Positions 1-64,000 of a stretch of 64,000 nucleotides of DNA are shown here, piece after piece; the stretch's first letter is position 1; every line of letters starts with the position of its first letter. A program made the translations under genes and the position numbers. The DNA is taken from the NCBI RefSeq assembly GCF_031769215.1, contig NW_026781985.1, positions 62,001 to 126,000 of the forward strand. The letters are read 5' to 3'. The notes beneath the pieces are model-generated. The model was not told the origin of the DNA. It made no database searches and saw nothing but the letters and a program-made list of their open reading frames with translations. This DNA comes from Ylistrum balloti. Its lineage: Eukaryota.

Positions 1-161
1 GTTATGATTTTGTTGACGTGTTGGTGTTTTGTACTGTATCTGCGTCTATAATTTATATTACGTGTTAAATCAATTGAAACTATTAGTTGAACGAAATGAT
101 AAAGTGTGTATATTTCGTAGCATTGCGTTTTGTGTGTGTCTATTGGGGGAGGGAGGTGGCT

Positions 162-410
162 TTATACTACGCCTCGTTCACGTAGAACACTCATGTTAAT
201 GTCAGTTGCGTTCGTACTTCCTAGGCGTGGTAGCGTAATTGGCATATTTTCCCTATCAGTATGCCAAGTAGAGGTTTGAGAGCTAATATAAAATCTCCAA
301 ATAACAACATGTAGTAGTTTGTATACAATGGGATAGAAGATTAGGTACATAATATTTACTAGAGTGTTTAACTGGACTAACCATACTGGCGACATGGAGA
401 AGGCTTTCTC
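162..410 (-). CDS. Candidate terminal coding exon with one hydrophobic segment (EKAFSMSPVWLVQLNTLVNIMYLIFYPIVYKLLHVVIW...*)
   Basis: Pyrimidine-rich acceptor (ccactccttttcaatttag) directly in frame with an 82-codon ORF. Upstream exons were not found. Confidence 0.3.
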   Translation of the reverse strand, partial: EKAFSMSPVWLVQLNTLVNIMYLIFYPIVYKLLHVVIWRFYISSQTSTWHTDRENMPITLPRLGSTNATDINMSVLRERGVV

Positions 411-699
411 CTAAATTGAAAAGGAGTGGATTTGTATTCTCGAAGAAATATCTGTTCGTTCATCTAAGAGCGACAGGAGCAGTATTTGAATCGTCTTTTT
501 TTGACATTTATACTCGGATGTTAATCTCACTGACTAAACCACAGTGTCTATTTTTGGAGATTTTTTGGACAATAAAACAATATAGAAATTTGAAAAAAAA
601 ATTAAAAACATGAATAAATAAATCAATAGAATAAATTAATAAAATGAATAAATAAATGCATGCTATGCAATAAACATCTTCCAATCAAAGCCCACTTTT

Positions 700-1430
700 C
701 AAAGCAGTCGAGAAGGCACATATATAAAACATTCATACAAAGCTTAGACATAATTGCAGTTCCCTTAATTACGACTTATTTCGGATGAACCTTGTGGACA
801 CCCATAGTTGTGTATGTGGAAATATGTGTGAAAATGTCTTACACTTTTTCTTTGAATGCCATCGTTATAATGTTCACAGAAATGTCCTTTTCCAACGCTC
901 AAATGATATGAATTAACAAGTTCACTGTGACTTAGATCTGCTCCTTAATGGAAATGATCAACTGTCCCCTGAAACAAACTCTGAAATTTTTTTTACGAGT
1001 CCAACATTTCATAAAAAGTAGCAACAGGTTTTAAATCATGAAACTCTGTTATAATTTTACTTCCAATGACGTCACCGCTTCTACCCCCTACCCCCNNNNN
1101 NNNNNNNNNNNNNNNNNNNNNNNNNNNNNNNNNNNNNNNNNNNNNNNNNNNNNNNNNNNNNNNNNNNNNNNNNNNNNNNNNNNNNNNNNNNNNNNNNNNN
1201 NNNNNNNNNNNNNNNNNNNNNNNNNNNNNNNNNNNNNNNNNNNNNNNNNNNNNNNNNNNNNNNNNNNNNNNNNTATATTTAGCCAATATTTATGTAAATT
1301 ATTGATGACTTTATATTGTGATGTTTTTGTTTTTAATGTATTGATGAAAGGGAAACTATAAGTTGAAATAACTTGTGCCCGATCCTTTTGTAAATAATTT
1401 TCAATAAAATATATTTAATTCAAATTCAAT
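700..1430 (+). mobile_element. 3' end of a degenerate non-LTR retrotransposon (CR1/L2-like LINE): ORF2 C-terminus plus 3' UTR spanning the gap
   Basis: From 731 it translates IHTKLRHNCSSLNYDLFRMNLVDTHSCVCG..ENVLHFFFEC..Y...LLLNGN..LS.E.N..IF..VQHFIKSSNRF* (CCHC-type C-terminal motif), with an internal stop and a frameshift. An AATAAA and a short tail lie near 1400-1430. Confidence 0.8.
1096..1273. other. Assembly gap (178 N)
   Basis: Run of N. Confidence 1.
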
Positions 1431-3784
1431 ACATATATAAAAAAAATACCAGGAAATGTCATAATATATTGAAATATAAAAATAAATGAAATAGATGCAT
1501 ATAATTTCCAGAGAGAGTCGTATATATACCCCGACAAGTTTACGTTCTCATAAACAAAGGTGAAAATCGGATAAACGGAACCTTTGTTTGTACAGGCGGT
1601 AATCGATGCTTGAAAAAAACAATTTACGCATCTTTTGGCAAATTTACTAGATTTAGAAAGTTTCTGGGAAAGTTTTCACTTGACAATTATGAAAAATTAA
1701 TATTAAGACATGTTTAAGGGTTGGTATGTATTTAAAACACAGGATTGGGACATCGAAACAAATAAAAATTTATGAAAGTGGGTCCCGCTAAAAAGACAAA
1801 CTGATGTTATGCGAAATTCCTGAGGCCGCCCCTCAAAAAGACCGCGAGCAATTTGCATACTCGTCATAAACAGAAAAGGTACAGGAATAGCAGGTATGTT
1901 TACAGGCAAAGCAAGATGTCGCGTGTGCTACGCGCTTTGTTGACGTCATATCAAAGGTCCAATGCTGGTGTATAGTCATTGGAGGGCTTGTTTAGAGACG
2001 TTGATCAGACGTAGGCGGTTATAGTTAAAACCGGCCTATTTTCCGACTTATGTTCGGCAATCGATATCAACTTTGAGAGTGGGCAGTTCAGAATGAAGGT
2101 GTAATGAAATTACGGGGTTAGTGCACATTTCACTATACATATTTCATATTTAAACATACAACACCTATTCCGGCTGACTTCGATTTTCGGAACGCTTTTT
2201 CCAGATTTAAAAGCAATAGAACCCTTACATCACTGACAAGTTCCATTTGCACATTAAGTGCTACATCTGTTTTGTACATCCCCTGTCTAATCTCAGCCTC
2301 GTTTTGAACGATGTTATTCACCTGTGTGACGTATTTACAGCCGTTTAAGCCCTTAAATAAACAACGTCCTAACCTCGATTGACCTTTACTGCTGCCGAGG
2401 ACGTTAACCATTAACCAAAACAACTTCTCAGATACCTGACACGCATGACCTTGGACGTCCGGCAAATACAAACTTCTGACCGACCAAAAAACAACTTCCA
2501 ATGCCACTCACCTCAAATGACCATGGCCGTTGCGAGTTCGTGAATTCTTGGCCAAAACAAGTTCCTAGTGACCTTGAACGATGTTAGGTGTTGCCACATG
2601 TCCAATCTGAACAAACTAAGAAAGACCATTAACTCTGTCCATCCTTAATTGATGTTTCCTGTTGAGAGGATACTTATTGTTTACATAACGACCTTTTTCT
2701 AGAAATATAGGAACATCCACATTGTATACTCTGATTTTTTTCATACCAAATTGTACCTGTTATATGTTAAATGTATGACGGGCCTTCTGTATGTTGTTCA
2801 GATAAGACGTCACCAGCGTGAACACGCGTGTATCGAGACACTGCTTGCTCAAACAATCACGACCAGAAGGCTCGATCGATCTAATCACGGACCCAACCAA
2901 CTATGTAAATTTACGAGTATGATTTTTAATAAAATCTTTGTGGTATCTGAAACAGAAAGCATTGAATTTATTTACCATTTTAGTTCATTTTGAACACAAT
3001 CTGTCGTTCGACTGTAAGGTAGAAATCAATAGCATGAAGACAGTGATCACGTGTTTACAGTTGTACAATATAGCTTCTGCTATGTATTATTGAATAGGTA
3101 GAGTATTTATTCGCTCTAAAACACCATTTAATTTTTTTTAATTAAGTGGCATATTCATATCTTTTTAAACTACAAAAGTAGCGTCTTATGGTACGTATAC
3201 AATGCTTAATTTATGAATAAGATAAGAGAAAGTAGGTAACTTATTCACTTTTTCACACCTATTTCCTGTATTGATTAATATGTTTAAGCGATTGATCTAG
3301 CCGTGAGTGGGCGACATAAGAGATCTCTATCCCTAACCATCACAATATCATTGAAGTGTTGTAGAAACAAGCGACGACCTTTCAATAGGTACCCCTGCAA
3401 CAGTTCGTGCTAGTCTGTGAAAAGGTCAGCTGACATTGTCGTCTCATGTTCTCTTATAATGTAAACCAAACACACTCTTGTGCCCTATCAGATCAGTCAT
3501 ATAAAACGATTACCTGTCTGCCATATATATCGATAACTCCAGGTAAGGGTTACATTTCTTACTCGTGTATTGGGGTATCAAATTTTGACTTTACAAGAAA
3601 AAGAGTTATATTGTTTGGAGCCTTACGTGGTAGAAACGATTCCTGATCAAACAGAAATAAATTCATGGAAGTGTCTTATTTGAATCTAGATACTGATTTA
3701 TCATTCTTCTATCATTTATTTCTAAAAGGGATCATAATGTATGATGATTATGATCGTCAAGTCATGAATGTTGATTTTGTTTGT

Positions 3785-3818
3785 ATAATGATGATGATGA
3801 TGATAATGATGATGATGA
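3785..3818. repeat. (ATG)n microsatellite
   Basis: Direct reading. Confidence 0.9.
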
Positions 3819-5167
3819 TCGTTTCCATTGGCTGTTCCAGTCAGAAATCAATTATGATTTGACAATATGGACAATGACGTTACGTCATAATTTGAAAATA
3901 GCGCAGCGAAATGTCTGCCTCCGTTTGAAAAACCTGTAATCCACCACTCTCTAACAGAGTTGTCGTTCTTTGACAGTCACACTACATCTCTGTAGGCTCA
4001 CGGACTATCAATAGTTGACCTCGCGACCAAGGTCAAAGTTTGATGTGGTGCACAACAAATGCGGCATCCCTGACAGCACCAACGAAGTAACAGTATATCA
4101 TCATGTATCTAAAGAAGACGTCGTTATATTATATGAAAAGTAAAAGTACAAAATTTAAACGCGACTGTTGGTGATTGGTTACTCAAATTTGACCTTCCGA
4201 GATATAATACATTACGTTTTAACAATATGAATTAATGTAGTCATTTTCCAGATCAAGAGACATCTAATTTCAAAATAACAATACAAATAACAAAACAGGA
4301 AAATGATGAAATACTTTATTTTGAACTCAAATATGTTTTTCAAGAATCTTGAAATGGCCGGAGCCGTTTACAGAGGTGTTATTGGGGTACCGCAATGCAC
4401 TCTGGGAGAGATTGTCACAGAGGTCGAAAGGGACAAGTGTGAATTTGTGTATAATGATACAAGAGCGAAAATATCCCGTGTAGACTTCCAAACAATTAAA
4501 AACTTGTATTTCATTTAAGATTTTTCCACAATTACATATATTTCAACGGTTTGGCACACTTTATGATAAATATGAACAGGACAAAAAAGTATTCCAGAGA
4601 AACAGACGAATTATGACAAAATTATCAATGACAAAATACCACGTGAAACACCAGAAAAAATTATTCCGAGAAAAAAACGTGAAAATCTTTCCGTATCGTG
4701 TTTCGTGTCATTTTAAATGTCAACGCGGGGGAGTTGGACTGTACGAGTGACGGCCCAGGGTAATTAATACCCAGAGTGGCACGAGTCTGCAAACAACCAC
4801 TACAGAGATAATATTGACATTTTTGCGAAGATCGGTAGTTCCAACTCTGGCATTTGATTTAAGTAATGTTTGGTTGCTCATAGCAAACATTTTGATAATT
4901 ACGTTATGGCCACAATAGTAATCATAACGATATTAATACTGGTTCGTTTGACATTTACAAAGTGGTTGACAAGGAAGCATTTAAGATGTGGCAGTTTTCT
5001 GAATAATGGAAAACATTCTACCTAGTACTGCACGCATTTTAATACATAGCTCAATTCAAGGTCGAAATGAATGTAAACTTTCAATGAAAAAAAACACACA
5101 TTTTTGACAAATCACATTATAGCTTGAAATCTTGTATCCGCGCAAGTACACAATGTTAAAAGGCAAT

Positions 5168-5219
5168 GTTTGTTCGTTTGTTCGTTTGTTTGTTTGTTTG
5201 TTTGTTTGTTTGTTTGTTT
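5168..5219. repeat. (TTTG)n microsatellite
   Basis: Direct reading. Confidence 0.9.
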
Positions 5220-5716
5220 ACGTTATCGAAAGACATTGTCCTATGAAGATGTCATTATCACAACCTATTTAACGTTTTAATTGATTAATTAGTATTCATG
5301 GACATGGGAAGGGTGAACGGACTCAATGTATAAATGATATTATGAATATCTCCGTTCAACACACTTGGGCAATTCCATACAGTCAAATTATGCATTAAAC
5401 TGCATCATACAATCATTTGTCCTTCAATCATGCATTGAAGAATTGGAGAAGCCTGAGAAAATCAAAATTGATCGAGAAAGAAAGGTCAGATCTTAATGGG
5501 GATATCACTAACCAACAATTCAATAAATTTAATCATTTTCATATGTCTGATAAGTTCACCAGGACGTCAAATATTGAACAAAATATCTCCCTAGGAACAG
5601 ATTATTTTTTGTGTTGGTGGCCATCATGATTTCGTTGTGATATTTTTGTGTTCCTTTATGCGATAAGATTCTCCTTAGTTTGTCGGTTTGGCTTTGATGA
5701 CGTCATCCCAATATTT

Positions 5717-5915
5717 ATTTACTTTGTCTCTTGGTTGTGATAATGTTATCTCGGCACTATTTTTGAGGACTTGACATGAGTCCATTTACTTTGTACCTTG
5801 GTTGTGATGATGTTTTCCCGGCACTTATCTTGAGGACGTGGCATTATTATATTTAGTTTTTCTCTTGGTTGTAATATGTTATCCCGACACTTATTTTGAG
5901 GAAGTGGAATATTTT
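5717..5915. repeat. 67-bp tandem repeat, 3 diverged copies
   Basis: attta(c/g)ttt..cttggttgt..cacttattttgagga starts at 5717, 5784 and 5851. Confidence 0.8.
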
Positions 5916-6188
5916 GCTTGTTCGTTTGATGGGTTTATCGCACTGTCAACAGACAGGGTCTCGATGTAGTAGCGGTTACTACCTAAATGAATAAGATAAG
6001 GGAGCAAATTGAGTCAGGTGTCTCCCCAAAGTAAAATTCAACAAAATACAACAGATATATCAAAAGAAATATGATTTAAAGATATTCTGGTGAAAATGAA
6101 AAGAGTGATAATTTATACGATATGGTGTTTACAAATGAATCACTTGAAATATATATATATACACACATACATAAGTGTATATACATAT

Positions 6189-6354
6189 GTATATATTGAA
6201 AATCAAAACATTAACATGGCATGTAAAATCGTATGAAATCGCTAACGTTTTCCGGCCTGGTGGCCGTCTTCAGGCGTTTCCACAAGGCCGGAAAACGTTA
6301 GCCATTTCATACGATTTTACTTGCCATGTTAATGTTTTGATTTTCTATATATAC
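6189..6354. mobile_element. Short foldback element (~75-bp arms, 16-bp loop), probably an inverted Penelope-like element terminal remnant, set in (AT)n-rich flanks
   Basis: Arms ~6189-6263 and ~6280-6354 are reverse complements with few mismatches. The element contains the hammerhead, and hammerheads and inverted terminal duplications are known features of Penelope-like elements. Confidence 0.6.
6235..6280 (-). ncRNA. Minimal type-I hammerhead ribozyme (Penelope-like-element type, palindromic stem III)
   Basis: The minus strand reads GAAACGC-CUGAAGA-CGGCC(ACCA)GGCCG-GAAA-ACGU-UA-GCG(A)UUUC. This gives an intact CUGANGA/GAAA core, a 5-bp stem II, a self-complementary AACGUU stem III, a UUA cleavage triplet, and stem I GAAACGC pairing with GCG.UUUC. 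Confidence 0.75.
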
Positions 6355-7873
6355 GATACACCAAGCTTTTATCTTTTTTTAGTTATATATCTATATGAGT
6401 GTGTGTATGTATACATATAGTTTAATAGACGGAGACTTCGATTTGAATTACCATATTTCAATATATATTTCTTCCATTATGTATTTAGTTACTTTGATTT
6501 AGAAAACACATGTTTACTCTTTACACATGAATGATAGGTATGAGACGTGATCGATCTTCAGAGTGCGCGGAGATGTGTATGGTGCAATAGATGGCTTCAG
6601 ATCGAGTTGTAAACGTGCTGGAATTTACGTCCCCAAAAGGGCACGTCGCGTGTCAGGCTGAATAGTTCTCCTACAATGAATTTCCGGTCAATGCACGTGA
6701 CAACTGACACTACACAGCTGCTAATCTACACCAGGCATGTATTGTGTGACGTAATCTGTGGATAATTTGTTTTAATGACGTTTGTAAGACCATCCCTGAA
6801 ATTAGAGACCGACAATCTTGTGTAATACAAAATCGTAAATTTATTCAGCAGAGATAATCGTATTCTTAACAGTATTCTTTATATATTCTAACTCTGCAAA
6901 TTGTCAAACTTTATTTCACAACATTTGAGGAACACGTGTGACAATTTACGTTAGCAAATGTGATATGGCGAAATTCAGGAGTGTTAAAAAAAAACTCAGA
7001 TAGACGGATAGTTGACAATAGATAGGTGTGAATGTTCAAGTGCGGAATGGAACCGGAGCTTTGTTTAAGACGAAGATACATTTATTAATAAGATTTAAAG
7101 AGCAGTTTTAACGCTAGATATAACATGTCAGCATTCAAGAAAAAAGAAAAAACCAAAAAAGCAAAACAAAAGGACAATTAAACGCAGAAATAGGAAAATT
7201 ATAATTATATAATTATAATACACAAAACGTATGTAGAAATTCATCACAAAATAATATCGGTATTTTTCGAGCGTCGAAAAACTGGGTTACCAATATATTT
7301 TTTTAGATAGAGTTAGGTCAAGGTCGGTGTTATTGTTTCTTTTCATGCTAGAAATATCTACAACAGAGGATAAAAAAACTGTGGGCTAATTCATAACATA
7401 ACATCTTAAATGGAATTCATTCATTATTTCTCTATATCAATTACAAGATGAAAATGATCGTTATTTATTGATGGAAAATTCACAGTCAAAGGGCCGACTT
7501 TACATATCCGTATGGCTGATCACGTGCTGGTCTAATTATAGACTCTCAGTTGTACATGCCTTGTTAAGATATAATGAAGTTGTTAACAATGTCATCCCAA
7601 TATTACATAACTGTAATTTTCTTGTCGTTATAATTATACACGGTCATTCCTGATCAAATAATGTAGCGTTTCACTCTTGATAGAAACTTTATGTCAGATA
7701 AAAACGTCTCCCTATCGTGTAATTTTCGGCTCCGTTGGCTGTCAAGCTTATCGCGAAGTGAAAGGGAAGTAACTCTGACATGTAAGAATCGTAGTATAAA
7801 AAAAGTCAGACAATAAACTCGTTTGTTAAAACAAACATATCCATATATTCCATTGTCGTGTAATTAGCCGCTT

Positions 7874-8235
7874 CCTTTATTTTTACCCTCAGACCTATAT
7901 TATATTGCCTTTTAACAAATACATTCCCTTATTAGCCCCTTCGGGCAAATATTCCGTTACCCTTTAACAAGTCCATTCCCTTATTTGCCCCTTCGGGCAT
8001 GTATTCCATTGCCCTTTAACAAGTTCATCCCCTTATTTGCCCATTTGTGCATATTTTCCATCGCCCTTTAGCAAGCCCATTCCCTTATTTTCTCCCTCAG
8101 GCCTATATACTATGGCCCTTTAACAAAAACATCCACTTATTTGCCCCTTCGGACATATATTCGATTGCACTTTAACAATCCCATTCCCTAATTTTCTCCC
8201 TCAGGCCTATATTTCATTGCCCGGTAATAAGTCCA
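7874..8235. repeat. 52-bp minisatellite, ~7 diverged copies
   Basis: cccttatt recurs at 7926, 7978, 8030 and 8082, with variants at 8133 and 8186. Confidence 0.85.
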
Positions 8236-11200
8236 TCATCTTAACATTTTTTTCTTACTAAGCTTATAAATACGGGTTGTTTGATAGAAAACGAATGTGA
8301 TTGGACAGACACTTACTTTCCTGACCGTTTGTTGTGATTTGAATGTATAGTTTGGGTGTTATTGTTACAACTTGGTGTATTTATACTGAAAATCAATGCA
8401 CACCAAAGTTCGGAGTGATAGCTAGTATCGGTTGTTTACTATATCAATTTTACTGATTGCGTCTGCGTCGTCTGTGCTTTTCCAAGGTGTCTGAACCCAT
8501 TTTTTTTACAGTACAAAGGATATGATTCGAAGATAATGCTTTGTGACCATTAATGCATGATTTGTTAATTTAATATTTTTTTTTCAGATATTTCACTTCT
8601 TTAAAACGTGCATTAATTTTGTAACAACATTGATATTTTCCCATTTATCAAAGTATTTAACCGAAGTTTTGTGTTGCCATGTTGAAGTGAAGTGCCTGCC
8701 GTTGAAGTAAATATATTATAGAACGTCTATGTTTTCTTTGAATTATGCATTTTTCTCTACACAATCCACAGAACATACATCTGTTTAAATGCTGGTTCAT
8801 GCATGTACATTGATGAAGGCCAATTTAAGTCAATGAAAGTAGTTTTAATCCGACATAGCTTTCCAAATTCCTAGCAGGCAACAAGAGTTATCTCCCTTCG
8901 TCACGACCTAACTATTGAAAGTAGCTGGGCTCAATCCTGTGGACCGTATTTATTTATTTATTCATTTGGTTTTTTTTTAAATTACAGAGGACTAAGTTAT
9001 GGAAGATTTTTTTTTCTTCTGACATGTTAAAGTATTGGTATAAACGATAATTTAGTGAAATTTTAATTTTCTTCTATATATGATTTGAGTAAAATTACAT
9101 GTAAATAATTTATGTGTACGTATTATGGTATATTTAGTGTTTTAATCAAAAAATCAGAAATGCATTTAGTTGATATCGCGAATGTGTTTTTCACCAAAAA
9201 ATTCTTTGTTGTTGGGAACAATTGAAAGAGTCCTATATTTGTTTTAAAAGGAGTTTATTCACATCTCTGTATACAGCGAAATGTCTACAGATTTATAATA
9301 CTGCTTTGTGACATCGTATCAATATCACAGCTGGCAAATACTAGCTAAATAAAATCTGTTTACAAAAACAATGTTCGGTGGATACAAATATCATTGGACT
9401 TTGAATAAAATCAAACCAAGCAGTTCGTTATTCTTAAGGCACGAAAATGAAAAACCTAAAACTTCTGTAAGATATACACATGTCAGAATTTTTTATTAAA
9501 AATTATAAAATGATGGTGTTCTGATTTATTTTTATATAGTGTAAAAATTATCTCGTATTTGTAACTAACAATCACATAACTTTTTGACACATTAACGTAC
9601 TATTCAGGTATCTAGCCAATAAGAAAAATTAGACTGTATTTGAAAAATATCTGAAACTATTATCTACTCCTGACATACGTTTTGAACTACCTTTCTCTCG
9701 CCTGCAGATTGTTTGCTAATCTTCTGCATTACAACATATTTGTAGCGAAACAAATTTACGATCCTAAAATATTTGTTATTTACTCCATCTTAATTCGCTG
9801 TGATCAGTTTTTGCAAATGTGTTTCGATCGCCAAATCAAGCAAAAATTGATCACACGGGAAAAATAAAACTTAAGTATTAGAATCACAAATTCACACCAG
9901 GGGAGGGAAGTGGAGCATGAAAATGTGCAATGGTAACAGCAAGGAGAATTTCAGGCAATCTTCGGAAATGAACAGATTTCCGAAAATTACCGGAAATTTC
10001 CCCATGATATTACTATTGCGAAATATGAAGTTATAACTCTCTTAATTTATTCCATTTGTTTTCACAAACGCATTGAAATTATTCCACAAACACACATTTT
10101 ATGCCAATGACATCATCGACTATTTCATATCGCAGAATTCAGGAAAATGAACACGTACATTTCATAGACTCAAGGACTTAGCATCCAATAGGCGTTAGAG
10201 ACACTGAAAGCTCCAAATAATATCGACTTGCTATTAAAGATTTTCCCATGCATCAATGTAGCACCGAAATCAATTAATGGGGACATAACTCGACTACCTA
10301 CAAAAACTTAACTTTCCAATTACAAAGAGTGGAGGTTGTGATACACGATTACTACATATTATAAATTTGTCTTTCATGTTTAAATATATAAATGAAAACT
10401 TTGAATACACGTCTGAAAAACTCTGTGTAAAAATATAAACAACAACATTGCTCTGTCTAAGTTATTGTTATGGAACAATGATTTCGGAGAAAAAAAATAA
10501 AATGTTGTTTCTAGTAAGCAAATTTAGCGCACCGGAAATGCATCACGAACATCCGGAAATACAACACAATTACCGGATGTGGGATATCTTATTTCTAACT
10601 GAAAAAGCATTCATTTAAAGTTTTTAATTGAAATTTCAGTGAGATTAAACTAATATAGAAGAAGCGTTTTGTTTTTTTAACGAATTCTTTTTTAAAGTTT
10701 CTTCTTATCGTAAAACAATTAAAACACATCATTTTAATAAATGTAAAATGTTGCTTGACGAAATACATAATTTAGTTTCAATAATAAAATCAAATCTCTG
10801 TTTAATATATATATCTGGGACTACAACTTCTTCATTCTACCTCGGGACCTTATTTGAATTCGCTGCATTACACTTCATACTATGCATGTCCATTTGCATA
10901 ATTTCATTTCTTTAACCAACTTCTCCTTATAAACATTGTTGGTGATTTTTCCTTCATCAATTTCTCAGGTCATAATCAAACGCAGGGAAAATACACATTA
11001 AAAAGATACTTAACGCATGTAAAGCCTGTTGGTACTGGCGATTTGCGTCCAAATGTCCCGAAGGTGAATACTATTATATGTGACGTCATTTGACTTGAGA
11101 TTTCATCCATAAAAAATGCCATGGCTTCGTAGTACAATGTTTCAGTGGATTAATTCACTATTCTATCATGAAGTTCGTTGCAATAAGATCATCAATCAGA

Positions 11201-11238
11201 TCTATGTCATGAATTCCATTCACATTTTCACCACTTGG

Positions 11239-14200
11239 TTACGGGCTAGCAAGATCATCTGGATTAGCAGTGACGTCATGATGATCATCCTCATCATCAT
11301 TCTCTGTTTCATTACCACCGTCAGCATCGTATGCAACGTCATAATTCACGCTTTCATCAACACTGTAGTCAGTCATATTGTCGGTGTCATAATCGTACTG
11401 AATGACGTCATTTTCATCGTCTGGCTGAGTGACGTCATTTTCATCGTATTGCTGAGTGACGTCATCGTACACAGAGTTATACGCAAACATATCAACTGCG
11501 TCAGCATAAGAAGGCGGCAAGTCTCCATCTTTTAACTCAGATTCGTAAGGAGGTGAATAAGGTGGAGGTAAATCATGTACCATTCTGCTGACGTCATTTC
11601 CGCTAACTCCTTCGCCCACCCAGTCTGGATTGTGAGAATGGCCAATCACAAAAGCTGTTCTTCCTGCAAAACAGAAGGCAAGTATAAGTGACACAGGTTA
11701 GTTATCTAGCTTTAGCAGTCATACTTTCGAAGTCCATAGGTCCAGCCCTCGAATACTTTTCATATTTTTTCCACTTACAGAATATGCCATGGACGGAGAG
11801 TTAAGCATAATTTCCTTTAAAAGGTTCAGAAAAGGTTATTTTGTGTAAGCATTTGTTTGTCTCTGTAAACATATATGCATAAATTCCGTAAAGCGTCATT
11901 CTGATACACAAATGCATACACTGATCATAATCATACCTTGTCTTCGGTTTTCCCGCCGCGAGGCGCTCGCCAACTCCTGTCTCCTACGGCGCATGTGCGA
12001 TGTGAAACAAAAGAGGGATATGATGAAGGCAATGACTACAACGGATCCAACAATTGGTCCAACGACGCCTCCGGCCTTGGTAGCCCGGTAGTATTCACTC
12101 TCATACTCTGACCAGGCTGCCCACTCTGACGTCACAAAGGAAAGGAAATAAATATAGAATTACGAGTTTGTTTAAATGCTACGTTCACAAAAGTTGAAGA
12201 AATTGGCATCAAATGCCATTAATCAATGTAATGTCCTGCCTTTTACAAGTAAGCATGGTTGATGTGGGATAGGAAGCTAAGCTAGTGATTTGTTACTCCA
12301 CATGTTGACGGAAGTAGTCGACACAAACTGATGTGGAATTAATGAGTTTGATATCATCTATTTTACAACAGGATCGTTTCTATATAAAGTGCCAATTTTG
12401 CTGTGTAGCTTACAAATTTTATAATACAATCTTTCAATCCCATACAACTCATTCATATGTATTCAAATATGATACAACCCTGTACAAGTACATATATAAT
12501 ACATTGTGAGTGTCTTTAAATAGAACGACAAATGAGGCCAGCCACATTTTTTTTCCTTTCTGTCCGAAAGCAATATTGCAGCTTACATTTCGAGAAATTA
12601 ACATGTATTCTATTTATCTTGCAATATTGAAAAAGCGGACAAACAAAACTTGCAACAGCTTCTTTGTTCAATTATTGTAACTTAACGTTGACTTTACGCT
12701 GAATCTTGTCGGATGTTAAAATTATTGGTCCGCGCGGAAATATAGTTCCAAACTCCAAGACCCGTCTCAGGGTAACTTAAGCAACTGAGCGACTGGGATG
12801 TTTACCGTTTCTTGAGAAATACAAACTGCCCCAGGCAATGATCCCACACCACACATCTCTTAACCTGAGGTTGAAATATCTGTTGGTCTTCTGACATCTA
12901 CTAAGGTCACTGCTCAATTTGTTTATATTTTTTATGACTTATAGAAGAAAAACGGTAGTTCCAAATTCTTAAAAAAATATCCTATCCTCATCTGTAACTT
13001 TCATTTTTGATTCCAAAAGAAAAAAATCTGAATCCGTAAAAGTTTTGAAAAGTCTGCTCCAACATCGTTGTGCATTAAACAGAAATTTAAAATTGATAAC
13101 ACAGGAATTGTCTGATAAAGTCATCCGATTATATCAAACAATTCAAAACTCTTCTACCTCATCTTACTATCCCTAAAAATATTAAATCATTTTTTAAGTA
13201 CGGGCATAGAAAAGTAAATATAATTTTCTAAGCCTATCTTTCACTAAAAAATATGAAAAGTTCTCAGGCTATTGCGTGCCTTTCTTAATTTGTATATTTT
13301 AATTTGTTATGGAAAGGGCGTGAGTAAGTTGTTATAACTTTTGTCCAATCCTGTTGTATTTTGTTCGCAACAAAGTTGATTTAAATTAAAAACTAACACA
13401 GGAAGGAAAAACAAAACAAAAAATGAGAAATTAATTACGTAAAAAAAGTGTTTTCTAATCACTTTTTAGTCTATTACATAAGATTCTATTTTTTACGAGT
13501 TACCTGTTGTTGGTTGTGTGGCAACCGTCGTGAAATTGAACCAGTCCATTTCTATAAGTGATATACAGTAGCCCCCGTATAGAGATGTTCATTGTGCCAT
13601 GGAACAGGGTAATTTCTTTCCATGTAAAAGATTGTGCGTCTACATTTTTCACACTCTGGAAAAAGACATCAGCATTGATTTCATTCATGAAAAGAAAACA
13701 ATTGTGATGGAAAAACAAAATAAAATATAATTCTAAGTTGAAATATGACAAATATTTATTTAAGCTTCTGTAGAATTTTATTTTCACCGATGCCGAGTTC
13801 GTGAGACAAATAAACATTGATTTAACCAATTTGCTTTGAAATCTCGAATTAATCAAACAGCTTTAGAGAAGAGGTGAATTACAAAATGTACGAGATATAT
13901 CATGGTAGAGTAATGTTCATCACGGTAGAGGAGAGATGTATCATGGTAGTGTAATGTTCATCACGGTAGAGGAGAGACGTATCATGGTAGAGTAATGTTC
14001 ATCACGGTAGAGGAGAGATGTATCATGGTAGAGTAATGTTCATCACGGTAGAGGAGAGATGTATCATGGTAGTGTAATGTTCATCACGGTAGAGGAGAGA
14101 TGTATCATGGTAGAGTAATGTTCATCACGGTAGAGGAGAGATGTATCATGGTAGTGTAATGTTCATCACGGTAGAGGAGAGATGTATCATGGTAGAGTAA

Positions 14201-17200
14201 AGTTCATCACGGTAGAGGAGAGATGTATCATGGTACAGTAATGTTCATCACGGTAGAGGAGAGATGTATCATGGTACATTAAAGTTCATCACGGTAGAGG
14301 AGAGATGTATCATGGTAGAGTAATGTTCATCACGGTAGAGGAGAGACGTATCATGGTACATTAAAGTTCATCACGGTAGAGGAGAGATGTATCATGGTAC
14401 AGTAATGTTCATCACGGTAGAGGAGAGATGTATCATGGTACATTAAAGTTCATCACGGTAGAGGAGAGATGTATCATGGTAGAGTAATGTTCATCACGGT
14501 AGAGGAGAGACGTATCATGGTACATTAAAGTTCATCACGGTAGAGGAGGGATGTATCATGGTAGTGTAATGTTCATCACGGTAGAGGAGAGATGTATCAT
14601 GGTACATTAAAGTTCATCACGGTAGAGGAGAGACGTATCATGGTACATTAAAGTTCATCACGGTAGAGGAGAGATGTATCATGGTAGTGTAATGTTCATC
14701 ACGGTAGAGGAGAGACGTATCATGGTACATTAAAGTTCAACACGGTAGAGGAGAGATGTATCATGGTAGTGTAATGTTCATCACGGTAGAGGAGAGATGT
14801 ATCATGGTACAGTAATGTTCATCACGGTAGAGGAGAGATGTATCATGGTAGTGTAATGTTCATCACGGTAGAGGAGAGATGTATCATGGTAGTGTAATGT
14901 TCATCACGGTAGAGGAGAGATGTATCATGGTACATTAAAGTTCATCACGGTAGAGGAGAGATGTATCATGGTAGAGTAATGTTCATCACGGTAGAGGAGA
15001 GACGTATCATGGTACATTAAAGTTCATCACGGTAGAGGAGAGATGTATCATGGTAGTGTAATGTTCATCACGGTAGAGGAGAGATGTATCATGGTACAGT
15101 AATGTTCATCACGGTAGAGGAGAGATGTATCATGGTACAGTAATGTTCATCACGGTAGAGGAGAGATGTATCATGGTAGAGTAATGTTCATCACGGTAGA
15201 GGAGAGACGTATCATGGTAGAGTAATGTTCATCACGGTAGAGGAGAGATGTATCATGGTAGTGTAATGTTCATCACGGTAGAGGAGAGACGTATCATGGT
15301 AGAGTAATGTTCATCACGGTAGAGGAGAGATGTATCATGGTAGTGTAATGTTCATCACGGTAGAGGAGAGACGTATCATGGTAGAGTAATGTTCATCACG
15401 GTAGAGGAGAGATGTATCATGGTAGTGTAATGTTCATCACGGTAGAGGAGAGATGTATCATGGTAGAGTAAAGTTCATCACGGTAGAGGAGAGATGTATC
15501 ATGGTACAGTAATGTTCATCACGGTAGAGGAGAGATGTATCATGGTACATTAAAGTTCATCACGGTAGAGGAGAGATGTATCATGGTAGAGTAATGTTCA
15601 TCACGGTAGAGGAGAGACGTATCATGGTACATTAAAGTTCATCACGGTAGAGGAGAGATGTATCATGGTACAGTAATGTTCATCACGGTAGAGGAGAGAT
15701 GTATCATGGTACATTAAAGTTCATCACGGTAGAGGAGAGATGTATCATGGTAGAGTAATGTTCATCACGGTAGAGGAGAGACGTATCATGGTACATTAAA
15801 GTTCATCACGGTAGAGGAGGGATGTATCATGGTAGAGTAATGTTCATCACGGTAGAGGAGAGATGTATCATGGTAGTGTAATGTTCATCACGGTAGAGGA
15901 GAGACGTATCATGGTACATTAAAGTTCATCACGGTAGAGGAGAGATGTATCATGGTAGTGTAATGTTCATCACGGTAGAGGAGAGACGTATCATGGTACA
16001 TTAAAGTTCAACACGGTAGAGGAGAGATGTATCATGGTAGTGTAATGTTCATCACGGTAGAGGAGAGATGTATCATGGTACAGTAATGTTCATCACGGTA
16101 GAGGAGAGATGTATCATGGTACATTAAAGTTCATCACGGTAGAGGACAGATGTATCATGGTAGAGTAATGTTCATCACGGTAGAGGAGAGACGTATCATG
16201 GTACATTAAAGTTCATCACGGTAGAGGAGAGATGTATCATGGTAGTGTAATGTTCATCACGGTAGAGGAGAGATGTATCATGGTACAGTAATGTTCATCA
16301 CGGTAGAGGAGAGATGTATCATGGTACAGTAATGTTCATCACGGTAGAGGAGAGATATCATGGTAGTGTAATGTTCATCACGGTAGAGGAGAGATGTATC
16401 ATGGTACAGTAATGTTCATCACGGTAGAGGAGAGATTATCATGGTAGTGTAATGTTCATCACGGTAGAGGAGAGATGTATCATGGTAGAAAGGAACGTGA
16501 ATCACGAAAGAGGAAAGTGTGTGATGGTGGAGGAGAGGTGTATCACGTTTAAGAAGAAAGTGTATCATGGTACAGTAATGTTCATCACGGTAGAGGAGAG
16601 ATGTATCATGGTAGTGTAATGTTCATCACGGTAGAGGAGAGATGTATCATGGTACAGTAATGTTCATCACGGTAGAGGAGAGATGTATCATGGTAGTGTA
16701 ATGTTCATCACGGTAGAGGAGAGATGTATCATGGTACAGTAATGTTCATCACAGTAGAGGCGAGTTGTATCATGTTGGAGAGGAAAGTGTATCACGGTAG
16801 AGGGGAAGTGCATCACAGTAGGAGTAGTGTTTATTACAGTTTTAGGATGGCGCCATACTTTTTCATGCGCGGAAGAATATATCAAACATTGTTTTTATTA
16901 TTTCAGTTAACGTTTAAACCATTTTATTGTGTATAAGTGACATCAATAAATTACAAAATCCATGTACAAACACAAATAAACATTCATTATGATTTATTTA
17001 TGAGTCTGTACATTTTTACTGATTTTGCATAAAATGGACTATTTTTTGCCGCGCACAACATCGTTGTATAATGAATGAGTAGTGTCTGGAAAAAGCATGG
17101 TCAACTTACCCATTTTATAGTTATCGTAAGTTTGCCATTGTTTTGGTTTATTTTTGCGATGAGAATGTTATAAACAGAATATTTAATAGTGTCTTCAGTA

Positions 17201-20200
17201 AAAGTAACAATTTGTTATATATATACTCGAAGTGGTGTATCAATAGGATGGTTGCATGGTGCATGGTAAAGGATGGCCACACATGGTGAGGAATATATTA
17301 AAGGAGTGGTTAGAGGAGTGGTATCATGGTAAAGGAGTGGTGCATCTATGGTAAAGGTGCATCATGGTATTACGGAGTGCATCATATAAAGGAGTGGGCA
17401 TCATGGTAAAGGAGTGGTGCATCATGGTAAAGGAGTGGTGTATCATGGTAGAGGAGTGGTGCATCATGGTAAAGGAGTGGTGCATCATATTAGAGGAGTG
17501 GTATATCATGATAAAGGAATGGTGCATCATGGTAAAGGAGTGGTGCATCATGGTAAAGGAGTGGTGCATCATATTAGAGGAGTGGTATATCATGGTAAAG
17601 GAATGGTGCATCATGGTAAAGGAGTGGTGCAGAGGAGTGTATTACGGTAAAGGAGTGGTGTATCATGGTAGAGGAGAGGTGCATCATGGTAAAGGAGTGG
17701 TGCATCATATTATAGGAGTGGTATATCATGGAAAAGAGTGGTGCATCATAGTAAAGGAATGGTGTATCATGGTAGAGGAGTGGTGAATCATGGTAAAGGA
17801 GTGGTGCATCATATTAGAGGAGTGGTATATCATGGTAAAGGAGTGGTGCATCATATTAGAGGAGTGGTATATCATGGTAAAGGAGTGGTGCATCATGGTA
17901 GAGGAGTGGTGTATCATGATAAAGGAATGGTGCATCATGGTAGAGGAGTGGTGTATCATGGTAAAGGAGTGGTGCATCATATTAAAGGAGTGGTATATCA
18001 TGGTAAAGGAGTGGTGCATCATGGTAAAGGAGTGGTGTATCATGGTAGAGGAGTGGTGCATCATGGTAAAGGAATGGTGCATCATATTAGAGGAGTGTAT
18101 TACGGTAAAGGAGTGGTGCATCATATTAGAGGAGTGGTATATCATGGTAAAGGAGTGGTGCATCATGGTAGAGGAGTGGTATATCATGGTAAAGGAGTGG
18201 TGTATCATGGTAAAGGAGTGGTGCATCATGGTAGAGGAGTGGTGTATCATGGTAGAGGAGTGGTGCATCATGGTAAAGGAGTGGTGCATCATATTAGAGG
18301 AGTGGTATATCATGGTAAAGGAGTGGTGCATCATGGCAGAGGAGTGGTGTATCATGGTAGAGGAGAGGTGCATCATGGTAAAGGAGTGGTGCATCATATT
18401 ATAGGAGTGGTATATCATGGTAAAGGAGTGGTGCATCATATAAGAGTAGTGGTATATCATGGTAAAGGAGTGGTGCATCATGGTAAAGGAGTGGTGCATC
18501 ATGGTAGAGGAGTGGTATATCATGGTAAAGGAGTGGTGCATCATATTAGAGGAGTGTATTACGGTAAAGGAGTGGTGCATCATATTAGAGGAGTGGTATA
18601 TCATGGTAAAGGAGTGGTGCATCATGGTAGAGGAGTGGTCATATCATGGTAAAGGAGTGGTGCATCATGGTAAAGGAGTGGTGCATCATGGTAAAGGAGT
18701 GGTATATCATGTGCATCATAAAGGAGTGGTGCATCATGGTAAAGAGGAGTGGTGCATCATGGTAGAGGAGTGGTATATCATGGTAAAGGAATGGTGCATC
18801 ATGGTAAAGGAGTGGTGCATCATGGTAGAGGAGTGGTGCATCATGGTAGAGGAGTGGTGCATCATGGTAGAGGAGTGGTGTATCATGGTAGAGGAGTGGT
18901 GCATCATGGTAAAGGAGTGGTGTATCATGGTAAAGGAGTGGTGCATCATGGTAAAGGAGTGGTGCATCATATTAGAGGAGTGGTATATCATGGTAAAGGA
19001 GTGGTGCATCATATTAGAGGAGTGGTATATCATGGTAAAGGAATGGTGCATCATGGTAAAGGAGTGGTGCATCATGGTAGAGGAGTGGTGTATCATGGTA
19101 GAGGAGTGGTGCATCATGGTAAAGGAGTGGTGCATCATATTATAGGAGTGGTATATCATGGAAAAGGAGTGGTATATCATGGTAAAGGAGTGGTGCATCA
19201 TACAAGAGTAGTGGTATATCATGGTAAAGGAGTGGTGCATCATGGTAAAGGAGTGGTGCATCATGGTAGAGGAGTGGTGCATCATGGTAGAGGAGTGGTG
19301 TATCATGGTAGAGGAGTGGTGCATCATGGTAAAGGAGTGGTGCATCATATTATAGGAGTGGTATATCATGGAAAAGGAGTGGTATATCATGGTAAAGGAG
19401 TGGTGCATCATGGTAAAGGAGTGGTGTATCATGGTAGTGGAGTGGTGCATCATGGTAGAGGAGTGGTGTATCATGGTAGAGGAGAGGTGCATCATGGTAA
19501 AGGAGTGGTGCATCATGGTAGAGGAGTGGTGTATCATGGTAAAGGAGTGGTGCATCATGGTAGAGGAGTGGTGTATCATGGTAAAGGAGTGGTGCATCAT
19601 GGTAGAGGAGTGGTGTATCATGGTAAAGGAGTGGTGCATCATATTAGAGGAGTGGTATATCATGGTAAAGGAATGGTGCATCATGGTAAAGGAGTGGTGC
19701 ATCATGGTAGAGGAGTGGTGTATCATGATAAAGGAATGGTGCATCATGGTATATCATGGTAAAGGAGTGGTGCATCATATTAGAGGAGTGGTATATCATG
19801 GTAAAGGAGTGGTGTATCATGGTAGAGGAGTGGTGCATCATGGTAAAGGAATGGTGCATCATGGTAAAAGAGTGGTGCATCATGGTAGAGGAGTGGTGTA
19901 TCATGATAAAGGAGAGTAAAGGGAGTGGTGTATCATGAGTAGTGGGTAGAGGATTGGTTTATCATGGTAAGGAGTGGGCATCATGGTAGAGGAGTGTATC
20001 ATGGTAGTGGGGAGATATATCATGGTGGAGGGGGTGTATCACAATAAAGCAGGGGTGTATCATGGTAGAGGGGAGTTTATCACGGTAGAGGGGGTGTATC
20101 AGGATAGAGGTGAGGTGTATCATGAAAAAAGGGAGGTGTATCACGGTAGTAGAGTAGTGTATCATGGTCGTGGGGTGTATATCACGGTAAGGGTGAGATG

Positions 20201-22547
20201 TATCATGGTAGAGGAGTAGTGTATCTCAACTGAGGGTTGTTGTGTCAGTGGAGAAGTAGTGTATCACAACAGAAGAGTGTTGAGGCATGGTAGGGAGGTA
20301 AGCGTATGACGGTAGAGGTGAGGTGTATCATGGTAGAGGTGAGGTGTATCACGGTAGAGCGGTATGTCACAGTAGAGGAGTAGTGTATCATGGCAGAGGA
20401 GTGGTGTATCAAAGTAAAATATGGGTGTATCACGGTATAGGAGAGGTATATCAAGGCAGATGTGTAACATGAAAGAGGAACGATCTGTCACTGTAGAGAG
20501 GAGGTGTATCACGGAAGAGTGGTATGTCACAGTAGAGAAGTAGTGTATCATGGTAAAGTAGGGGTTATCAAGGTAGAGGTGAGGTGTATCACGGCAGAGG
20601 TGAGGTGTGTCATGGTAAAGGTGAGGTATATCACGGTAGAGGTGAGGTGTATCATGGTAGAGGTGAGGTGTATCACGGTAGAGGTGAGGTGTATCACGGT
20701 AGAGGTGAGGTGTATCACGTAGAGGTGAGGTGTATCACAGTAGAGGTAAAGTGTATCACGGTAGAGCTGAGGCGTATCACGGTAAAGGGGAAGTGTAATA
20801 CGGTAGAGGTGAGGTGTATCACGGCAGAGGTGAGGTGTATCACGGTAGAGGCGAGATGTATCACGTAGAGGTGAGGTGTATCACGGTAGAGGTGAGCTGT
20901 ATCACGGTAAAAGGGGAGGTGTATCACGGTAGAGATGAGCTGTATCACGGTAAAAGGGGAGGTGTATCACGGTTGAGGTGAGCTGTATCATGGTAGAGGT
21001 GAGGTGTATCACGTAGAGGCGAGGTGTATCACGGTAGAGGTGAGGTGTATCACGGTAAAGGTGAGCTGTATCATGGTGGAGGTGAGGTGTATCACGGTAG
21101 AGGTGAGCTGTATCGTGGTAGAGGTGAGGTGTATCACGGTAGAGGCGAGATGTATCACGTAGAGGCGAGGTGTATCACGGTAGAAGTGAGGTGAGGTGTA
21201 TCACGGTAGAGGTTAGCTGTATCACGGTATAGGTGAGGTGTATCACGTAGAGGCGAGGTGTATCACGGTAGAGGTGAGGTGTATCACGTAGAGGCGAGGT
21301 ATATCACGGTAGAGGTGAGGTGTATCATGGTAGAGGTGAGGTGTATCACGGTAGAGGTGAGGTGTATCACGGTAGAGGTGAGGTGTATCACGTAGAGGCG
21401 AGGTGTATCACAGTAGAGGTAAAGTGTATCACGGTAGAGCTGAGGCGTATCACGGTAAAGGGGAAGTGTAATACGGTAGAGGTGAGGTGTATCACGGTAG
21501 AGGTGAGGTGTATCACGGTAGAGGCGAGATGTATCACGTAGAGGTGAGGTGTATCACGGTAGAGGTGAGCTGTATCACGGTAAAAGGGGAGGTGTATCAC
21601 GGTAGAGATGAGCTGTATCACGGTAAAAGGGGAGGTGTATCACGGTTGAGGTGAGCTGTATCATGGTAGAGGTGAGGTGTATCACGTAGAGGCGAGGTGT
21701 ATCACGGTAGAGTTGAGGTGTATCACGGTAAAGGTGAGCTGTATCATGGTGGAGGTGAGGTGTATCACGGTAGAGGTGAGCTGTATCGTGGTAGAGGTGA
21801 GGTGTATCACGGTAGAGGCGAGATGTATCACGTAGAGGCGAGGTGTATCACGGTAGAAGTGAGGTGAGGTGTATCACGGTAGAGGTTAGCTGTATCACGG
21901 TATAGGTGTGGTGTATCACGTAGAGGCGAGGTGTATCACGGTAGAGGTGAGGTGTATCACGTAGAGGCGAGGTGTATCACGGTAGAGATGAGGTGTAATA
22001 CGGTATAGGGGAGGCTTTGCCTTTATTCTTTCAACATTATGTTGATTTCCGAATAATATGTAGATAGCAAAGGTTTATATTTACATCACGTGATAACGAG
22101 TTAATACCTCCAAAGTCATGTAATGGGATCGGCATCGGTATGCTGACAGGGTGATGATTCAGATCGAACACCCCTTACTGAATATCTTACGTCATTCAGA
22201 GATTTAATGTCTAGACGTTATGCAATCGCACGATTTGTCGATGACAAATGTCATTCAGAGTGTTATGGAGGTCGCTACCAGATTTGCCACCTGTGGTACT
22301 GTTGACATGTGTACCTGTACGCTGTATGTGTGACAAAACACGGTCTTGTCTATGCGTGTAGGTATTTAGATATTCTTTCTTCAATCGAAAGCACGTTATA
22401 GAAAATCCAAACAGTAAATTAAATTGAATACAGCGAATAAACAAAATATTACGAACAGCTTACCTGTTACTCCAGACTTCCTGGTTTAAGACAGGTGTCA
22501 CAAGGGAAGTCACTCTCATTCAAAAACAAACTCCGCTTACCTTCCAT
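11239..22547 (-). CDS. Single-pass membrane protein with cytoplasmic PPxY motifs and an acidic tail (WBP1/VOPP1/CYYR1-like architecture), ~206 aa. Exons: 22547-22541 (tentative), 12125-11937, 11663-11239.
   Basis: Exons 12125-11937 and 11663-11239 join in phase 1 with good GT/AG sites. The product has a hydrophobic helix (GGVVGPIVGSVVVIAFIISLFCF), a stop-transfer RRRR, then LPPPY and LPPSY and a D/E-rich repeat. The candidate start exon ATG GAA G|gtaagc has the matching phase 1 but is less certain. Confidence 0.65.
13892..16830. repeat. Satellite array A: 41-bp unit (21+20 dimer) atcacggtagaggagagatgt-atcatggtagtgtaatgttc, ~70 units
   Basis: Period of 41 read directly (cacggtagag at 13921 and 13962); highly homogeneous, with a short degenerate interruption near 16490-16560. 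Confidence 0.97.
17300..19940. repeat. Satellite array B: 21-bp unit catcatggtaaaggagtggtg
   Basis: Direct reading; produces 7-aa-periodic ORFs in several frames. Confidence 0.97.
19940..22015. repeat. Satellite array C: 20-21-bp unit gtatcacggtagaggtgaggt, degenerate at its left end
   Basis: Direct reading; contains a 673-bp internal direct duplication. Confidence 0.95.
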
Positions 22548-24799
22548 TAAGTGGTCGACACTGCTGATTCACAGCGTGTACATTGCCATAATTTTGAAAA
22601 ACATATATCGGGAATTTAATATTTAATATTCGTGTTTATATGTGACCTCTTGTAACACACTCTGTGTGTCTGAGCGTACAATAAAATCTGAAATCTGAAA
22701 TCTGGAATCAGGGATAACGAGACGTTTGAAGGATAGATACCATACATTATCTATGAAAGAAAATGAATCAAAACAATTTGTTTTCTAAACTCGGCAGCTC
22801 TTATTAATTTGGCATGGGTTATGTTTTTTTTTTTTTTTTCTTATTTTGAGGGTGTGTTGTTTTTTTTTGGGGGGGGGGCGGGGGGTTGGGGGGGAGGGGT
22901 TTAGGGGAATGCTTTTTTGGGTTTTTTTCCAAACTGTATCGATATCTAATGAGATGATTCGGTAAGGCCGAACTTTGTTTGTACTCTTGATGATATTATT
23001 TAGATTGATACAGGATTTCATTTGAATACTTAGACACATGACAACGTGTAACAAGAGGCACGTAATAGTTGACCTTAGTAGACATGACAGGATGGACAGT
23101 GATCATACAGATAGTGCTTCAACAATACAATGTATGTATACTTGAGATGTATCAACACTACATCAACAACAAGGTGTGTTTAGTACATATTTCATATTCA
23201 GGCAAATACTAATGTTTTATGTTACTTACATACATAAATACTGATTATAGATATATCAACAAAAAACATAAATAACAAGAAAAGTGACGAAAATTGTATA
23301 AAAATATATAAGTTATCAAAGCAATGGATGCCAGGTATTAAAGAGAAATTATAAAACTCGATTACAGTACATGTATATTGACAATAGGTTCTTTCATTTC
23401 GCATTTGATCGATAGTAAGTTGGAATGTGCTTTCTTTCCAACATGTTTACATATTAGTTACTTATTTTTTTCTTTTCGCTTTCTTTTTAATTTTTTGACA
23501 TCAACAAACTTAAATGAGGAACTCTACATTCCAGGTATTTGTACGTAAACGTTATTTTGAACAAAAACTAGAAAACATTTTCATGATTAAAAATTCAGTC
23601 TTGAAAATCGATTACAAATATTCTATTGACGAGTTGGATGTCAAAAATATATATATATGTTAAAAATAAAATATAAGGTTTACATTTTTCAGCACTTCAT
23701 CCGTAGTACTAGAGATAGTTCAACTTGAAACGAGGAAAGTCCAGCGGGCGTCACATTTGACAACATTCGTGGCTTGTTGTTAATTTTACAAAATTTGATA
23801 GTTTGAAAACATGTGTAGACATATTTTGTATAAATATAATTAATAATGTCAATTATATCTGACGTAAAATATGAATAATACTCAAATTGATTTTTTTATT
23901 TTATTGGTCATTTTTATGTAAATAAAATAAACGGGAAATTACTGCTCCTGATGTATTAGGGCTGTTTTTTCTCAACAAAACGTGAATTTTATTTACCAAG
24001 TTTATTAAGACAATGAGAATATCATGTCTGATGACCACCGCTCACTCACCAGCTGTAATCAACACTATTGTCAATCTGTAATAGAGTTATCACGGGTAGC
24101 GTGCGACCCTAACGGATCAATTGGATCCAATTAACAACCAATTAACACCATAGAAATTCGTTATCGATTTTAACACGTTGATAGATCATCGATCACCAAT
24201 ATTGATCACCTATTATCACGATAACTTGTTGATCACGAGGCTGTTGTACCGACCGTATATTCTCTGTTACGTGTCAAGACGTTGAAAGATAACAGTTTAT
24301 TTTTAAATAATATAAATGCGAATTGTTCTTAGTAATCAGACATTTTATTTTTAAAAAAAAGATGACGTCTAATATATTAAAAAAATGACGTCATCAATTT
24401 TATTTTAAAAGCAGTAATGTTGGCCTTTTGTTTCGTATATTTGCTGACAAGTATCTCTACAAATTTGTTTAATATATACAATTATCGAAAAGACTAATGG
24501 TCATTAATTTTTTTTCTTAACATTTAGGATTATCTTTAAATTCACCTTCAAATAATATTTTGAATGAAATAAAATACATGAAAAGAGAATTTTTTTTCTT
24601 CTGTTTTTAAATTTCTTTCTTTCACATAACACTTGTAATTATGTATATTAAATGACACCATATGGTCAGTACCATTTTTATTACTTTAATACATTTCAGA
24701 ATATAAGTTTTAATGTTGAATTAAATCAAACGTTTCTGTATTTAACCTGTATATACATCTGCCTCGTTAAGATAAACAACAACTGGTACAGCTCGTTGT

Positions 24800-25050
24800 T
24801 TACCTTTGAAGTCACAGATGAATGTTTATAAAAGTAATCAAGGGTTTAAAGTCTGTTGAACTTTTCAGTCGATCACGTGACACAATAGGACATTGTTTAC
24901 ACGTTAAAGACAAGATGAGCAGAGTACCTATCCCCTGGCCCCCGGGACTGATTGGATGTGTCTCACGCGAGGAGAGCAGACACCTTGAGAAAGTCGACGG
25001 GCGCGGAGTAGATGTCGATTTCCCTGTGGCGTATAAGTACAATTCTCATC
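24800..25050 (+). promoter_or_regulatory. Putative promoter of cdc25 copy A
   Basis: CpG-rich stretch just upstream of the non-coding exon whose donor is gtaagt at 25161. It contains TTTGAA (24805, CHR-like), CACGTG (24874), inverted CCAAT (24951) and GGGCGCGG. The TSS cannot be determined from sequence alone. Confidence 0.55.
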
Positions 25051-25433
25051 AACATTGTCCTCTACATCATCGTTATATACAATCATTAGCTCTCATCGAA
25101 ATCCTGACTTGTTCTCCAACAACCTTCGCCTTCATCAAATCTGTACATCTGCTGTAAATCGTAAGTTCATTTTTGTGTAAGACACTTAAGATATTTTAAT
25201 GCGATCAAAATAATTGGTAAAAAAATGTTTGATGAATCTGTTAAAGGAGAAAAAAAATCATTATTCGTCTCATATTGACTAGTACGATAATGTATAATAA
25301 ATTCATCGTTTATATTTTATATTGTTTATCATATAAAACGAGCTTATTACACTTTAGTCGATCTTGTTAATTGATATGTCAGAATGTGTGACGTCACATT
25401 GAACAGTTGTCCTCTTGCCTTAATTCTCAGGTG

Positions 25434-28349
25434 ATGGCATCAACTTTGATTTTGACCCCATGCCGCAGCCTTGACTTCGACGACGAAGAGGTCAAATCTT
25501 TGATGACCCCGGAAGTAAAGAAGGATCTCCGTCATCTGTTCGATGATGATGATTCTGGGCTAGGAATAGATGATCACTTGGTAAGTAAATTTTTTGAAAC
25601 ATAAATCGAATCTGGTTACATTCACTAATCTTGATCCAGTCATGCAGAATAGACTCATATTCATACATAATTATAAAATTTCCAATCTAAACATGAATTT
25701 ATGATCTCCATGAAAACTCTTTTACATTTCTTAATTTCAATACTGCCGTAGGTCAATTGTTTTTACTTCTTATCAGTTTTATTTCTTTTCGAATCGGAAA
25801 AATATTGTTTGAGAATATTAAGTACAGATTTTCTCTCTGATGATATTAAGCATAAATTTTCTCCATGGTGATATTAAGCGTAAATTTTTCTATGATGATA
25901 TCAAGCGTAAATTTTCTATGATGATATTAGCATAATTTTTCTCTATTATGGTTAAAAATGACTTGTACATTTGAGCGATAATTCATATCAAAATGAAGTA
26001 AAACCACAAATATATAACGGTGACTGATTTTTTTTTCAGGCAGAGAGTCCATCAGCTGACTTCAAGGTGTCCACACGGTTAGATTTCAGCAACGTGTTCG
26101 CTACCCCAGGAAAACATATTGTAAGTGTAAAACACTAAAGCCTTTAAAATGTGAATTCAATGGATGAATTAATTGTTACATACATACCAACTTCGGTCCG
26201 TCCGACGCTTCTATTTCACACAACCAAGCGTTTATTTACAATACAACTTAATAATTTACTATTTTGTACTATTTTCAGATTAAAAGAAACGACACCGAAA
26301 TCAAGCGTTCCCTCTTCTCAGGCAAGCGTTTCCGTGATGAAGCTGACGATTTCCTAACTCCCTCACCAAAAGCACAAAAGAAGAATGATGGGGTTTTCAG
26401 CAGGACGATGTCTTGTGGGGTAAGCATATATTAGTTCGGGAAGTATAGATACTAACGAAACGTTTTGGTTTTAAATAACACTCTTTGTTGGTAAAGATAC
26501 GAAGTGGGAATTTACAAAAAAGGGGACAGGACAAGAAAAAGAAAGCCAAACCTTAACCACCAGATTTTCACCATGTTTAAAATAACCGCTGACTGATAAC
26601 TTTCTCAGTGGGATGATTAATTATGACCCAAATTTTCGTATCACAAATTTACTGATCTGTGATACGCATGTATCGTAAGACAATTCTACAATCATTTTTT
26701 ATTGTCTTTTCAACAGGAAAGACCGATATTGAGATCACGTGACCTTAAGGCTGCTGTTAACCGACTGGTGGAGGAGGACTTGGTGGGGGATGCGACAGAA
26801 ACGTTTTGTCTTCCGACTATCCGGGGCAAACATCAAGACCTTAAGTCTATCTCCGTAAACACGGTAAGGCAATGACGTCAACGATCATGTTCCGTAAAAT
26901 GTTTGTGCTTCTTTTCATACTCAGTTACATGTACTTATTAATCGATTGATTTACTCATTTAATTACTCGCCTTTTCGTTCGTTTATTTCTTTATTAATAT
27001 CTATTTTTGTTTACTTGTTTACACAGATGACTGACCTTTTAACCGAAAGATATGATGACGTCATCAATAACTACAGAATCATCGACTGCCGATACCCATA
27101 CGAGTATGAAGGAGGCCATATCAAGGTTTGTACCATTACATGAAGTGAATTTATCAGCTTGTGAATCAGAATATAAACTATACCAGCACCTATGATGTTG
27201 GTGAATGGCGAGATCAAAATAACTACCAGCTTTGAAATACTGGGATTATTGATAGGTCATAATTTGGTGTAAATTGCAAAATTTTCGTAACTGAATCAAA
27301 ATCAAAATATTAAAACAGGACAAAAATGTTGAGTTTTGATTGAAATTATTGATGTTATCAGATTTTTGCTGAAAATTTTCAGGACGCGGAGAACAGATAT
27401 ACACGTGATCAGATTCAACAGCTGCTTCATGAGACACCGACTCGTGACGTCACCGGAAAGAGAAACATTCTCATTTTCCACTGTGAATTCTCCTCCGAGA
27501 GGGGACCCAAAATGTAAGTTTCTCGTCTGCTTAAGTTAGGGTACCTATAATTACCATTCGACATATGATCGACTTCATTATTTAGTTTATGAATACACAT
27601 CGTTGAAAATGTGTAAATTATCAATTATGTTATCATTTTCCCCTTCAATAATAATATGTAATTATTCTATTTATATAATCATAATTGTTTTTTTATTTAC
27701 GTGTTCACATATTTCGTTTTAATCTCATTAACTTTACATAATGTGTTTGATTTTTCTCTTCGATTTCTGTTTTTATGTTTTCATTATTTTCTTTTCCCTA
27801 AAGGATGCGTTTCCTTAGATCTCAGGACCGTACTCAGAATGAGGCTAACTATCCGTCCTTGACCTTCCCCGAGGTGTACCTCCTGGACGGCGGCTACAAG
27901 GCATTCTATCACACAGAAAAGGTAGTGTATGCTTGTTTTATTTAAATTCAATGCTGCCATAGAAATATTAATGCAACTTCATGAAATATAATCATTTTTC
28001 AAACGATATCTTTTAATTTGACAATATGTACTTTTACTTTAGTTTAAGATATAAAAATAGGCTTTTCAAGATTATATGTAAACCACAAAAATTAGAAGAC
28101 ATCGTAGACAAAGAAATACTCTCAAAAATGTTAACATAAAGATGGTTGTATATTTTTTCTTAAATCCTAGAAGTATTGACATTGTAATTAAACGTTAACT
28201 TTTTCTCCTCACAGACACTGTGCCATCCCCAGGAATACAAACCAATGCTGCATCCTGGCCATTCTGAAGATTTACGTCACTTCCGAACTCGATCAAAATC
28301 CTGGTCGGCGGGGAACAAGAAGAGAACACTTTCCCGGCGTCGCCAATGA
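25434..28349 (+). CDS. cdc25: Cdc25 (M-phase inducer/string-like) dual-specificity phosphatase, copy A, 332 aa. Coding exons: 25434-25580, 26040-26120, 26279-26419, 26717-26863, 27027-27125, 27383-27513, 27804-27921, 28215-28349. A non-coding exon ends at 25160.
   Basis: All introns are GT-AG with consistent phases (0,0,0,0,0,2,0) and give one open frame. Canonical Cdc25 motifs are present: [35 protein letters not shown], catalytic [10 protein letters not shown] (HCX5R), [19 protein letters not shown] and C-terminal RSKSW. Confidence 0.97.
25825..25945. repeat. ~27-bp tandem repeat (x4) in a cdc25 intron, mirrored at ~33720-33840
   Basis: gatgatattaagc(a/g)taaattttct repeated. Confidence 0.75.
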
Positions 28350-28675
28350 ACCGCTCTAAAGAAATAGACAGCATCGTGCAACAATCTGGATACTTCTTTA
28401 AAATTAGATGACATCGGCGTTATTCCAGAAATTACGAATTGTGGTGTAAATTTCTGAGACTTTTAAACTCGTGATGCAATTGACAACATGTCTGGGTTTG
28501 AAGGATGTTTTAACACTTACATAAGTGGGCTTTCGTATATCATGAAGTGCTACATTAACGTTACGTTGTGAGTCCCTAGCGATTATAAGAAAAATGTTGG
28601 ACAATTTCAACTATACAAAGTGCTGTGGTGATTCCGAAGTGCTATTTTTGTTTTTTCGTTTGTTAACTCATTTCT

Positions 28676-28681
28676 AATAAA
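28676..28681 (+). terminator. Polyadenylation signal AATAAA of cdc25 copy A
   Basis: AATAAA ~330 nt after the stop codon, followed by a U/GU-rich tract. Confidence 0.65.
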
Positions 28682-28952
28682 AGATTGATGGACATTTCTT
28701 AATCTGTGTAATTTTTATTTTCAGGAACAATTAACACAAGGAGATTGATTTTCGTCATGTAATTGGCATTCGGGCAAACATTATTTTCTCTTAAAATATA
28801 ATTTGAAAACTTAGCCAAACATTATGATAACACGCTGTATACATAAAAGCAAAAACTGAGCTCAATGTTATCAAAAACATGAGACGCAAATTAGCGTTTC
28901 AGGTGCTTGAGTGATGAATTGATGTGTCGTTTATCTCTCGCTAAACTTAATT

Positions 28953-30918
28953 ACTCCATAGGAGAGTCCATGAACCTGTTACAGTCCCCTGAGGTGGTGA
29001 TACACTATAGGGAAGTCCATGAACCTTTTACAGTCCCATGTGGTGGTGATACACTATAGGGGAGTCCATAAACCTGTTACGATCCCCTGTGGTGGTGATA
29101 CACTATCGGGAAGTCCTTAAACCTATTAAAGTCCCCTGTGGTGGTGATACACTAAATGGAAGTCCTTAAACCTATTAAAGTCCCCTGTGGTGGTGATACA
29201 CTATAGGGGAGTCCATGAACCTGTTACAGTCCCCTGTGGTGGTGATAAACTATACGGAAGCCCATGAACTTGTTTTAGTCCCCTGTAGTGGTGATAAACT
29301 ATAGAGAAGTCCATGAACCTTTTAAAGTCCCCTGTGGTGATACATTACAGGGGAGTCCATGAACCTTTTACTGTCCCCTGTGGTGGTGATACACTATAGG
29401 GAAGTCCATGAACCTGTTACAGTCCCCTGAGGTGGTGATACACTATAGAGAAGTCCATGAACCTGTTACAGTCCCCTGTGGTGATACACTATAGGGAAGT
29501 TCATTAACCTGTTAAAATCCCCTGTGGTGGTGATACACTATAGGGGAATCAGTGAAGCTCTTACAGTCCCATGTGGTGGTGATACACTATAGGGAAGTCC
29601 ATGAACCTGTTACAATCCCCTGTGGTGGTGATACACTATAGGGAAGTCCATGAACCTGTTACAAGCCTCTGTGGTGGTGATACACTAGAGGGGAGTCCAT
29701 TAACCTCTTACACTCCCCTGTGGTGGTGATACACTATAGGGGAGTCAGTGAAACCTGTTACAATCCCCTGTGGTGGTGATACACTATAGGGGAGTCAGTG
29801 AAACCTGTTACAATCCTCTGTGGTGGTGATACACTAGAGGGGAGTCCATTAACCTCTTACACTCCCCTGTGGTGGTGATACACTATAGGAGAGTCAGTGA
29901 AACCTGTTACAATCCCCTGTGGTGGTGATACACTATAGGGGAATCAGTGAACCTCTTACAATGCCCTGTGGTGGTGATACACTATAGGGAAGTCCATGAA
30001 CCTGTTACAGTCCCCTGTGGTGGTGATACACTATAGAGAAGTCCATGAACCTGTTACAGTCCCCTGTGGTGGTGATTCACTCTTGGGGAGTAAACTAACC
30101 TGTTACAATCCCTTGTGTTGGTGATACACTATAGGGGAGTCCATTAACCACTTACACTCCCCTGTGGTGGTGATACACTATAGAGAAGTCCATGAACCTG
30201 TTACAGACCTCTGTGGTGATGGTACACCAGAGGGGAGTCAGTGAACCTGTTACAATCCCCTGTGGTGGTGATACACTATAGAGAAGTCCATGAACCTGTT
30301 ACAGACCCCTGTGATGATGGTACACCAGAGGGGAGTCAGTGCCCTGTGGTGGTGATACACTATAGGGAAGCCCATGAACCTGTTACAGTCCCCTGTGGTG
30401 GTGATACACTATAGAGAAGTCCATGAACCTGTTACAGTCCCCTGTGGTGAAGATACACTATAAGGGAGTCAGTGAACCTATTACAGTCCCCTGTGGTGGT
30501 GATTCACTCTTGGGGAGTAAACTAACCTGTTACAATCCCTTGTGTTGGTGATACACTATAGGGGAGTCCATTAACCACTTACACTCCCCTGTGGTGGTGA
30601 TACACTACAGGGAAGTCCATGAACCTGTTACAATCCCCTGTGTTGGTGATACACTATAGGGGAGTCCATTAACCACTTACACTCCCCTGTGGTGGTGATA
30701 CACTATAGAGAAGTCCATGAACCTGTTACAGACCTCTGTGGTGATGGTACACCAGAGGGGAGTCAGTGAACCTGTTACAATCCCCTGTGGTGGTGATACA
30801 CTATAGGGAAGTCCATGAACCTGTTACAGTCCCCTGTTGTGGTGATTCACTCTTTGGGAGTAAACTAACCCATTAAAGTCCTCTGTTGTAGTAATATACT
30901 ATTGGGGAGTCAGTGAAC
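28953..30918. repeat. 49-bp minisatellite (~40 units) in the palindrome spacer; consensus gtccatgaacctgttacagtcccctgtggtggtgatacactatagggaa
   Basis: Period of 49 read directly (acagtccc at 28981 and 29030); units continue with point variants and small deletions to ~30918. Confidence 0.95.
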
Positions 30919-30979
30919 CTCCTTGTGTTAATTGTTCCTGGAAATAAAACTACACAGAATAAGAAATGTCCATCAATCT

Positions 30980-30985
30980 TTTATT
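30980..30985 (-). terminator. Polyadenylation signal AATAAA of cdc25 copy B
   Basis: Mirror position of the copy A signal (TTTATT on the + strand). Confidence 0.65.
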
Positions 30986-31315
30986 AGAAATGAGTTAACA
31001 AACGAAAAAACAAAAATAGCACTTCGGAATCACCACAGCACTTTCTATAGTTGAAATTGTCCAGCATTTTTCTTATAATCGCTAGGGACTCACAACGTAA
31101 CGTTAATGTAGCACTTCATGATATACGAAAGCCCACTTACTTATGTAAGTGTTAAAACATCCTTCAAACCCAGACATGTTGTCAATTGCATCACGAGTTT
31201 AAAAGTCTCAGAAATTTACACCACAATTCGTAATTTCTGGAATAACGCCGATGTCATCTAATTTTAAAGAAGTATCCAGATTGTTGCACGATGCTGTCTA
31301 TTTCTTTAGAGCGGT

Positions 31316-34230
31316 TCATTGGCGACGCCGGGAAAGTGTTCTCTTCTTGTTCCCCGCCGACCAGGATTTTGATCGAGTTCGGAAGTGACGTAAATCTTCA
31401 GAATGGCCAGGATGCAGCATTGGTTTGTATTCCTGGGGATGGCACAGTGTCTGTCAGGAGAAAAAGTTAACGTTTAATTACAATGTCAATACTTCTAGGA
31501 TTTAAGAAAAAATATACAACCATCTTTATGTTAACATTTTTGAGAGTATTTCTTTGTCTACGATGTCTTCTAATTTTTGTGGTTTACATATAATCTTGAA
31601 AAGCCTATTTTTATATCTTAAACTAAAGTAAAAGTACATATTGTCAAATTAAAAGATATCGTTTGAAAAATGATTATATTTCATGAAGTTGCATTAATAT
31701 TTCTATGGCAGCATTGAATTTAAATAAAACAAGCATACACTACCTTTTCTGTGTGATAGAATGCCTTGTAGCCGCCGTCCAGGAGGTACACCTCGGGGAA
31801 GGTCAAGGACGGATAGTTAGCCTCATTCTGAGTACGGTCCTGAGATCTAAGGAAACGCATCCTTTAGGGAAAAGAAAATAATGAAAACATAAAAACAGAA
31901 ATCGAAGAGAAAAATCAAACACATTATGTAAAGTTAATGAGATTAAAACGAAATATGTGAACACGTAAATAAAAAAACAATTATGATTATATAAATAGAA
32001 TAATTACATATTATTATTGAAGGGGAAAATGATAACATAATTGATAATTTACACATTTTCAACTATGTGTATTCATAAACTAAATAATGAAGTCGATCAT
32101 ATGTCGAATGGTAATTATAGGTACCCTAACTTAAGCAGACGAGAAACTTACATTTTGGGTCCCCTCTCGGAGGAGAATTCACAGTGGAAAATGAGAATGT
32201 TTCTCTTTCCGGTGACGTCACGAGTCGGTGTCTCGTGAAGCAGCTGTTGAATCTGATCACGTGTATATCTGTTCTCCGCGTCCTGAAAATTTTCAGCAAA
32301 AATCTGATAACATCAATAATTTCAATCAAAACTCAACATTTTTGTCCTGTTTTAATATTTTGATTTTGATTCAGTTACGAAAATTTTGCAATTTACACCA
32401 AATTATGACCTATCAATAATCCCAGTATTTCAAAGCTGGTAGTTATTTTGATCTCGCCATTCACCAACATCATAGGTGCTGGTATAGTTTATATTCTGAT
32501 TCACAAGCTGATAAATTCACTTCATGTAATGGTACAAACCTTGATATGGCCTCCTTCATACTCGTATGGGTATCGGCAGTCGATGATTCTGTAGTTATTG
32601 ATGACGTCATCATATCTTTCGGTTAAAAGGTCAGTCATCTGTGTAAACAAGTAAACAAAAATAGATATTAATAAAGAAATAAACGAACGAAAAGGCGAGT
32701 AATTAAATGAGTAAATCAATCGATTAATAAGTACATGTAACTGAGTATGAAAAGAAGCACAAACATTTTACGGAACATGATCGTTGACGTCATTGCCTTA
32801 CCGTGTTTACGGAGATAGACTTAAGGTCTTGATGTTTGCCCCGGATAGTCGGAAGACAAAACGTTTCTGTCGCATCCCCCACCAAGTCCTCCTCCACCAG
32901 TCGGTTAACAGCAGCCTTAAGGTCACGTGATCTCAATATCGGTCTTTCCTGTTGAAAAGACAATAAAAAATGATTGTAGAATTGTCTTACGATACATGCG
33001 TATCACAGATCAGTAAATTTGTGATACGAAAATTTGGGTCATAATTAATCATCCCACTGAGAAAGTTATCAGTCAGCGGTTATTTTAAACATGGTGAAAA
33101 TCTGGTGGTTAAGGTTTGGCTTTCTTTTTCTTGTCCTGTCCCCTTTTTTGTAAATTCCCACTTCGTATCTTTACCAACAAAGAGTGTTATTTAAAACCAA
33201 AACGTTTCGTTAGTATCTATACTTCCCGAACTAATATATGCTTACCCCACAAGACATCGTCCTGCTGAAAACCCCATCATTCTTCTTTTGTGCTTTTGGT
33301 GAGGGAGTTAGGAAATCGTCAGCTTCATCACGGAAACGCTTGCCTGAGAAGAGGGAACGCTTGATTTCGGTGTCGTTTCTTTTAATCTGAAAATAGTACA
33401 AAATAGTAAATTATTAAGTTGTATTGTAAATAAACGCTTGGTTGTGTGAAATAGAAGCGTCGGACGGACCGAAGTTGGTATGTATGTAACAATTAATTCA
33501 TCCATTGAATTCACATTTTAAAGGCTTTAGTGTTTTACACTTACAATATGTTTTCCTGGGGTAGCGAACACGTTGCTGAAATCTAACCGTGTGGACACCT
33601 TGAAGTCAGCTGATGGACTCTCTGCCTGAAAAAAAAATCAGTCACCGTTATATATTTGTGGTTTTACTTCATTTTGATATGAATTATCGCTCAAATGTAC
33701 AAGTCATTTTTAACCATAATAGAGAAAAATTATGCTAATATCATCATAGAAAATTTACGCTTGATATCATCATAGAAAAATTTACGCTTAATATCACCAT
33801 GGAGAAAATTTATGCTTAATATCATCAGAGAGAAAATCTGTACTTAATATTCTCAAACAATATTTTTCCGATTCGAAAAGAAATAAAACTGATAAGAAGT
33901 AAAAACAATTGACCTACGGCAGTATTGAAATTAAGAAATGTAAAGAGTTTTCATGGAGATCATAAATTTATGTTTAGATTGGAAATTTTATAATTATGTA
34001 TGAATATGAGTCTATTCTGCATGACTGGATCAAGATTAGTGAATGTAACCAGATTCGATTTATGTTTCAAAAAATTTACTTACCAAGTGATCATCTATTC
34101 CTAGCCCAGAATCATCATCATCGAACAGATGACGGAGATCCTTCTTTACTTCCGGGGTAATCAAAGATTTGACCTCTTCGTCGTCGAAGTCAAGGCTGCG
34201 GCATGGGGTCAAAATCAAAGTTGATGCCAT
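31316..34230 (-). CDS. cdc25: Cdc25 phosphatase, copy B (inverted duplicate), 332 aa. Coding exons on the minus strand: 34230-34084, 33625-33545, 33386-33246, 32948-32802, 32638-32540, 32282-32152, 31861-31744, 31450-31316.
   Basis: Reverse complement of copy A with all splice sites intact. The only coding differences seen are M24I (ATG>ATT) and one synonymous His codon (CAT>CAC) in the catalytic-site exon. Confidence 0.96.
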
Positions 34231-34614
34231 CACCTGAGAATTAAGGCAAGAGGACAACTGTTCAATGTGACGTCACACATTCTGACATATCAATTAACAA
34301 GATCGACTAAAGTGTAATAAGCTCGTTTTATATGATAAACAATATAAAATATAAACGATGAATTTATTATACATTATCGTACTAGTCGATATGAGACGAA
34401 TAATGATTTTTTTTCTCCTTTAACAGATTCATCAAACATTTTTTTACCAATTATTTTGATCGCATTAAAATATCTTAAATGTCTTACACAAAAATGAACT
34501 TACGATTTACAGCAGATGTACAGATTTGATGAAGGCGAAGGTTGTTGGAGAACAAGTCAGGATTTCGATGAGAGCTAATGATTGTATATAACGATGATGT
34601 AGAGGACAATGTTG

Positions 34615-34860
34615 ATGAGAATTGTACTTATACGCCACAGGGAAATCGACATCTACTCCGCGCCCGTCGACTCGCTCAAGGTGTCTGCTCTCCTCGCGTG
34701 AGACACATCCAATCAGTCCCGGGGGCCAGGGGGATAGGTACTCTGCTCATCTTGTCTTTAACGTGTAAACAATGTCCTATTGTGTCACGTGATCGACTGA
34801 AAAGTTCAACAGACCTTGATTACTTTTATAAACATTCATCCATGACTTCAAAGGTAAACA
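34615..34860 (-). promoter_or_regulatory. Putative promoter of cdc25 copy B
   Basis: Mirror of the copy A promoter, with an 8-bp deletion and several substitutions. Confidence 0.55.
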
Positions 34861-36469
34861 ACGAGCTGTACCAGTTGTTGTTTATCTTAACGAGGCAGAT
34901 GTATACACAAGTTAAATACAGAAACGTTTGATTTAATTCAACATTAAAACATATATTCTGAAATATATTAAAGTAATAAAAATGGTACTGACCATATGGT
35001 GTCATTTAATATACATAATTACAAATATAATGTATAAGAAAGAAAGAAATTTAAAAACAGAAGAAAAAAATTCTTTTCATGTATCTTATTATATATCAAA
35101 TATTATTTGAAAGTGAATTTAAAGATAATCCTACTTGTAAAGGAAAAAATACTAGATCAATGAACACAAGTCCTTTTGATAATCATACAAATTAGATAGA
35201 TTTGTCACAATATTTGTCAGTAAAAACACGAAACAAAAACCGTCATTACTGCTGTTATTTGATTTGATGGCGTCATTTGATATCATCTTTCTATGTTGAC
35301 ACGTAACAGAGAATATACGGTCGGTACAACATCCTCGCGATCAAGAAATTAACGAGATGATAGGTAATCAATATTGGTGATCGATGATCTATCAACTTGT
35401 TAAAATCGATAACGAATTTCTACGGTGTTAATTGTTAATCCGATTCAATGAATCAGTTAGGGTCGCGCGCTACCTGTGATAACTCTATGACAGACTGACA
35501 ATAGCGTTGATTACAGCTGGTGAGTGAGCGGTGGTCATCAGACGTTATCCTGATTGTCTTATTTAACTGGGTAAATACAGTTCACGTTTTTTTAGCCATA
35601 AATACACCAGGAGCAGTAATTTCCTGTTGATTCTATTTACATAAAAATGACTAATAATTTTTTTTTTTAAAAATCGATTTGGGTATTATACATATTTTAC
35701 GTCCGATATAATTTACATTATTGATATGCCTACTCATATTTTCATACTATCAAATTCTGTAAATTTAACTACAATATAAACACAATAAGCCTTCTTTGTG
35801 CCTCTTTTGTTCCCTTTCCACGACACAAACGCTAAAACGCCAGGTGGTGCAACAAGCTATGGAGATTGTCAAATATGACGCCTGTTGTACTTCACTGGAA
35901 CTATCTGCAGTATTACGGTCAAGTGCCGAAAAACATTAGCCTTACTTTATTTTTAAAAATGTTTTCTTCAAAATCCAACTCGTCAATAGAACATTTGTAT
36001 TCGAATTTCTAAACTGAATATTTAATCATAAAAATGTTTGCTAGTTTTAGTTCAAAATAACGTTCACCTATATTACGTAGAAGTACCTGAAATTTAGAGT
36101 TCATTATTGAAGTTTGAAGAAAAAATACGTAATTTGTGTGTAGGGAGTGTTGCAAAGGAGCAAACTATCTAATTTCTAGTAAAACTTATGGGAAGAAAGC
36201 ACATTCCAACTTACTATCGATCAAATGAAAGAACCTGTTGTCAATATACATGTACTGTAATCGAGCTCTATATGGGACAAGTAATTTCTCTTTAATACCT
36301 GGCTTTGATAATATATACACTTTTATGCAATTTTCGTCCAGACTATGTTTTTTTTATTACTTCCACAGGAAGCTCTCAATCTTCACATTTCATTCACACT
36401 GTCAGATGTCCATTGATACAGATATAATTATACAAAGTGGCATGATAACTCAACAGGGGAGGTAACTGG

Positions 36470-36960
36470 GGTTTTGACTCTTTATAGTGTATCAATACCA
36501 ATCCAGCCATGTTCCAGGGCTGCTGAGAGCGAAAGTGATTGTATCCCCTGGAGTATCGAGGATGATAACTAATAATACAAAGAGTTAGATAAGTCTATAG
36601 TAGATTTAAGAAACTCATCCAGAATTACTTAATCCTTATTATTACTTGAACAAGAAATGGATTGGGTGCTTTCACTTTCCATAATTTTTCCATTCAAAAG
36701 GTCATCAAGTCTTCCATCTTCATGTGCAATTTCCGTGTCATAAATTTCGTTAGAGTTACCTCCCTTGTTTAGCATCTCATTCTGTCCCTTTTTATTACCG
36801 TCTATTTTCATTAGGAACATGCCACAATGTTTTTGGCTCTGACCTTGAGACATTCCTTAATTCTGTTTCTATTTTCTTTTGATGGATTTTATAAGATTTA
36901 TTTACAGTTTCCGTGTACACTATAATAACCTAATTTTAAAAGTAATTTTGTTATTGTGAT
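36470..36960 (-). mobile_element. Degenerate LINE ORF2 fragment (endonuclease-RT linker and start of RT)
   Basis: Broken frames read ..KKIETELRNVSRSEPKTLW.. and ..LLNGKIMESE..ISC..NNKD*VILDEFLKSTIDL.., resembling the LNxxITxxEI..KNNK..G.D.ILNE.LK pattern before RT domain 1; multiple stops. Confidence 0.6.
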
Positions 36961-38519
36961 TTTTTTATTGACATCATAACTACGTTCAGATTTCTGAAAA
37001 TCTAGTTGCTTTATATGACATTCTCTTGCAAACCAACGGTTGCTAGTATTACATCGTCTGTTGATTTAATTAATGAAAATATGTTAGTTTATAGCCAAAA
37101 TTATTTGATCTTTCCCGATACAATTTTCAAATTAGATAGATATATAGATCGACAGAGATAACATGGAAAATTCCTATATATATAAGTTTGTATAAAAACA
37201 AGTAATTAAAAAGCTGGTCAATTGAAAACAATCACTCGAGCTTACCGTTGTACATGTTTAAATAGTCTGACATTCATTCAACATTCATACAATTCATCAA
37301 CAACCACGAAAAATTTATACCTATGGTAAAAAAGTATCCCTTTTTATATTGAACATGTACTTGATGATAAAAGCAAACAACTTGTGAGTAAAATAATAAT
37401 ATAGTTTTGATTGCACCTGTATACGGTGAGAGAGAAAAAAATAGGAGAGTTACCTACTCTTACACTGGTAAGCACTGCGACCTTTTAAAAGCGAGGAACC
37501 GTGACGTGTTTCGAAAGACAAACTGTTATCGATGCAATCATTAGCCTGATGCAATAATAACAGTAACGTAACGAAGGGAAATGGGCGATAGAGATTTCGA
37601 GCGAAATTATTTTTGTGGCGATAAAGATGGGGAGTTAGTGGGGGAAAGAGTCATGTTGTACGTTCGACACCGATGGGGCGCCACGGTTTCGAGGCGGAAC
37701 GCCCGTCACCATATCAAAAAGTTCCTGGGTGTTGTAACGTTATAAGTACAGGCTTGGACTATTTTATGAGACAATAAATTCCTTTTATGATATGTAAATG
37801 TATTGCAACCATCACGGTGTTGCCAATATATCGACAACGGGTATAAACACGAACCGTGCCTTTACAGCATGAGGGCAGGTCCGGAAAGATTCATGTTGGG
37901 ACGTTTTCCATCCTTTGGGATCGCAATGTGGTCGGCCGAATCACAGGACGATACAATAACCGTTGTTCTGTGTTTTCTAACCCAAACACAAAGCGCAGTC
38001 CCTTAATGACTGCACCTACAAGGCTGCACCTTGCTATTTGACCTACTCATTTGGCCAAATAACTCCCTCGTACCAAAGCCTTAAACAAAATTTTACTACT
38101 AATATGAATGTACCTTATATCACAAATAGCTCTGTTCGCACTGAAAAGAACGATGGAGTTAAATGATACTGAAACGAATATAAAATGACACTTCAAATGA
38201 TAAATTGAATGAAAGAATAGTTTTTGTACATGTTTTCAATTGATTTCCATGTCTAACTGTCACAGTAAATTTTGGAATAAGCTCTTATAACTTACGGAGA
38301 AATTCTGATGACGGGCCAATTTGTCAAAAGGTAACCGAACACTGGTAGTAATATGACAACAGGACAGTAGTCTTGGGTTTTTTCTGTTTGTTTTTTTTTT
38401 CAATCTTTTATTTTTCAAGATTTTTCAGTTCAGGGCAGTAACCCACACACGCTCGCACATACACATCACATAAGTCATGTGGATGGGGAGGAGTGTAGAG
38501 GAGAAGGACTTAGGAAGAC

Positions 38520-39055
38520 TTGAGAACACGTTACAGATGTATTTTGATCTATCCTAACCACAGGGACCTGAGAACTCGTTATAGATGTATTTGATCCTAT
38601 CCCAACCATAGAGACCTGAGAACGCGTTACATGTGTATTTTTACCTATTTCAACCACAGGGACCTGAGAACTCGTTATAGATGTATTTGAAGCTATCCCA
38701 ACCATAGGGACCTGAGAACTCGTTATTGATGTACTTGAACCTATCCCAACCATAGGGACCCGAGAACGCGTTACAGGTGTATTTTTACCTATTTCAACCA
38801 CAGGGACCTGAGAACTCGTTATAGATTTATTTGGACCTGTCCCAACCACAGGGACCTGAGAACACGTTACAGAAGTAGTTGGACCTGTCCCAACCACAGG
38901 GACCTGAGAACACGTTACAGAAGTAGTTGGACCTGTCCCAACCACAGGGACCTGAGAACACGTTACAGGTATATTTTTACCTATTTCAACCACAGGGACC
39001 TGAGAACTCGTTATAGATTTATTTGGACCTGTCCCAACCATATGGACCCGAGGAC
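38520..39055. repeat. 48-bp minisatellite, ~11 copies, open on the minus strand as 16-aa S/T/V/P-rich repeats
   Basis: ccaaccacagggacctgagaacacgttacag.. recurs; ORF 38475-39041 shows a 16-aa period. Confidence 0.85.
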
Positions 39056-40023
39056 GCGTTACCGTGCTTTAGACCTATCTATATTTCTCACAGGCCGTTT
39101 GGTAATACATTTTATAGTGGTGCGGATACTAGTGATATCGATATTATCTGTTGCCTTAATTTTCCAGGTGATTTGTTATCATCCCTTGCTTATAGTCGAC
39201 AATTTAGGATTCAGTTTCTGCAGACATCGCCAGACATGAATTGAGCAATGAATTAGAGATGTGGTCTGTACAGGCAACAAAAACTGACAACATCACCCAG
39301 TCCATTACATAGATGTGAGAAATAGACATCACAAGGAAAAAAATGGTTAGGGAATCTTTCTAACGCTATCAATTTATTACTGAATACATAAGTTTCTAAT
39401 AATCAACGGAATATTTGGAAAATGTTGGGTTTTTTTTCTTTAACTGATAATATCTGCAGAAAATTAGGCTGGTAACCCCCATCCGCATCCCAGTCCACAT
39501 TCCCATCCTCAACTCCATCCAACACTCTTCCTCCCATTGAAAAGTCCTGTCTTTATCTGTGGCTACCATTTAGACACAACGATGTATACTATTTTTTCCT
39601 TACCTGCTGAAAGGCCGAAAAGCCCTAGTAGTGGATATAAAACCTAGTAAATAAATAGGTATTACACTAGAAATCACCTCGTGACTACATAAAGAGCATA
39701 TCAACAAACAAGCTAGTCTTTCACGATAATGGCTAACACCTGTCCTCTAACAGTATTAAGTCGTTTTTCTAAAGGTTGGTTTTCCCTGACTCTTTGGTGT
39801 TGACTGTGTGTATATTTATATATATGTTGTCATGGAGAATGCACCATGATAGTTTTGTAAACTTTTGCCAGATCCCGGGTTGTTCTTTGAGTAACAACAG
39901 ATGGACTCTTATGGTCAACGAAAACGTTCTACTAACATCTTGTTCTTTCTTCGAAAAATAGCAATAATTATCATTATTTAGTTTTCGAGATATTAGTATG
40001 CAAAGTAGATGTCATTGATTATA

Positions 40024-40441
40024 CTAGCAGGACGATTAAAAAAAAAAGAAGGATTTATGAAACACTATGTCTCCGGTTGCAACAAAATTCTGAAATGGGA
40101 CATTTAAACTGTACTGTGTTAGCATGTGCTAATATCACGTACACTTATGTCTTCATTGTGGTAATGATTTGAAAGTTTTAGTTCAAGAGTTATGGCCAAT
40201 GATAATATTTTTCAAATATGATTCAAAGGTCACGGTCAAGGTTACATGTTTTTTTGTTTTTTTTTTTTTTTTTAAAGTGGTACCATTAGAAAGGTCTTGT
40301 CACAAGAAACGCAGGTGCCATATATGAAAACCCTACCTCTTACGGGGCAGTAGTTGTGGGCAGTGTTAAAGTTGATAGCCGACAAACAAACTAACAGACG
40401 GCACAAAGACCATATGCCCCCGATCTTTCGTCGGCATACAA
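40024..40441 (+). mobile_element. Non-autonomous Helentron/Helitron-like element (oyster HINE/pearl type) with one internal satellite-like unit
   Basis: Left box (..cactatgtctccggttgcaacaaaattctg..), internal aaggtcacggtcaaggt..ggtacc..aaggtcttgtcacaag, gaca/aaca microsatellite, 3' atgcccccgatc..cggcata hairpin; homologous to 45863-46458. Confidence 0.6.
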
Positions 40442-41332
40442 ATATTTATATGTAATGTAAATCAGTCATATTAGACCAGCTAATATCCTTCACTTATAAG
40501 ATTTGTTTTACAGTGAGTTTTTTAACTGTAAGCTAAAATATAGACTAGTATTTCGTGAAGTGTAAAATCAGAATTTAGCGATGAGTTGTTCATATTTTTA
40601 CAAAAAAACCCGTTGTTTTGTATCCGGTACCGGTAGTCATGAGCTACATCAAATCTGGATCAACCGCAGATTTGTAAACTAAATTATTCATTGATATCAG
40701 CATATACCCTGTCAAGATAAGTTTTATCGCGAACAGCTCAGTTAAACTAGACTAAGCTAAACTAAACTAAACTAAACCTAAAGTAAACTAAGGATGCTCT
40801 TCACGTAAGAAATAAAGTATTCTCTATGTGCTCCATTTTAACTATTCATAAATTAACGGATAAACTTATTCAATTTACAGACAATTACATACTATTCAAT
40901 TATATCGTTGAAAAAGTAATAAAGTAATTATAAATCATTCGAATAATTAAGATCATTGGAATGTATACAATATCATTCGTCCTTAATATCAACTTTCACC
41001 CAAGTTTTTTTTTTTTAAATCGCGTTGTCCTCAGAGTCGGATATCGTGGTATCATTAATTCAGGGACCTATATGTGTGTAAAAAAAAAAAAACACCCAAG
41101 AATGACCAGCCCAATGGCGACTTGTCATAAAATATACACATTTTCGCAGTTAATTGTAGTGAAACCGGTTATTGGTAAACAAATCGGTGCTACCTATGTG
41201 TCAACGTGTCTTTGTGTACGTGTCATTGTAATGAATAGTGTAGTGCGCCCTCGAGGTTTACTGTGTTCGCTAGAGGGCGCTTTTGTTGAGAAATGAGGTC
41301 ACAAACCAAAACAAGCTCGACCAACGAGAAAA

Positions 41333-44300
41333 ATGGCTACACCGTTACGGAAAAGAAAGCGGGAGATTCAAGATGTTGAAGTGATGGAAACGCGGTTTTG
41401 TATGGAAACTCCTTTTAAAACGAAACTATCCAAAAGACGTAGAAAAACCATGCACCCGCCACTCCAAACGGTAAGTAGCATATGTTCAAAATCACTTCGA
41501 AGCTTTCATTCATCAACAACAGGTGCTTGTTCTAAACGTGAGCTACAAACTGACATACGTAGGCTATCAACATTTGTAAAAAAAGAATCGTTCTTATTTA
41601 AATTTGCACAGATGACCGTGATGACGATACACAATCTTATATGTGGTGCATTCAGATTCAGGAACACACGACAATGTGACAGGCGCCTACAGCTTGTCAG
41701 GGTCAAAATGCTCATGTTTATTTTTCATTTAATTGACATGTTCAACACTGAGGCTGTTCTGTTGTGATTCGAATGAGGGTTGGGGTCCAGAACACTGAAG
41801 CTCGTTGGTATTGACCATTAAACAGTAATATTTCAGTCCAGCATCATGGATCAATCGAACAAATCATCGTTAGTTAGTACTTTTTATAGGATTTTTTTCT
41901 GGTAAGTCCAGAGCACAACTTGCCAAAAGTTTGATTAGTCCACTACTGCACAAGAGATATAGTAGCTAGGTTAACAAAATCTGAAGGAGTCCCACAGGAA
42001 AAGAATGAGTCCCAGACTCAAATATTTATTTGAGTCCAAAATGCACACACATATATATATAAATGATCTTCTCTCTCTATACTGTATATATAGTTTTAGT
42101 CTAGTGAAATCATTAGTCCTCTTACCATCTTTCCTTTACTGCTGAAGAGATGAAAGTATGGACAACAGGGAAATATACTGTACTGTTGAGTGCCTGGACC
42201 AGGAATCGAACCAGGGCCTCTGGCATGGTGATCAATACTGATAGATCTTTCAGCATCTTTATCACTCATTCTGTGTTTCTCAATTTGTAGTCATATAGAA
42301 ATAGGATAGGATAGAAATCATGACTTTCTTGACTGGACTCTCTCAATCTTATTGAAAGAATGGATCCCAAATAATGTCACTACTCACTTTACAATCATAC
42401 AATCTCCATTAACTAATATTATTAGTACTATCCCAATTGATAGGACAAAATGGTGACACTTTACCTATAAATTGTTATAAGCTAGGTATAACTTAAGAGT
42501 TGTTTGGTGTTCCTTGGAGAAAGGTTTTATCTAGCTAGAAAATCATGACTTTGACTTCATACACAGTGCATTATGCTGTCATTAAATTTCATAACCCAGT
42601 GTTTGATTGATGCGAAATATACTGTGTTCTCCACTTCCTCCTGTAACTGAGTTATCTGAAATCCCAGGATATTGGTAAAATTTTGCTCATACCCCCAATT
42701 TTCAAGCACTCTATCAGAGTTTTCAACAAGAGTCGGATTTGACCTTCTGTAATTTGATTTGAAAGGTCATTTTTGCTTAAGTTAGTAAATTTTTTCTTTC
42801 TGACAAGAAAACTTTCTCTGCTTGGCCATCATCTTGGGAGATTTAACACATTCATATCAATCATACTATTAACCCAGTAAACGGGTGTAACAAGACATCA
42901 AAATGGCAACAAATCATAGACATATATGCATGTGATTGACATTGCCTGCCTGCATATGAAGTGTGCTGGTACCTCTCCTGGAATTACATGTTTCTTAATT
43001 TTCAAAGAGACGAAAAGCTGAAAAATGTTTCAACCAAACTGCTTGGACAGTGATAAAACAAAATGGCACAGGTTTACGCTTACAGAAGTTAGTAGTTAGT
43101 TAAAATTCACAATTAATTTATTTTTTAAACTGAACAAGTTTAAAACTTCATTAAATATGAAATGATTAATCAATTAAATGTTTATTTTTTATGTTTTGCC
43201 TTCCAAATGACTAATTAAAATCACTGATCCAACAAGAGCATGACCTTTGACCCCAGTCAGAATCTGAAGGTTTTATTTTAAATTAAGTAACTTTTTAAAT
43301 TTACATGTCTGACTTTTGTGAGTAGTGTACCTTCTACCCATTATCTTAATTTTTATATTTAGCCCATGCCAAATTTAACTTCAGACATTAGGGTGTTGCC
43401 TTTGTATGATCCAGTTTTTTTCGGGGGGACTCATATATTTGACTCCTAACTGGACTCATTCTTTTCCAGTGTGTGGGACTCGTTCAAATTTTGTTATCCA
43501 ACTATATCTCTTTGTATCAGAACTCATCAATATTTTGGGATCAGTGTTCTGGACTCGACTTAGAAATCTTACAAAAAATACTGTGAGTATAGGACTTAGG
43601 TATAGATATATAAGTCTGTGATTATAACTATGATGTTGATATATGTTAATATTTCAGTTTGATTCTTTCTAACCCTGAAAGTTATCTGCTAAATACTATC
43701 TTTTTTAAATTCAAATTAAGCATAGAATATGAGAAGTTAAGCTACAATTCGAATGTAATACAGACTTGAACTTTGAGTGAATGTAATTTCATTTGAAAGT
43801 TTGTATTTAAACTTTACTAAAAATCACCAGAAATTTTTCTTTGATGATTTGCATTAAAACCTTGAATTTTATTTCATCACTGACAGCAAAAATGAATATT
43901 TGTAGTCTGAATAGTAACAAGGATGTCTCTCTGTTATAATGTGGAAAGACTTTTATTGAAAGGGAGGAAACTCTGTCAGTCATAGCCTATTTCTTGTACC
44001 CCCTCCCCCCACCCTCCCAATACCCTATATACACAGTATATGTGAAAATAATATCATTGCAGCATTTGTTTTGTTTATTTACTGTAAGCAAGTCTCATGA
44101 TCATGATTACTCATCTATATGATGTGTATGTAGTGGTAATTTTACAAAAAACTTGGCCCAATTAAGCTACATGTCACTTTTTAATTGAAATCTCATGAAA
44201 CAAATTATGTAAATTTCTCTTCTTTTTACTTCCATAGCTATATCCTCATTATTCAAACTCATATCATTTTAATAATGATTCCCTTCCTTTTTTGTGTCAT

Positions 44301-44674
44301 TTACAATCATGGTAAAATAAATCGCCATGCATGCCACTGAAGTTGAATTTCAGAATACAAAAACTGTAAATTGATTTGTTTAGGAACTGCTTGATAAAGA
44401 GAATCTTCGACTTGGTGCAGAGTCCCAGGGTCATGATTTCACTCCTTGGAAGCCACCGTCGGGTTTGAACAAGCCAGACTTTACCCCTCAGCCACTCAAG
44501 CGTAATGCCACACTCCGCGGTACACTTCGTCGACGAGTGTCAATGAGTGTAATGAAAAAGAAGATGAGAAAGTTCCAGGATTATTCTTTGATGGACTCTA
44601 ACTTCCAGTATCTGGACAGTTTAGGCAGGGGAGATAACCAAATCTGTCGGACTACTTCAACAACAGACTTCAAG
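41333..44674 (+). CDS. 5' coding exons (41333-41470, 44384-44674) of a large unidentified gene that continues beyond these exons; basic NLS-like clusters, KEN box, TP sites
   Basis: ATG exon ends ACG|gtaagt (phase 0). The second exon has a ttag acceptor, 97 open codons and AAG|gtaaga. Joined sequence: MATPLRKRKRE...SKRRRK...ELLDKENL...RGTLRRRVS. Family not recognised. Confidence 0.75.
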
Positions 44675-45862
44675 GTAAGATATATATTTATGTTTAATGT
44701 TTGGTTAACTTCACTGAAAAAATAACACACTAATATTAGTTTTTCTAGACAGTAATTTTGAGAGGTACAGATTATATCACTTTTTAATCATATTTTGTTA
44801 GGTTTGACAGAAATTATTTAATTATATATATATCAGAAGTAGGATGTTAACACAAAGTATACCAGCTTAAAAATTTAGATGGTCAATAAATTTTATTATT
44901 GTCGATCACAACGGTTTTGCCCATATTGGGCTCATCAGAGCAGTGCAACATGCAATTCACTGCTCTAAAGTACATAAAGAGTGGTTCAAAGTATGATGTG
45001 AACTTAATTCCAAACTTCAGAGTCTGTTTTTGGAGTGGACACCTTGCATACCCTTGTGGTATTCATACACCAGTGAAAAAAGCACTAATTTGATACTCAA
45101 TATCAGTACCATCGTTGGCGTAATCTTTGATTTTTTTAATTATATATTTGTGTGTGCATGATCTACAATGTGGTATTTTTATATAAATTATGTATCAATC
45201 TAACACACATTATAAACAAGTTATAAGTAATTATACAGTATACATATTTTATGTGGTATTTTGGTGGTTTGTTTAAGCAAAAATCTCATCTTCTTTGAGT
45301 CCTAGGGGCTAAGATTTTGAAAGATGGCGGACGTTTGTTGCAGAAAGTTAATTTAGATATATATTCACCATTTCTCAATTTTCTAAATTTCAGGAATATA
45401 AGAAATGAGCCGTTTTTTTAATGTTTGTTTTAACATACTAGTTTTGGTAAAGTTTAGGATTTGCACAGAAAGTGATAATGCTGGAATTTTGGGTAAATGC
45501 TGGAAAAGTGCTGGAATTTGCTCACAAATGTATGTAAAGTGCTGTAACTCATACATTCTTGCTGTAAACATAAAGTTCCTCTTCAGCGAGAAGACAATGA
45601 ACAGAGAACTTGTCTCCATAGCAAAACACTTTAAAAAAAGTGAAGCTCTATACCAGTATTAACTCCTTATTTCATGTTTTTTCTATTATTTGATTCACAT
45701 AGAGTAAAAAAGAATATATTACATTCCCATTCCCTGCAAGTTAGGATAACAAAATGCATCTGGAAAATCAGAAAAAGTGCTGGAAATGTGCTTGAATCTT
45801 GGTAAGAAAATTCAATACATGAAAGTTTATTTAAGACAATTTTGTTGTATTGACAGTATATA

Positions 45863-46458
45863 TAACAAGACGGGTTTATAAATCACTATGCCCCATGATT
45901 GCAACAAAATTCTAAGGTGTAACATTTAAACTGTCTGTGTAAGGCATATGCTAATTGCATGTACACTTTGTGAAATACTAATGTCTTCATTGTGATAAGA
46001 ATGGTCAAGATCACATTGTCAAACATTTTGGTACCACAAGAAAGGTCTTGTCACAAGGAACACAAGTGCTAAATACCAAAACCATACTTCTTATGATGCA
46101 ATCATTATGGCCAATGTGATTTTTTTTTCAGATGTAGGTCAAAGGTCATAATCAAGGTCACATGGTCAAACATTTTTGTACCACCAGAAAGGTTTTGCAC
46201 ATGCAAAATTTGAAAGCCATACCTCTTATGATGCAATAGGTATGGCCAATGTTAACATTTTTCAAATGTTCGTCAAAGGTCAAGGTCACATGGTCAACAA
46301 TTTCGGTACCACTCAAAAGGTTTTGTCAGAAGGAACACACTTGCCAAATATGAAAGCACTAATTCTTCCGTTGTAGTAGTTATGGGCCAGATTAAAGTTG
46401 ACAACAGACAGCAAAAAAACCAACATGGCCATGATCTTATGATGCGGGGACATAAAAA
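45863..46458 (+). mobile_element. Second copy of the same HINE/pearl-type element, with ~2-3 internal satellite-like units
   Basis: Starts aacaagac; shares the left box with 40024-40441; repeated ggtcaaggtcacatggtcaa..ggtaccac..aaagg units; ends cggggacataaaaa. Confidence 0.65.
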
Positions 46459-49400
46459 GGCCACCCAAGGAGACAGGGGAAAAAGGTTGTTATAGACAGG
46501 TGGCCTTTTTATAGGGGTTCAATCACTATGAATTTTAGTTGTATTCCACTAGGAGCAGATTTAAAACAGTGACTTTAATTCTGGATTGGTGCTAGCATAG
46601 GTTTGACTGTATTCTTTACTCTTAGATATAGAAAACGAGAACAATAAGTTTAATGCACTAAATGTACCTAAGTTAATGGTAATTTTATCACAAAAGGGTT
46701 AAGTATTAGGTTAAGTACCTGTTCTCTGATATCATAAAGAGGAGGCCACAAGATACCAAGAACTTATGTACTTCATATATTTTGGGTCAAGGAATTTGAA
46801 CTTCAGCAACCTAAAGCTTTGCCACATCAAGCTTCTTGATAAATTTCAAACACAATTTTTTTTCTTTCTATTATTTTCTTCTTAAAAGGTACACATTTTA
46901 TGAAATAGAAATGTTAATAATTAAAGAAAATCTTCCAATTTTTTCTAAATGTGAACAATAATATTTGGTCTGAGTAAAACATAGTTAACAGATTTTAGAA
47001 AATTGTATGAAGAATTTTTATCTTATAATATCAAAAAGATAAGTTAAGCTGAACAGGCAAGTGAAAATCCAATGATGCAGTTCCTTATTACTGTAATAAG
47101 TTATAAGGCTCATATTGCCTCCCCTTAATATAGACGGGGACATGTGCATCGCCAGTACCAATTACACAATGGGTAAACCATTAATGTATAAAGAGTATCT
47201 TTTCACATGGCTCAGTACTGTCCAGGTCACTTCCTTTTGAAATTTTTTTTTCTTCTCCATCAAAGAAATAAAATTGGCACAAACTTTAGAATTAAAAGGG
47301 AAAAAAATGAATATGATGAATTACCCTGTTGGGTGCCTCTTAAATGTATGGTTGGCTGCTGCAACAGGAAACTATAGTAAATTCGGGGCTAACTCAAAAA
47401 CGTTTCTCAGTTGTTGAAAATCTCTTCAACTTTTTCAGACCAGCCCTTTCCTATAGCTGCCACTGATTGTGTGAAGAGGAATTATTTTTGTGAAGTTTGT
47501 TTATTTACCGAGTTTCAATTATTCTAGAAAATCTAAATTGTTATCAAGTTTTGTACAAAAAAAAAAAAAAAACTTTTGATATCATCCCTTTTCTGTTAGA
47601 AAATAGTGTGGGAAAACGGAAAAGTTCAGGAAGGCCTATTTTGTTTGTATTTACGAGGGAGGATGACATCTCATTTTTATGACTGATTTTGTCGGGGAAA
47701 CATCTTGTGTCAAGTTTCTAAAGTTTTTCATGTCAGGACTATAATACAGCTAGCTGTTGGTCAGTGTTAAAGTTTAAAAGCTACTGCCTGCAAGTTACAG
47801 GCTACAGCACCATGTGATCAGCTAAACATAATTACACCATGTGGAGCTAGCTGGGGAGTGTAATTTCCAAGTACTCTACAATATATAAATATATCATTTT
47901 CATTAGGATGGAAGACTCTTCTGTTTTCATCACTGTAAGTATAGACAAGATTTTCTTTCAAAATATATCTTAAAGCTTATTGTTATCTTAAAACAAATGA
48001 CAGTTCAGTGTGAATTGTGAATATACATATACTGCTGTTGTTTTGGTTTGTATATAGATGTAATGTGGGTCTGAAAAACCTTTTTTTTTGGGACATTTTA
48101 TAGACTTGCTGTGATGTTGCACATTACTTGTGTTGATTACATACTGTACTTGTAGTTACACTATGATATGATATTCTGGTAGCTGTAGAGCTACAATACT
48201 CCAATAGACTTAAAAGTATATACGCATCATTTCCATGATACATGATAATGAGGATTTATCAACTAATTGATTGTTAGAATGTGTTGGTACTATATATATC
48301 CTGATATACAGTACCATCTATTAAGCTTAAGTTTTAAAACCTGTGACATTCATATATATATATATATATGGCATGACTTAATTTTCTGCTATAAGATATT
48401 AACTTCCAAATGTCTCTCCATTTTGCTGCATGTGATATACAGCTAAGTACTGCATGCTGTCGAATTAAAAAATTCCAAATTTACTGACACAGTTGATGAA
48501 AGGTACTTTTAATAAACAAAATTAAAACTTAAATTAACATTTCCATTGTATTTCTGTACTGTGTGATACAATTTGTATGAAGATTTGACACAGTGATGAA
48601 AGTTTGTATTCTGGACGATTTTGAAAAAAAAAATTTCAATTTTTTCTTAAGAAATATGTATATATTGTGACCTAATTGTTGAGTAAATGTCAGCAACGAA
48701 AACAGCTGTTGCTTGTTGATGACAATATGTGGAGCTGAAGGGTATCAGTCATGCACAGGATTGTTCCCCAACGTAACTAGAGGGGGCAATTAACGTGTGC
48801 AGTATATACTCACTAAAACATGCCATACATCATTAAGTGTAAAAATATAGGAGTTTTGACTGCTGGAAAAACAGAAATATGCATCGTTAGCAATATTCTA
48901 TGGAATGATATTGTTGGATGTGATTAGCAACACTGCCTTTGAAAGAACAAGTAAATGACATAATTTGTGTTTCTTGTTTCAAAATGAATTAGAAATTTAG
49001 GATTGGTTCAACAGATACATATATGACAACATCTCAGTATTTAGAATGTAGAAGTTTTCTTGTGATCTCCATTTTAGGGCTACCATAAATGAAAAGCTTC
49101 TATTTGTAAATAGAATTAACAGTACTTTGTGTTGATTGGCTGAGATGCTTAATATTTGTGCATGCATTTTGAAAATTGACTCTATTCTTTACCAAACCAA
49201 TTGGCTTTGATACTATATATACTGGTATTTGTTTGACTTTTAAAATATTGATTTTTGTGTTTTTGGATTCACCACAGCCAAGGCCATAATGTTAACTAAT
49301 ACTGCTTCTGGTAAAGGACATTATAGTGCTGTCTCATTGAACTGTCATTACCTGGGCACTGTAAGATGATAACTGAGTGGATATAATTTAAAAAGATAAT

Positions 49401-50677
49401 GGGCTAATCAGTAACAGTATCACACATTGAAAACTGACCTAGAAGTTCCTTGCTTAGATTATGTACATACTTTCCAAACTTAAAATCATTTCTAAAATGT
49501 GGCTGTTAGAACAAAGAAAGAGAAAAAAAGCACCTGGTCCAAATTCATTTTGACATAGCTGAATGTTTTGGTTACAGATGTCATTGTCATTAAATATTGG
49601 GAACAAAGGTATATCTAAGTTTCAGGTGGGGGGGGGGGAACAATTTTTCATCATTTTGCTCAGACTTTTACTACCCAATGCAGGTATATGTGTAGCCTGT
49701 GTGGTATTTTCTTGATCCTCGAACTGAAGGGAAGAGGAAAAAAGGAGTTTGAATGAAATGGACAATAGATGTATATTTTAACAAACTAGTAGAAGTACCA
49801 TTATGTAATGTTGTCACAACATTGAATAGCAAGGCATCTGTGGATTCATTGTGAACAAAAGTTCTTGTAGTGTTGATTATCCAGACCCTTTTTTCTTTGA
49901 GGAAAAAGTTATTGTAACGTATGAGAGAAATACAATTCTTTTTTTTAATTTCTTCTTCTTTGTCTTTTGAGAAGTTTATAAATAATATTATGGAAATTTC
50001 ATTGCCATTTAAAAAATTTGTATGTAGTAAATGCTGATGTAAACAGCTTTGAATACTGTCTTCTTTTTTTCGGAAAATAGGAAAACAAAAAAAAAAGACA
50101 AAAAACATTAAATATCAAATGAGTTGAAAGGGCTTTTGTATGCTGAGGAGATTAATTGATGGAAGGGGGGTAACTCCTGCTGTCTTTCTTTGTTCCCTTT
50201 GTCAGATTTGAAAGGGTATTGATTTTTGAGCTCAACCGTCTCTGTATCTGACTCTATCTGTTCAGCAGCCATTGTCAAAGACTGCCAGCCCCAGCAATTA
50301 ACATGACGATCAGGCTAACCAGACACGAGGCTGCAAACAGACAGCAACAAATCTGTATTCTCATGGCAAAATGTGCCATCTGCAACACTGGCTAAAAAGG
50401 AACATGATGAAATGTACAACAGTCAACAGTTAATGTTTACTTGGCAGTGATAATTGACTACACAGATTGTTAAAAATTCTTCATTATTGCTGTGGAAATA
50501 TGTTGAAATTGTGCTTACTGGGATAAAATGTTAATGTGATCAAATTTTATGTAAACAACCAAGATTGACTGGTAAAAATTGACAACACAGGTGTTTAAGC
50601 GGAATCTGTGATAATATAATTAGTGCTGCTGATACTGGGGATATTTTAAGGCATGGCCTTACTGTACTTTTGACCAG

Positions 50678-50755
50678 TGGTCAACAATGACAGATATTGA
50701 GGGAATACCTAGCCCAATTCCTGACCTGCTCCTTGGAGGAGCTGCCAGAACAAAG
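50678..50755 (+). CDS. Candidate exon (W)STMTDIEGIPSPIPDLLLGGAARTK of the 41.3-kb gene, either internal or an alternative first exon
   Basis: Acceptor cttttgaccag, 78 nt open in phase 0-0, donor AAG|gtatag, in-frame ATG at 50687. Confidence 0.4.

Positions 50756-64000: not shown

What the first reader, a model, noticed from the sequence alone, without database searches (positions are those of the whole stretch)
23260..36355. Two intact cdc25 genes arranged as a 13-kb convergent palindrome
Seen: a whole transcription unit (~1.6 kb of upstream DNA, promoter, 9 exons, polyA signal) is duplicated in inverted, tail-to-tail orientation around a 2.2-kb spacer, and both copies keep every splice site and the HCEFSSER active site. 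Established: Cdc25 is a dosage-sensitive CDK1 activator, and paralogs can be meiosis-specific (Drosophila twine versus string). Gene-bearing palindromes kept alike by gene conversion are best known from sex chromosomes and germline-expressed genes. Inference: this may be a dedicated, dosage-doubled or germline/early-embryo cdc25 locus maintained as a palindrome.
Basis: partly seen in the sequence, partly recalled or inferred. Interest (0 to 1): 0.85.

Follow-up and report, generated by a model that had tools for sequence, protein, structure and literature searches.

The report
Inverted pair of scallop cdc25-like genes
A saucer scallop carries two almost identical copies of a cell-division phosphatase gene lying tail to tail, kept alike by copying between the copies; the structure is real, but it is an ordinary kind of young gene duplicate in a family that duplicates often in scallops.

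Summary
The window is Ylistrum balloti contig JAUZWB010000703.1. Arms 23265-28746 (+) and 30916-36370 (-) are inverted copies around a 2.2-kb spacer: 205 nt of unique sequence plus a one-way 49-bp minisatellite. Each arm holds a complete 8-coding-exon, 330-aa Cdc25-type gene. NCBI already annotates both (XP_060064562.1 and XP_060064563.1), and they differ only by M24I.

Arm divergence is stepped: K about 0.20 and 0.17 at the outer end, 0.045, 0.008, 0.001 over the gene body, then 0.027 at the inner edge. That fits an older inverted duplication whose transcription unit was recently homogenised by gene conversion.

Contigs from four other individuals argue against an assembly artefact. Core depth is about 1.6-2.1 times the flank. 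One arm-specific indel sits near 1:1 in all four. Both 3' junctions are present.

Orientation on single molecules and expression could not be tested, because no raw long reads and no RNA run were available.

Scallops have at least six short cdc25-like lineages. They carry frequent local duplicates, both direct (Pecten, Argopecten) and inverted (Mizuhopecten, Argopecten). The germline or dosage reading is therefore untested and not needed to explain the structure. This is a new member of a known kind, of modest interest. The scan had already noted the same gene-conversion signature on this stretch (s1-238027).

The parts
23265..28746 (+). Arm 1 of the inverted duplication: about 2.2 kb upstream of the ATG, the whole gene, the 3' UTR, and about 65 nt past the poly(A) signal.
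   Evidence: This copy keeps the ancestral orientation relative to the syntenic neighbour gene.
30916..36370 (-). Arm 2, the mirror copy of arm 1. It abuts the minisatellite directly.
   Evidence: Its arm-specific outer contigs are present in four other individuals.
24932..28520 (+). Homogenised core (conversion tract) of arm 1. It is 99.75% identical to 31144-34732, and 99.9% identical over 25721-28520.
31144..34732 (-). Homogenised core of arm 2.
   Evidence: It assembles as collapsed single contigs at about 2x flank depth in other individuals.
25434..28349 (+). cdc25-like gene copy 1, CDS from ATG to stop, encoding XP_060064562.1 (330 aa, M24). Coding exons: 25434-25580, 26046-26120, 26279-26419, 26717-26863, 27027-27125, 27383-27513, 27804-27921, 28215-28349.
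31316..34230 (-). cdc25-like gene copy 2, CDS, encoding XP_060064563.1 (330 aa, I24). Coding exons: 34230-34084, 33619-33545, 33386-33246, 32948-32802, 32638-32540, 32282-32152, 31861-31744, 31450-31316.
24940..25161 (+). Putative core promoter and non-coding 5' exon of copy 1. It has a reverse CCAAT box (ctgATTGGatg, about 24947-24957), a TATA-like TATAAG near 25030, and a donor at 25161|gtaagt. The acceptor is ctcag|GTGATG at 25430/25431. The mirror in arm 2 is about 34503-34724.
   Evidence: Read directly from the sequence. This is inferred, with no RNA evidence.
28676..28681 (+). AATAAA poly(A) signal of copy 1.
30980..30985 (-). AATAAA poly(A) signal of copy 2.
28747..28957 (.). Unique part of the spacer, found only next to arm 1.
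   Evidence: and 39 (no other copy in the window). Contigs of X1, X3 and X5 run from the arm core into exactly this sequence (loose end at 30919).
28958..30920 (+). Spacer minisatellite: 49-bp unit, about 40 copies, 80-85% matches, all in one orientation. It matches no Rfam family.
25505..25505 (+). The only coding difference between the copies: G in arm 1 (Met24), and T in gene sense at 34159 in arm 2 (Ile24). It sits next to the invariant T25-P26.

Best explanation
This is a real, lineage-specific inverted (tail-to-tail) segmental duplication of a unit of about 5.4 kb. The unit carries a complete short cdc25-like gene (M-phase inducer phosphatase-like) in the scallop Ylistrum balloti.

The duplication is fairly old, since the outer arm has diverged to K about 0.17-0.20. 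A central 3.6 kb has since been overwritten, probably more than once, by non-allelic intrachromosomal gene conversion between the arms. That stretch covers the putative core promoter, the 5' exon, all eight coding exons with their introns, and most of the 3' UTR. As a result the two genes differ by one conservative residue.

Both copies most likely encode active Cdc25 phosphatases that dephosphorylate CDK1. The locus belongs to a scallop gene family that keeps making local duplicates, both direct and inverted.

Shown here: the structure, the intact genes, the stepped identity profile, two copies in other individuals, and purifying selection.

Inferred: gene conversion as the homogenising process, the promoter and 5' exon, enzymatic activity, and the inverted orientation in individuals other than the reference.
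For: K is 0.20, 0.17, 0.045, 0.008 and 0.001 moving inward, then 0.027 at the inner shoulder. The 1710-nt identical run was never reached in 20000 permutations. Introns are as identical as exons, so selection on the coding sequence cannot explain the profile.

The genes are intact, and both translate exactly to RefSeq proteins.

Cdc25 identity:
- Rhodanese domain.
- HCEFSSER active site.
- E = 1e-57 to the human CDC25B catalytic domain over residues 141-328.
- Conserved DSGLG and TP motifs in the N-terminal region.

Purifying selection: dN/dS is 0.11 against the Pecten ortholog, and 0.06 in the catalytic part.

Evidence against an artefact comes from contigs of four other individuals, from two studies and two organism labels:
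- The collapsed core contig has 1.6-2.1 times the depth of the 2.2-2.4-kb flank contig.
- The arm-specific 1-nt indel at 34729 is near 1:1 in all four (13.5/30, 33.4/62.2, 16/29.6, 21.7/32.9).
- The arm-1 junction sequence appears as the loose end at 30919 in X1, X3 and X5.
- Arm-2-type junction letters at 30950/30959 are present in X2 and X5, so X5 holds both junctions.

Concerted evolution: about 20 core positions differ from the reference in all four runs with no reference-type contig, although the two reference arms agree with each other at those positions.

Family context:
- Pecten orthologs form a direct tandem array, with copies 2 and 3 being 97.4% identical.
- Argopecten has a 6.7-kb direct repeat at 96.5% identity.
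- Mizuhopecten and Argopecten also have inverted pairs in sister lineages.
- The upstream neighbour gene is syntenic with Argopecten.
Against: - No single molecule or raw long read showing both orientations was available, so the inverted orientation outside the reference rests on junction logic.
- Logan contigs drop minor variants. 'Both copies share the non-reference letters' could therefore partly be bubble popping, and word depth is only a rough guide to copy number.
- Some reference differences between the arms (31064, 31135, 31455) appear only as the arm-1 type in the other individuals. They may be private to the reference or may be consensus errors.
- Polishing with multi-mapped reads could have exaggerated arm identity in the reference.
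- A second, nested duplication or replacement event would leave the same profile as gene conversion.
Confidence: 0.8

Rival explanations
1. Assembly artefact: a single cdc25-like gene assembled twice, through a fold-back chimera or a mis-join of two haplotypes in opposite orientation.
For: The core is 99.9% identical, which is less divergent than typical bivalve alleles. The scan noted another large inverted duplication with a spacer of about 2 kb in the same assembly (s1-234380). No long reads could be inspected.
Against: - The arm edges are diverged (K 0.03-0.20), and homology stops at 23265 and 36370 instead of continuing as haplotypes would.
- The spacer is asymmetric: 205 nt of unique sequence on one side only, plus a one-way minisatellite.
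- In four independent individuals the core has about 2x flank depth, an arm-specific indel is near 1:1 in all four, and both 3' junctions are found.
Confidence: 0.04
2. Two-step duplication without gene conversion. In this view an old inverted duplicate was later replaced or overlaid by a fresh inverted copy of only the transcription unit, for example by template switching at the minisatellite. The core would then be young rather than repeatedly converted.
For: The identity steps are sharp. Arm 2 abuts the minisatellite directly. The family makes new segmental copies often.
Against: There are at least four identity levels (0.20/0.17, 0.045, 0.008, 0.001) plus an inner shoulder at 0.027, all collinear with no extra junctions. 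Several nested conversion tracts explain this more simply than several precise replacements. The four other individuals share about 20 core differences from the reference on what appears to be both copies, which implies exchange continued after population divergence.
Confidence: 0.1
3. Selected germline or embryonic dosage module. Here the palindrome would be maintained by selection because two identical, co-regulated copies supply extra Cdc25 for meiotic maturation or rapid cleavage divisions.
For: Both copies are intact and under purifying selection. The homogenised tract coincides with the transcription unit including the putative promoter. Several CDC25 transcripts are more abundant in released oocytes of a clam, and seven CDC25 genes are reported for Crassostrea gigas (PMC4254928). 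Primate X/Y palindromes with more than 99% arm identity are maintained by gene conversion (PMC8981503).
Against: There are no expression data for this species. The gene is one of at least six paralog lineages, and the orthologs in Pecten and Argopecten are direct repeats, so orientation looks incidental. Conversion tracts naturally end where homology has decayed, and constrained exons help preserve homology, so the match with the transcription unit needs no selection for dosage.
Confidence: 0.15

Closest known systems
Gene-bearing palindromes of primate X and Y chromosomes, kept at more than 99% arm identity by arm-to-arm gene conversion (PMC8981503, PMC3403216)
   Same: Inverted arms around a unique spacer, an intact protein-coding gene in each arm, and arm identity of 99.75-99.9% over the core. 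The identity profile requires gene conversion.
   Different: The arms are only about 5.4 kb. High identity covers only the central 3.6 kb, and the outer arm has decayed to about 82-85% of aligned bases, with many gaps. The spacer is mostly a minisatellite. There is no evidence of sex linkage or of germline expression. The genes converge tail to tail.
Small inverted gene duplicates evolving in concert on autosomes, such as the Drosophila hsp70 87A pair and Amy inverted duplicates (from my own knowledge, not checked here)
   Same: Single-gene arms of a few kb, conversion restricted to the gene and its near flanks with diverged outer flanks, and an ordinary chromosomal context.
   Different: The gene family and phylum differ. 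Here the pair is convergent with a minisatellite spacer.
Cdc25 / M-phase inducer phosphatase family (human CDC25A/B/C; Drosophila string and twine)
   Same: A rhodanese-fold catalytic domain with HCEFSSER, 188 residues alignable to CDC25B at E = 1e-57, and a C-terminal tail. The CDC25B residues I recall as substrate-recognition hot spots (R488, R492, Y497; numbering from memory) align with R, R and Y in the alignment. A DSG-type motif and an R-x-x-S site are present in the N-terminal part.
   Different: The N-terminal regulatory region is only about 140 aa, and the Pfam M-inducer_phosp model does not match. This gene is one of at least six short paralog lineages in scallops, so it is not a one-to-one ortholog of string, twine or any vertebrate CDC25.
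Local cdc25-like gene clusters of other scallops (Pecten maximus LR736849.1, Argopecten irradians CM084274.1, Mizuhopecten yessoensis NEDP02005425.1)
   Same: The exon structure is the same (8 coding exons, most of them the same length). They show young segmental duplicates of 3-7 kb. Inverted pairs also occur: a convergent pair in Mizuhopecten L005 and a divergent pair in Argopecten L006.
   Different: The direct orthologs in Pecten and Argopecten are head-to-tail repeats at 96.5-97.4% identity. The inverted pairs elsewhere are older (83-96%) and belong to sister lineages. Only the Ylistrum pair shows a near-identical core.

Membership tests
Cdc25 (M-phase inducer) dual-specificity phosphatases | Rhodanese-like catalytic domain | tested here: met
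   Pfam PF00581, E = 1.1e-11, residues 184-282 in both copies.
Cdc25 (M-phase inducer) dual-specificity phosphatases | HCX5R active-site loop (HCEFSSER in Cdc25s) | tested here: met
   HCEFSSER is encoded at 27479 (+) and 32186 (-) and aligns to the CDC25B loop.
Cdc25 (M-phase inducer) dual-specificity phosphatases | Similarity to solved CDC25 catalytic domains across the whole domain, including the C-terminal tail | tested here: met
   E = 1e-57 to CDC25B (1cwr) over query residues 141-328. CDC25A and CDC25C also match.
Cdc25 (M-phase inducer) dual-specificity phosphatases | Long N-terminal regulatory region (Pfam M-inducer_phosp, PF06617) | tested here: not met
   There is no PF06617 hit at E <= 0.1. 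The N-terminal part is about 140 aa and keeps only short motifs (DSGLG, TP, R-x-x-S) shared with other molluscan kin. The same holds for all the scallop paralogs returned.
Cdc25 (M-phase inducer) dual-specificity phosphatases | Dephosphorylates CDK1 at pThr14/pTyr15 and drives M-phase entry | not testable with these tools
   This needs an enzyme assay or oocyte injection.
Gene-conversion-maintained palindromes | Inverted arms around a non-duplicated spacer | tested here: met
Gene-conversion-maintained palindromes | Arm-to-arm identity above 99% | tested here: inconclusive
   This is met for the 3.6-kb core (99.75%) but not for the whole arm. The outer 1.7 kb is 82-96% identical and the inner 225 nt is 97.3% identical.
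Gene-conversion-maintained palindromes | Arms more alike within a genome than either arm is to its counterpart in other populations or species (concerted evolution) | tested here: inconclusive
   Divergence is about 1% between the reference and four other individuals, against 0.1-0.25% between the reference arms. No reference-type contigs appear at about 20 core sites. However, Logan contigs can hide one of two variants.
Gene-conversion-maintained palindromes | Both orientations present on one DNA molecule | not testable with these tools
   Only contigs of short-read runs were served. Orientation rests on the reference contig and on the opposite relative orientation of the minisatellite at the two 3' junctions.
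Gene-conversion-maintained palindromes | Germline-biased expression of the arm genes (typical of, though not defining, primate X/Y palindromes) | not tested

The most novel reading that the evidence does not exclude
Inverted pairing of cdc25-like genes may not be incidental in scallops. Inverted pairs turned up in three of the six loci examined: Ylistrum (convergent, 99.9% core), Mizuhopecten L005 (convergent) and Argopecten L006 (divergent). Under this reading the Ylistrum palindrome would be a selected module. One version is that its arms are kept identical to double a maternal or meiotic Cdc25 dose. Another is that convergent read-through across the 2.2-kb minisatellite spacer makes double-stranded RNA that feeds back on the family. 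Nothing found here excludes this, and nothing supports it beyond intact genes and a conversion tract that matches the transcription unit.
Probability: 0.1. Interest if true: 0.55.

Novelty: new member of a known kind. Interest (0 to 1): 0.3.

Why it matters
This is a clean, small example of concerted evolution in an inverted gene pair outside vertebrates and insects. The whole history is readable in 13 kb: old edges, nested conversion tracts, and a minisatellite spacer. The gene involved is dosage-sensitive in model organisms.

It also shows that scallops hold a dynamic family of short cdc25-like genes with repeated local duplications. That matters to anyone studying oocyte maturation or cleavage control in bivalve aquaculture species, and to anyone annotating these genomes, because the copies collapse in short-read assemblies.

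It does not open a new mechanism.

Tried and rejected
- RNA evidence: the single run search (kind any) returned only DNA runs kept as Logan contigs, so splice sites, the 5' exon and copy-specific expression could not be checked.
- Long-read test of orientation: no raw long reads were served.
- Spacer minisatellite: its 49-bp unit is not homologous to the 38-bp array that follows Pecten copy 1 at a similar distance. Scores were 15 and 10 against a null 99th percentile of 18-20, so no shared ancestral array can be claimed. It has only a short 16-nt motif in common with the 48-bp array at 38517-39062 (score 22 against 19).
- Hammerhead check: this genome is rich in hammerhead-ribozyme satellites, so I tested whether the spacer is one. 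An Rfam E-value scan of 22000-40000 found nothing.
- Repeats at the outer breakpoints: the outer arms have no other copy in the window. There is only a weak inverted monomer of the spacer unit at 36453-36500.
- Mizuhopecten P0153 is not on record, so its locus was not seen.
- Literature: no paper in the library describes this locus, a nuclear Y. balloti genome analysis, or a bivalve cdc25 expansion beyond a remark on seven C. gigas genes.
- A longer canonical cdc25 in Y. balloti: none appeared within the 181-577 aa range visible to the search. Proteins above 577 aa were not searched.
Full report
**What is there**

The window belongs to the saucer scallop Ylistrum balloti, assembly GCA_031769215.1, contig JAUZWB010000703.1.

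A repeat search and a self-BLAST show two collinear inverted arms, about 23265/23350-28746 and 30916-36272/36370. One HSP covers 24383-28746 against 35278-30916 at 97.9% over 4381 nt. Weaker collinear HSPs (84% and 75%) extend the homology outward.

The 2.2-kb spacer is not symmetric. It has 205 nt of unique sequence next to arm 1 (28747-28957). A 49-bp minisatellite of about 40 units follows, all in one orientation (28958-30920), and it runs straight into arm 2. It matches no Rfam family, so it is not one of the hammerhead satellites that other notes report in this genome.

**The genes**

Each arm encodes HCEFSSER.

A search with the active-site exon returned a 330-aa protein that proved to be the window's own product. 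It is XP_060064562.1, with a sister XP_060064563.1. NCBI names both 'M-phase inducer phosphatase-like', and both lie on this contig in opposite strands.

Threading those proteins onto the DNA gives eight coding exons per copy, with canonical GT-AG at every junction:
- Copy 1: 25434-28349 (+).
- Copy 2: 34230-31316 (-).

The proteins differ only by M24I. The second exonic difference (27430/32235) is synonymous.

Directly upstream of the ATG there is an acceptor (ctcag|GTGATG). Further up lie a donor (25161|gtaagt), a TATA-like element and a reverse CCAAT box. AATAAA lies about 330 nt after each stop codon.

The protein has these Cdc25 features:
- A rhodanese domain.
- An alignment to the human CDC25B catalytic domain over 188 residues at E = 1e-57.
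- A short N-terminal part of about 140 aa that does not match Pfam's M-inducer_phosp model.
- DSGLG, T25-P26 and R-x-x-S motifs in that N-terminal part, shared with other molluscan kin.

Against the Pecten maximus ortholog, dN/dS is 0.11, and 0.06 in the catalytic half. The gene is therefore under purifying selection.

**The identity profile**

Jukes-Cantor distance between the arms changes in steps:

| Arm 1 segment | K |
|---|---|
| 23265-23934 | 0.20 |
| 23935-24528 | 0.17 |
| 24529-24931 | 0.045 |
| 24932-25720 | 0.008 |
| 25721-28520 | 0.001 |
| last 225 nt before the spacer | 0.027 |

The longest identical run, 1710 nt, was never approached in 20000 permutations.

Introns make up most of the core and are as identical as the exons, so coding constraint cannot explain the pattern. 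An older inverted duplication whose centre was overwritten by one or more non-allelic gene-conversion events can. The scan's other note on this stretch (s1-238027) reached the same reading, and I confirmed it quantitatively.

The homogenised tract runs from the putative core promoter to just before the poly(A) signal.

**Is it real?**

The run search returned five DNA runs, all kept as Logan contigs. They came from five samples, two studies and two organism labels.

I laid four of these runs on window 30861-36860. That stretch covers arm 2 plus 60 nt of the array and 590 nt of flank. Their contigs are mostly 95-99% like the reference, so they come from other individuals. Five results bear on the question.

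1. The core assembles as one collapsed contig of 2.3-3.1 kb. Its word depth is 1.6-2.1 times that of the 2.2-2.4-kb unique flank contig:

| Run | Core depth | Flank depth |
|---|---|---|
| X1 | 26.4 | 16.6 |
| X2 | 62.7 | 37.8 |
| X3 | 29.8 | 14.3 |
| X5 | 19.1 | 9.6 |

It is also 1.4-2.9 times the depth of arm-2-specific outer contigs.

2. The 1-nt indel that distinguishes the arms at 24931/34733 is present in both states at about 1:1 in all four individuals. That is expected of a fixed difference between two copies, not of an allele.

3. In X1, X3 and X5 the core contig continues beyond 30919 into exactly the reverse complement of 28745-28774. This is the arm-1 junction.

4. X2 and X5 also hold contigs with arm-2-type letters at 30950/30959 next to the array. 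X5 therefore holds both junctions.

5. The diverged outer part of arm 2 is present in all four runs.

Together with the diverged arm edges and the asymmetric spacer, this rules out 'one copy assembled twice', a fold-back chimera, and a haplotype mis-join for practical purposes.

What is not shown independently is the inverted orientation on one molecule. It rests on the reference contig. It is also supported by the fact that the two gene copies are followed by the same array family in opposite relative orientations.

**Concerted evolution**

At about 20 core positions all four runs carry a non-reference letter with no reference-type contig laid. The two reference arms agree with each other at those positions. 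So arm-to-arm divergence (0.1-0.25%) is several-fold lower than divergence between individuals or populations (about 1%).

This suggests exchange between arms continued after those lineages separated. The caveat is that Logan contigs drop minor variants, although they did keep both states at 34729, 33941 and 35144.

**Family context**

A protein search found nearly three thousand hits at E <= 1e-20. Most of the 120 best listed are short bivalve proteins (about 200-380 aa), often with many per species. Y. balloti has at least six.

A tree of 28 scallop and outgroup proteins places the pair with Pecten P0152 and Argopecten P0154. Lineage-specific duplicate pairs appear in several species.

| Locus | Arrangement | Identity |
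|---|---|---|
| Pecten maximus ortholog (L002) | three head-to-tail copies about 10 kb apart | copies 2 and 3: 97.4% over 4.3 kb |
| Argopecten ortholog (L003) | 6.7-kb direct repeat | 96.5% |
| Mizuhopecten sister lineage (L005) | convergent pair | exons 83-94% |
| Argopecten sister lineage (L006) | divergent pair | 86-96% |

The neighbour gene upstream of arm 1 is collinear with the neighbour of the Argopecten ortholog. Arm 1 therefore keeps the ancestral orientation and arm 2 is the inverted copy.

Synonymous divergence from Pecten is about 1.0, against K about 0.2 for the oldest part of the arms. Since the orthologs in both relatives are direct repeats, the inverted arrangement probably arose in the Ylistrum lineage. 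Past conversion could make the arms look younger than they are.

**Interpretation**

The functional part is untested. That part proposes a dedicated, dosage-doubled, germline or early-embryo locus. The only indirect support is that several CDC25 transcripts rise in released clam oocytes and that C. gigas has seven CDC25 genes (PMC4254928).

The family makes direct and inverted local duplicates repeatedly. Conversion tracts also end naturally where homology has decayed. A neutral birth-and-death plus conversion history is therefore sufficient.

The closest known systems are the conversion-maintained palindromes of primate sex chromosomes (PMC8981503, PMC3403216) and small inverted duplicates evolving in concert on autosomes. 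This is a small, partly decayed instance of that kind. Its genes were already annotated.

**Verdict**

- This is a new member of a known kind.
- Interest is about 0.3.

Noticed in passing
window 13892-21997: An 8-kb G-rich satellite with 21/41-bp units (TATCATGGTAGAGGAGAGGTG) and GC skew of +0.45 to +0.65. It lies between the syntenic neighbour gene and arm 1.
   Followed up: no
window 36508-36567: A short element about 240 nt outside arm 2 with word depth of 3,000-30,000 in four runs, so it is very high copy in the genome. Just before it, 36453-36500 is a weak (about 75%) inverted monomer of the 49-bp spacer unit.
   Followed up: partly
window 38517-39062: A 48-bp minisatellite of about 11 copies. 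It shares only a 16-nt motif with the spacer unit, in the opposite orientation.
   Followed up: partly
window ~11300-13550: Exons of a neighbouring gene, collinear by tblastx with a 275-aa gene that has no Pfam hit, upstream of the Argopecten ortholog (L003 1375-3393). This shows conserved synteny of the locus.
   Followed up: partly
L002 (Pecten maximus LR736849.1) 593-22934: Three head-to-tail cdc25-like copies. Copies 2 and 3 are 97.4% identical over 4.3 kb. A 3-kb array of 38-bp units (4598-7665) starts about 660 nt after the stop of copy 1, a similar distance to the Ylistrum array, but the units are not homologous.
   Followed up: yes
L005 (Mizuhopecten) 10001-22804; L006 (Argopecten) 2535-21869: There are further inverted cdc25-like pairs in sister lineages. 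L005 has a convergent pair with a 7.3-kb spacer. L006 has a divergent pair whose arms lie about 2.4 kb apart, plus a third copy at about 19.3-21.9 kb.
   Followed up: partly
window 1096-1273: A run of 178 N, an assembly gap. It was left untouched.
   Followed up: no
window 33763-33819: Run X5 (organism label B) has a 55-nt deletion inside intron 1 of the collapsed gene contig, relative to the reference.
   Followed up: no

Follow-up and report, generated by a model that had tools for sequence, protein, structure and literature searches.

Are the two inverted copies of a cdc25-like gene found in the saucer scallop Ylistrum balloti the product of a recent duplication, or an old pair kept alike by gene conversion? 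We examined this question in a 64-kb window, the whole stretch of DNA analysed (GCA_031769215.1 / GCF_031769215.1, contig NW_026781985.1, positions 62,001-126,000), to which all coordinates refer. A preliminary description of the window had proposed that identity between the arms peaks over the gene and decays at both ends, as expected from repeated conversion centred on the gene.

Architecture and gene content of the palindrome

Arm-versus-arm comparison by blastn and MAFFT confirmed a convergent inverted repeat of 13 kb, in which two inverted homologous arms flank a non-duplicated spacer:

23286-28743, plus strand: left arm (collinear matches from 23286/36338 to 28743/30919)
30919-36338, minus strand: right arm, the reverse complement of the left
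28744-30918, no strand: asymmetric spacer, mostly a 49-bp satellite
28744-28957, no strand: unique part of the spacer, 214 bp
28958-30920: satellite array, about 40 direct copies of the 49-bp unit

The homology of the arms runs outward, collinear, until about 23286/36338. The flanks outside the arms are unique and differ between the left and right sides, and the locus lies within a 1.1-Mb contig. A fold-back generated by chimeric reads was rejected, as the satellite would then flip its orientation within the spacer and all matches are direct repeats. The 49-bp unit and the 48-bp satellite unit have only a 16-base match in common, and neither showed likeness to the 38-bp unit of Pecten.

Each arm carries one intact gene for a CDC25-type phosphatase with a predicted length of 330 amino acids. 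The eight coding exons of the left copy, to which the annotated 330-residue protein P0001 maps, are given according to our own reading of the sequence:

25434-28349, plus strand: left cdc25-like gene, ATG to stop
25434-25580, plus strand: exon 1
26040 (annotated 26046)-26120, plus strand: exon 2
26279-26419, plus strand: exon 3
26717-26863, plus strand: exon 4
27027-27125, plus strand: exon 5
27383-27513, plus strand: exon 6, with the catalytic motif
27804-27921, plus strand: exon 7
28215-28349, plus strand: exon 8
31316-34230, minus strand: right cdc25-like gene, intact, 330 amino acids

Domain searches were performed with the annotated P0001 rather than with the joined spliced model. Residues 184-282 matched the Pfam family PF00581 (Rhodanese, 1.1e-11) and residues 141-328 matched the catalytic domain of human CDC25B (1cwr, E 1e-57), while Pfam searches with single exons returned a sub-threshold Rhodanese match for exon 5 only. 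Exon 6 encodes in both copies the HCX5R active-site loop ([10 protein letters not shown]), which aligns with the CDC25B motif. By their Rhodanese fold and HCX5R loop the two genes belong to the CDC25 (M-phase inducer) dual-specificity phosphatase family, with a function that is predicted from sequence. cdc25 is a dosage-sensitive cell-cycle regulator. The right protein differs from the left by a single residue, M24I, resulting from a G/T change at 25505, and the coding sequences show one synonymous change, T/C at 27430.

Divergence along the arms

Substitution rates were calculated over the ungapped columns of the MAFFT alignment of the two arms. Divergence was heterogeneous and fell into nested zones:

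23286-24632, plus strand: outer zone of the left arm, interpreted as old and unconverted (partner 35025-36338)
24633-25000, plus strand: outer shoulder, about 2.6% substitutions and four indels (partner 34664-35024)
25001-28581, plus strand: homogenised core, 7 substitutions in 3,580 bp (partner 31080-34663)
28582-28743, plus strand: inner shoulder adjoining the spacer, 5 substitutions and a 1-bp indel (partner 30919-31079)

The outer 1.35 kb differed by 15.7% (186 substitutions in 1,184 columns), with many indels, some as large as about 70-100 bp; the two shoulders pooled differed by about 2.5% (13/521) and the core by 0.2%, with one 1-bp and one 4-bp indel. Along the arm, the rates were 16.7% (23286-23729), 13.5% (23730-24299), 21.2% (24300-24579), 2.6% (24580-24974), 0.8% (24975-25724), 0.11% (25725-28519; 3/2,795) and 2.2% (28520-28743). 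The main change-point was placed near 24632/35025, with a twofold log-likelihood ratio of 458 that was reached in 0/200 permutations, and the contrast between the core and the shoulders was reached in 0/300. Uniform divergence, the result that would have spoken against the preliminary description, is thus rejected. Compared with its flank boundary at about 24700/34950, the change-point lies some 70 bp further out, and the transition across about 24520-24640 is graded in the alignment. The proposed profile holds in being non-uniform and centred on the gene, but it resembles three nested tiers more than a smooth decay. The finer counts made by eye proved exact: seven substitutions (25185, 25276, 25505, 25695, 27430, 27601 and 28210) and one 1-bp indel (25720) between 25160 and 28350. 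The 4-bp TAAG difference noticed near 31140 is an indel at 28521/31143, and the differences at 28580-28730 are substitutions at 28597, 28616, 28702, 28711 and 28721 and a 1-bp indel at 28712.

The core comprises all the coding sequence and introns, about 430 bp before the ATG and about 230 bp after the stop. Introns match between the arms as closely as exons, so that selection at the protein level does not account for the profile, and purifying selection as its sole cause was ruled out. The outer zone has no further copy within the 64-kb window; this, together with its collinearity, indicates that it belongs to the same duplication as the rest of the arms. Three of the arm differences could be polarised, too few to assess a GC bias.

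Variation among other public runs and scallop species

The preliminary description had suggested resequencing as a check, and a form of it was carried out on Logan contigs from four other public runs of two studies, which may represent separate animals or pools. These contigs derive from short reads, in which simple bubbles may be popped; depth is a mean per contig, and the arms are unphased. Both arm-specific versions of the 24864-25021 shoulder were present in all four runs at 11-22x each. They are marked by a 1-bp C indel at 24931 and linked changes, and each accounts for about half of their summed depth. Arm-specific outer contigs had depths of 8-14x in the four runs. The core was represented by one sequence at 19-31x, about double the arm-specific depth, with the proviso that contigs can hide variants; copy number in these runs is deduced from the ratios of about 2:1 alone. 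A single core sequence together with two shoulder versions suggests a grouping of the core sequences by individual and of the 24864-25021 shoulder by arm.

The core contigs departed from the sequence common to the two window arms at about 1-2% of sites: 9/418, 4/503 and 23/2,549 positions for the organism-A runs and 44/2,753 for run X5. At 25185, 25276 and 25695 the letter was that of the right arm in every run. Agreement among the three organism-A runs extends to 19 of the 21 listed core sites, which makes random popping of fixed arm differences an unlikely source of these letters. The paralogues of the window (0.2% divergence) thus appear closer to each other than alleles are (about 1%), a relation that would require conversion. 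Two variable segments point in the same direction. The shoulder haplotype at 24633-24893, defined by six changes and an 8-bp indel, formed a single contig per run at close to core depth; X1 and X5 had the left-like form, X2 the right-like form and X4 a mixture. The second segment lies in exon 3:

26343-26401, plus strand: exon-3 patch, 7 changes in 59 bp relative to the window (5 synonymous, 2 replacement)

Both window arms carry the window version of this patch only, the three organism-A runs contain both versions and X5 the variant version only, so that none, some or all of the copies carry it depending on the sample. The shoulder haplotype and the exon-3 patch look like polymorphisms common to both arms. 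These results support the proposal of repeated conversion centred on the gene, in line with the non-uniform profile of the window.

The orthologues in Pecten maximus (L002) and Argopecten irradians (L003) form direct tandem arrays, and no orthologous palindrome was found in these two species. The Pecten maximus direct copies c2 and c3 diverge almost uniformly by 1-4% (roughly 2%) over 4.2 kb, in contrast to the tiered profile of the Ylistrum palindrome. A convergent pair in Pecten (L005) was discarded as an orthologous palindrome, since its two members are no more than 87-92% alike and fall into another orthogroup. The Mizuhopecten locus examined is single-copy. That the nearest orthologues are direct and not inverted limits what can be claimed about the age of the palindrome, but not about the mechanism. 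Non-coding alignment of Ylistrum with Pecten and Argopecten yielded two short upstream blocks only, which are likely promoter or 5' UTR:

24769-24839: conserved upstream block in the outer shoulder
24902-25041: conserved upstream block starting in the outer shoulder

Proposed conversion, rival explanations and known systems

On this basis, we propose that arm-to-arm gene conversion has probably homogenised an old cdc25 palindrome repeatedly. Conversion tracts would extend only through sequence that is still similar, being limited inwards by the non-homologous satellite spacer and outwards by the indel-rich zone, in which divergence has reached about 16-21%. Sites near these edges would be reached by fewer tracts and would lag in homogenisation. 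The last resetting of the shoulders would date from an arm divergence of about 2.5%, and that of the 3.6-kb core, i.e. the whole transcription unit, would be very recent, its central 2.8 kb holding 3 differences, whereas the outer 1.35 kb would be unconverted. We infer this repair mechanism and edge effect, as well as the number of events, which would be at least two, nested, and probably three; conversion is probably still active at this locus. From the two arms of a single genome, two or three discrete large replacements are not strictly distinguishable from recurrent conversion. The converted domain, being the whole transcription unit of the convergent pair and reaching from the conserved upstream blocks to shortly beyond the 3' end, might also owe its extent to factors other than passive edge effects, namely transcription-associated breaks in the convergently transcribed arms or selection that keeps both copies identical, and arm states of 0, 1 or 2 old-patch copies would still be segregating in the population. 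In that event the locus, a small palindrome on an autosome, would lend itself to measuring conversion rate and tract length in a natural mollusc system. We regard this extension as unlikely.

A one-off replacement, in which 4.1 kb of one arm was rewritten by a long conversion or template-switch repair and later mutations clustered by chance into the finer tiers, would explain the dominant signal, a single step near 24632, and these tiers indeed comprise no more than 13 differences in the shoulders and 7 in the core. It appears improbable, however, given the significant contrast between shoulders and core, the other samples lying about 1% from the window in a core where the window arms are 0.2% apart, and the presence of the shoulder haplotypes and exon-3 patch on differing numbers of copies among samples. 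All these observations call for events that followed the divergence of the alleles. We also give little credence to an assembly or polishing artefact, by which mis-assigned reads homogenised the consensus of cores truly 1-2% apart. Near-identical repeats are vulnerable to such mis-assignment, but the core retains seven substitutions and two indels, and the shoulders still show their 2.5%. Polishing is not expected to remove a 1-2% divergence selectively, and in the independent contigs of four other samples the core again formed one sequence, with roughly twice the depth and letters that were consistent among runs.

High heterozygosity and frequent haplotig duplications in bivalve genomes make it conceivable that the arms are two haplotypes of a single-copy locus joined head to head, and a 2:1 depth ratio is compatible with alleles too. 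Such a false duplication is nevertheless highly improbable: both shoulder versions occur in the assembly and in four runs, which would demand heterozygosity of all samples; the flanks are distinct and unique around one asymmetric spacer in a 1.1-Mb contig; and the outer zone, 16-21% divergent and with collinear indels, differs more than alleles ordinarily do. Equally hard to credit is a young 4.1-kb inverted duplication abutting older unrelated repeats, e.g. transposon copies, that mimic diverged outer arms. In all four runs contigs exit the window at 24341 and 24370, as might be expected if the left outer zone contained an insert that is repeated or polymorphic. On the other hand, the outer homology follows the arms collinearly for 1.35 kb as four ordered blocks, of which the 64-kb window contains no further copy, the shoulders would be left unexplained, and paralogues closer than alleles would be impossible.

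If repeated conversion has indeed shaped the cdc25 palindrome, an old duplication can pass for new, its copies being 99.8% identical, introns included, and dating of cdc25 or other bivalve gene-family expansions by identity must allow for it. In this compact 13-kb locus, which a single long read spans, the tiers are visibly nested and arm states seem to segregate; rates of conversion and lengths of tracts could be estimated from it for a marine invertebrate of high polymorphism. Our literature search found no paper uniting cdc25, inverted duplication and gene conversion, and no paper on the Ylistrum nuclear genome.

The closest parallels are the gene-sized inverted repeats of C. elegans that are preserved among species (Zhao, Chang, Varley and Stormo 2007, PMC1803023). 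These are kilobase-scale and nearly perfect and consist of homologous gene pairs, convergent or divergent, together with flanking sequence; their structure outlives their sequence, implying active homogenisation. The Ylistrum palindrome differs by its bivalve host, its cdc25 gene and its 2-kb satellite spacer, and by an inverted structure seen in Ylistrum alone, with direct tandem orthologues in two other scallops. Mammalian sex-chromosome palindromes undergoing arm-to-arm conversion (human Y P6, PMC3723533; primate X, PMC8327919 and PMC8981503) share the inverted arms, the unique spacer and an identity above 99%, which in their case is maintained by multi-kilobase conversion tracts; paralogous variants are polymorphic among their chromosomes, as they appear to be in Ylistrum. 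Their arms, however, measure tens to hundreds of kilobases and are uniformly identical up to the boundaries, whereas the Ylistrum arms measure 5.5 kb, are homogenised over the inner 4.1 kb alone with a clear gradient, and have no known sex-chromosome link. In interlocus conversion between young duplicates of Caenorhabditis and Drosophila (PMC3966223, PMC3924832), conversion is limited to the part that is still similar, the flanks diverge and the paralogues look too young. From these the Ylistrum pair does not differ in kind: the process is well known and the mechanism not new, while the gene and the animal are, making it a further case in inverted orientation.

The inverted repeat and its convergent gene pair

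The two arms were found to be collinear by blastn and enclose an asymmetric spacer. Splice borders of the left gene were read directly and all follow the GT-AG rule.

Features of the inverted repeat and the left gene (window coordinates)
~23286-28743, + strand: left arm
~36338 down to 30919, - strand: right arm
28744-30918: spacer, unique part at left and satellite at right
28744 onward, 214 bp: unique spacer part, adjoining the left arm
28958-30920: 49-bp satellite, ~40 direct copies, abutting the right arm
25434-25580, 26040-26120, 26279-26419, 26717-26863, + strand: coding exons 1-4
27027-27125, 27383-27513, 27804-27921, 28215-28349, + strand: coding exons 5-8

All matches within the spacer satellite are in direct orientation, so the repeat lacks the perfect fold-back centre that chimeric long reads make. 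Other satellites lie nearby. A 48-bp satellite at 38517-39062, 2.2 kb past the right arm, bears a weak likeness to the 49-bp satellite in opposite orientation (a 16-base match with 14/16 identical, a score reached by 0 of 200 shuffles). A G-rich satellite of 8 kb (13892-21997) ends ~1.3 kb before the left arm; it is built of units of ~20-21 and 41 bp, then of an 83-bp higher-order unit, has a strong GC skew (0.45-0.65) and gives rise to long spurious ORFs in both orientations. Positions 1096-1273 are 178 consecutive N, either an assembly gap or masked sequence.

Each arm carries one cdc25-like gene and both point to the spacer, i.e. they are convergent. Exon 6 used as lone query retrieved, with a 100% match to the exon, a 330-aa database protein named M-phase inducer phosphatase-like from Ylistrum balloti (P0001). 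Its gene is placed on JAUZWB010000703.1 (GCA_031769215.1), and the annotation shows another gene of 330 aa on the opposite strand of that contig, at the right-arm position. The annotated model sets the exon 2 acceptor 6 bases further in than our direct reading (26040). P0001 contains a Rhodanese-type domain (1.1e-11), aligns with the human CDC25B catalytic domain (E 1e-57) and keeps the 10-residue active-site loop. Only two coding differences between the copies were seen in the arm alignment: G/T at 25505, giving Met24 in the left copy and Ile in the right one, and a synonymous T/C at 27430. Intron 1 of both copies contains a 28/55-bp minisatellite (25815-25950; 33715-33850 in the right arm), which is length-polymorphic: among the public runs, organism-A contigs lack 75 bp of it (25764-25840) and those of run X5 lack 55 bp (25837-25893).

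Tiers of arm-to-arm divergence

Arm differences were listed from a MAFFT alignment of both arms, and divergence was calculated as substitutions per ungapped column, by left-arm segment.

Divergence between the arms by left-arm segment
23286-23729: 16.7%
23730-24299: 13.5%
24300-24579: 21.2%
24580-24974: 2.6%
24975-25724: 0.8%
25725-28519: 0.11%
28520-28743: 2.2%

In addition, each outer segment contained 70-138 gap columns. The main break was placed at ~24632 by a likelihood change-point scan (2xLRT 458, reached by 0 of 200 permutations), with a graded transition over ~24520-24640. Inside 24633-28743, a cold interval at 25001-28581 held 7 substitutions in 3,580 positions against 13 in 521 elsewhere, a statistic reached by 0 of 300 permutations. 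The profile thus consists of three nested tiers: an outer zone (23286-24632), shoulders (24633-25000 and 28582-28743) and a core (25001-28581). The identity peak over the gene, which the preliminary description had reported by eye, is therefore real, but the decay it described at both ends is better rendered by tiers than by a smooth slope, and the outer boundary it drew at 24700/34950 exists ~70 bp further out. Its count of seven substitutions and one 1-bp indel over 25160-28350 was exact according to the difference list, which also contained the 4-bp TAAG indel it had noted near the spacer (28521/31143) and, where it had seen several SNPs, five substitutions and a 1-bp indel at 28597-28721. 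In the left outer zone, ~105 bp (24278-24382) are mostly without counterpart in the right arm. All four compared runs have contigs that depart from the window at positions 24341 and 24370, suggestive of a polymorphic insert or repeat fragment.

The zone of at least 97% identity, 24633-28743, takes in all exons and introns and extends ~400 bp beyond the stop. It also includes two non-coding blocks (24769-24839 and 24902-25041) conserved in the Pecten maximus and Argopecten irradians orthologues, where they stand ~0.8-1 kb upstream of the genes; from this conservation they likely correspond to a promoter or 5' UTR region, so that the zone would cover the whole transcription unit. The introns gave no alignment at all with those of the same Pecten maximus and Argopecten irradians orthologues. 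Because introns are as identical as exons between the arms, purifying selection on the protein was ruled out as the cause of the identity.

Contigs from other public runs

Five public runs, from two studies and under two organism labels, contain the stretch, all as Logan contigs. Four of them (three organism-A runs and X5) were compared with the window over 23300-28950. Their contigs depart from the window in many places at full depth, so none of them comes from the assembled animal. At 24864-25021 all four runs contained two versions, one left-like and the other with an extra C at 24931, the very 1-bp difference that separates the window arms (depths per run 17.7/21.0, 16.5/13.5, 18.7/15.5 and 11.2/21.7). 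These samples therefore have two copies bearing the arm-specific marks of the window. Core contigs, in turn, were single, at 19-31x, about double the depth of arm-specific outer contigs (8-14x). The core of run X1 differed from the window at 9/418 (24992-25409), 4/503 (25840-26342) and 23/2,549 positions (26402-28950), and that of X5 at 44/2,753, and at almost all such sites the two window arms agree. Where the window arms do differ at 25185, 25276 and 25695, all runs had the right-arm letter. The shoulder haplotype 24633-24893, comprising six substitutions and an 8-bp indel that separate the window arms, was represented in each run by one contig, whose depth equalled that of the core or fell slightly under it; X1 and X5 had the left-like form, X2 the right-like form and X4 a mixed one. 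A patch of exon 3 (26343-26401) showed 7 changes in 59 bp (~12%) relative to the window, 5 of them synonymous. Both versions of it were present in the three organism-A runs and only the variant in X5, while both window arms have the window version only. The patch resembles a remnant of the old arm sequence, or else a short tract that came from a diverged donor.

Without conversion, the copies of both arms would trace back to the duplication, and divergence between arms should at least equal allelic divergence within one arm. The core shows the reverse, with 0.2% between arms against ~1% among alleles, about five times less, while the arm-specific marks of the 24864-25021 shoulder are common to the samples. 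Grouping by arm outside the core (24864-25021) and by individual within it, as the conversion proposed in the preliminary description entails, is thus indicated, though by Logan contigs, which can drop variants. This property leaves room for an artefact: bubble popping in the runs, together with polishing of the assembly, could have concealed fixed arm differences of 1-2%. However, random popping predicts disagreement among the organism-A runs at about three quarters of sites, and of the 21 core sites listed outside the exon-3 patch, these three runs share the same letter at 19, indicating majority letters rather than 50:50 arm differences. Moreover, seven core substitutions and shoulders at 2.5% persist in the assembly, and polishing would not have spared them selectively. 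We thus hold such concealment to be very improbable, and arm-to-arm gene conversion is the best-supported reading of the sequence profile and contig pattern.

Orthologous loci, proposed mechanism and known parallels

In the protein tree, the window gene forms one orthogroup with proteins of Pecten maximus (P0086) and Argopecten irradians (P0088), with support 100/99. The Pecten maximus orthologues (LR736849.1, 33.86 Mb) are at least three direct tandem copies ~10 kb apart; 38-bp satellites follow copy 1 (4722-7656 of this locus, L002). Over 4.27 kb, copies 2 and 3 share 97.4% identity. Divergence between them is fairly even, at 1-4% per 300-bp window, as one duplication with no patchy conversion afterwards should produce, and contrasts with the Ylistrum profile. 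Identity between copies 1 and 2 is 81-92%. The Argopecten irradians orthologues are also in direct tandem. An independent convergent inverted cdc25-like pair does exist in Pecten maximus (LR736849.1, 1.86 Mb; locus L005, 10001-14903 and 21034-23854, 348 aa each), but it falls into another orthogroup, in which Ylistrum has a single member, and identity between its arms is patchy, at only 87-92%. The inverted arrangement at the window locus therefore seems, from these sequences, specific to the Ylistrum lineage. Since Pecten and Ylistrum introns cannot be aligned and yet the outer arms are only 16-21% apart, the inverted duplication, or the last outer homogenisation, would postdate the split. 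The bivalve cdc25 search returned 2,964 proteins at E <=1e-20; the 120 matches listed include at least five cdc25-like entries in Ylistrum balloti, at least seven in Argopecten irradians and about 10 each in Mya arenaria and Mercenaria mercenaria, which suggests an expansion of the family in bivalves.

For the observed tiers and population pattern we propose a mechanism whose repair pathway, edge effect and number of events we infer from established knowledge of interlocus conversion. A broken arm would be repaired with the other arm as template, and a crossover between inverted copies would merely flip the spacer, a harmless outcome that would let the pair keep exchanging. Tracts would end inward at the satellite spacer and outward where divergence and indels exceed the limit for heteroduplex formation. 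Positions near the edges would fall under fewer tracts, giving the two shoulders a like age (2.6% and 2.2%). Two nested events would be the minimum, over 24633-28743 and then ~25001-28581, and the step from 0.8% (24975-25724) to 0.11% (25725-28519) suggests a possible third.

The same kind of behaviour is known from inverted repeats of gene size in C. elegans (PMC1803023), from arm-to-arm conversion in mammalian sex-chromosome palindromes (PMC3723533, PMC8327919, PMC8981503) and from young duplicates that undergo conversion in worms and flies (PMC3966223, PMC3924832). On this basis, the Ylistrum cdc25 pair would be a further example of an already known process.
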